A stretch of 64,000 nucleotides of DNA, taken from the NCBI GenBank assembly GCA_030679955.1, contig JAUXSF010000019.1:35846-99845 (forward strand), written 5' to 3'. The notes beneath the pieces were generated by a model. The model did not search any database. It worked only from the letters and a program-made list of their open reading frames with translations, and had not been told where the DNA came from. Position numbers and translations under genes: made by a program. The stretch comes from Chlamydiales bacterium (GTDB taxonomy: Bacteria; Chlamydiota; Chlamydiia; Chlamydiales; JAJFMA01). Positions 1-64,000 of this stretch are shown here, piece by piece. The first letter of the stretch is position 1; each line of letters opens with the position of its first letter.

Positions 1-10343: not shown

Positions 10344-13300
10344 TTACTGAGTCGTTAAAAAGCTACCAGATTCAGGATCGTAAAACCCCTTGTTGGTGCG
10401 CACAAAACCAGTTTCTGGCTCGACCCTATTGCCACCAAAGCGCCAAGGATTAACAGCAGGGGCTGTTGAGCGGTGCCATAGCCTCCAGTATAGGCTAGAA
10501 GTATAACGAATTTCCTCACCCAGCATGCTGTGCCTATAGGCCTCGCGAACCTTGCCGTCTGCCGCGGACAGTAGTGCGACGATATTGCCATGTCGGTCTT
10601 GTATAGGAGCATACAGGTTTGCGTTAATCTCTATAGCTACGGTGTCTTCTCCTATCATTCTAAACTGTCTCAAGGAGCCGCCTTTGTCGGTGGCTCCAAT
10701 ATCGGTTTGATCGCAATAGAAGTACAATTCCTCGTCAACGACGTCTCCGAGGGCATCATAAGACATTTTGCTCATGCATCGATTAAAGGCGTCGTACGTA
10801 TAAATCCAGCGACCTTCTGTTGACTGCATTTCCACAAGACGCCCAATGGCATCGTAATGATATTTTCGGTGGCTATCAGATAGTCTAAAGCCTGCTGGAT
10901 CGTAAGTGTAGCGCGAATCACCATGTTGTAGTATCTGACCAAGATCGTTCAATTGGCATGGCAGGCCATCCTTGCTAAGTCGATTATTTATCGAATTATA
11001 GCTGTAGGTGTGTTGTGCGACCCCTACCTCCCTTGTCAGATGGTACAGATCGTCATATTCGTACTGGCATAATGCCTCATCCATTTGATCTCTGCGATTC
11101 AGTTTGATCAATTTGCCTGCAGCATTATAACCGTCATCTGGAACCGACTCCTCGTAATGGGCATTATACAGAGTTTTCAGGCGGCCTGCATCATCCCAAG
11201 AGTATTGGATAGTGCCGGCACCCTTAATCATTTTACTTTCAAGAATACGTCCAGCAGCATCGCGAGCGATGTAGTCATGACGATAGAGAGGGACGTTATT
11301 GGAGGTTAATCGTTCGACACTTAGCAAGTACGACTCGTCATAGACGTGGAAGACCGCGCTGCCATCGGGCAGTACCATCTTTATCATGCGATCTAGGCCA
11401 TCATATTCATAAGCAAGCGACAGCCCGTTTGCTAATGTTTCATGAATCAGACGATTGGCATTATCATATCTGCGCTTTGTCTCAGTTCCTTGAATATTGT
11501 CTCTACAAGCGATGAGATTGCCATTGGCATCATAGCTATAGTGGTAATTGATTGAGGCATCCGACGCAGAGAAGTTTGAGAGTCGACCTTGTGAATCATA
11601 GATATACCTGAGAACTGTTCCGTCTGGCGTTATCTCGGCTTCTTTTTGGCCATATCTATTGTAATTGTAGTAGGACTGCTTGAGATGAGGAGTGCCATGC
11701 GTTGTCAGCCTTCCCATGCTGTCGTACTGCCACTCTGTGATGACCTCTCTATCTGGCAAGTCTTCTGCTTTGACGATATCAATTCGCTGTTGCAATCTAC
11801 CTAGGAGATCGTACCTTAAGCGGTGACAGCTTGTTTCTATGCCTGATGCGTTGGTTGTTACATTGCATACGGGGCGTCCAAGGGCATCATAGGTGATGAT
11901 TACTTGATTTCCCAAGCTATCGACAGAGGTTGTTTGCAGGACACGCTGACCTCGTTCATTCTGATAGTTGTAGTTATACAACGTGGGTGAGCTTTCTACG
12001 TTTTCGTTTAGATGCGCAGGTTCATTCGCGATGGTGCAAACATCCGTGATATCTGGGCCTATCCATTTGATTGTTTTCGATAGGTTCCCTTTATCATCAT
12101 ATTCGTAGCTAGACCATCCTGAGGGTGTGATGAATTTTATCAGGAGACCGGTATTGTCATATTGGTATTGAGTCACACTTCCGTTGGCATCGGTCTCAGA
12201 GGTCAAGAGATTGCCTTTATATGTCGCGGTTGTGACTCCGGAAGCTGTTTCTTTGCGCGTTGTATTACCTAATCCATCGTATGTAAATTGTGTCCAGCAG
12301 CCATTGAGGGCTTTTTTGTGGCGCAAAGTGCCATCTAAATTGTATTCATAGCTCTCCGTTGATCCGTCTGGATATTCCACCTGGGTGATTTGGTTTCTGG
12401 CGTTATATTTTTTATGTGTATGGTTTCCTTGAGCATCTATGATGGCGGTGATGTTGCCGACAACATCATATTCCAGGCGCTCTGTAGCCTGTTGTCCTTG
12501 ATCGTTTGGTGGCAGCGTGGTAGCAATTAGACGACAAAGATCATCATATCGGTAGCTGGTCGTGTTGCCAAAACTATCTGTAGAGGCGATACGGTTTCCC
12601 AACAAGTCATAATGATAATGCTGTTCGAAAGCTTGCCCATCCGCGCAGACATGTCTTTCACCGATCAAGCGGTTCATGCAGTCATAAGAGAGCTCTTGGT
12701 ACTCCTCGGAATTGGATGGTTTCTCGTATACCTTATTTCCGTTGGCATCGAATCTACGCTGGATAATCGCTCCGGTGGAGTTCTGTTCCCAAATTACGTT
12801 TCCTAGGCGATCGTATTGCCATTGTAGTGTGTATTGGTGGGTGTCATTGGCATCGTAGAATACCTGTTCGGTCATCCAGCCTTCATTAGAGTAGCTGTTG
12901 ATCTTGGTAGTCACATGTCTCTCAAAACCTATCTCCGGGTCGTAGAAATACTCGCTTTCTACCTCTGGCAGTCCATAGGGGAAGGTCTTTCGTGGTGTAG
13001 TGCGCGTTATCTTTCTGATCATGACATCCGCAAGGTCCTCAGGAGAGTCACCTGAACCATCGTCAACAATCTTGGCGATCACGTTTGCCTGATCATCATG
13101 CTGATAGAATTCACGTTTGAGTATCTTGCCATTAGCCACTGTCTTAACGGATTCCAAGATATTGCTGTTTAGCTTGTATCCATAGAGGATTTTACTATCA
13201 TTCGGTTGTTCTTCGGAAAGAAGTAGTCCGTATTTGTCTTGTGAGTACGTTTTTCTAATGACGTGGCTCTCACAGCCATTATAATAAGGGGTACCTTGCG

Positions 13301-14627
13301 GGCTAAGTACAGGCAATGTGTGGTTGGTGCCGGAAAGTGGCCCTAGTAGGTGCTCGGCAATGATCTTGTTGTTTGCATCGTAGTCGAAGTACTTGCAGGA
13401 TACTACATTGTCTCTCTCATCCAACAATGCGTTGCACAGCAGGTTGCAGCGAGCTCCCCAAAAGAACTTTCTTGTGGAGTATTTACGGAATTCGTTCTCG
13501 GTTCGCCCAAGATACCGTTCGATCGTATCTAGTTTCGTTCCATTGCCAAATCTGTAAACTGTGCGGTTATTGTGGGCATCGCGCATTTCAGTTTGTCCCG
13601 GACCGTACAGAAAGTGATGTGTAGTGATCACACTGTTTCCAGGTCCTCCAGGTACCTTAAGCGTATAGACTTTTCCAAACGAGAGGCTCTTATTATTTAC
13701 GTAGTAGTCAATTTGCTGAAAACGCCCCTCAGGCATCTGCCTTAGGCGCAAGCGCTCTAAGTGTAAGTCGTCTAGTACAAGATAGGAGTAGCGTTCAAGA
13801 GGGGAATTGGGTGTGTTTGCCTCTATCAAGTAGCTGGTGAGACCCAGTCTAGTAGGAGTGAGTCTAAACGTATAGGCAGCCTCTCTGCCATCAATAGAAC
13901 GTAACCTAGCGCATCTTATGGAACCGGTCATGCAATCTGAGTAATCAAATGTAAGCGAAGCGAAAGGCAGTGAATCTGCCTCGTTGCATAACGTGATCTT
14001 GCTTAGGCGAACATGATCATCGGTGTGTTCATAGCGAAGGAGGTGACCATTCGGACGAATTTCTTCGGTAAGGCTTAAATGTCCGGGCAGATGTACGATG
14101 TGCTGGTTTCTCAGACGCTCAAACCTTCTAATACCGCCATTGCAAAGGTTTATAGTCATGCTTTGGTTGGCCGCTAAAAAGTCCGCTGTTTGATTTTTTA
14201 GGTCTTCAGTAATGCCTCGATCATAGAGCGCCAATTGTTGGTCTCCATGGCAATCCTGCGGAGGGTATTTCGCGATTAACTGTCGGCCTACTCTATCCCA
14301 CGCTACTTCGGTGGAAGTTACATAGTTGACAAGGGTGCCTGTCGGTTCGGGAGCAATCAGCCGATAGAAGTCGTTATGGACGGCGATAATCGCCTCTTTT
14401 GGGTGGTTATACGTCCAGTTATCGCACAAACTGAACCCATCCCGTCGATCACCGGAACAGTATATACGCTGAAACGTCAAGGGCTCTGGCCCGGGTAAGG
14501 CAAAGTCCAATGCTGTGTGAGTGTAGCTCCCAGTAAGAATGTTAACGCACCCCGCCACGATTTCAGAGGGGCTTTCAGCGTAGAGTCCTAGGGAGATAGA
14601 GCAGAAGAAGGAAAATAGCAATCGCAT
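10344..14627 (-). CDS. RHS/YD-repeat protein lacking a C-terminal toxin domain
   Basis: Signal peptide MRLLFSFFCSISLGLYA, a DUF6531-like start (GCVNILTGSY...PLTFQRIY) and many YD repeats. Ends within a degenerate core motif (NPWRFGGNRVEPETG...FYDPESGSFLT). Confidence 0.88.
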   Translation of the reverse strand: MRLLFSFFCSISLGLYAESPSEIVAGCVNILTGSYTHTALDFALPGPEPLTFQRIYCSGDRRDGFSLCDNWTYNHPKEAIIAVHNDFYRLIAPEPTGTLVNYVTSTEVAWDRVGRQLIAKYPPQDCHGDQQLALYDRGITEDLKNQTADFLAANQSMTINLCNGGIRRFERLRNQHIVHLPGHLSLTEEIRPNGHLLRYEHTDDHVRLSKITLCNEADSLPFASLTFDYSDCMTGSIRCARLRSIDGREAAYTFRLTPTRLGLTSYLIEANTPNSPLERYSYLVLDDLHLERLRLRQMPEGRFQQIDYYVNNKSLSFGKVYTLKVPGGPGNSVITTHHFLYGPGQTEMRDAHNNRTVYRFGNGTKLDTIERYLGRTENEFRKYSTRKFFWGARCNLLCNALLDERDNVVSCKYFDYDANNKIIAEHLLGPLSGTNHTLPVLSPQGTPYYNGCESHVIRKTYSQDKYGLLLSEEQPNDSKILYGYKLNSNILESVKTVANGKILKREFYQHDDQANVIAKIVDDGSGDSPEDLADVMIRKITRTTPRKTFPYGLPEVESEYFYDPEIGFERHVTTKINSYSNEGWMTEQVFYDANDTHQYTLQWQYDRLGNVIWEQNSTGAIIQRRFDANGNKVYEKPSNSEEYQELSYDCMNRLIGERHVCADGQAFEQHYHYDLLGNRIASTDSFGNTTSYRYDDLCRLIATTLPPNDQGQQATERLEYDVVGNITAIIDAQGNHTHKKYNARNQITQVEYPDGSTESYEYNLDGTLRHKKALNGCWTQFTYDGLGNTTRKETASGVTTATYKGNLLTSETDANGSVTQYQYDNTGLLIKFITPSGWSSYEYDDKGNLSKTIKWIGPDITDVCTIANEPAHLNENVESSPTLYNYNYQNERGQRVLQTTSVDSLGNQVIITYDALGRPVCNVTTNASGIETSCHRLRYDLLGRLQQRIDIVKAEDLPDREVITEWQYDSMGRLTTHGTPHLKQSYYNYNRYGQKEAEITPDGTVLRYIYDSQGRLSNFSASDASINYHYSYDANGNLIACRDNIQGTETKRRYDNANRLIHETLANGLSLAYEYDGLDRMIKMVLPDGSAVFHVYDESYLLSVERLTSNNVPLYRHDYIARDAAGRILESKMIKGAGTIQYSWDDAGRLKTLYNAHYEESVPDDGYNAAGKLIKLNRRDQMDEALCQYEYDDLYHLTREVGVAQHTYSYNSINNRLSKDGLPCQLNDLGQILQHGDSRYTYDPAGFRLSDSHRKYHYDAIGRLVEMQSTEGRWIYTYDAFNRCMSKMSYDALGDVVDEELYFYCDQTDIGATDKGGSLRQFRMIGEDTVAIEINANLYAPIQDRHGNIVALLSAADGKVREAYRHSMLGEEIRYTSSLYWRLWHRSTAPAVNPWRFGGNRVEPETGFVRTNKGFYDPESGSFLTTQ

Positions 14628-14891
14628 GATATTGGTTGGTAAGGCAAGAGTTTTCGTGATTAAGGTGCGTATCTTTAGCACTTCATCGGATTTAATCAAG
14701 GTTTTTTTTGGACTACCCGAGCCCTGAGTCGCCAAAGGGGCTATATTGTCCTCTTTTTTTGGGTCGAGAGTCTCCATAGTCTCTTTCGTTGCAAAGACCC
14801 CTTTCCCAAAGACAAAACATGTGACAAATAAATTGATATTTGATACGATGAAAAAAATACTAACTTAATTATAGTGTGTTTGAAGTAGTAT

Positions 14892-17800
14892 ATGGTAAGT
14901 TTACCAAAGATATTAGAGCCATATAAAGAAGCTGGTAAAAGCCTTATTAAGAGTGGTGCCGTTAAAGAAATTGAATTTTCCGGCGCAACTTACCAAGTTT
15001 TGGTTGAAGATCCTTCGCGAGAACAGGGCGTTTGGGCCTTCATGCAGCTAGATGAAACCGGGAGCATCAACGATTGCTTCTGTGGCTGTGATGAAAGCGA
15101 TGAGAATGCAGCCTGCCGACACTTAGCAGCAGCTTACTTCAAAGTTTTCAATGGCAATGCTGTACCGCTTCACCTTCGGTTTGAGCACTCCATCTGGCAT
15201 CAGCTCTGCAGCCACTATGCGGAGAAGATCGGATACGATTCAGACCAACTTAAAAAGAGTCAGGATGGTGGCTATGAGTATTGTTCGATATCCGGGAAGC
15301 GGCTCTTTAGCATCCGTGGAGTTACCAAGGAAGGTAAGGAAGTTTTACGTCAGCTCATGGAAACGCGGCTGCAAGAAACTGAAGAAACCTCACTAAAATT
15401 TTCCAATTTATCCCAGTCAGAGATCCAGTTATGGCGTGAAGGTCGCCCCAGCTTGAGTTTATTGTACCATCTATCGTTTTGGAACGACTTAGCTCGCTGG
15501 ATGATGGTAATGCAGGATCGAAAGACATATGACCTAACCTTCGAGTACTCTGCTCAAGGTATTCCGAACTATCTCATCGCCAGTTTTACTCCGATTAAAG
15601 TGGAATTTTACTTACCGGAAGCGCTGTTACCACCATTGATTCCTGCCTTAGCTGAAGTAAAAACGCCCATGTCCATCAAAGATTACGCCAAAGACGCCAT
15701 TTCAAAGATCACCTACGACGAAGAGACCGGCTGTTTGGTGATTGATCGAACATCTTTTTCTCAAGATAGCATCGGCACACCAAAAGGTCCGGTTATACGC
15801 TTAGGTGAGTGGCTATTTTCCAAAGATCAGGGTTTTGTCCATACCGAAGTGGGTAGCCTGCTGTCTAAGAAGAGAATATGTGGCGATGATGTCTCTGAGT
15901 TGCTGCGGCATCACTACCTGTTTGTTAAGGATAAGCTGGACGGTGTGGATGTTCATCCCGAATCTGTCGAAGTATCCTATCATTTGTCTTTTGATTCAGA
16001 CTGGAACTTGCACATTCGCTCCTACTTATTCGAGCCGGGTGATCTCCAGCACCCTCGCTCACGGTGTTTTGGTTCATGGGCTTATTTGGCAGGCGATGGG
16101 TTCTATCGTCTGCGTAATACACGCTCGGGAGACGCTGACGAGGTGATATCCTCGCGGGACGTCTCAGACTTTGTGACGCAGAATAGAGTGTGGCTGTCAG
16201 GACAAGAAGGCTTTAGCCCACATTTGGCAAATATCGAATCAGAGCTATCGTACGAGATGGATGCTGATGGAAATCTACATTTTACTACCTACAACCCACC
16301 AGAGGATGCTACTGAGGGGCAGCGAGATTTCGGCCGTTGGCTCTATATTGCCGGTCAGGGCTTTTTCGCTAAGGTAGGATCCCATTTGGGACTTCCAGTT
16401 CGTCCAGGAGTAGTGATTAGGGCGGAGTCGTTAGGGTTATTTATACATATGAATAAAGAGGAATTGCAGTTAGTTCCGCGATTCTTTAGCTCTTCATGTC
16501 CAATTATCCGTTCACAAGTTCGGGTAATGCTCACTGAAAAGGGCATTTCGGTAATTCCTGTTTATGAATTGGAAAAGCAGTATCAGGATGCTGACCTGCG
16601 CTTTTACGGCGATTACGTTTACAACCCTGGCGAGGGTTTTAGCGCCTTGCCCTTGGATAGCCGCCTACCTGAAGACTATCGTACGCAGGTGTACATCGAT
16701 TCCGAGAACGAAGCGCTATTTCTAGCTTATGAACTAGATCGACTAAAGCCATACATCGCGTATCTAGACCCACGCTTACATAGACCTGAGCGCATGGACC
16801 TTGTGGCTGAGGAGGCTGAAATAGCCCAGCAAGGGAAGGGGTGGTACTCTCTACGCTTATCTTTCCACACCGATCGCGGGGTTATCCCCGTTACACATTT
16901 GTGGAAGGCGATTACTAATAAAGAACGGTTCCTCTTCTCCGAAGCCGGCTTGGTGGACTTACACGATCCACGGTTTGTATGGCTTCATAGTATGGCCAAA
17001 CAGCGTATTGACCTGCGTAAAAACAGCATCACTCTTTCTACGATGGAGTTGATCCGTCTTAATGTCTTCGATGAAATTAAGTCGACTAATAAGCGTGGCG
17101 ACAAGGCTGAAATTACCCGCACCTTGCTACGTGAGTTGATGACCTTTGAGGAACCTGAAGAACCCGATATTACAGGTTTAGCTAGCAACCTCAGACCTTA
17201 TCAAGAAAAAGGCGTGCGTTGGTTGTGGTTTCTGTACCATCATGGGCTTTCAGGCATGCTATGCGATGACATGGGCCTGGGTAAGACTCACCAATCTATG
17301 GCTCTCATGGCCGCTTTGCGCAACGACTTTGTTAAGCGTGGCGTAACCCGCAAGCCGCGATTTTTGGTTATTTGCCCTACCTCCGTCCTTTACCATTGGG
17401 AGGAAAAGCTACAGCAGTTCCTCCCTGGTATACGCGTGCATATGTTCTATGGCCTAGAGCGTAACTTGGAAGACTTCACCGATGACTGCGACGTATTGCT
17501 AACCTCTTACGGCATCTGGCGTCGTGAAGTTTCTCGTTTGAAAGAGATCAAATTTGACCTGGGAATATTCGACGAGGTGCAAGCAGCCAAAAGCCAGGCG
17601 AGTCGCCTTCACCACTCTCTGCTGAACGTTCATGCCAGTATGCGCCTGGGCCTTACAGGCACGCCGATCGAAAACCATTTGATGGAGCTAAAGGCACTCT
17701 TTGACGTAGTTCTACCGACGTATATGCCTTCAGAGCGAGACTATCGAGAATTTTTCATCAAGCCAATCGAGAAAGATAATGATATAGGGCGCCGACAATT

Positions 17801-18635
17801 GCTCTCACGCTTGATCAAGCCCTTTATGTTACGTCGTAAGAAAGAAGATGTGTTAACAGATCTTCCAGAGAAGACAGAAGAAATAGCTCACTGTGAGCTG
17901 TCTGTCGAGCAGCGTAAGCTCTATCGCGAAGTATTGGACCAAGGGCGCCAAGCGCTAATCACAGACCTCAGTGACCAAGCGAAGGTTATCCCTTATGTTC
18001 ATATCTTTGCTATCCTCACCCAGCTAAAGCGTATTTGCAACCATCCTGCCGTTTACCTCAAAACACCTTCGGAGTATCGTAAGCACGAATCTGGTAAGTG
18101 GGAGCTCTTTGTAGAGCTCTTAAGCGAGGCGCGTGACAGCGGTCAGAAGGTTGTCGTATTCTCTCAATATCTTGCCATGCTGGATATTTTTGAGGAGTAC
18201 CTGAAGCAAGAAGGTATTTCCTTTGCTGCTATCCGCGGGTCTACCACAGATCGTGGAGAGCAGTTGAAGCTCTTTAACCAAGATCCTACTTGCGAGGTGT
18301 TCTTGGGGTCTCTACAAGCTGTAGGGTTGGGCGTTGACTTAACTGCGGCGTCGGTAGTTATCCATTATGACCGTTGGTGGAATGCGGCACGCGAAAACCA
18401 GGCGACAGATCGTGTCCATCGTATTGGTCAACGTCGTGGTGTGCAGGTCTTTAAACTGGTCACTAAAGGCACGTTTGAAGAGCGTATAGACGCTCTTATT
18501 AACGCCAAGGGCCAGTTGATGGAGGATGTTGTCGGTGTTGATGACCAAGATGTTATCAAGCGCCTAGATCGCCGCGAGCTCATCGAGTTGCTCCAATACG
18601 TCGACACTGCCGCCACAGCCGTCTCCGACGATTAG
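14892..18635 (+). CDS. SWIM zinc finger + SNF2-family helicase (chlamydial type)
   Basis: CFCGC...CRHL SWIM motif. LRPYQ, LCDDMGLGKT, DEVQ, LTGTPIEN and QATDRVHRIGQ helicase motifs. Confidence 0.93.
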   Translation: MVSLPKILEPYKEAGKSLIKSGAVKEIEFSGATYQVLVEDPSREQGVWAFMQLDETGSINDCFCGCDESDENAACRHLAAAYFKVFNGNAVPLHLRFEHSIWHQLCSHYAEKIGYDSDQLKKSQDGGYEYCSISGKRLFSIRGVTKEGKEVLRQLMETRLQETEETSLKFSNLSQSEIQLWREGRPSLSLLYHLSFWNDLARWMMVMQDRKTYDLTFEYSAQGIPNYLIASFTPIKVEFYLPEALLPPLIPALAEVKTPMSIKDYAKDAISKITYDEETGCLVIDRTSFSQDSIGTPKGPVIRLGEWLFSKDQGFVHTEVGSLLSKKRICGDDVSELLRHHYLFVKDKLDGVDVHPESVEVSYHLSFDSDWNLHIRSYLFEPGDLQHPRSRCFGSWAYLAGDGFYRLRNTRSGDADEVISSRDVSDFVTQNRVWLSGQEGFSPHLANIESELSYEMDADGNLHFTTYNPPEDATEGQRDFGRWLYIAGQGFFAKVGSHLGLPVRPGVVIRAESLGLFIHMNKEELQLVPRFFSSSCPIIRSQVRVMLTEKGISVIPVYELEKQYQDADLRFYGDYVYNPGEGFSALPLDSRLPEDYRTQVYIDSENEALFLAYELDRLKPYIAYLDPRLHRPERMDLVAEEAEIAQQGKGWYSLRLSFHTDRGVIPVTHLWKAITNKERFLFSEAGLVDLHDPRFVWLHSMAKQRIDLRKNSITLSTMELIRLNVFDEIKSTNKRGDKAEITRTLLRELMTFEEPEEPDITGLASNLRPYQEKGVRWLWFLYHHGLSGMLCDDMGLGKTHQSMALMAALRNDFVKRGVTRKPRFLVICPTSVLYHWEEKLQQFLPGIRVHMFYGLERNLEDFTDDCDVLLTSYGIWRREVSRLKEIKFDLGIFDEVQAAKSQASRLHHSLLNVHASMRLGLTGTPIENHLMELKALFDVVLPTYMPSERDYREFFIKPIEKDNDIGRRQLLSRLIKPFMLRRKKEDVLTDLPEKTEEIAHCELSVEQRKLYREVLDQGRQALITDLSDQAKVIPYVHIFAILTQLKRICNHPAVYLKTPSEYRKHESGKWELFVELLSEARDSGQKVVVFSQYLAMLDIFEEYLKQEGISFAAIRGSTTDRGEQLKLFNQDPTCEVFLGSLQAVGLGVDLTAASVVIHYDRWWNAARENQATDRVHRIGQRRGVQVFKLVTKGTFEERIDALINAKGQLMEDVVGVDDQDVIKRLDRRELIELLQYVDTAATAVSDD

Positions 18636-18642
18636 CCCATAT

Positions 18643-18719
18643 GGAAATTTTAACGCAAAGACGCAGAGCCGCGAAGAGAAACAACCTTCTTTGCGCCTCT
18701 GAGTCTTTGCGTTGAATCC
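18643..18719. repeat. Intergenic palindromic repeat family A, between convergent genes
   Basis: AACGCAAAGACGCAGAGCCGCGAAGA-GAAACAACCT-TCTTTGCGCCTCTGAGTCTTTGCGTT, closely similar to 6086-6160. Confidence 0.8.
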
Positions 18720-18724
18720 CTTCT

Positions 18725-21700
18725 TTAGGTCTTAGAGATAATAGTGCGTGCTTCTGCCACCAATGCTGCTGCAGTGAGATTTTCCAAAGGATTAATATCT
18801 TTAACATTTGGGCTCGTGGAGGCGATTTCTCCATTGGAGCGGAAGAGCCAAAAGGCTCTATCTGCGGGTAGCGCATTGGACTGTTCACGTATCCAGACAT
18901 CAAAGGCCGTGCCATCCATCATAGAGCCGATGATGAGTTTCCAGACCTGCTTGTCTTCCGTCAGATCACAGATAAGTAACAGGGCATAAGGCGATTTACT
19001 GCCTCCAGCAAGACACATGCGTGTATCTGTTGCCAAGCAGGCATTGCTTGTGACAAGAATGTTTGTGTCGACTTTCACTGCATCTTCAATTTCGTACTGC
19101 AGAACCTGTTGAAGGCTCCATATGCAGGCTGCCTTGCCTGGCTCGGGATTTGTGACTGCCTTAAGATCTATGATATTTATGCTTTCACCCAAGCTTGGAG
19201 AGGCGAATTGATCTAATGTGAAAGCAATTTCTTGGGTTGATGGGACACAATCATCTTTCACATGCTCCACATTTCTATGGATTTCCTGGTCCCTGCAATG
19301 GTTATAGTCATGCAAGCGGGATAGCTCCATATGCGCTTCATGGATATGCATGGACTGTGAAACTCGGTTGATGTTGGACGTGATACTGACGTGAGATCTC
19401 ATTTCCTTTAGCTTTCGTGGCGTCATAATCTGATCGCTAATGCGTTGGCAAACAGTCGATACCTCTTCTTTGGTAAAGGCGATCTCTACAATAGCTTTGA
19501 GTTTTGTCAATTCTTGGATAAGATATTCCGGCGTTTCCACAGACTGTCGTTGATTGGTGTAGGCGGTCACAAGATCAGTAGAGGTTTCCTTAGCAAAGAT
19601 ACTGCCAACTTTAGCGAATAGCGCTATTTCCTCGGATTGAGGAAGAGCGTACAGCCTATCAAGAACAAGCTGTTCAAATTCATTGACCAGTTTTTGTAAG
19701 GCAAATGGTAGGTTGTTCTCTCTCTGCGCTTCGGCCTCTAGAATATTGGTAAAAAGCACAACATCACTTGTTGAAAGTGAATCCTTACGCAACATCTCTT
19801 GCATGAAGAGCATCACATCGTATGGCAATCCCATGAGAATACGCTGCAGGCCATCCAGGTCGCGCATACGTCTGGCACCTTGTAGCAACTTAGGCATTGT
19901 CGTTGTTTCTTTTACTGTAACAATTGCTTCTGCGGTAGGCATCTGACGCAGGTTCGTCCCTGTGATATGCTCTTCGTCGTAATAAGTTATTAGGCTCTTG
20001 TCATCCAGCCCTGTTTCTTGGGCGATGGTGTCTGCAGAAGAACCACTAAGCTTTGTTGTATTGCCTAGGTTGTCTCGGTGTGTAGAGGACAGTTTTCCTG
20101 AGCCCGGTTCAAAAAACAGGACGCCTTGAACTTCCGATTGATTTTTGCGCAGACGTTTACCAATCATCTGGCCGACGCGATCGTTGGGGATACCCCTGAA
20201 GTGAACCCCCACATCAATGAAGGTTCTTAGACGGGGTCGCTGAAGGCCTAGTTTAATCAGTTTCTTGGCATCTCGAGGAACTGCGATCAGCTCGCCTTTG
20301 CTGATTAGTAGATCGATTGTCTGACCATTGGTGCCAAAGTCGAGGACTACTTCGCAATCGAGAGGAGCCATGTTTTCTCCTATATTTGCCGAATAACCAA
20401 CCATACCTCGCGCCATCGAGACAGTATTCTGTGCGTTACTTCCAGCTTGGCGTTTGAAGATCTCAACCTTCTTCAACTCCTCAACCAGTACAAAGTCCAG
20501 CACAAGCCGCATAGCAATTGACTGATTGGCTTTCAGCGCGGCTAGCATGTTATTTATCAGGTCTGCATTGGTTGCCGTATTGTCATATAGGCCAATACTA
20601 AAGGCGGTGGTAAAATCCTTTGCGATAGTTGTATCCAGCAACGTGCTACAGTTGGTGCTTTTCTGCTCTTGCAATGCTATCTGACGGCAGTATGGAATAA
20701 AACGATCCACTTGTTCACTATTCAATCCCGTATCCAAGTAGTCCAAGATTGTGTTTAGTCCGACTATCAAAGTGTCGCTATATTCGGAGTTCCCGGCTCT
20801 TTTCATATTAGCAATTAATGGCACAGATATACGTGGAGACCCCTCACACAGTCCATGATCTTCGTCAACGCTAGATTTTAGCCGACTCTTCAATAAGTCC
20901 TCTGTCAACATAAGACGAGCTAGAATAACAAGATTAGCTTCATCACGTCGCTCAGGGGCTGTTAAAGCCTGCGGCAATTCTGATGTTTCACCTGTAATGT
21001 ATTCCTTGATCTCCGGCGCATTCCAGGGAGCTTGTTTGCAAAGAACCTTAATCACTTCTTTAATCATCAGTTTGTATTGCGCACTTGATTGCAGGGAGGA
21101 GTCATGGACGCTGAGGAGGTATTGGCCCTTGTCATCTTTGGCAGAGCAGGCAATGCGCATGATCTGGCACATCAGTTCATATTGATCTAGATTTGGCGGC
21201 GAACTAGCCCCAAATGGCATGCACAACTCGTTTAAAGGATCTAGAGCTTCGTGAACCTCGTCCATGGCAAAAACAGCCTTTTTGCGGAACAGGCGTAGGA
21301 TGCTTTTTAGAGCTTGGTTAATTTTTTCCAGCTTGGCGTCAGGGGTTTCCTGCAGTAGAAAACGCATTTTTATGTACTTGCTACGCATGGCGCGTAGCGT
21401 TTCTTTTGACAATGTCACGTAATCGCGATTAACAATAGCCTCTTCTAGTAGAGCTTGAACGGGGATTAAGAACGCTTCGGTGAATTTTTTTGGATCGTCG
21501 TCAAAAGTAAATGAGTCTTGGCGCTGTCCAAAGGTCACGTCGCCGTTATGACCCATGTCATAAAGAGTTGAGGTTGCCTGTGAACTCCCAGGAATATGTG
21601 TCGACAAGGTGTTCCCATCGGCGTTTAGAAATGCAATGAGGGGTCCTACAAAGAAGGTTTTTCCTTTGCCTTGAAGAAGCTGTACTATCGTGTTTTTTCC

Positions 21701-31467: not shown

Positions 31468-32967
31468 CTACACTTGCTCGTCTTCCTCGTCCCAGGCGAA
31501 CTCTTCATCCTCGTCACCATCTTCATAGACGGTGTTTTCGTGCTCGTCTTGCTCATCATGCGCTTCATAGTCGTCGCCATCGGCGAAGTCATCATGGAAG
31601 TGTGCAGGAGGTATTGGTTTAACCTTGAGCTCTCGTTTTTCTTTCTTCTTACCTTTGAGGTAGAAGAACACTGGAGCGCCTTCAAAGCCATATTTGTCGC
31701 GGAACTGGTTGTAGAGATAGCGCTTATAGGACGCCATCATTAGATCAGGGTAGTTGATGAACAACACAAAGGTAGGGGGTTGAATACCTACTTGAGTCGT
31801 GTAGTAAACACGTAAACGCTTGCCCTTCATCATCGGAGGAGGCGTCACCTGCATCGCTTTAGAGACAAACGTATTCAATTCGTGAGTTGTGACACGTCGG
31901 CGGCAATTGGCATCGACCCGTAGAATTTCGGGGAATATTTTGTCGATATTGCGACCCTGCTTAGCGGAAGTACAGATAACAGGGCAGTGCTTAAGAAATG
32001 GCATATCTTCATAGATTGACTGCAGGCAGTGCTCCATACGGAAACCCTTCACGAGATCCCACTTGTTCAGCAGTAGGATGCAGCCCTTTTTAGCCTCTTC
32101 GACCATCCCGGCGATTTTTTTATCCTGAGCCGTCATACCTTGTTGGGCATCCAGCATCAAGATACAAATATCAGAGCGCTCGATAGCTCTCTTGGTTCTA
32201 ATGGCAGCAAATTTATCGACGACTTCATGTTCCGACTGCTTGCGGCGTACACCAGCTGTGTCTATTAGCGTGATCTGCTGTTCTTGGTAGGTAATAAACA
32301 CGTCGATACTGTCACGGGTCGTACCAGGAATAGGGCTGACGATGCAGCGTTCTTCTTGAAGAACATAATTGACGAGCGATGATTTGCCGACGTTCGGGCG
32401 CCCAACAACAGCAACGTTAATAGCTCTTTGTGGTACTTCTGTGCCTGCTTCTGGCGGAACATAGTCGGCAAAAGCCGCTTCAAGTAATTCTGCGATATTT
32501 CGCGCCTGTGTGGCGGACACCGGCACCATATGGCGTATGCCCAACGACAAAAAGTCGTTCATCAGGTGATCATTGTTCGGATTATCGAGCTTGTTGACCG
32601 CCAGGCAGACAGGTTTTTTTGTGCGGTGGAGGATATCAGATAGCTCTTTGTCCAAAACCGTGACGCCCGAACGTGAATCGACAACCATCACCAAAACATC
32701 CGCTTCCTCAATAGCCAGCTCAGCTTGCGCTTTGATTAACTCATTGTAATCAGCTTTGCTATGCGAGTCGATACCACCTGTATCGATAATCTGAAATGGC
32801 TTACCGAAAAAGTCGGCAGCAGCATACAGACGGTCACGAGTAATGCCCTCAGCCTCATCCACAATGGCAATGCGCTGCTTGCAAATGCAGTTAAATAGGG
32901 CTGACTTACCGACGTTTGGACGTCCAACGATGGCAAGTTTAGGTAATGTAGTAGGATGCTGTTTCAT
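31468..32967 (-). CDS. der: Ribosome biogenesis GTPase Der (EngA)
   Basis: Two GRPNVGKS GTPase domains (DTGG/DTAG, NKLD/NKWD) and a KH-like C-terminal domain, plus an acidic tail. Confidence 0.97.
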   Translation of the reverse strand: MKQHPTTLPKLAIVGRPNVGKSALFNCICKQRIAIVDEAEGITRDRLYAAADFFGKPFQIIDTGGIDSHSKADYNELIKAQAELAIEEADVLVMVVDSRSGVTVLDKELSDILHRTKKPVCLAVNKLDNPNNDHLMNDFLSLGIRHMVPVSATQARNIAELLEAAFADYVPPEAGTEVPQRAINVAVVGRPNVGKSSLVNYVLQEERCIVSPIPGTTRDSIDVFITYQEQQITLIDTAGVRRKQSEHEVVDKFAAIRTKRAIERSDICILMLDAQQGMTAQDKKIAGMVEEAKKGCILLLNKWDLVKGFRMEHCLQSIYEDMPFLKHCPVICTSAKQGRNIDKIFPEILRVDANCRRRVTTHELNTFVSKAMQVTPPPMMKGKRLRVYYTTQVGIQPPTFVLFINYPDLMMASYKRYLYNQFRDKYGFEGAPVFFYLKGKKKEKRELKVKPIPPAHFHDDFADGDDYEAHDEQDEHENTVYEDGDEDEEFAWDEEDEQV

Positions 32968-33206
32968 GAAGTGGCAATGTCCATATAACGAAGAAATTTT
33001 TCAACGGGAACGCGTGTAATCACGAATCATAAACAAACACTGAATATAAATAAATAAGATTGATCTAGTTAGGTCAAAACACGCTCCTTGAAAAATAAGA
33101 CGATACAGTTCAAAATAAGGACAGCGTAATCCCAGCAGGCGGCCATTAGCCCTCAGCGTTTTGAGATTTCGATAAAACAGGTTAGTTGTGATTTTGGGCC
33201 TCTGGT

Positions 33207-35090
33207 ATGACTAAACGTTCCAGATATGAAGATATTTCGTTTCAGCCTTTGCGGGAGGACCTGCGGGCACTCTCTTGGCAATCGCTAAAGGGAGATCTTA
33301 GTGCCGCTCTAACCGTTGCGCTGCTGACTGTACCACAGGTAATGGCCTACGCGCTAATTGCAGGCCTGCCGCTGACTTGTGGGCTTTTTGGCGCCCTCTT
33401 TGCTACTGCTTTAGGGGCAATCTTTGGATCCTCGCGCTTCTTGGTTATTGGTCCGACCAATGCCGTTGCGATTTTAGTACAAGCAGGTACCGCAGAAATC
33501 CTTTACACATACTACAGGGGGGTAACGGGCGATGAGCGCGATATCCTCGCCGTACAGATCCTAGCCCAGTTAGCGCTATTGGTAGGTATCTTTCAATTAA
33601 TTGCTGCGGTATTTCGTCTGGGAAGACTGACGCAATTTGTCAGCTCTGCAGTTATTGTGGGGTACATGACCGGTACTGCAGTAGCGCTAGTGGTCAGCCA
33701 ATCCTTTATTTTCTTGGGTATGGAGCCTCCACAGGGCGTTTTTTCCCTGTTTCAAAAAGTCACCTATATCTTTTCTCATGTCGAAGCTATTCATTGGCCA
33801 ACGGTATGGATTGGTATTGCTTGCCTTGTCTTCCTAATAGGTATGAAAAGGGTGAATTCTAAGATTCCAGCTGCCGCTTTAATGCTTTTACTTTCTGGCC
33901 TGGCTGTGTACGTCTTCCACTGGTCGATTTTCCCCCAAGCTGACATGATTGATCCCTTTGCAGAGGGCTATGTCACACGTATCCAACTTGTCGGCAACGC
34001 CGGTCAGATTTTCGGCATTCTTCCAGTCATGGCATTTCCACAGCTGGATCCAGCCATTTTAAACAAATTAGTGCCCATAGCTTTTGCAATCGCCTTGTTA
34101 TCGACTTTAGAAACAAGCTCCGTCGCTAAAACAATCGCTAGTAAGTCGGGTGAAAGCATTTCCATTAACCAGGAAGTAATGGCTCTAGGTATTGCTAACA
34201 TAGCCTCTGGGTTGGTGGGCGCTTTACCAGCCGCTGGCAGCCCATCTAGAACATCATTAAATTACAATAATGGTGCTACAACACGTTTTGCTGCATTTTT
34301 CAGTGCTTGTTGTGTTGGCTTGATGGTCTTTGCTTTTGGCTATTTTATCAGCTTTATACCACTAGCTGCTTTGGCTGCTTTGCTGCTGTTAACCTCTTTT
34401 GGCCTATGGCAGCCACGCAATTTCATGCTTTGCCTAAAGGCTACGCGGTCTGATGCCTTTGTGCTTGTAGCTACAGTGTTGGCTTGCGTCTTTTTCAGTG
34501 TTGACACAGCCTTTTACATCGGGATCGTGTTGTCCATTACCTTCTACCTTAATAAGGCCTCCACGCCTAACTTAAGGGAGTACTCAGGATTTGGTGGTCA
34601 GCAGCAACAAGGTCGGCAAGATGGTGTACGTGTGATCGATGTGCATGGTGAGCTATTCTTCGGTGCCGCTGATCTGTTTCAAGCCACATTAAGAGCCCTT
34701 GCAAAAGGCGACAGCAAAACCCGCGCAATTATTTTGCGCCTTAAACATGCTCGTGACCTTGATGCGACGGCATGTTTGGCGTTATTGCACCTCTACCGCT
34801 TTTTGAAGAGCAATGATATCCACTTGATTCTTTGCAGTATCCCATCGCCGGTGTGGAAGATTCTCGAAAATTCCGGTGTTGCCCAAGAAATTGGCAACGA
34901 CCGACTATTTCTATACAACTGGCGTCGTCCGGGAAGCTCCGAGCAAGATGCCTTGGCCTGTGCTCGCAGGCTTATTCAAGCCGCACCTGGCCCTGTAAAT
35001 ACCACTGAAGCAGTGATAGTTACAGACGCCGATCAGGTACAGATGAGTCAGTGGCTAGAAGACGCCAACATCCCCGCCTTGCGCGAATAA
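33207..35090 (+). CDS. SulP/SLC26 anion transporter with STAS domain
   Basis: PQVMAYALIAGLP and GSSRFLVIGPT motifs, many TM helices, and STAS GELFFGAA...DATA. Confidence 0.93.
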   Translation: MTKRSRYEDISFQPLREDLRALSWQSLKGDLSAALTVALLTVPQVMAYALIAGLPLTCGLFGALFATALGAIFGSSRFLVIGPTNAVAILVQAGTAEILYTYYRGVTGDERDILAVQILAQLALLVGIFQLIAAVFRLGRLTQFVSSAVIVGYMTGTAVALVVSQSFIFLGMEPPQGVFSLFQKVTYIFSHVEAIHWPTVWIGIACLVFLIGMKRVNSKIPAAALMLLLSGLAVYVFHWSIFPQADMIDPFAEGYVTRIQLVGNAGQIFGILPVMAFPQLDPAILNKLVPIAFAIALLSTLETSSVAKTIASKSGESISINQEVMALGIANIASGLVGALPAAGSPSRTSLNYNNGATTRFAAFFSACCVGLMVFAFGYFISFIPLAALAALLLLTSFGLWQPRNFMLCLKATRSDAFVLVATVLACVFFSVDTAFYIGIVLSITFYLNKASTPNLREYSGFGGQQQQGRQDGVRVIDVHGELFFGAADLFQATLRALAKGDSKTRAIILRLKHARDLDATACLALLHLYRFLKSNDIHLILCSIPSPVWKILENSGVAQEIGNDRLFLYNWRRPGSSEQDALACARRLIQAAPGPVNTTEAVIVTDADQVQMSQWLEDANIPALRE

Positions 35091-35094
35091 GCTA

Positions 35095-36519
35095 CTAACC
35101 TAAGCAGTCATGCAAAAATTCTAGCTGTTGATTAGAACCTTCGATCGCATGTTCCATAGCAGATATTAATTCAGCCTTTCCTACGTTGGCAGCAACCTCG
35201 GGTAATGCTGAGGCAGAGTAAGAAAGATGTGATAATCCAGCCTGTATGTCAAAAATAACTGACTGGTCGGGCACCCCATTTTCCCCAAAGCTTCTGAGTA
35301 GATGATTGGTGTGTTGGTGCTTTAGGAATTTCTCACGGGTTTCCTGTGTCCATGGATCACAGTGGCCTGCATCCATTTCTATATAAGTGGATTTTTGGTT
35401 ATAAGGGGCTGCCTGCCATAAAGTTCTTCCTGATAGAGGGGGAATTACATCATCTTCTTTCGCACTAATTACACATACAGACATCTTAGTTTGTCGAACA
35501 TGATTCTCATTACTATAGTCAATGATAAATTTTGAAGTTAACCAGCTTGTCGTACTGGATAGTAGATCAGACAGTAATTCTGCTTCAAAAGTATCAATGT
35601 GTGTTAGTTTTGAATATTGCACCGCCACATTACCAAATATATCACCGATTCGACAAAAGCATCTGTCTAGTAGCAAATGAACCGGCGTCTGACTAGCAAT
35701 ATAGCTAGCATTTGGTCCGCCCAGGCAATACCCAAACCACTGCATATCTACGGGTGCATATTCTTGATTTAAGAATTCAAAGACAGCCGAGGCATCTGTA
35801 TACGTTGCTTTTTCGCCAGGCTCACCTGAGCTATGTCCGGTTCCGCGAATATTGTAAGAAAATACATCCATGCCCATAAATAAGGTTTGAAGGAAACGGT
35901 CTCGATCTCGCGCAATGATGCTTGCGTTTCCATGAGTTAAAATTGCAACAACAGGATCTTGGGAAACATCTGGAGCGCTTGCTTGCTGTTTGGACAGGTA
36001 AACATGCCCTTTTCCAGACCACAAATCTGACGTTACTTCAATACCGTGATACTCTAGCAGAGTTTTCAATGAGAGCCTATGAACCACTAAAGCCTGCCAA
36101 TTCTCGCCACCTCGGTTCAAATAAGTGAATTGCCCGCCTAGTAATGAAATTTTTTCTCTAAAGTCAACTGCTGTGCAATAAACACATTCAAGTTTTTTAT
36201 CGTCTATTGTTATTATTTCGGGAAAAACAGCACCGAATTGCGCAAGGGTTTTATGGGACGCATCAATTCTAGATTCATCCATTTTGGCTTTGAATTTTTC
36301 TGACGCGGCGGGGTAGATTCGATCTCTGAAATATTTTTGAGTAAGATTTTTAAAAGATCCAGTAGTGAAGCGTAAAGCTTTTTTAAACACATTGTCATTT
36401 GATTCAAAAGTTGAATATGATTTAAATGTTGTTTCACTAGATATTACTGTATTCAAGATATTAACCCTGTAAGTTATTAAACCAAGTGGTATTATTAATG
36501 AATTAGCATTAGTATTCAA
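35095..36519 (-). CDS. Alpha/beta hydrolase (ABHD12/13/17-like) with a Cys nucleophile elbow
   Basis: HGNA, YNIRGTGHSSGEPGE, GYCLGG, EDDVIP and AGHCD motifs. AT-rich gene; the TTG start is uncertain. Confidence 0.8.
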   Translation of the reverse strand: MNTNANSLIIPLGLITYRVNILNTVISSETTFKSYSTFESNDNVFKKALRFTTGSFKNLTQKYFRDRIYPAASEKFKAKMDESRIDASHKTLAQFGAVFPEIITIDDKKLECVYCTAVDFREKISLLGGQFTYLNRGGENWQALVVHRLSLKTLLEYHGIEVTSDLWSGKGHVYLSKQQASAPDVSQDPVVAILTHGNASIIARDRDRFLQTLFMGMDVFSYNIRGTGHSSGEPGEKATYTDASAVFEFLNQEYAPVDMQWFGYCLGGPNASYIASQTPVHLLLDRCFCRIGDIFGNVAVQYSKLTHIDTFEAELLSDLLSSTTSWLTSKFIIDYSNENHVRQTKMSVCVISAKEDDVIPPLSGRTLWQAAPYNQKSTYIEMDAGHCDPWTQETREKFLKHQHTNHLLRSFGENGVPDQSVIFDIQAGLSHLSYSASALPEVAANVGKAELISAMEHAIEGSNQQLEFLHDCLG

Positions 36520-36598
36520 TGTTTAACAAAAAAAACGTCGATTAAATAAATTGATGAGTGTTTAAAATATTGTAAAGCCTACTAAAGAAGGTACGCCA

Positions 36599-36717
36599 GG
36601 GAAGGGGAATTCAACGCAAAGGCGCAGAGGCGCTAAGACGCAAAGAAGGAGGAGAGTATATTCCTGAAAGTCAGATCTTTAGATACGTACTTCTTCGCCT
36701 CTTAGCGTTGAATTCTC
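36599..36717. repeat. Intergenic palindromic repeat family A, long-loop variant
   Basis: GAATTCAACGCAAAGGCGCAGAGGCGCTAAGACGCAAAGAAG ... CTTCTTCGCCTCTTAGCGTTGAATTC. Confidence 0.75.
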
Positions 36718-36753
36718 TTTTGCTTTAGAAATTATGCGAATTTTGTTAACTAA

Positions 36754-37143
36754 TTAGCGAACGGGATCCCATTTGGTGACCTGATCATAGTCGCCGGTGA
36801 TGGTGCGGTATACCCATGGATCGCGATTTTCGCGCATGAGTCTGTCGCAGCCTAGTAGAAAACCATAGCAGAAGCCGTGTTTTTCCACGGCATGGAGCAT
36901 ATATTCCGAGCTGCTAGGTTTGAAGTGGCTTCTTGGGCCGTCCGCGGGGGAAACAACTTTTTTATGAAATGTTACTAGAGTTCGCGTTGCGCGTTCTAAT
37001 GGCCCGTTGTGGATCTCCGGTTGCGTGGCTGCTATTTGGCGGCAATGGCTGCGGCAGCTTAAATCTGCATCGCATCCCCACGGTTCTTCGGCATAGGCGA
37101 GTATAGACAAGGAAAGCAGGGCTAGTAATAACAGTGATTTCAT
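36754..37143 (-). CDS. yidD: YidD-like membrane protein insertion efficiency factor
   Basis: SPADGPRSHFKPSSSEYMLHAVEKHG...GCDRLMRE...WDPV matches the YidD pattern, with the first Cys residues replaced. It has a signal-like N-terminus. Confidence 0.8.
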   Translation of the reverse strand: MKSLLLLALLSLSILAYAEEPWGCDADLSCRSHCRQIAATQPEIHNGPLERATRTLVTFHKKVVSPADGPRSHFKPSSSEYMLHAVEKHGFCYGFLLGCDRLMRENRDPWVYRTITGDYDQVTKWDPVR

Positions 37144-37186
37144 GCTGCTATCCTAGAGCATGCTGTAGAGCTAAGTCAAATAAAAT

Positions 37187-37287
37187 GGCGGGCACGCGTG
37201 CCCGCCTTCTGTGCTGAGTGTAGCCGAACACGGCTATACTGTGTCTTAGAAACTTTTTAAAAAGGCGCGGTACCCATGTACCGCGCC
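37187..37287. other. Cluster of three GC-rich hairpins
   Basis: GGCGGGCACGCGTGCCCGCC (perfect palindrome), AGTGTAGCCG-AACA-CGGCTATACT and GGCGCGGTAC-CCAT-GTACCGCGCC. Confidence 0.7.
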
Positions 37288-37309
37288 CCCTTGCGAGGCT
37301 GTGTGTGTG

Positions 37310-37507
37310 TTAGCCTGAACGATTCAGAAATAAGGGTGATATCGGCAAAGAAGCTCCCTTAAGACGAATCGCTATAAATTTGTTATCGGGATCATCGCAT
37401 CCCTTTTGATCGAGCAAAACAGGAAGTTTGGTGTCTTTCGCTGTATGGATCAGAGTCGGCCAAAGGTCTAGAGCGCTGTGGTTGAGTGCTGTTTGTACGC
37501 CTTCCAT
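37310..37507 (-). CDS. Small hypothetical protein (~65 aa)
   Basis: ATG with GAGAGG RBS upstream. No domain recognised. Confidence 0.35.
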   Translation of the reverse strand: MEGVQTALNHSALDLWPTLIHTAKDTKLPVLLDQKGCDDPDNKFIAIRLKGASLPISPLFLNRSG

Positions 37508-37715
37508 GGTTTCCTCTCGCAATTATTTGTTACCTTTATTCCTAAGTCGTTCATTCTGTTTCCCTTTTCAATTACTATTGTAATTCTTACTGATTAAATT
37601 ACAAACATAATTTTAATTTATCCATTTTGGAATAAGTTATTTAGGTTCAAAAAAACTTTGTTTCTCGACTTATCATAGGAGAGCGTGTACAAGGAACATA
37701 AGAGGAGGTGCTATT

Positions 37716-39350
37716 ATGCCTCTAAGCCGACTGAAAATTCTTTTTGCCCTTGGATCCCTTACATTGCTCATTTTATTTGGGCTGACGGCAGTATATAGCT
37801 CCAAGACAGCCTTGCTATTGCATGCTTATTCCCCGATGGACGACGCCTACATCTTTGTGCGTTATGCACATAATATTCTCGGGGGGCATGGAGTCGTGTG
37901 GAATCCTGGTGAGGGCAGCACCTACGGAGCCTCTAGTGCGCTTTACCTCGGCATTTTAACTGCTGCAATGGGAGCATCATCGCTCGATGTCGGCGTGATA
38001 TTACAGATATTGTCCTGGTCAATGGCCGTAGCCTTTGCGTTTGCGGTCGTCTGGGCTGTGCGTTCACAGTGTCGTAGTGACGTAATGCGCAGTACCGCGC
38101 TAATTCTATTTCTGGTGATGGCCTTTGTTTTCACATCAAAAGCCTTTCTATATCATGCGCTTACGGGAATGGAAACAACGACTGCTCTCGTGACAAACAC
38201 CCTGTTAATTGGGCTAGTTTTGCGACTTATACAGAGTCCTTCTACCGCCAAGGCCATTGGTGTGGGAGTTTTGGGTTGGCTGTGCTATTCCGCACGTCCG
38301 GAAACGGGCCTGTACGCTGTTTTCTTTCCCTTGGCCGCTATTTGGCTGATGGGCAGCGGAAAGCGCCTAGCGCTAATTGCGTGGTGTTTAGGGACTCTCG
38401 CAGTACTCATTGGTTTGGACCTGATAGTCAAGCAGGTACTCTTTGGTTCGCCCTTGCCGCTCGCCTTTTTTGTGAAGCGCTTGGATTTTTACGAAGGTTA
38501 TACAGGACACGCCAACTGGAATACTGCAGGGTATGTGCTTCAGTTTATTCAGGAAGTCCTGCCTTTCCTCTTTATCCTAATCTTTACGGCCCAACGCAAA
38601 CATTTGCGTATGATTGCCGCCTTCTTGTTTCCCGTGTTTCTGCATATTATTTATTTATTTTTTGTCGTGCAGATTATGGGTAACAATGCTCGCTACTATT
38701 ACACGGCATTGCCATTTGTCATTGTCCCGGCGATGATCACGTTGGACGATTTCATTGCGGAGGAGCGATCGGTTCGCAACTTAATTCCGCGCTTGGCTTC
38801 TTGTGCCTTGTTATTCGTTATGGTCTCAACGCTTTTTGGTGAGAAAGTAGCCGGCTATTACCGCATACACGTCTTAGCAGCGAAGGATAGCAGTAATAAC
38901 CACTACATAGTTCCTTCATCGCGTACATTACCTACGCTTAAGTGGACAGAGGCTTTGGCTGGTGTGAGTAAGATTGTATCCAAACTGCCATCAGGGGCAG
39001 TAGTTGCCATGTCAGAGGTCGGCTATCCCGGCGTAGTAGCCCCAAACGTTAGTATTATCGACCTTGCGGGACTTAACGATAATGTGACAGCTCGTGGAGG
39101 CTTCTCAGTGGATAAGTTGCTAGATCGCAAGCCTGATTTTGTGTGGTTACCGCATCAGCACTACACCAGGCTGACAGCATCGCTAATCAATAGCCCGCGC
39201 TTTCAGCGCGAGTATGATGTGATTCCTGATGCCTTTGATTATGGCATTGCTATCAGGAAGCATGGTCCATACCGGGAAACTATCATCAAAAGTCTACGTC
39301 AGGTATGGCATGAGCGCTACCCTGGCATCCCTTTGCCAGCCTACCCATAG
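37716..39350 (+). CDS. Polytopic GT-C-fold glycosyltransferase (AftB/ArnT-like)
   Basis: DDAYIFVRYA...VWNPGE...YGASS in the first loop, GMET, RPE, IIDLAGLND and multiple TM helices. Strong AGGAGG RBS. Confidence 0.8.
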   Translation: MPLSRLKILFALGSLTLLILFGLTAVYSSKTALLLHAYSPMDDAYIFVRYAHNILGGHGVVWNPGEGSTYGASSALYLGILTAAMGASSLDVGVILQILSWSMAVAFAFAVVWAVRSQCRSDVMRSTALILFLVMAFVFTSKAFLYHALTGMETTTALVTNTLLIGLVLRLIQSPSTAKAIGVGVLGWLCYSARPETGLYAVFFPLAAIWLMGSGKRLALIAWCLGTLAVLIGLDLIVKQVLFGSPLPLAFFVKRLDFYEGYTGHANWNTAGYVLQFIQEVLPFLFILIFTAQRKHLRMIAAFLFPVFLHIIYLFFVVQIMGNNARYYYTALPFVIVPAMITLDDFIAEERSVRNLIPRLASCALLFVMVSTLFGEKVAGYYRIHVLAAKDSSNNHYIVPSSRTLPTLKWTEALAGVSKIVSKLPSGAVVAMSEVGYPGVVAPNVSIIDLAGLNDNVTARGGFSVDKLLDRKPDFVWLPHQHYTRLTASLINSPRFQREYDVIPDAFDYGIAIRKHGPYRETIIKSLRQVWHERYPGIPLPAYP

Positions 39351-39450
39351 TGCGAGAGAAGGGGGTAATGGGGATATTGTTACCTATGTTACCGACCGCA
39401 CCCAATTTGACGAGGGTTTAATCGTTCCTTTTAATGGTGCAAGTTCCATA

Positions 39451-39551
39451 TGTAAGAAAAACATAGTATTATTTCTTACATAAAACCTCGACCTAAGTTT
39501 TTGAAAGATAGCTCTTGTATTTGTAAGAAAAATACACTAATATTTCCTACA
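39451..39551 (+). promoter_or_regulatory. Two 30-bp palindromic operators overlapping a promoter of the AbiE-type operon
   Basis: TGTAAGAAA-N12-TTTCTTACA (39451-39480) and TGTAAGAAA-N12-TTTCCTACA (39522-39551). TTGTAT-N17-TAATAT at 39515-39543. Confidence 0.75.
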
Positions 39552-40177
39552 TGAAGAAGAATCAAAAAAAAATGAATAGCGTTGATAATCAGATCATTCA
39601 GCGAATAATCAACCGTGGACGTGGTGCTGTATTCGTTCCGATAGAGTTTTTGGATCTAGGAAGTCGGCCGGCTGTTGACATTGTTCTTCACCGGCTCGTT
39701 CGAAAAGGGACTATTCGTCGCCTTGCACGAGGGATTTATGATTTTCCTAAAGAACATCCTATACTTGGAAAACTTCAACCATCTCCAGAAAAAATAGCGG
39801 AGGCTTTGGTTGACCGTGATTGCACGCGTATTCAACCCACCGGCGCTTATGCAGCAAACATCTTAGGGTTATCTGAACAGGTTCCAGCTAAAGTAGTATT
39901 TTTGACAGATGGACCGAGCCGAACAGTAAAAATCGGAGCAACTACCATTCAGCTTCGACGAACAACTCCAAAGAACATGGCGATGGCAGGTCGGCTCAGT
40001 GGTCTTTTAGTTCAGGCTCTCCGTGAAATGGGTAAAGAAAACATTACCACAGAACGACTTGAGCATTTAATGCGGATTCTTCCGCTCGATCAACGACGAG
40101 AATTACTCAAAGACATTCGTCTTGTGCCAGAATGGATGCATTCCATTTTTAGAAAGCTGACAGAGGAAACACCTTGA
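39551..40177 (+). CDS. abiEi: AbiEi-type type IV TA antitoxin (DUF6088-like)
   Basis: LHRLVRKGTIRRLARGIY wHTH, then GAYAANILGLSEQVPAKVVFLTDGPSR. Overlaps the toxin start. Alternative start at 39572. Confidence 0.88.
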   Translation: MKKNQKKMNSVDNQIIQRIINRGRGAVFVPIEFLDLGSRPAVDIVLHRLVRKGTIRRLARGIYDFPKEHPILGKLQPSPEKIAEALVDRDCTRIQPTGAYAANILGLSEQVPAKVVFLTDGPSRTVKIGATTIQLRRTTPKNMAMAGRLSGLLVQALREMGKENITTERLEHLMRILPLDQRRELLKDIRLVPEWMHSIFRKLTEETP

Positions 40178-41610
40178 AACTTGATTTTTTAAAATTATCT
40201 CTTAACGAACGGCATTTGTATATTGAACAGGCTGCCAATCAAAAAAATGTATCTCCCATAATCATGGAGAAAGATTTTTGGGTGTGTTGGTTGCTAAATA
40301 TCCTGTTCGAGTCGGAGTTTGCAGGTAGTCTCGTATTTAAAGGTGGAACCTCATTGTCAAAAGTATTTGGGGCTATCTATAGATTTTCTGAGGACATAGA
40401 CCTATCACTGTCCCCTACTTTTCTTAAACTCCCTGAAGCCGCAACAACTCGTAATCAGGTCGACAAATGGATTAAGCGGGCTGAGGTGGCATGTGAAGAA
40501 GCTGTTCAAACTCAGATCATGCCTGTAATGGAAGCTTCAGTGTTGAGCGTACTGGGAAATGGGCAGCAGCGATTTGAGTTTTTGAAAGATCCTAATTCAA
40601 ATTCGCCGGTACTTCTTTTTCACTACCCATCATCTCAACCAACAGGATTTGCCTATATCAAACGGTCTGTAAAACTAGAATTTGGTTCTCTTACTGATCA
40701 GCAACCCACAGGACGTCATACGATAACGCCTTGGATTGCCGAAATTTTTCCCAAAGCATTTCTCGATTGGCGTTGTGAAGTCACGACTTTAGAGATAGAG
40801 CGAAGTTTCTGGGAAAAAGCTACGATCCTGCATGCGGAGTACCATCGACCGCTCGACAAACCAATACCAGATAGGTATTCACGCCATTACGCGGATACTT
40901 CGAAGCTTGCAAAGCACCCTGAGGCAATCCAAGCTATAAATCATCACGACCTTAGAAACCAAGTCGTTTCATGGAAGAGCCAGTTCTTTGGTAACTCATG
41001 GGCCAGTTATAACTTAGCCAAACCCGGGACCTTCCGCCTTGTTCCTCCTGCCGAAAGATTACCTGCGTTGCGACATGACTATCAGTTAATGCGAGACATG
41101 TACCTTACAGATCCTGAAAGTTTTGATGATATACTTACCACATTGTCCAATCTAGAACACCGCATCAATATAATTAGTAGTGAAGGCGAGGCCAATCAAG
41201 GAAACGTCGGATTCTCGCAAAACGATGTAGAATCTTTGCCTTCATTAGGGGAAGTTTTGACAAAGAAAAAAGGAGATGAGCTAGTTCGAGTCGTTAGGGA
41301 AATTTTAGCGGCAAACCCTAACGCTCATGATACTTCCCTAAATGAACGTCGTCCATTGCAATTGTTAATCAAAGCTAACCTTGACTCACGTAAGAAGCTT
41401 GAATTGGTAGAAAGCTTTATCGAATTAGGAGCTGATATTCACTCCGCGGACAGCAGCGGATTAACACCCTACCAGGTTGCTATTGATAAAGGGCATAAAG
41501 CAATTTCGGATCTCTTACGTTCTAAAGGCGTTCGTCCAATGTCCCCGCCAGGAACTGGATATGTTCAACACTACAATATGTACCGTGAAATTCCATTGCC
41601 GTTAAGGTAA
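40174..41610 (+). CDS. abiEii: AbiEii/AbiGii nucleotidyltransferase toxin fused to C-terminal ankyrin repeats
   Basis: EKDFWV, FKGGTSLSK, RFSEDIDL, ERSFWEK and SRHYAD motifs. The extra ~140 aa include ELGADIHSADSSGLTPYQVAIDKGHKAISDLLRSKG. Confidence 0.88.
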   Translation: MKLDFLKLSLNERHLYIEQAANQKNVSPIIMEKDFWVCWLLNILFESEFAGSLVFKGGTSLSKVFGAIYRFSEDIDLSLSPTFLKLPEAATTRNQVDKWIKRAEVACEEAVQTQIMPVMEASVLSVLGNGQQRFEFLKDPNSNSPVLLFHYPSSQPTGFAYIKRSVKLEFGSLTDQQPTGRHTITPWIAEIFPKAFLDWRCEVTTLEIERSFWEKATILHAEYHRPLDKPIPDRYSRHYADTSKLAKHPEAIQAINHHDLRNQVVSWKSQFFGNSWASYNLAKPGTFRLVPPAERLPALRHDYQLMRDMYLTDPESFDDILTTLSNLEHRINIISSEGEANQGNVGFSQNDVESLPSLGEVLTKKKGDELVRVVREILAANPNAHDTSLNERRPLQLLIKANLDSRKKLELVESFIELGADIHSADSSGLTPYQVAIDKGHKAISDLLRSKGVRPMSPPGTGYVQHYNMYREIPLPLR

Positions 41611-41682
41611 CATGCCAACCCCAATCCCGTCAACGCGAAGAAAACAGTTCACACCAACTCTACAAGTAATTTGCGAGGAAAA

Positions 41683-42555
41683 ATGAGCGAATGGTATAAA
41701 GACGACGCCCAAAAGCAGCGTCTTCTAAACCTAATCAATTCGGAAGGATATGTCCTAGAAGATAGGGTGGGAGCTTTATTATCTAGAAAGTACCCTGCTA
41801 CCTGTACAAAACAGGTTTATGAACAACCTGGCTCCGTAGATAAAGAGCGTGTAGAAATCGACGCGTGGCTAAAAAGATCAATAGCCTATTTTATTTTCGA
41901 AGTTAAAAATAGCGCTTACGACTGGGTTTTTCTTAAAGGCCCTCGTACAGATCAACATTTCCACTTTATATATTATACAAATAATGGACCATATACATTA
42001 GCTGTAATGCCAAGCAATAAGCACCCCACTAATTCTATCGTAACAGAAGCTGTTTTCGAGATTTTGGTAGATTCTAAAGGTGTATTTTTAGAAAAACAAA
42101 AGCAAAAACCCGTTCATAAAGGAAAAGAATTTCCTGAAAGACCCTCTGGCAGAGAAATTGTCCGCCCTGCTATCAAACAACTTTTAAAAAATTTAGAGAC
42201 ATTGTCATATTATGAGCTCTTTAATATACAAAAAGCTGTGAAAGATGTTCCCTACGTCGGTTTATATCCGATTTTAGTTACTAATGCTAAACTTTATGCT
42301 TTTACTTATGACGAAACCAATGTAGATGAAAAGGCAGACTTATCAAGCCTACAAGACTTATCTGAACAGCCTTGGCTGGTGTTAAATTACTCTGAGATAT
42401 TAAGATGGGACGAAAATCTCCGACAAATAATAAACCATATTGGTTTTGATTTAAATCAAGTACATGATTCAAGAGATTACATGGGATCTCATTTGAAGTC
42501 TGTTTTCGTTGTGAATCAAAATCATCTCCTAGATTTTCTCGAAGGTTGGTTATAA
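41683..42555 (+). CDS. PD-(D/E)XK restriction-endonuclease-like protein
   Basis: SEGYVLEDRV...EIDA...FEVK..DWVF arrangement. AT-rich gene with GAGG RBS before ATG 41683. Confidence 0.7.
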   Translation: MSEWYKDDAQKQRLLNLINSEGYVLEDRVGALLSRKYPATCTKQVYEQPGSVDKERVEIDAWLKRSIAYFIFEVKNSAYDWVFLKGPRTDQHFHFIYYTNNGPYTLAVMPSNKHPTNSIVTEAVFEILVDSKGVFLEKQKQKPVHKGKEFPERPSGREIVRPAIKQLLKNLETLSYYELFNIQKAVKDVPYVGLYPILVTNAKLYAFTYDETNVDEKADLSSLQDLSEQPWLVLNYSEILRWDENLRQIINHIGFDLNQVHDSRDYMGSHLKSVFVVNQNHLLDFLEGWL

Positions 42556-42631
42556 ATCATTGCTTTCAAGCAATCCTAGAGAAGAGATCAAAGGTGTATA
42601 GGTATTTTGCCAGGATGCAGCCTAACAATAA

Positions 42632-42691
42632 CAGGTCGACTCGGTGGCCTTCTGGTTCAGCCTCTCCGTGAACTGGGTGAAGAATATATTA
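42632..42691 (+). pseudogene. Remnant of a second AbiEi-type antitoxin gene
   Basis: 50/60 nt identical to 39987-40046 (GRLGGLLVQPLRELGEEYI vs GRLSGLLVQALREMGKENI). Confidence 0.75.
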
Positions 42692-42759
42692 GCGGCATAT
42701 ATGCTATAATGTCGTCGCCGAGTCGACGCTATTGGAGTATAAAGAAAAAAATCCTAAAT

Positions 42760-43746
42760 CTAAAAAGCGTGCTCGAACATGAGTACCGGGAAGAGCTTAC
42801 TGCCTTGCAGCATCTCGCGTCCGTGATTTTCGAAGAGGCGTTCATTGTACTCTTTGGCCGCCAAGCCAGCACCATTGATGCCGCCGAAGTACCAACCTGC
42901 CTCTAGGCTGGTCAGAATGATACCCATGGGGATATTTCCATTATCGAAAAAGCATACAGCAGCAGCTGTAAAAAGTGTGTTGAGCAGGAATGATGTTAGG
43001 GCAGTTTGTTTTTGCCCGACATAGAGATAACCCGCTCCTGGAAGAACAGCATTTAGAGTCTGTGCCTTCTTCACCGATTTAGCACAGCAGCAATATTCAT
43101 CAAAATAGGGGAGCATCTCTTCAGCTCTGGGGTGCTCAGAGGCATGAAAGCGAGCGCAAGAGATGTCGCCATCGATCACGCTGTGGTACAGTACCAAGTC
43201 GCTTTTGGTTTCGGGCGAGTATTTATTGATAAGTTCCAGAATGACTTCTGCTCGCTCATGGCGGCAATCTTGGCTGTAGGCATCATACAAAAGGATTAGT
43301 AGATCACCAAAGGCAGGGAAGCATGGCCCTGCAGAGACCAGTTCGCTACATTCAAATGCTTCAACAGCTTCCTGGTACTTACCGCCTATGTAGTAAGCCA
43401 AAATGATGCAGTAGTCAATCTGTAGGCGTCTTTCCACATTTTCACACGGCAGTAAAACGTTGGCGCGTTTGTAAGCGGTGATAGCGCGGTAGAGATCAAG
43501 ATCGCGGGCAAAATGGTTGCCGATGATCAGCTCTTTAGACCACTCTTCAGATTTCTCTTGGGGTGTCAATGGAGGAAAAGAGGTTGGCAAGCAAGCCACA
43601 AGCCTCTTAGGCGGGCTGAAGCAAATAGTAGGCTCCAGCTCGTAGCAATTCTTTTGGCAGCCAGTTAAGCATATGGCCACTAGTACAATGGCCCACAAAC
43701 AGCTTTTACAGCTGTTATTTAAAGCAGGACGTAGGAGCTTGGTCAT
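42760..43746 (-). CDS. TPR-containing lipoprotein with a C-terminal hydrophobic segment
   Basis: Lipobox LTGC, TPR-like DLYRAITAYKRA and LAYYIGGKYQEAV, and LPGAGYLYVGQ. The start overlaps the end of sctC. Confidence 0.8.
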   Translation of the reverse strand: MTKLLRPALNNSCKSCLWAIVLVAICLTGCQKNCYELEPTICFSPPKRLVACLPTSFPPLTPQEKSEEWSKELIIGNHFARDLDLYRAITAYKRANVLLPCENVERRLQIDYCIILAYYIGGKYQEAVEAFECSELVSAGPCFPAFGDLLILLYDAYSQDCRHERAEVILELINKYSPETKSDLVLYHSVIDGDISCARFHASEHPRAEEMLPYFDEYCCCAKSVKKAQTLNAVLPGAGYLYVGQKQTALTSFLLNTLFTAAAVCFFDNGNIPMGIILTSLEAGWYFGGINGAGLAAKEYNERLFENHGREMLQGSKLFPVLMFEHAF

Positions 43747-46700
43747 CGCGGTATCCTGGAAGCCATCCGTTACTTTCACAGCGTTCGTTGATGCGTGGAA
43801 GGTTCATGAACTCTAATCCTTCGTCAGCTTCGTACTTCCAGCGTGGTTTTGCACGGCCCTTATCTCTGTAGATATTTTGTTGTGTTTTGGTGATGTCGTC
43901 GAAGTCCCACTCTGTATCTACGATCTGAGGTCTGATGAAAATCATCAGGTTACGTTTTGCGCTAGTATTTTCCATACGGCTGCCTGCGGCGCCGATAATT
44001 GGTAGTCCACCCAGGCATGGGATCTGGCTACGTGTTTTCTTTTTCTCTTCCTTAATCATACCGCTGATGACCACGAAAAATTCGTTGGGTACGTGAACTT
44101 TAGTGATCGTTCTGCTAGTCGCGGTAGAAGGTCCGGGACTGATGTTTGCGGATCCTGTTCCACCTCCACCACCACCAGTTTGAGTCGTGATGGTAGAGCT
44201 GACTTCTTGTTCAATCTCTAGTGTGATGATGTTGTTGTTACCGATCTGTGGGCGCACGCGTAGCGTTGTGCCGACGTCACGGAATTCAAAGTTCTGGCTG
44301 ACGATGGTACCGTCATTGTTAACAACGTTCTGAGTTTGGAAGGCGATGTTCTCACCGACGAAAATTTCAGCTTCATTGTTATCTTCAACAATAATTTTTG
44401 GATTTAAGACGATTTCAGAATTGATATCTGTGTGAACCGCCTGAACCAACGCTCCCATCGTGTTAAAGAACTGGCCGCCCTTAAGAATTCTTCTGCCGAT
44501 AATGCCTAGGTTATAGCCAGGGGTACTTACGGCGGCTAGCGTTGCAGCATTTATCAAGGCTTCTGTGGCGCTGGTAGCGCCGTCAGTTGTAGATGAAGCT
44601 GATGCAAGGTCCACAGCGCCAATCAGTGGTGTAGCAGCGCCCGAAGCAGACGGCTGTCCGCCAGAGAATCCTTGCGCGGCACCCACTTGTTGGCCTTTAA
44701 AATTCGACGTAATATCAACGGCATACGTTAAAGAGTCAGTTATGGAGGTGTCGAGGATCAACATCTCAAGGAAGACCTGACGTAGTGGTAGATCTACTTC
44801 CTCGATCAATTCCCTTACACGCGCCAACGCATCGGGTGTTCCTGTAACGATGAGCGAGTTGGACGACTCGATCCATTGGATGCTATTGATCGCGTTAATT
44901 AGGTCAATACTAGCCTTTTCGCTTAAGCGTAGGCTGTCTCCAATGCGTGTTAGAGCGTCCTGGAGCTGATCCCCTTGACGATACTGTAACTTGTGTATGT
45001 AGAACTTCGTCTGTGCCAGGAACTCTTCTTGCGTCATTTCCGGTACTGGAATGATTTGTGGCAGCGTCACTTCTTTTTGGCCTGTAGGAAGTAGGTCTAC
45101 AGGACCACCTTGACGTTCGCCGCTTGCTTCTCTTTCGAGGCGAGCACGGATTTCTTCAGCTTTTTCCTGTTCTGTCTGCTCTTTGGTTTGATACTGGTCA
45201 CTTGATTTGTCTTCAGGATTGACCAGCGCTTGACCGCCTTTTGTCAGGTCCTCAAGAGTCAAAATCTTTGTTGTGCCTTCTAGCGCATCTAGGTGTTCAA
45301 AAATACCTATCGTCCGCTTAACAAGTAGTGGGCTGCTGACGACGAAGACGCTGTTTGTCGCCAAATGAGGGACGAAAACGATGTTTTGCTTCTCGGCAAA
45401 AGGACGGATAATCTCTTCAGCAAGAGGGATCAAGTTTTCGATAAAGTTGTTATGTCCCACATACTGACCAATTTCATAGGCTGTTGTAGGCATATCAAGT
45501 GCATGAATTAAGTCCGCAATTCTGTCGACGTTATCAGTAAAGTCAGTGATCAACAGGTTGTTTGTCTCGGGCAGCACCTGAATCAACGCTTGCGCAGACA
45601 TCACAGGAGTAACGATCTCTTGCATCTTCTCTGCCTGGATGCTGTCCAGTTGGAAGACACGAGTGACCAGTTGGGAGTGTGGTATTGCTTTATCACCTTC
45701 CTTGACAACCTGAACAGGGCCACGTGTACGATCACTCTTATGAATGATAATGTTGTTGCCTTGTTCGATAACTTGTAAGCCGTGGATGCGCAATTCCTGC
45801 AACAGAGCGGCCATAATGTTATCGACGGAGGTTGGCTGCTCGGAAATAACAGTGATTTTGAACTGAAGATCTTCGTCATTGAATACAAAGTTCTTATTCG
45901 TTAGTTGGCTAACGAACTTGACGTATTCAGTCATAAGGATGTCACGGTAATTGATCAGGAGGCCTTGTGGCTCTTCCTCTTCTTCAATTACAATAACCGG
46001 CTTTTCTTTTTGCTTTTGCTTTTCTTCAGCAGGCTTTTGCTTCTGGGGCTCAGGCACACCGCTTTCGAAAAGTGTTTCTTGCGCAATGGTTTTATCCAAG
46101 CCGCGACGAGGATCCAGGTCGCGTTTAATAGATGGTGCTAACCCGGGCGCTGAGCGGAATTTTTCCCATTCATCAAGAGCTGTGTCTCCGCTTTCTTCAT
46201 CGGCTTCATAGGCTTCGTCGTCTGGCTGACCAACTTGGGAGTTGGAAACATTGGACGAGGAACTTTCTGCTGCGTAGCTTGGCTCTTGTTCGCTTTCGCT
46301 TCCGCTACCGATTGCGGTCGTGCGATTTTTTTTTTGAAGGGTAACCTCTGGTTCCCTCTTGGTGTTCTCGGCGACCTCTCCAGAGGTTGTCGGGTGCACC
46401 CGACTTGGCGAGTTTTTTCTTGCCTTGTCTGGGGGTTGCATTTCTTCAAAATGATCGTCTTGTGTTGGGTCATCCCAGACGATCTCAGACGTTTCTTCTT
46501 CATCCAACCATGGCTTGTCGCCATCCCACAGCAGACCTTCGCGGCGAACGCCAAGGACGGAGTGTTTGCGGCTAAGCGGGTCAATGCCAGGTTCACCTAT
46601 TGGCAAGTCTTCATAAGCAACGACGTCTTCGTCTTCGTCATACTCAATGAAATTGCCCTGATCGTCATAAGAGCCGATAACGAAAACGCCGGTTGGCTCA

Positions 46701-49700
46701 TCGTCATAGCCTTCATAGTCGTCATTATCGTCGTAAATAGGAGCGCCGACAGAAACGAAGGAGTTTGGTTCGTAACCGATGCTGTCTTGTAAATCACCAG
46801 CATGTGCGAAGTCGATGAAGAGGGAGTCGCGACGCTGCGTAGTTTTTTGTTGTGGTTGCTTAGCCGGTCCCACCAACGATTTCATGGTTGGAGAGGAGTC
46901 AGAGTGAGGGGTCACTTCAACAGCAAAACGGTGCTTTTTATCTGCTGCGTCGGCAACAACATTCTTACTAACGCGAGATACCTTGCCAGCTTGTGAGCGT
47001 GCCTTAGAGGGTTTAGTGACGTCGACAACTTTAACAAAATTGTATTTCGATTTGCCAGCGCGTAGGTCAGCGCGGCCAAATGCTGTTGAAATACCTTCTG
47101 GTTCAGTGCTGGTCAATGTAACAGAGGTGTCGACTCTAGCTTGTGGTGTTTCACGACGATAATCTCCACCTTTAATGCTTGGAGCAAGGGCGACAAGCGT
47201 GCCATCACCTTTGCGACCAACATATTCGCGGATGCCTACCTGCTCTTTTCCATGCAGGTTGACGCGCATATTCTCAGCAGCTACATCCGTAGAAGTACCT
47301 GGAAGCTGCGTAACGCGTCCGCTTACCTGCAGGTGATCTTTGTTTGTAGACAGAGAGGAGGTTGGGCCTTCACCAATGTAGTAGTAGTAGCCGCCTTGTA
47401 ATTCGCGAACCTGTGGCTGTTCGTCATTAGCGCCCTTGCGCACTCCGGTGCGACCGGAAGCAATATCTAAACCACCAGGAACTTTACCTTCTGCGGTAAC
47501 ATGCTGTGAGCCTGGACCGGGGGAGGCACTCCACATTTCTTGTGGTCTGCGCGCAACTTTAACATTGACGCTTTCCAGGCCTTTTGGATCTACACAAGCA
47601 GTTAGCTGCTTAATCTGTGTCGTGTCGAAGCATTGTTTTTGCGTTTCGCCAACTACATTACATTGTGGGTAAGTGGTGCGCTCAGAGCACACGGGATAGC
47701 ATACAGCCTGGCCACCAGCTTGCGAAGACATCGGTTTGCACAACGGTTCAGCAGAATCCCCTAAGGGCTGTGTAGCTAGTCTTAATGCTTTGGTCGTATC
47801 GTCGATGTAGTCTGCTGCTTCTCGCTCTTCTAGCGCAATATCTTGCCCTGGATTGGTCTGAAAGTCGGTTTTCGCAGCAATGAAAGTACTTTGATTGCTC
47901 AGGCCAGGCGTGTCTAGACCCATTGCCTCAGCTTGCTCTTGGCCTATCAAACGCGCTGGAGGAGCTTTAGGTTCGTAGGTAGCTCGTAAGGTTTTACTAT
48001 CGCTAGCATTGGCAATAACCACACTGTCGGTTCCTAGGCCCGCCGGCTCTAACTGAACAGGTTGTTTGTCGGCAATGAAGGAAAGATTGCTGCCCAAGGA
48101 TGGTGCCTCGGCATTCTCTATAGCAAACGATTGACTTCCGCCCAACCCACTTACTACTTCAGGTGCAGGCATTTGGTTTAATGCTTGCTGCTGTAATTTA
48201 GTGAGGATTGAAGCATCAAGAGCTGGTGCAGCTGCTTTTTCTTTAGGTAGCTCAGATGCAGCGATAAATGACTCTTTCACCACACTGGCTGTTTTTGGCA
48301 AGGGTGCAGCCGCGATAAGTTGCTCTTTTGCCAAGACGGTTGTTTTTGGCAATGGGGCAGTTGCTGTAAGCGGCTCTTTTACCAAGATGTCTGATTTTGG
48401 CAAGGGTGCAGCCGCGACAAATTGCTCTTTTGCCAAGACGGTTGTTTTTGGCAATGGGGCAGTTGCTGTAAGCGGCTCTTTTACCAAAATGTCTGTTTTT
48501 GGCAATGGGGCAGTCGAGATAAGTTGCTCTTTTACCAAGACGGCTGCTTTTGGCAATGGGGCAGTTGCTGTAAGCGGCTCTTTTACCAAAATGTCTGTTT
48601 TTGGCAATGGGGCAGTCGCCGTAAGCGGCTCTTTTACCAGGACGTCTGTTTTTGGCAATGGGGCTGCCGAGATAAGTTGCTCTTTTGCCAAGACGGCTGC
48701 TTTTGGCATCGGCGCTGCGGACATAAGTGGCTCTTGTACCAACACAGCCGTTTTTGGCAATGGCGCTGCTGCGATGAACGACTCTTTCACCATCGCGACA
48801 TGCGGAGCCATCTCGGTATGCTTCTGGCTTAGAGTAGCCACTCGAGTAGTAGCTGGTGGTTTAGTGGCTGGTGGTTCCTGTGCAACGGCGAAAGCATCAG
48901 TAGTAGCGGATGCCAGGATCTGTGCGTAATTTGGCTTTTCGATCAGTGCTGTTCGTTCCGGTTTACCCGAACCATTTGCGACCAAACCTTGGAAGCGCTC
49001 CACAGGACTTCTGGTAGAAACCTCAGGGGAAAGAGTGCTGTTCTGCTCTGTTCTCAGGTTGTAAGGATCGGTGCTTACAGGTGCGTTAATCTCGTCCTTG
49101 CGCATTGTGTTAAGTAAGGCAGCAAAAACTTCGTCATTATGCAGCGTAACACCAGGGAACTCTTTGGCGACAACTTCAGGCTCAATGCCGGGGAAAGTGA
49201 TGGTCGTTTCTTCAGCAACGCGTGCTTTAGCGACTACTTCAGGTTCTATCCCTGGAAAAGTTAAGGTCATTATGGCAGGTGCTAGTGTCTTGGCGGTTGA
49301 AACAACCTCTGTGCCCATTTCATAGGCAGGCTGTCGTGTTTCAACCAAATTATCCAGCACGCTCCAGAAGTCTGGGGCTTGTTGTTTTTTTGCTTCGGTA
49401 GGCTGCGCTTTTGTACCCGCTATTGTTTCTACCAATTGCTTGGGAACGTGTGGCGTTGGAGGCGTTAGCTTTTCTACCTTGTTCCAGATCTTTGGATCAG
49501 GAGCACTCTGCGCGATGCCTTGGGGGTTTCTGACGTTACTGCAGCGATCACGAGCTATAGCTAAAAAAGACCTAGAAGCTGAATCGAGTACGCCAACAGC
49601 GTCGATATCTACCGTCACAGCGCCAATAGTGTCTTTTTCACAGTACACGCTAGGATCGGTAGGAGATAGCTGCTCACCCGCAAAGGTGTTGGTATGATCA

Positions 49701-51265
49701 ATATCTTCTATCGTATCATAATGTGTGCCTGGAAAGGCGGCTCGAGCGGCTGTTGGGTGATCGGGCGTTAGATACGCGATCTTGTGTTCACATTCGGCAC
49801 CGATACAATCGCTATCTGTAAAGATGTTAGAAGGGGAGGGTGCAGATGACCATAGTCCTGAGCGACCTTCTACATAAGAATGCGCTAAAATGGTTGTATG
49901 TTCTGCCAAAGGCTCGTTTAAATGTGTCAGCTCTTCCAGTGCATAAACAAGCTGAAGGGGAAGTAAAGACTCTTCTTCCTGTCTGTTGATACCTAAAATA
50001 ACTCTCTCGCTAGCAGGATACGCCCAGTCATATAGATTGTTTGCTTGTGCCAAGGAGTGTTCTCCGGAGAGAGAAACTAGCTGGCAATCAGCGCAAGCAA
50101 TGCTCGGAAGCGATTGAAAAGGTTCCAACTGACGCGTGAGGTGTACGCTGTCTGTCAAAAGAATGATGCAGGATCCTGCCACGCACTCATTTTCGCCGGT
50201 GGGGTGTCCATGTGTAACATCGCAGCCGTCGCAAAGAAGGTATGGGATATCCCTTACTACCGTGTCAGTGCGGTTTGCATCGACTATCCTGAAATCCGCC
50301 GCGTTACTTTGATCCGCTAGCACGATCTGTAGATGAAGTTTATCCGCATCACCAAATTCCCCGGAGGTCATTCCAGTGATGGTAGATACATTGCTAGAAA
50401 CAAGTAGTGGAGGAATCGGTTCTTCAAGGCATCCAGGGCATGATTCGTTGGTTTCGGTAGCGACCGAATGCAGTGATGTACCATATCCGGAAGTTTGTAC
50501 TTCAAAACCATAAGAGCCAGAGGCGTCTAAGTAGGCGGGCACATACGAAAGCTGAGATACTGCAGGACGTGTGATCTCGATATCCGATGCTTCATAACGC
50601 TGTGAAGAAGCGATAATGTGGTAAGATGCACCGCTGTCAGCATTCAGGCAGCCATCACAAGCAAACACTGGCACATTGGTTAGCTCAGAAGCTGCTGGTG
50701 CAGCACATTCGTTAGTTAAGTATTGGCGTAGCCAAGGCGATGCAGCAGCAGTGTGGCAGGATTCCCATGATGATGGTGAAGCTTGCGCACAAGTTCCAGT
50801 ACATAGATGAGAGGCTACCGAAGCAACTTTCTTTGCGGTTTCTTGTTGGTAAAGAAATGTACGGCACAAATTAGACGAGTCGTCGCAAGGGACAAATCGG
50901 CAATCCTGTTCGTCTATGCAATTCCTTGCATGTTCGGCGGTGATTTTAAAGCGCTGGTTAGAGGGAGCATCCGCAAACCAATCTACCTCAATATCGTTTT
51001 CGCCGTCGACATCGCTTGGCTTTCTAGCCAAAGGATCGATCTGTCCAGCTACTAGCGCAGAAGTATGGTGGTTAAGAATATTTTTTAAGTGACCACTTGA
51101 TTGCGTGCTTTCATGTATGGGCCAAAAGTGCTCTGCAGCACTGCTAGGAGCTTCACCCGCAACCAAACCTTGGCTGGCGATAAAGACCGGCATGGAGGCC
51201 CACCATAGCTTAGCTAGTAGTGGCTGGCGAAGATCTGGCTTGTGTTTTTCTGTTCTAACAACCAT
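43715..51265 (-). CDS. sctC: T3SS outer-membrane secretin CdsC/SctC with a ~1750-aa N-terminal extension
   Basis: The C-terminal ~750 aa carry secretin N-domains and core (LRQVFLEMLI, NPKI, DVGTTLRVRP, IPCLGGLPIIG, RNLMIFIRPQI). It is the last gene of the chlamydial cluster after pkn5. Confidence 0.92.
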   Translation of the reverse strand: MVVRTEKHKPDLRQPLLAKLWWASMPVFIASQGLVAGEAPSSAAEHFWPIHESTQSSGHLKNILNHHTSALVAGQIDPLARKPSDVDGENDIEVDWFADAPSNQRFKITAEHARNCIDEQDCRFVPCDDSSNLCRTFLYQQETAKKVASVASHLCTGTCAQASPSSWESCHTAAASPWLRQYLTNECAAPAASELTNVPVFACDGCLNADSGASYHIIASSQRYEASDIEITRPAVSQLSYVPAYLDASGSYGFEVQTSGYGTSLHSVATETNESCPGCLEEPIPPLLVSSNVSTITGMTSGEFGDADKLHLQIVLADQSNAADFRIVDANRTDTVVRDIPYLLCDGCDVTHGHPTGENECVAGSCIILLTDSVHLTRQLEPFQSLPSIACADCQLVSLSGEHSLAQANNLYDWAYPASERVILGINRQEEESLLPLQLVYALEELTHLNEPLAEHTTILAHSYVEGRSGLWSSAPSPSNIFTDSDCIGAECEHKIAYLTPDHPTAARAAFPGTHYDTIEDIDHTNTFAGEQLSPTDPSVYCEKDTIGAVTVDIDAVGVLDSASRSFLAIARDRCSNVRNPQGIAQSAPDPKIWNKVEKLTPPTPHVPKQLVETIAGTKAQPTEAKKQQAPDFWSVLDNLVETRQPAYEMGTEVVSTAKTLAPAIMTLTFPGIEPEVVAKARVAEETTITFPGIEPEVVAKEFPGVTLHNDEVFAALLNTMRKDEINAPVSTDPYNLRTEQNSTLSPEVSTRSPVERFQGLVANGSGKPERTALIEKPNYAQILASATTDAFAVAQEPPATKPPATTRVATLSQKHTEMAPHVAMVKESFIAAAPLPKTAVLVQEPLMSAAPMPKAAVLAKEQLISAAPLPKTDVLVKEPLTATAPLPKTDILVKEPLTATAPLPKAAVLVKEQLISTAPLPKTDILVKEPLTATAPLPKTTVLAKEQFVAAAPLPKSDILVKEPLTATAPLPKTTVLAKEQLIAAAPLPKTASVVKESFIAASELPKEKAAAPALDASILTKLQQQALNQMPAPEVVSGLGGSQSFAIENAEAPSLGSNLSFIADKQPVQLEPAGLGTDSVVIANASDSKTLRATYEPKAPPARLIGQEQAEAMGLDTPGLSNQSTFIAAKTDFQTNPGQDIALEEREAADYIDDTTKALRLATQPLGDSAEPLCKPMSSQAGGQAVCYPVCSERTTYPQCNVVGETQKQCFDTTQIKQLTACVDPKGLESVNVKVARRPQEMWSASPGPGSQHVTAEGKVPGGLDIASGRTGVRKGANDEQPQVRELQGGYYYYIGEGPTSSLSTNKDHLQVSGRVTQLPGTSTDVAAENMRVNLHGKEQVGIREYVGRKGDGTLVALAPSIKGGDYRRETPQARVDTSVTLTSTEPEGISTAFGRADLRAGKSKYNFVKVVDVTKPSKARSQAGKVSRVSKNVVADAADKKHRFAVEVTPHSDSSPTMKSLVGPAKQPQQKTTQRRDSLFIDFAHAGDLQDSIGYEPNSFVSVGAPIYDDNDDYEGYDDEPTGVFVIGSYDDQGNFIEYDEDEDVVAYEDLPIGEPGIDPLSRKHSVLGVRREGLLWDGDKPWLDEEETSEIVWDDPTQDDHFEEMQPPDKARKNSPSRVHPTTSGEVAENTKREPEVTLQKKNRTTAIGSGSESEQEPSYAAESSSSNVSNSQVGQPDDEAYEADEESGDTALDEWEKFRSAPGLAPSIKRDLDPRRGLDKTIAQETLFESGVPEPQKQKPAEEKQKQKEKPVIVIEEEEEPQGLLINYRDILMTEYVKFVSQLTNKNFVFNDEDLQFKITVISEQPTSVDNIMAALLQELRIHGLQVIEQGNNIIIHKSDRTRGPVQVVKEGDKAIPHSQLVTRVFQLDSIQAEKMQEIVTPVMSAQALIQVLPETNNLLITDFTDNVDRIADLIHALDMPTTAYEIGQYVGHNNFIENLIPLAEEIIRPFAEKQNIVFVPHLATNSVFVVSSPLLVKRTIGIFEHLDALEGTTKILTLEDLTKGGQALVNPEDKSSDQYQTKEQTEQEKAEEIRARLEREASGERQGGPVDLLPTGQKEVTLPQIIPVPEMTQEEFLAQTKFYIHKLQYRQGDQLQDALTRIGDSLRLSEKASIDLINAINSIQWIESSNSLIVTGTPDALARVRELIEEVDLPLRQVFLEMLILDTSITDSLTYAVDITSNFKGQQVGAAQGFSGGQPSASGAATPLIGAVDLASASSTTDGATSATEALINAATLAAVSTPGYNLGIIGRRILKGGQFFNTMGALVQAVHTDINSEIVLNPKIIVEDNNEAEIFVGENIAFQTQNVVNNDGTIVSQNFEFRDVGTTLRVRPQIGNNNIITLEIEQEVSSTITTQTGGGGGGTGSANISPGPSTATSRTITKVHVPNEFFVVISGMIKEEKKKTRSQIPCLGGLPIIGAAGSRMENTSAKRNLMIFIRPQIVDTEWDFDDITKTQQNIYRDKGRAKPRWKYEADEGLEFMNLPRINERCESNGWLPGYRDDQAPTSCFK
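48242..48787 (-). repeat. 51-bp (17-aa) coding tandem repeat, ~10.7 copies, inside sctC
   Basis: Unit approximately KEPLTATAPLPKTDILV / KEQLISAAPLPKTTVLA. Confidence 0.95.
49151..49262 (-). repeat. Short coding duplication (TFPGIEPEVVAK x2 plus partial) inside sctC
   Basis: TLTFPGIEPEVVAK...TITFPGIEPEVVAKEFPG. Confidence 0.8.
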
Positions 51266-51472
51266 GTGACGCGTTCAAGGCCCCCGTTACCGTTAAGGCA
51301 TAGAAAGTACCTCTTATTGCAGAGGGTTCTATTTATTTCCAATAAAAAATCTCCGATGAAAAAATTACCATATGTATCTAGGAGGCTCGAAGTGGATAAC
51401 ATGGACGTTGGACATAAGGACTTCAAATGACTCGTTACTCTTCTTGCTCTTTTAGGTCGTTTACGTCCTTTT

Positions 51473-51732
51473 GAGGTAATTGCATAAGCCGGTTTTACGC
51501 CGTCCTTACAGAACTCGGCCATCATTTCTGTCTCACCCAGGCCTACGCTTCGCTCCGACCTGGGCTATGATATGCTGGCCTTTCAGGCCGCTAGGACTAT
51601 TCTCAGGCCCGAAGGGTCGACATGGCATAGCCCAGGTCGGAGCGAAGCGTAGGCCTGGGTAAATGAATAAGAGCAGCCGAGTCCTGTAGGGACGGCATAA
51701 AAAAACGTCATAAAGACTTCTGTAATTACCTC
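51473..51732. repeat. REPIN-like nested palindrome between pkn5 and sctC
   Basis: Perfect 35-bp inverted repeat (51535-51569 / 51626-51660). Outer 27-bp IR with 3 mismatches (51493-51519 / 51676-51702). Outermost GAGGTAATT / AATTACCTC. Confidence 0.85.
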
Positions 51733-51754
51733 TTTTGGTCCTTTGCGCAAAAAA

Positions 51755-53362
51755 TTATATAACGCGCTGAATGGTCACAAGGCTGATAGGTCTACGTTCG
51801 GCCTTTAGGCCTTCTTTGGACGAAGCGCGGCGAATAATGGCCTCGGCCTGCTTTTGAGGGGATAGATCGGAGAAGTCGTCCAAGATTTCAACGAATTCAT
51901 TTTCATCAAACGCCACATTAACAGCGGCAGCGCTGGAGAGTGCATTGGTATGAATGTAAACCATATCTTTCACATTCCAATGGTCGATGACTTCCGTAAA
52001 TTCGGAGAATAATTTAACTCCAAGAGCTGGATTATTTGAGACAATTTTATGTGGTCGTTTGTCCGAACTGTTGATGGTCCAGACATTAGAAGGTCCACAT
52101 GAAATTACCTGCATGCGGTTTTCTCGCGGTGACAGTACCACATAGCTGAGAGAAAAGATTTTGTTGCAGGCATCGCGAACAACGAGGTCGTTTAAAAAGG
52201 TAATTAAGCTAACGGGTTTGGTGGTTAGCCGGCACAGTGTACGGATCATGCCACGCAGTACCGCGGTATACATAATTCCTTCGACGCCCTTTGAGGAGGG
52301 TTCTGCGACAACAATACCGAAGCGTTTTTCTGGCAAGGGGAAGAAATCATAATAGATGCCGCCGATACTAATGCCCCGATAGGTCGCTATACCAATATTA
52401 AGCTCCGGCCAATGCGGCGGCTGGCTGGGCAATAGCTGCATCTGTGCTTGTTGTAGGTGATCTGAAAGCTCACTGATTTGGTCGGCGCTTTTACGTTCCG
52501 TTTCCACGCTTGCAGAGTTAAGGTAGGAGGAGAGGTCGGTGATAAAGTCTACAACGTCCTGGTAGCGATCCTCAGCGCGTTTTTGTAGCGCTTTGGCAAG
52601 TATCTTGTGCAGACCTTTTGGCATCAGGGCTAGATGTATCTGACCTTGGCTGAGTTTTCCTAACACGAGCTCATAGGCAATAATGCCTAAGGAGTAGATG
52701 TCTGAGGCATAAGAAACCATATCGGGGTTGCTATGCTGCTCAGGACTCATGTAGATGGGTGTTCCAACCAGCTCCGATCTCTCTCCACGTCTATGAGGGG
52801 ATTGGTCGGCGTCGGAGAGCATCTGTGCTACTCCCAGATCGATCAGCTTGATGGTCCCTTGTTCCGTCAGCAGGATATTTTCTGGTTTAAGGTCCCGGTG
52901 GATGACCCCCAGAGTATGCAAGTGGCAGAGCGCGTAGGCTATTTCTAGAATAATCTCTACGGCACGGCGCAGGGAGACGGGATTGTGCTCAATAATGCTA
53001 TGCAGTGACCGACCTTGAATAAACTCCAGAGCGATGTAGGGTCCCTCTTCCCACTCTTCATGCGCATAGAGGGTGACAATATTTGGATGGTCAGAGAGCT
53101 TTAAGATGCGCGCTTCGTTGTTGAATTTCCGCACAACCTCGTGGCTCGCGCGCAAATGTGGCTTAAGAGTCTTGATAATGAGAGGGTCTTTCGTGGTGGG
53201 ATGAGACGCTAGGTAAAGAACGCTCATTCCACCTTCGCTATACTTGCCTTCAATGGTGTAGCCGCCAATGACTTTTGGCGTAGGTTCGGTCGTAGAAGAG
53301 GCTGGGGGGAGCCCTTTGACCCCTGGCAGAGTATTTTGCTTATGAAATTCCGGCTCTGACAT
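51755..53362 (-). CDS. pkn5: Ser/Thr kinase Pkn5 with a degenerate PP2C/SpoIIE-like C-terminal domain
   Basis: HPNIV, HRDLKPENI, DLG, GTPIYMSPEQ and SDIYSLG motifs. Syntenic between cdsQ and cdsC. Confidence 0.88.
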   Translation of the reverse strand: MSEPEFHKQNTLPGVKGLPPASSTTEPTPKVIGGYTIEGKYSEGGMSVLYLASHPTTKDPLIIKTLKPHLRASHEVVRKFNNEARILKLSDHPNIVTLYAHEEWEEGPYIALEFIQGRSLHSIIEHNPVSLRRAVEIILEIAYALCHLHTLGVIHRDLKPENILLTEQGTIKLIDLGVAQMLSDADQSPHRRGERSELVGTPIYMSPEQHSNPDMVSYASDIYSLGIIAYELVLGKLSQGQIHLALMPKGLHKILAKALQKRAEDRYQDVVDFITDLSSYLNSASVETERKSADQISELSDHLQQAQMQLLPSQPPHWPELNIGIATYRGISIGGIYYDFFPLPEKRFGIVVAEPSSKGVEGIMYTAVLRGMIRTLCRLTTKPVSLITFLNDLVVRDACNKIFSLSYVVLSPRENRMQVISCGPSNVWTINSSDKRPHKIVSNNPALGVKLFSEFTEVIDHWNVKDMVYIHTNALSSAAAVNVAFDENEFVEILDDFSDLSPQKQAEAIIRRASSKEGLKAERRPISLVTIQRVI

Positions 53363-53367
53363 GGATA

Positions 53368-54564
53368 TTATCCAAGTTCTAAAACGCGTACGCCAAGGGC
53401 TTCGCCAAGTTTAAGTAGTTCGCCGCGCCCTATGCATTTGCCATTGACGACTAGGTCTACGCCTTCTTCAGGGTTTACTTCGAGCTCTAATAGCTGTCCA
53501 GGCTGCAGTTGCATGAGCTTTTCCAGTCTCATCTGGATGCGTCCAACTTCCACAGTTACGGTAACAGGAATATCCTTGGCACGATCGCCTAAAGCAGGTC
53601 CGCTGGCTGGTGTTGGCGCTGCGGCTTCGTCATCCGAGCCCTCATCTGTGGTGCTTTCCAGGTCTACATCGGTGTTCATGTCATCTTCGAAGTCGAATTC
53701 TTCATCTTTGCTGCTCATAGGAGTCTCGGTTGGATGGTATAGTGGGTATTCAAGGACTTTCACTTTCGTTTCTTTCAGCATTCCGCGGAATATGGGAACG
53801 CCACGCACGCTCATGGTTACACGCCCCTTATCTTCGCCGGGCAATACGGTGCATGTATCGAGGATCAGAAAGTCCCCTGGATGTACTTTTTCGAGCTCTC
53901 GAACTGGTAGGGTGAGCTTACCAGCCTCAAAATGCACGGTAACTTCTAGGTTTTGTGCTGCCTCAGAGGAAAAGCGTGCGATTCTGCCGGATGTTACGAA
54001 GCGTTTCTTCCAGTCTTTCACAAGGTCTTCTGAAGCGACCAAGTGGCCCTTAAGTTCAATGCCAAGTAGGTTAAGATCTACCTCCAGCGACATAGCGGTG
54101 CCACTAGGCAGCTCTTCGGAGTCCAGCACACTTAGAGCGTAGTCGCCTTGAAAACCTAGATCTGCTAGCGCGTTCGTTAGAGCAATGCCAACAAAGCGGA
54201 AAAAGCCTTTTTGAAAGCCTTTGTCGCTGTAGTCTAGTGGTTCATGTTTCTTAGTCAGGAGGGCAGCCATTAAGATGGCCACATCTTTCTCCGACATCAC
54301 CCACGCTGCTTGGCCGGGGAGTGCAGAGAGAGCAAAGTTGATAGCCCAGGGGCCGCGGCCTAATAGGGACGCTAGCTCTTTTTCGGTATGCCAACTCGCT
54401 GGCCCTGTATGGATTTCCAGGTCAGACATTTCGAAACGCTGAGCGAGTTGGGTTGAAAGTCCCTCCCATGAGAAGGCCTCCGGTCCACCGGTTGCTGAGA
54501 GGTCTTGTATATGTACTAGTTCCGGTTCCAGTACTTTAAGCCAATTATAGCTTGTCGCTGCCAC
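53368..54564 (-). CDS. sctQ: T3SS C-ring protein CdsQ/SctQ
   Basis: C-terminal SpoA/FliN domain (IPVTVTVEVGR...VDLVVNGKCIGRGELLKLGEALGVRV) and synteny. Confidence 0.92.
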   Translation of the reverse strand: MAATSYNWLKVLEPELVHIQDLSATGGPEAFSWEGLSTQLAQRFEMSDLEIHTGPASWHTEKELASLLGRGPWAINFALSALPGQAAWVMSEKDVAILMAALLTKKHEPLDYSDKGFQKGFFRFVGIALTNALADLGFQGDYALSVLDSEELPSGTAMSLEVDLNLLGIELKGHLVASEDLVKDWKKRFVTSGRIARFSSEAAQNLEVTVHFEAGKLTLPVRELEKVHPGDFLILDTCTVLPGEDKGRVTMSVRGVPIFRGMLKETKVKVLEYPLYHPTETPMSSKDEEFDFEDDMNTDVDLESTTDEGSDDEAAAPTPASGPALGDRAKDIPVTVTVEVGRIQMRLEKLMQLQPGQLLELEVNPEEGVDLVVNGKCIGRGELLKLGEALGVRVLELG

Positions 54565-54571
54565 GATTTAT

Positions 54572-55474
54572 CTATTCCTGTTGCTGCTGCTGTCGTCGTT
54601 GTTGTTGACGTTCATCTTGCGTTTGTTCTTCACGTTTCTGTTGTTGTTGCCCGGGCTGCGGTGCGGGGGCTTCTGGTAATGGGCGCGTATAAGCCTCAGT
54701 GGTAGTCACGACGATATGCGCGGTATACCCTTGAGTTTCCAACGCCGCCATTAAGTTTGCCCGCTGACTATCCAGCAAAGTCTTAGCTTCCTGCGACAAG
54801 TTCGCAAAGGCTATATTAAACTCGCCCCTAGCAGTGTTGTAGGAGGTGACGACTAGTTCACTTCCTGCAAAAACTGGCGGGTTTTTAATTGTCATCACTG
54901 TGTCAGTAATGTCGCCCATCCTAACGGTGTATAATTTGTCCACTATTTGGTCAACTAGTGTTTGCAGCGACGCCTGCATAGCCGTAGGTTTCGCATCAGT
55001 AACTGGCACACGTACATCCGACACGCTTAGGTGTTGTGGGTGTACCGATGTTAGGTCTTCATGAACCTGTTGAAAGGAGCGGCCTTTCACCACCGGCTCA
55101 TCCGAAGCATTTTTCTCCTTGGCAACCGGTAAACCTGACAGGTCTGTCGATGCTTCTGCATCCATGCCGCTTTCCTGCTCCTGCTTACCCTTACTTTGTC
55201 TGGCAAGATCAAACGGAGAGTCGTGTCCCCCTTGGCCTGCTTGCTCTTGTACAGACTTTTTAGAGGCCATATCGAAGATGCTTTTGGGGCCTTCGGCTAC
55301 ATTGGAATCGTCATCATCGTCGTCACGCTTGGTCGAGCGGTCGCGGCGTCTATCCACTAGCTTCTTAAAGTCGTCCTTGTCTTCCGGAATACGTGATGGC
55401 CTTTCCGATCGCGATGTACTAGCCACATCCCTTCGGCTACCTAGTCCCGAAATGGGTTTATCGAGATCTGACAT
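54572..55474 (-). CDS. CT671-like protein (putative needle-length ruler CdsP)
   Basis: Disordered N-terminus, FliK/T3S4-like C-terminal domain (EFNIAFANLS) and Gln-rich tail. Lies between cdsO and cdsQ. Confidence 0.75.
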   Translation of the reverse strand: MSDLDKPISGLGSRRDVASTSRSERPSRIPEDKDDFKKLVDRRRDRSTKRDDDDDDSNVAEGPKSIFDMASKKSVQEQAGQGGHDSPFDLARQSKGKQEQESGMDAEASTDLSGLPVAKEKNASDEPVVKGRSFQQVHEDLTSVHPQHLSVSDVRVPVTDAKPTAMQASLQTLVDQIVDKLYTVRMGDITDTVMTIKNPPVFAGSELVVTSYNTARGEFNIAFANLSQEAKTLLDSQRANLMAALETQGYTAHIVVTTTEAYTRPLPEAPAPQPGQQQQKREEQTQDERQQQRRQQQQQE

Positions 55475-55564
55475 GTTTACATCTCCTTATTTGCGAGAAA
55501 GTAGGGGGAGGCGGCCTCAGCTTATAAAAATAGCTATCTGGGCTTCTGATCCTGTCTTTTTCCC

Positions 55565-56059
55565 CTAGTATCCTCTTCGTTTGCGGAGGTTAAATACCAG
55601 CGAACCGATTTCATCCTGCTCGCGTCCCTCCTCGATCTCTATCTCTTTCCGTCGCTCTTTCATCCAGTCTGCACGGTGGGTTAATAGCTTGTCCACGTCT
55701 TGCCGCCGTTGCGCCAGCTCTTTCTTGGCTACTTCGACGTTACGTTTGGCCAGTTCCACCTGCTCCTGCTGTTCGGCTACTTTCTTTTCCTCAACGATTA
55801 CTTTTTCCTGGCAGAGCTTTAAATATACCTTGGCCTGTTGGATCTTATCTGTTGTCGTTCCCGTATCCATTTCATGCCGCAGTTGTGCCAGCTTATCGTC
55901 GCGGTGCTGTTTAACTCTATCGCGTTCGGCTTCTTTCTCAGCTAATACCTTTAACTCTTTCTGTAGGGCCTCTTCTTTGGCCTTTACATTGCGTTCGGCT
56001 TCGTCTACCCGCTTCCGCTTAATATCTATGATTTTCGCCAGCGGATATTCAATTGCCAT
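55565..56059 (-). CDS. sctO: T3SS stalk protein CdsO/SctO (CT670-like)
   Basis: Coiled-coil protein with a YPL N-terminus and EQDEIG C-terminus, directly after the ATPase. Confidence 0.85.
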   Translation of the reverse strand: MAIEYPLAKIIDIKRKRVDEAERNVKAKEEALQKELKVLAEKEAERDRVKQHRDDKLAQLRHEMDTGTTTDKIQQAKVYLKLCQEKVIVEEKKVAEQQEQVELAKRNVEVAKKELAQRRQDVDKLLTHRADWMKERRKEIEIEEGREQDEIGSLVFNLRKRRGY

Positions 56060-56071
56060 CGTAGTCCATTG

Positions 56072-57406
56072 TTATTTTAGCGCTGCACGTAGCAGACGCA
56101 TCGTCTCTTCAAAAGAGCACTTCTCATCCACAGATTGTTTAAGGAATCGGTTAACGGAGTCAACGTGGTCAATGGCAAAGTCCGCAGCTTTATCCGAGCC
56201 CCTTTTGTACTCACCAATTTTGATGAGAAGTTCGTTCTTCTTATAGTTCGCTAAAACCTCTTTTAGCTGTCCCACCAGTGCCAAGTGTTCTTTATTGACA
56301 ATGGACGTCATAACCCGGCTGGCAGATGAGAGTACTTCGATAGCAGGGTAATGGTAGGAACGCGCTAGCTCGGCAGACAATATTATGTGTCCGTCGAGGA
56401 TGGAACGCACTTCGTCGGCAACAGGCTCGTTCATGTCATCGCCAGCAACCAGTACGGTATAGAAAGCGGTGATACTACCTGTGTCGGAACGTCCGGTGCG
56501 CTCGAGTAACTTGGGCAAGGTCGAAAACACGGAAGGTGTATAACCAGCACGTGCAGGGGGCTCGCCCGCAGCTAGACCTACTTCCCGCAAGGCTCGCGCA
56601 AAACGTGTGACCGAGTCCATCATCAAAATGACGGACTTGCCCTGGTCACGGAAGTACTCAGCAATTGCTGTGCCTACATAAGCGCAGTTTAAACGAAGTT
56701 GTGAAGACTGGTCAGATGTAGAAACGACTAAAACAGAGCGCTTTAAGCCTTCAGGCCCTAAGTCCTTCTCAATAAAGTCGCGCAATTCACGTCCACGCTC
56801 ACCAACCAGGCAGATAACGTTAACATCCACCACAGCGTTCCGCGCGATCATGCCAAGCAGAGTCGACTTACCACCACCAGCCGCAGCGAATATACCAATA
56901 CGTTGGCCAATACCAGCGGTAAGCACCGCATCAATGGCTCGCACACCCACTTCGATAGGCTTGTCGATACGTTTACGTTTTAAGGGATCGGGCGCAGCTC
57001 GTATAACAGGTGCTACTTCAGTAGTGATCAGCGGACCTCTCGTCGCTTCATCAAGGGGCTCACCAAGGCCATCGAGAACGCGACCGAGTAATTCATTGCC
57101 TACTTTGATGCTCAACGGCATTTTCGTTGCGATAACTTCGCAAGAAGGTCCAATCCCGGCCATCTCCCCCAGGGGGGAAAGAAGCACCTCATTACGTGTA
57201 AAACCCACGACCTCGCAACGCAGAGGTAGTTCGCCTTCACGCATTACCAGAACCACTTCGCTGATCTTCACGCCTGGCACAACGGCTCTAATTAGCGTAC
57301 CGATAACCTCGGTAATACGCCCGTTAACCGTCGTAAGCTTGATGTCATCAAGCTTAGCAAAAATTGAATCTAATTGCTCGTCTAGGTCCATAGCGCGCTC
57401 TTCCAT
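56072..57406 (-). CDS. sctN: T3SS ATPase CdsN/SctN
   Basis: AAAGGGKST Walker [18 protein letters not shown] and [11 protein letters not shown]. Confidence 0.96.
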
Positions 57407-57484
57407 TTTTTCGCTTCATATGAGCAGCCAGGCACCCTTTGGATAGGTGTCAGCACGTTTCAGCGGCTTAATAAAAGACCGCTA

Positions 57485-58168
57485 TTATACTTGTACGTTC
57501 ATCAGCGTTTTAATCGATTCTAGAGACTTGTTCAGCAAGCTGCTGAATAATTCCAGTTCTTGTGTGATAAAACCCATTTTTAATTGCAGCATCAGCATAT
57601 TGGCACCGGACATTTGGTCTTTATTGTCCTGAAATTTAGTAACTTCACCCGCCAACGATTCTAATTGGCTTTGTCCGTGAGTTAGGTGATTAATAAAGTT
57701 CTGGAGTGGTCCAACAAGCCCTTGAGGCTTCTCTGGAGGAACATAGTCGACTCCAACCTTGGAGAGAGCGACCTTAAGACTTTCGTCAATGTGCGTAAGC
57801 TTGCTGCGCAGAACATTCTGAACAGAGCCTTTGAGCTCCAAATTCGGCATGGAAAGCTTGCGCTTCACCGAATCGATCTTCTCAATTGCTTTCTCTGCTT
57901 GGGCAAGCAGGCTGTTCAGATTAGTGCCTTCGGAAGTCTTCTCCACACGCCTTTGCGCGCGTTGAGCCTCTTCCATCGGCGAGGGTTTTCTAGCCTCTTC
58001 TAATCGCGAAACTTCTATCTTGTCTTGTCTTTCGACCTTTTGGGTCATCAGACGTTCAAAATACTCAGCATTCGGTAGGATTTTATCAAAATGTTCGATC
58101 TTCTCAGCTTGCGCTAGAGAGGAATCGATCTTGCTGATCTTGAGTACTTTTTCGCTTTGATCTGACAT
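57485..58168 (-). CDS. CT668-like T3SS-associated protein
   Basis: Syntenic between cdsG and cdsN. C-terminus QELELFSSLLNKSLESIKTLMNVQV resembles a rod/needle-like helix. Confidence 0.75.
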   Translation of the reverse strand: MSDQSEKVLKISKIDSSLAQAEKIEHFDKILPNAEYFERLMTQKVERQDKIEVSRLEEARKPSPMEEAQRAQRRVEKTSEGTNLNSLLAQAEKAIEKIDSVKRKLSMPNLELKGSVQNVLRSKLTHIDESLKVALSKVGVDYVPPEKPQGLVGPLQNFINHLTHGQSQLESLAGEVTKFQDNKDQMSGANMLMLQLKMGFITQELELFSSLLNKSLESIKTLMNVQV

Positions 58169-58217
58169 TTATTCTCTCCTCTTTTTCAAGAGGTCGCATT
58201 AGGTACCCTAATGATTA

Positions 58218-64000: not shown

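Follow-up and report, generated by a model that had tools for sequence, protein, structure and literature searches.

An ankyrin tail on a chlamydial AbiEii toxin belongs to a family shared by mutually distant toxin types

The toxin of an AbiE toxin-antitoxin module from a Chlamydiales bacterium ends in an ankyrin domain. This association is not a one-off. The tail constitutes a family of its own in environmental Chlamydiota, where the same tail is carried by about ten mutually distant toxin lineages belonging to two enzyme folds. As a rule, the toxin of a toxin-antitoxin pair is a compact enzyme under the sole control of its own antitoxin. The AbiE and Fic toxin families concerned here were already known, and the new element is the tail family common to unrelated toxins. 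No published description of an ankyrin tail shared between toxins was found; those of the papers naming both AbiEii and ankyrin that were consulted treat them separately in the portions of their text that were accessible. The window, i.e. the whole stretch of DNA analysed, comprises 64,000 nucleotides, and the features discussed below are the following.

39448..39555, + strand: putative AbiEi operator pair, a 37-nt element present twice, 71 nt apart (direct and inverted repeats)
39551..40177, + strand: abiEi antitoxin gene, 208 aa, DUF6088 / AbiEi type (Pfam, PADLOC)
40174..41610, + strand: abiEii-ankyrin toxin gene, a single open frame of 478 aa plus stop, with a TTG start
40174..41178, + strand: AbiEii (DUF1814-type) nucleotidyltransferase domain, residues 1-335 (Pfam, PADLOC, active-site motifs)
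41179..41235, + strand: linker, residues 336-354, polar, predicted disordered, of varying length among homologues
41236..41607, + strand: ankyrin tail, residues 355-478, predicted as an N-terminal cap helix pair, two repeats and one C-terminal helix

The toxin-antitoxin operon

The toxin of this locus can be assigned by its sequence, with confidence, to the AbiEii / DUF1814-type nucleotidyltransferases (NTases), with its active-site motifs intact. Pfam PF08843 matches residues 41-322 with 119.6 bits (cut-off 22.5) and the PADLOC AbiEii model PDLC02289 matches residues 2-336 with 320.8 bits, over profile positions 4-305 of 309; the domain thus ends where an earlier sequence-only reading of this DNA had placed its C-terminus. 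The motifs GGTS (57-60) and EDIDL (73-77) are present, and G57 G58 T59 S60 and D74 I75 D76 are invariant in all 28 full-length homologues. The block containing these motifs also aligns, weakly (E 0.26), with PDB chain 6y56_A. According to the accessible part of a recent report, relatives of this toxin block translation by adding nucleotides to tRNA 3' ends (bioRxiv 10.64898/2026.01.19.700257), and the antitoxin is described, there and in the accessible part of a second paper, as silencing them by inducing auto-phosphorylation of the toxin (bioRxiv 10.64898/2026.01.19.700257; PMC11375011). By analogy, nucleotide addition at tRNA 3' ends, with antitoxin-induced auto-phosphorylation as the off-switch, would be expected here, and T59/S60 of the GGTS loop are, by their position only, the candidate phospho-acceptor.

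Directly upstream, the abiEi gene shares 4 nt with the toxin gene, its TGA stop overlapping the TTG start (TTGA). Its product matches Pfam DUF6088 with 169 bits (cut-off 25), AbiEi_4 with 24.1 bits and the PADLOC AbiEi model PDLC02226 with 238.4 bits, and the same arrangement is observed in 7/7 related loci for which the context is available. Upstream, the first copy of the 37-nt element contains a perfect inverted repeat with 11-nt arms and 12 nt between them, and the second copy overlaps the start codon of abiEi. Inverted-repeat operators have reportedly been described in the promoter region of the AbiE system of Streptococcus agalactiae. The core pattern of the element was found in 22/99 loci examined, corresponding to 17 distinct places. 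Sixteen of these are AbiEii1-type, with or without a tail, with the pattern upstream of abiEi; the remaining one is a site in genome G007, at a distance of 2.5 kb from its AbiEii3 gene. A promoter scan gave no signal above chance (4 sites versus 4.9 expected). AbiEi and AbiEii form one overlapping operon behind an operator-like pair of inverted repeats, and the locus is, as judged by its gene content and motifs, an intact AbiE toxin-antitoxin module of the abortive-infection type.

The resemblance to AbiE of S. agalactiae and to MenAT extends to the toxin family with its GGT/S and DxD motifs, the overlapping wHTH antitoxin gene upstream, the inverted repeats before the operon and the expected mechanism. 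Two differences are apparent: the AbiE and MenAT toxins described so far end with the NTase domain, whereas ~140 more residues form the ankyrin domain here, and the bearer is an obligate intracellular bacterium.

The fusion and the fold of the tail

The stretch 41170-41610 encodes residues 333-478 and the stop. The frame had been claimed to run on for ~140 aa past the AbiEii domain, and indeed 146 further codons follow; the stop after the NTase domain that would have denounced an assembly error is absent from the sequence. Twenty-seven other proteins of 449-488 aa, from other samples, align over 97-100% of the toxin at 67-80% identity, and intact fused genes are found in 12 other genomes. The junction is also covered by an 11,233-base contig from a second assembler, which spans 40100-41800 with 0 differences; the sequencing run behind it may be the source sample, and because the data are then the same this contig does not constitute independent support. 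No RNA run was listed in the search for sequencing runs. Against these observations, an assembly or annotation artefact joining two separate genes, for which no supporting evidence was found, has a close to negligible probability. The tail is a functional domain: among 78 pairs drawn from 13 intact genes, median dN/dS is 0.153 for the tail versus 0.107 for the NTase, a value indicative of purifying selection.

In the window protein itself, Pfam ankyrin models remain below their cut-offs (Ank_2 21.4 versus 27.3 bits, Ank_4 16.5 versus 22.7 bits), but homologous tails pass Ank_2 with 59.6, 54.3, 44.1, 38.7, 37.8, 31.3 and 31.2 bits. A phmmer search with the tail retrieved 32,014 representative proteins at E<=0.001. 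When the whole toxin was compared with the PDB, 271 distinct sequences were matched at E<=0.01; nearly all of the best 60 are DARPins, designed ankyrin-repeat proteins or ankyrins, with the best-matching stretch always inside the tail, at residues 358-467. The best Atlas rows for the tail likewise carry Pfam ankyrin families (score 0.98). An AlphaFold2 model of the tail, the modelling that the sequence-only reading had proposed, displays an ankyrin fold (pLDDT 82.4, pTM 0.76) with helix pairs at 4-26, 40-63 and 78-96 and a final helix at 108-116. Submitted to Foldseek, it gave 19 PDB matches at E<=0.001; ankyrin proteins, designed or natural, make up nearly all of the matches listed, with probability 1.00 and, for most top rows, TM 0.57-0.68. 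These results bear out the ankyrin identity of the tail. The estimate of about two repeats holds for the canonical ones and falls slightly short of the full domain, which has three helix pairs and a last helix: according to the model, the tail is made of two canonical ankyrin repeats, an N-terminal cap pair and a C-terminal helix.

The columns N36, H38, L41, Q42, D72, L76, T77, P78 and Q80 are kept in >=90% of 34 tails, which suggests a conserved partner. By reference to DARPin design, N36, H38 and L76 presumably face the binding groove. The window tail has E/R at residues 391/392 instead of the G/H found in >=90% of the tails, and its first loop is atypical; with these departures at conserved positions, binding may be altered or weakened. 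The linker has a pLDDT <50 over residues 336-355 in the structure model. In the alignment, this region is empty in most of the 457-459-aa homologues and up to ~30 residues longer in others, and in most homologues only about four residues separate the last NTase helix from the tail. A co-fold prediction of the NTase domain (1-335) with the tail yielded a score of 0.00 and a mark of 0.32 and was given no weight in either direction.

One tail on many toxins

To appreciate the extent of this family, the tail has to be considered across the phylum. It was detected at E<=1e-12 at 59 places in 53 of the 400 Chlamydiota genomes scored. Fifty-seven places are attached to a toxin, and the other two are fragments at which no toxin was seen. 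The AbiEii-like bearers comprise 20 AbiEii1-type, 1 AbiEii1b, 4 AbiEii2, 2 AbiEii3 and 3 AbiEii6 places, and the other toxins 2 NTP_transf_8 and 25 Fic/mob_myst_B places; the frame is intact in 13/20 of the AbiEii1-type places. The protein database supplied four further N-terminal types (the P0271 group, P0272, P0278 and P0279), and one tail-bearing type is an unnamed NTase. Comparison of the N-terminal domains in 66 pairs found only 2 alike over most of their length (36% and 63%); 33 pairs gave no BLASTP hit at E<=10, and the remaining hits are short or <=27% identical. The tails of mutually distant toxin types are, by contrast, 31-79% identical.

The antitoxins are preserved along with the toxins. 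A tailed toxin has its own antitoxin directly upstream in 23/23 intact loci with context (AbiEii1/1b 7, AbiEii2 3, AbiEii3 2, AbiEii6 3, NTP_transf_8 1 and Fic 7); in a 24th locus with context, the toxin and antitoxin genes are both broken. The Fic-type bearers exceed the mob_myst_B cut-off of 124.4 bits, scoring 137.2 and 151.3 bits. An HTH protein of 153-189 aa is encoded directly upstream in 7/7 Fic loci with context, and the one that was scanned has mob_myst_A as its best match, below the cut-off (72.9 versus 122.6 bits). These pairs are reminiscent of the mobile mystery proteins A and B (TIGR02612/TIGR02613). The mob_myst_B model ends at about residue 190-205 of the Fic bearers, the ankyrin tail being an addition in the chlamydial members.

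As judged only from the source names among database matches, the named carriers of the tail are all Chlamydiae (Parachlamydiaceae, Rhabdochlamydiaceae and 'Chlamydiae bacterium'). Among the genomes scored, the tail is absent from the 29 (~1.1 Mb) of family f36 and was found only in families with larger genomes. A locus search with the window tail as single query returned one true relative, from a Chlamydiae MAG, together with three generic ankyrin matches, and says little about range. Nineteen candidate stand-alone tail proteins of 96-213 aa were also collected. Five of nine that were read begin inside a toxin C-terminus and four inside the tail, and a further one, P0137, likewise starts within a toxin, in the last part of a P0271-type domain; on the starts of these 10/19, free-standing tail genes were discounted as fragments.

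Mobility, exchange and loss of the tail

The AbiE module was acquired horizontally. GC content is 0.41-0.445 across the module versus 0.47-0.51 in the flanks, the three genomes of the same genus contain 35-38%-identical paralogues or nothing, and no tail, and relatives are spread over at least nine families of the order. Several tailed modules ride on small tRNA-integrated elements: in five loci, representing two toxin types, the tail is followed by a DUF5681 protein, a MerR-like protein, a large serine recombinase and a tRNA gene. A search of three loci for direct repeats >=16 nt that would mark the far end of such an element gave none. Downstream of the toxin in the window lies a gene of 294 aa that belongs to no Pfam, NCBIfam or PADLOC family and for which Atlas offers only sub-threshold NERD / PD-(D/E)XK leads.

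Phylogenetic evidence indicates that tails were swapped between toxin lineages. In the tail tree, AbiEii1 tails are interspersed with those of the P0271 group, P0272 and P0278, and the tail most identical to that of the window toxin belongs to another toxin type (P0271, 79%). The tail has also been lost several times in the AbiEii lineage to which the window toxin belongs. In the NTase tree, from which 23/120 rows were dropped (22 for a mismatch to the end-motif pattern and 1 as too short), all 28 tail-bearing rows belong to a single clade (62 rows, support 99) that also includes 25 tail-less rows and 9 with remnants, and well-supported branches force at least three changes of tail state. Both are quick trees with many unresolved forks. 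Downstream of 16 tail-less loci (L005-L013, L015-L021), flanks of ~1.5 kb contained no tail remnant at E<=10. Repeated loss implies that the tail is dispensable for the basic toxin-antitoxin function.

The intermixing of tails and the common backbone behind them at five loci could also be understood if the tail were a mere passenger, that is, the conserved arm of a mobile-element recombination hot spot, devoid of a function of its own. This explanation is disfavoured, and we regard it as very improbable. The Fic, AbiEii3, AbiEii6 and NTP_transf_8 loci have the tail without the DUF5681-recombinase backbone, and none of the DUF5681, MerR-like and serine recombinase genes is found in the genome of the window. 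The proportion of intact frames at AbiEii1-type places and the low dN/dS of the tail point in the same direction, and no overlapping coding or regulatory sequence that could mimic purifying selection was seen.

Possible functions of the tail

Since the lineages have the tail in common but possess unrelated toxin domains and antitoxins, the tail probably stands outside catalysis and antitoxin recognition. Its occurrence on about ten distant toxin lineages argues against a fit to this particular NTase or antitoxin, and in favor of a portable module with one common partner. The reading tentatively preferred here, with slightly less than even confidence, is that the tail of the AbiE module is a portable docking module with one conserved partner and a role inside the bacterium. 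Docking itself we infer only from the type of fold and from where the tail occurs. Whichever toxin bears it would be tied by the tail to one conserved partner protein; inside the bacterium, the tail would then sense a trigger or hold the toxin at a site, the tailed module being otherwise still a mobile-element toxin-antitoxin pair. An intrabacterial role is favoured. In an obligate intracellular phylum, and with a repeat of eukaryotic type, a host-directed role nevertheless fits as well as a bacterial one. The retained antitoxin, the operator-like repeat and the tRNA-integrated elements argue against a complete repurposing as effector.

Two families of secreted proteins are relevant to a host-directed role. 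Legionella AnkX is a secreted effector that combines a Fic domain with a long ankyrin array aiding substrate binding, and is not known to have a cognate antitoxin. The Bep effectors of Bartonella are derived from FicTA toxins by addition of a C-terminal BID domain, a relaxase-derived type IV secretion signal, and have lost the antitoxin. With AnkX, the chlamydial proteins have in common a nucleotide-transferring enzyme of toxin type joined to ankyrin repeats in an intracellular bacterium, and the sister proteins are even Fic plus ankyrin; with the Bep proteins, they share the acquisition of a portable C-terminal module by a toxin-antitoxin toxin. A third precedent comes from the accessible part of a study of VapC2, a toxin-antitoxin toxin of the obligate intracellular Rickettsia that reaches the host cytoplasm (PMC12321070). 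By extension, the tail might target toxins that are exported or released by lysis to a conserved eukaryotic protein or compartment, the antitoxin serving only for self-protection before export. The restriction of named sources to Chlamydiae and of the tail to larger-genome families would agree with this proposal, and both Fic AMPylation and nucleotidylation of tRNA ends could act on eukaryotic targets. We consider it unlikely on balance, albeit a serious contender. In contrast to AnkX and the Bep proteins, the chlamydial toxins keep their antitoxins (directly upstream at every intact locus with context, and overlapping here) within toxin-antitoxin operons, and the operator-like repeat precedes abiEi at the 16 AbiEii1-type places. 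The tail is short, with three helix pairs, and is an ankyrin module rather than BID. The toxin types have unrelated N-termini, so that a common N-terminal export signal is lacking, and a search of this genome, which is 99.76% complete, found neither of the type IV coupling-protein families PF02534 and PF10412, a result that weakens the idea of a C-terminal type IV signal for this copy. Finally, the tail is lost repeatedly while the module stays.

A bolder variant, which we hold to be improbable, is a cross-kingdom class of toxin-antidote systems, in which mobile elements of environmental chlamydiae would add one shared ankyrin handle to ordinary toxin-antitoxin toxins, both tRNA-modifying NTases and Fic enzymes, in order to grip a conserved host protein. 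The toxin's site of action would be the host cell, and the host would be manipulated by the pair or rendered dependent on the bacterium. Wolbachia Cif proteins are toxin-antidote pairs. Their function would be comparable, but the parts here are those of classic bacterial toxin-antitoxin systems.

The tail might alternatively act as a trigger sensor or as a gate in cis, keeping the toxin inactive, or sensing a phage or mobile-element protein and releasing the activity. The model for such a device is CapRel, which has no separate antitoxin, its C-terminal domain being itself the antitoxin; the resemblance lies in an N-terminal toxin targeting translation, followed by a protein-binding domain potentially able to detect a trigger. 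Defence systems usually combine a single constant domain with a range of toxic ones, and the constant tail with its alternative toxic domains matches this pattern. AbiE is in addition an abortive-infection family, several tailed modules are found on mobile elements, and the tail follows the last NTase helix closely in most homologues. A Fic-based defence named 'SoFic' is also mentioned, in the portion of the report that was accessible (bioRxiv 10.64898/2026.04.11.717937). The prospect is nonetheless a poor one, about on a par with the cross-kingdom class. Unlike in CapRel, a separate antitoxin is always present (AbiEi here, and the antitoxins of all 23 intact related loci with context), so an antitoxin in cis is not needed, and the same tail would need to match catalytic domains that differ in fold, of which there are two. 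The putative binding residues are strongly conserved across families, which is unusual for an arms race with phages, and the linker of the window protein is long and predicted to be disordered.

Our preferred reading, docking inside the bacterium, shares one consequence with the host-directed alternatives: a single selected ankyrin domain passed among about ten toxin lineages would single out one important binding partner. Should this partner be bacterial or phage-derived, AbiE and Fic systems would be subject, through the tail, to a novel type of additional control. Should it be a host protein, bacterial addiction modules would be seen to have been turned into tools against eukaryotic cells. 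In either case, the tail is a simple marker by which such toxins can be recognised in the sequences of chlamydial genomes.

The organization of these proteins also invites a comparison with polymorphic toxins, which combine a conserved N-terminal trafficking part with a variable C-terminal toxin and a downstream immunity gene. The polarity is reversed in the tailed toxins, where a variable N-terminal toxin precedes a constant C-terminal tail and the protective gene lies upstream.

The AbiE module and its fused toxin

The window carries two overlapping genes:

39551..40177 (+): ORF of 208 aa, whose TGA stop overlaps the toxin start (TTGA)
40174..41610 (+): toxin ORF of 478 aa, with a TTG start and a single open frame in the ORF listing

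The upstream gene encodes the antitoxin AbiEi (238.4 bits with PADLOC, 169 bits with Pfam DUF6088). In the toxin, residues 41-322 match Pfam AbiEii (PF08843) at 119.6 bits against a cut-off of 22.5, and the active-site motifs required for catalysis are intact in an alignment of homologues. All the features tested place the module in AbiE. The sequence-only reading had the nucleotidyltransferase (NTase) domain ending at its normal place and the frame continuing beyond it. Both points hold: the PADLOC AbiEii profile PDLC02289 (positions 4-305 of 309, 320.8 bits) is exhausted by residue 336, and 146 more codons (41170-41607) follow the domain.

The best 120 matches in 5.8 billion clustered proteins include 27 that are 449-488 aa long and 67-80% identical to the query over 97-100% of its length, and the C-terminal tail (residues 355-478) is conserved as well as the enzyme part in the alignment of full-length homologues. 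Twelve further genomes of this order carry an intact fused gene. The junction, whose support had been left to be checked, is identical across 40100-41800 in a contig from a different assembler, the run being possibly that of the source sample and the data the same rather than independent. Over 78 pairs of 13 intact genes, the NTase part has a median dN/dS of 0.107 and the tail one of 0.153. The latter is a coding domain under selection rather than read-through.

By fold and similarity the tail is an ankyrin domain, though the window copy stays below the Pfam cut-off. Its residues 372-455 give sub-threshold ankyrin matches only (Ank_2 21.4 vs 27.3); aligned homologous tails exceed the cut-offs (Ank_2 up to 59.6 bits). 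A phmmer search with the tail reaches 32,014 representative proteins at E<=0.001, headed mostly by long proteins with many matching stretches, and the whole toxin matches 271 distinct PDB sequences, the best 60 of them almost all ankyrin-type and aligned via the tail. An AlphaFold2 model computed from 34 diverse tails (pLDDT 82.4) displays three helix pairs and a final helix, for which Foldseek returns 3ANK/4ANK, DARPins and ankyrin-B with a probability of 1.00 and a TM of 0.57-0.68 for most rows; an Atlas look-up agrees. The ankyrin repeats proposed from the sequence are thus borne out by the model and by the Foldseek and PDB matches. Residues 336-355 are disordered in the full-length toxin model (pLDDT 70.6); most homologues are devoid of this linker, their tail beginning about four residues past the last NTase helix.

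A tail shared by many toxins

A search with the tail alone gave 42 matches at E<=1e-10 among proteins of 262-837 aa, including proteins whose N-terminal parts are other than the AbiEii of the window. Among these database proteins, P0272 (120.2 bits) and P0278 (137.6 bits) belong to other AbiEii subfamilies, a further AbiEii type is represented by the fragment P0279, the P0271 group (~375 aa) is NTase-like with no Pfam family above cut-off, and P0280 and P0281 contain a Fic domain beside the tail. In 400 scored genomes of the phylum (G094 was left unscored), 59 tail places were detected in 53 genomes at E<=1e-12, and the DNA upstream of the tail was classified at all of them.

Table. Upstream part at the 59 tail places
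Window's AbiEii type: 20 places (13 intact, 7 broken or truncated)
Distant paralogue of the window's AbiEii type: 1 place
Second AbiEii type: 4 places
Third AbiEii type: 2 places
Fourth AbiEii type: 3 places
NTP_transf_8 nucleotidyltransferase: 2 places
Fic protein: 25 places (two scanned match 'mobile mystery protein B' above cut-off, the rest being assigned by similarity to them)
Short fragment, no recognisable toxin: 2 places

The catalytic parts of these toxins are distant from one another: of 66 pairs, only 2 show similarity over most of the length (36% and 63%), 33 have no BLASTP match at E<=10, and the rest give matches that are short or no more than 27% identical. Identity between the tails is 31-79%, and the short tail-only proteins look like pieces of broken or truncated genes.

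Combinations of PF08843 or PF02661 with ankyrin families can be found among the protein database's precomputed annotations, and the architecture is therefore already on record as data. Searches of full texts outside subscription journals turned up no account of an AbiEii-ankyrin or mobile-mystery-protein-ankyrin fusion, nor of a tail common to several toxin families. The window module does not belong to the AnkX/Bep-type secreted effectors, because an antitoxin is present, nor to the CapRel type, because this antitoxin is encoded separately, nor to the polymorphic toxin systems, because the polarity is reversed.

Two separate tail-bearing loci occur in each of the genomes G393 (the window's type, AbiEii1, with AbiEii2), G263 (AbiEii1 with AbiEii3), G273, G133 and G360; in the first three, the paired loci differ widely in identity to the window tail (69-72% vs 40-47%). 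For genome G074, both listed places come from a single broken gene. At locus L095 (G425:C2), an intact window-type NTase part (757-1764) and a tail piece (2994-3242) lie on the same strand about 1.2 kb apart, apparently separated by an insertion. Locus L022 (G143:C26, 3121-5100, minus strand) holds a second-type AbiEi/AbiEii-tail pair broken by a stop in the antitoxin, a frame break at an eight-G run in the glycine-loop region of the toxin and a further stop ahead of the part with the tail; either the copy is decaying or the breaks are sequencing errors in a homopolymer.

Movement and loss of the tail

For the NTase domain, a quick maximum-likelihood tree was built from 97 of the best 120 homologues, 22 being missed by the end-motif pattern and one being too short. 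All 28 rows with a tail fall within one clade of 62 (support 99), whose remaining members are 25 rows lacking the tail and 9 that keep a truncated tail or a remnant of the linker; none of the 35 rows in the other clade has a tail. At least three changes of tail state are forced by well-supported branches, and ten are counted by parsimony. The tail or linker remnants, found for example in P0029, P0081, P0040 and P0064, point to repeated loss within the window-type NTase lineage. The tail tree, of 53 rows, groups the tails of Fic proteins in a single clade (support 95) and intersperses window-type tails with those of the P0271 group, P0272 and P0278; the window tail shares its highest identity (79%) with that of P0271, another toxin type. 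The tail has therefore been passed from one toxin gene to another, among some NTases recently, and the basic toxin-antitoxin module can do without it. The tail-less NTase relative P0089 (308 aa, 81% identity over 64% of the query) is labelled a Verrucomicrobia MAG by its source, the sole non-chlamydial name among the close homologues listed.

Antitoxins, mobile element and genomic setting

In all 23 intact loci for which flanking sequence was examined, the tail-bearing toxin is immediately preceded by an antitoxin of its own:

Window's type and its paralogue, 7 loci: DUF6088/AbiEi
Other NTases, 9 loci: AbiEi-like proteins of 204-288 aa (one scanned, below the cut-off of the NCBIfam AbiEi model; the rest called by position, size and sequence appearance)
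Fic type, 7 loci: HTH protein of 153-189 aa (best match of one scanned, below cut-off, 'mobile mystery protein A')

AbiE is an autoregulated operon. Two inverted-repeat copies upstream of the window abiEi, a pattern also seen ahead of abiEi at 16 related places, tail-bearing or not, fit this regulation as putative operators.

At five loci representing two toxin types (L023 2159-7484, L071 4620-9965, L056, L073 and L022), the order is AbiEi, toxin with tail, a DUF5681 protein overlapping the toxin end, a MerR-like protein of 268-280 aa and a large serine recombinase whose gene overlaps, at its 3' end, a tRNA gene (Phe in two loci, Leu in three). One backbone carries two different toxin types, and the arrangement is a small integrative element with the toxin-antitoxin pair as its visible cargo. 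No direct repeat of at least 16 nt that would mark its far boundary was found in three loci. The backbone genes are absent from the window's genome. The fused gene and the tail are missing from all three same-genus genomes, and the window module is therefore accessory and horizontally acquired. Together with a 294-aa gene, it occupies a low-GC patch (0.355-0.445 vs 0.47-0.51). The neighbouring ORFs are:

37716-39350 (+): 544 aa, upstream of the module; no match to a Pfam or PADLOC family at the thresholds applied; resembles a multi-pass membrane protein by its hydrophobic sequence
41671-42555 (+): 294 aa, directly downstream of the toxin, with the lowest GC of the region (0.355-0.37); no Pfam, NCBIfam or PADLOC family
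43715-51265 (-): 2516 aa, GspD-type secretin only in the last ~750 residues

The 294-aa ORF, which may share the acquired patch with the toxin module, falls in unnamed Atlas clusters of hypothetical proteins, mostly from Pseudomonadota, and its structural leads there, to NERD / PD-(D/E)XK nucleases, are all sub-threshold. In the 2516-aa ORF, N0, Secretin_N and Secretin domains start from residue 1771, after an N-terminal extension of ~1750 residues that has no Pfam family and includes proline-/lysine-rich tandem repeats.

Possible function of the tail

According to a preprint (bioRxiv 10.64898/2026.01.19.700257), MenT toxins add nucleotides to the tRNA 3' CCA end, preventing charging, and the S. 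agalactiae AbiEii likewise modifies tRNAs; there and in PMC11375011, the antitoxin binds and induces auto-phosphorylation of the toxin at an active-site Thr/Ser. By analogy, the catalytic half of the window toxin would act by tRNA 3'-end modification. Several tail columns are conserved in at least 90% of 34 tails, and presumably map to positions facing the binding groove in designed ankyrins. The tail would bind one conserved partner in trans, which fits its protein-binding fold, the purifying selection, the unrelated enzymes and antitoxins and the conserved groove columns. A tail tailored to one enzyme or antitoxin does not fit this evidence, and a gate acting in cis, or a phage sensor, is improbable.

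An intrabacterial role, either sensing a trigger or holding the toxin at a site, is tentatively favoured because the antitoxins are kept, as are the operator-like repeats for the window's type, and because several modules lie on mobile elements. Toxins directed at the host are suggested by the confinement of the tail to intracellular bacteria and by known cases such as Rickettsia VapC2 (PMC12321070); this role is less likely, and is weakened by the lack of an N-terminus shared between the toxin types and, for this copy, by the absence of type IV coupling-protein families from the window's genome.

In the window tail, the first loop is atypical for the family, and residues 380-392 (41236-41350) include E and R at two positions that are G and H in at least 90% of tails. 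Since these two nearly invariant loop residues and the first loop deviate, binding by the window copy may differ from that of its relatives or be weaker. This tail also ends two residues later than in most relatives, and has the longest end branch of its immediate group in the tail tree (0.18).

Follow-up and report, generated by a model that had tools for sequence, protein, structure and literature searches.

A giant N-terminal extension of the type III secretion secretin CdsC in a family of uncultured chlamydiae

Results

cdsC closes a type III secretion gene cluster and encodes a 2516-residue secretin

The window analyzed here is a 64,000-nt stretch of the genome of a Chlamydiales bacterium (contig JAUXSF010000019.1), and all features described below lie on its minus strand. 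Its gene cdsC/sctC (43715..51265) encodes, in a single open frame of 2516 amino acids, the outer-membrane secretin of a chlamydial type III secretion system (T3SS) and closes a T3SS cluster of the chlamydial cdsD-N-Q-pkn5-cdsC type. The upstream part of the cluster (51755..61740) contains genes for a CesT-type chaperone, CdsD (595 amino acids), DUF5398 and DUF5407 proteins, CdsG, a CT668-like protein, CdsN, CdsO, a 300-amino acid protein at the cdsP position, CdsQ, and a Ser/Thr kinase at the pkn5 position. The SctD, CdsG, SctN, and SctQ models scored above their cut-offs here, and the YscO-like protein passed in Pfam; the names cdsE, cdsF, cdsP, and pkn5 are our presumptive assignments from gene order, and, from its position, we take the cdsP-position gene to encode the needle ruler. 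cdsC comes last, after cdsD-G-N-O-Q-kinase, and other T3SS genes lie elsewhere, with SctJ encoded on a separate contig of the same genome, which also encodes two further secretins. Of 41 genomes searched, 40 contain a cdsC orthologue.

The 3′ end of cdsC is followed by a gene (42760..43779) that we assign, by a TPR-like match and its position, to a predicted TPR-like lipoprotein. Such a gene lies directly downstream of cdsC in all 40 environmental chlamydial loci checked, and yidD comes next in most of them. Look-alikes of the lipoprotein are present in Bacteroidota and Spirochaetota, and the Atlas clusters of the cdsC neighbour gene are mostly from Chlamydiota. When the lipoprotein, as a candidate pilotin, was modelled in complex with the C-terminal part of the secretin, the score was 0.00 and the controls did not fold, so that the model speaks neither for nor against a pilotin. 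Rfam gave 0 matches in the window between 42000 and 64000, and a promoter and terminator scan returned nothing exceeding shuffled sequences.

The initial annotation had placed the start of the secretin domains at ~45965, and the GspD-like N0 domain (residues 1771-1840, 45746..45955; PF21305) begins within about 10 nt of it, at 45955. N1 and N2 follow, down to about 45272, recognized by the fold of a model of N0-N2 (pLDDT 60-84) whose top matches are the N0-N2 domains of XcpQ/GspD. One N3-type copy (residues 2091-2163; PF03958) and the secretin domain (residues 2278-2450; PF00263) complete the core (43916..44995), and the order N0, N1/N2, N3, secretin is that of chlamydial CdsC. The secretin scored 289 bits with TIGR02517 (T2SS GspD), which is below the 351-bit cut-off of that equivalog and in a T3SS context, versus 62.8 bits with TIGR02516 (proteobacterial SctC), whose curated cut-off is 238. 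This secretin type agrees with PMC3459982, which describes chlamydial CdsC as nearer to GspD of the T2SS than to the SctC of proteobacteria. We conclude that architecture, gene context, and secretin type place the protein in chlamydial CdsC. As the initial annotation had claimed, it is a T3SS secretin in one uninterrupted frame with a very large N-terminal extension: 1770 amino acids precede N0, or 1734 without the signal peptide.

The long frame is intact and shared by a family of genomes

A mis-assembly that joined two genes, or translation that begins inside the frame, would also yield an apparently giant protein, and we consider both highly improbable. A run of 1770 codons without a stop has a chance of ~7e-39. 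The window may derive from sequencing run X1, whose contigs are identical to it over 42000-48373 and 48589-51564, and their sole break falls inside an in-frame 51-nt repeat; this repeat is spanned by no contig, but its unit consists of complete codons. Run X2 comes from another study, with a contig depth under 5. In the parts of the extension that it covers, 7 of the 10 changes listed are silent (p about 0.006, with an assumed expectation of 27%) and there is one in-frame 6-nt gap; in the core, 8 of 8 changes listed are silent.

Long frames are present in all members of a family of 7 genomes from 3 genera, all of them uncultured chlamydiae. The frames have 2357 (G001), 2758 (G003), 2324 (G004), and 1888 (G005) amino acids; G006 has two overlapping frames, and G002 has a frame of over 1738 amino acids at a contig end, of which P0006 (1774 amino acids) reads as the full form. 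Protein searches added P0002 (2303 amino acids), P0005 (2401), P0010 (1930), and partial proteins. Nine intact family proteins of 1774-2758 amino acids, from independent assemblies, thus have 1029-2012 residues ahead of N0. As a correction to the initial annotation, the giant extension is routine among these genomes: nine intact proteins carry it, which makes it a family trait rather than the peculiarity of one protein.

Four-fold silent sites retain ~0.3 identity between the window and G001-G004 and are saturated, in extension and core alike, and at the amino acid level the extension blocks are 26-50% and the core 65-69% identical (both kinds of identity being somewhat inflated by the protein-guided alignment). 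Despite this saturation, ~1000 residues in two blocks of the extension can still be aligned. A frameshift or fusion artefact was rejected on the X1 and X2 contigs, the orthologous long frames, and the silent-site pattern.

With regard to a second start, the ATG at 51265 has no Shine-Dalgarno-like site, and a Met lies 29-31 amino acids ahead of an internal AxA site (described below) in 4 of the 5 genomes of genera g1 and g2 checked at the DNA level. Against this, the signal and the start context are conserved, with cgtcac immediately 5′ of the start ATG common to 4 genomes, whereas the internal Met has no Shine-Dalgarno-like site in G000, G002, and G003 and is replaced by Ile in G001. An internal start at Met1461 was rejected, as it has no Shine-Dalgarno-like site. 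Overall, we conclude that the giant extension is real and is a family-wide, lineage-specific variant of CdsC.

The extension is built of short conserved islands on linkers of free length

Conservation in the extension takes the form of short islands, in which Trp, Cys, Pro, and Gly rank highest, with linkers of free length between them. The signal-like N-terminus that the initial annotation had noted is present and among the best-conserved stretches: residues 1-36 (51158..51265) form a predicted Sec signal peptide, judged by eye, with a basic start, LAKLWWASMPVFIASQG, and Ala at the predicted cut. The Cys-rich region is likewise borne out, with 22 Cys and 4 CxxC motifs in an N-terminal block (residues 116-575, 49541..50920) that shows 28-49% identity to family proteins; 0.44 CxxC would be expected, and none of 300 shuffles reached the observed number. 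A further 6 Cys lie in residues 1176-1224. Of the 28 Cys in the extension, 12 are retained in at most a quarter of 8 relatives.

This block includes about five degenerate copies of a ~44-amino acid repeat (50084..50674), which were identified by a motif count and a repeat profile from the relative G006 and are marked by [IV]P-x-hydrophobic at residues 198, 242, 284, 340, and about 386. Four of the copies match strictly, versus 0.65 expected (reached by 3 of 300 shuffles), and the copy at ~386 is looser. In G006, 25 copies occur at a 44-amino acid period (autocorrelation z 6.4), and the profile built from them matches the window's extension at E 5.5e-5, with the window's cdsC as top match among 6459 frames of its own genome; the ten best sequence matches of the profile are all family members. 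P0012 also carries 44-amino acid repeats in frame with a secretin. We call the window's copies degenerate because its own protein shows no autocorrelation peak at 44 amino acids. A LysM origin, considered for the size of the repeat, was rejected, as Pfam gave no LysM match.

The middle of the extension (residues 641-1100, 47966..49345) is variable and built of lineage-specific repeats, with units of 17 amino acids in the window, 33 in G001, and 68 in G003, and is nearly missing in G002. The Pro/Ala repeats of the initial annotation lie here and correspond to a Pro/Ala/Lys-rich tandem repeat of 51 nt (17 amino acids) in 10.1 copies (48261..48775), found by a repeat scan. A conserved proximal block follows (residues 1101-1489, 46799..47965), with the motifs SPGPG, GKVPGG, and HRFAVEVTPH and a basic stretch, and it ends in the family-conserved motif FIDFAHA (residues 1483-1489, 46799..46819), a candidate cleavage site or binding motif. 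The remainder (residues 1490-1770, 45956..46798), with the motifs LGVRREGLLW, QKKN, and TIAQETLF, the last 45 amino acids ahead of N0, is the strongly acidic segment already pointed out in the initial annotation, with a net charge of −44 over residues 1490-1767. In size and place it resembles the Chlamydia-specific N-domain.

No Pfam or NCBIfam domain was found in residues 1-1770, and no Pfam domain in the pre-N0 regions of 7 relatives; AMIN, LysM, SPOR, and BON domains were accordingly absent from the Pfam results ahead of N0 in the window and these relatives. The ESM Atlas gave no usable match for residues 38-600, which indicates neither novelty nor absence. No second membrane-crossing segment was seen in the mature extension, where the best 19-residue hydropathy is 1.13.

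Structure prediction suggests that the extension is largely unfolded. AlphaFold gave a pLDDT of 30 for residues 38-640, including the Cys-rich block, on an 8-row alignment, and one run on a 12-row alignment folded N0-N2 (pLDDT mostly 60-84) and left residues 1101-1763 below 50, although, for an orphan family with 8-12 rows in the alignment, a low pLDDT is a weak sign of disorder. FoldIndex values are positive across most of residues 1-1400, and only 1401-1800 are called unfolded. The predicted disorder of the N-terminal half therefore has mixed support, and compact, disulfide-held parts are possible there because of the positive FoldIndex.

An internal FxxxA[HY]A motif is conserved in the family

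The motif FxxxA[HY]A, of which FIDFAHA is the version in the window, occurs in 7 of 7 family genomes and in none of 34 non-family extensions, and lies 249-281 amino acids ahead of N0 in 9 of 12 alignment rows. CxxC and [IV]PxF are also enriched in the family and are missing from all 34 non-family extensions. By contrast with these family-only motifs, a hydrophobic-hydrophobic-AQ motif like that in TIAQETLF was found within 140 amino acids of N0 in 13 of 36 non-family CdsC proteins (shuffle mean 0.5, maximum 4 in 1000 shuffles; the pattern was picked after inspection). A phylum-wide aromatic motif right after the signal was rejected as weak (6 of 36 versus a shuffle mean of 1.1 and maximum of 5), and a looser pattern was unenriched.

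The initial annotation had proposed a periplasmic or surface appendage or a processed pro-domain, and the last of these is the main rival of the explanation favored below, though a less probable one. CdsC would then be a precursor or polyprotein that is cut in the periplasm at FxxxA[HY]A, giving, one-to-one, a 1027-amino acid secretin with a ~280-amino acid acidic N-domain and a ~155-kDa Cys-rich envelope protein with 44-amino acid repeats. If so, the freed protein (over 200 kDa in genus g3) may build a disulfide collar or spacer round each injectisome. The conservation of the site in all three genera, despite ~20% identity between genera there, is consistent with cleavage, as are the mostly basic stretch ahead of the site and the acidic one after it, which together resemble the end of a signal peptide, and the length of the secretin product, which is within the normal range of single-N3 CdsC (about 790-1570 amino acids). 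In genus g3, the stretch ahead of the site looks amphipathic by eye, and the break in G006, the end of P0013, and the start of P0008 all lie near the same Pro-rich stretch, upstream of the site. However, the hydrophobic run is short, with a best 8-residue mean of 1.1-1.9 versus 1.8-2.9 in intact N-terminal signals, and P0010 has a site variant just 176 amino acids from N0. Further, the pattern was defined after the alignment had been inspected, and the motifs on both sides of the AxA site are equally well conserved, so that conservation is no specific sign of a cut. A stand-alone N-terminal form, which would also favor this reading, was found neither among 7996 scored candidates of 330-1225 amino acids (other lengths being partly covered) nor among the 6459 frames of the window's own genome, and each family genome has a single region that matches the extension. 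P0013, at 1892 amino acids, has no secretin and may be a contig-end fragment.

Pre-N0 regions of over 1000 amino acids were found only in this family

We surveyed 400 scored genomes of the phylum, of which 391 matched an N0-N2 query. Outside the family there were 386 such matches, and frame lengths were obtained for 365 of them; the other 21 come from a single genus, in which the three members measured have 913-924 amino acids, and some surveyed frames end at contig ends. At least 1680 amino acids, the minimum for a 1029-amino acid extension and a 650-amino acid core, were found in 19 of the 365, and 6 reach 1800-2868 amino acids, one of them 2868. All 19 have at most 132 amino acids ahead of N0, and the length of the long non-family CdsC proteins comes from a stack of N3 domains, with 9-29 copies where these were counted, or from a charged helical coiled-coil insert, seen in one family. 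The long CdsC proteins of G355 (2810 amino acids), G211, G168, G131, G102, and G018 are thus like the family proteins in total length and are products of the same gene, but their extra length follows N2 and consists of 9-29 Secretin_N copies or of a ~1000-1250-amino acid charged helical insert.

In 64 non-family proteins, chosen chiefly because they are long or close, 31-789 amino acids precede N0, and this region is likewise of low complexity. A profile of the proximal extension, searched against 1.84 billion representative proteins, gave 9 matches, all family CdsC or fragments, and in a FastTree of 46 cores the family forms one clade with a support of 100. Among the proteins measured or searched, a pre-N0 region of over 1000 amino acids was therefore found only in this family, and the size on which the initial annotation had remarked is distinctive for the extension, whereas great total length is not unique and is reached elsewhere by other routes. 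In all, three separate routes to a longer secretin occur in the chlamydiae.

These three independent routes also suit passive growth, in which repeat slippage extended a disordered linker that tolerates it, the short motifs alone matter, and no special function attaches to the size. Such growth would account for the twofold variation in pre-N0 length within the family, for the absence of most of the middle from G002, and for the expansion of different repeats in different genomes. We nevertheless regard this explanation as doubtful: intact family members never have fewer than 1029 amino acids ahead of N0, the two blocks can be aligned past silent-site saturation, and the changes listed in X2 are mostly silent.

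The single-N3 CdsC proteins of other environmental chlamydiae (families f32, f39, f21, f27, and others) share with the family a signal, a low-complexity acidic pre-N0 region, an AQ motif near N0, and the same downstream lipoprotein gene; unlike the family proteins, they have pre-N0 regions of 91-789 amino acids, with 0-1 Cys in those counted, and have neither [IV]PxF repeats nor FxxxAHA.

The extension may act as a periplasmic tether or spacer

An N-terminal extension as such is not new to chlamydial CdsC. The C. trachomatis protein is described in PMC4682100 as having 921 amino acids, above other T3SS secretins, with a unique 250-amino acid hydrophilic N-domain, and PMC3459982 mentions a large unique N-terminal region in chlamydial CdsC. 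What is novel at this locus is the size, which exceeds the 31-789 amino acids of the 64 non-family proteins; we found no report of a CdsC this size in the literature searched, which left most subscription papers outside. Both proteins have the same position at the end of a cdsD-cdsC cluster, a T2SS-like secretin core, and a hydrophilic pre-N0 region, but the latter is here ~7 times longer, acidic instead of basic, Cys-rich, repeat-built, and equipped with an internal AxA motif. The two pre-N0 regions may be homologous, on the grounds of position and character only. As a counterpoint, no sequence homology was detected to the N-domains of family f37 (~1.1-Mb genomes), which appears to be Chlamydiaceae-like and whose N-domains are basic and without the AQ motif.

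We favor, with a probability of roughly 0.4, the explanation that the extension is the known Chlamydia-specific N-domain in a greatly enlarged, periplasmic form, which serves as a disulfide-linked tether or spacer; every step of it beyond one conserved translated frame we infer. The pre-N0 region (~1730 residues) would be exported by Sec, cut after about Ala36, and stay attached in the periplasm, where it would hold the secretin ring to the envelope. Secretins have N0 at their periplasmic end, and because the extension is joined to N0 and no second membrane segment was seen, the periplasm is the default place. We describe it as a tether because its conserved motifs are short and joined by linkers of free length; these motifs may bind basal-body or envelope partners. 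The internal AxA site, however, fits cleavage equally well.

The Cys-rich repeat tip may be oxidized by a VKOR-DsbA-like protein of the same genome and cross-linked to itself or to an OmcB-type envelope mesh. The genome contains a frame in which VKOR, with a match below cut-off, is fused to thioredoxin_4, and it gave no DsbB match; an OmcB-like frame is also present but weak, with 1 of 7 matches over cut-off. Because of the family-only Cys and these two frames, we suggest a tip that is disulfide-linked to the envelope, and PMC6752827 lists C. trachomatis CdsC among the disulfide-linked COMC proteins.

In the spacer role, the space around the injectisome would be taken up by the acidic chains of one ring. 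A coil of 1734 amino acids would have a radius of ~17 nm and measure ~41 nm end to end, by a scaling formula. PMC4336559 reports an injectisome spacing of 56.5 nm and a widened periplasm of 28.6 nm in C. trachomatis; the coil is of comparable size, which makes a role as spacer physically plausible. The extension appears not to lengthen the conduit, since the cdsP-position gene is of ordinary size: it encodes 300 and 295 amino acids in the family, versus 262-362 in six single-N3 loci and 421-548 in five N3-stack loci.

A surface appendage, in which the extension crosses the outer membrane to form a collar, brush, or adhesin round the needle as a giant version of the C. trachomatis outer-face ring, seems improbable, and of the alternatives in the initial annotation it is the least favored. 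The extension does show lineage-specific repeat expansion and fast change, which are typical of exposed proteins. In PMC4682100, a ring seen at the outer-membrane face is attributed to an extra secretin domain, and the 250-amino acid N-domain is named among the extra residues. Attachment to N0 and the lack of a visible second membrane-crossing segment speak against the surface, and the ~41-nm coil would exceed the 28-nm C. trachomatis needle, yet the cdsP-position gene is not enlarged, which argues against a brush round a short needle. The periplasmic appendage and the processed pro-domain stay as the candidate readings.

The proposed role in the periplasm has partial precedents. PilQ carries AMIN domains N-terminal to N0 as folded envelope anchors, and no AMIN domain is present in the extension here. 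In the T2SS, a partner at N0, the GspB/OutB scaffold, anchors the secretin GspD to the envelope (PMC9239104), but this anchor is a separate membrane protein, and the extension is without a known domain.

The in situ structure report PMC4682100 infers the role of the Chlamydia-specific N-domain, and the side of the outer membrane on which it lies, from a ring of density only, and a family with a version of this region 4-8 times as long acts as a magnifier of an unexplained chlamydial feature. An extension that forms the outer ring would be seen in tomograms as a very large collar; a periplasmic extension would instead appear as bulk or wider spacing, and a cut one would leave a sharp new N-terminus at about residue 1490. 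The N3-stack route, with up to 29 copies and a longer cdsP-position gene, would predict injectisomes across a much wider periplasm.

Alternative routes to a long CdsC

In many chlamydial families, we observed that the length of CdsC stems from stacked N3 (Secretin_N) domains, which are present in 9–29 copies per protein with a period of 70–90 aa (29 copies in genome G355 and 21 each in G168 and G211). The region preceding N0 is short in these proteins, spanning only 31–132 aa. The cdsC loci concerned are L079:188-8791 (G355), L080, L081, L083-L098, and L042-L046. The gene at the cdsP position of the T3SS cluster encodes 421–548 aa in five N3-stack loci, compared with 262–362 aa in loci with a single N3; with N3 stacks and a longer gene at this position, a very long periplasmic tube would be expected. 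Further, two CdsC proteins of family f13 (1930 aa, L082:1508-7330, genome G102; 1763 aa, L041:2096-7387, genome G018) contain a charged, coiled-coil-like insert of ~1000–1250 aa at the N2-N3 junction.

Integrity and arrangement of cdsC

Within genus g3 of the giant-extension family, cdsC of genome G006 consists of two overlapping frames of 1702 and 1291 codons (split region, L036:6511-6608). This split, the end of protein P0013, and the start of P0008 all lie near one Pro-rich stretch, which an uninterrupted frame crosses in G005 and P0012. The breaks may stem from an error in assembly, from the ends of contigs, or from a hot spot of slippage. We also note tandem cdsC duplicates in three genomes (L037 in G017, L038 in G037, and G144:C1), with a stop codon interrupting one of the G017 copies. 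In G001 (L031) and G003 (L033), cdsC has been relocated away from the kinase-cdsQ-cdsN cluster and still retains the downstream lipoprotein gene.

Surroundings of cdsC in the genome under study

The gene adjoining cdsC (window 42760-43779, minus strand) encodes a TPR-like predicted lipoprotein and is the immediate 3' neighbour of cdsC in all 40 environmental chlamydial loci compared, where yidD is usually the next gene. Its position makes the lipoprotein a pilotin candidate; a search with this lipoprotein as the query found no counterpart in five f37 genomes. In the window, a segment of lower GC content, coded on the other strand (37716-42555, plus), lies between the lipoprotein gene and yidD (36754-37143); we take its products to be a glycosyltransferase-like membrane protein together with an AbiEi/AbiEii-like pair that carries an ankyrin-like tail.

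The interval that separates cdsC from the kinase gene holds a near-perfect palindrome of ~130 nt (window 51531-51710; 37-bp stem; z = -12.7). It gave no match in an Rfam scan of window 42000-64000, and BLAST returned 37 matches over 15 contigs of the same genome as well as matches to contigs of other organisms, as for a REP- or MITE-like element.

Two further secretins are encoded in this genome, one of 866 aa (G000:C1:243913-246510), presumably a Tad CpaB/RcpA-type fusion judging by eye, and one of 959 aa (G000:C25:22879-25755), which by eye we assume to resemble chlamydial T2SS GspD.
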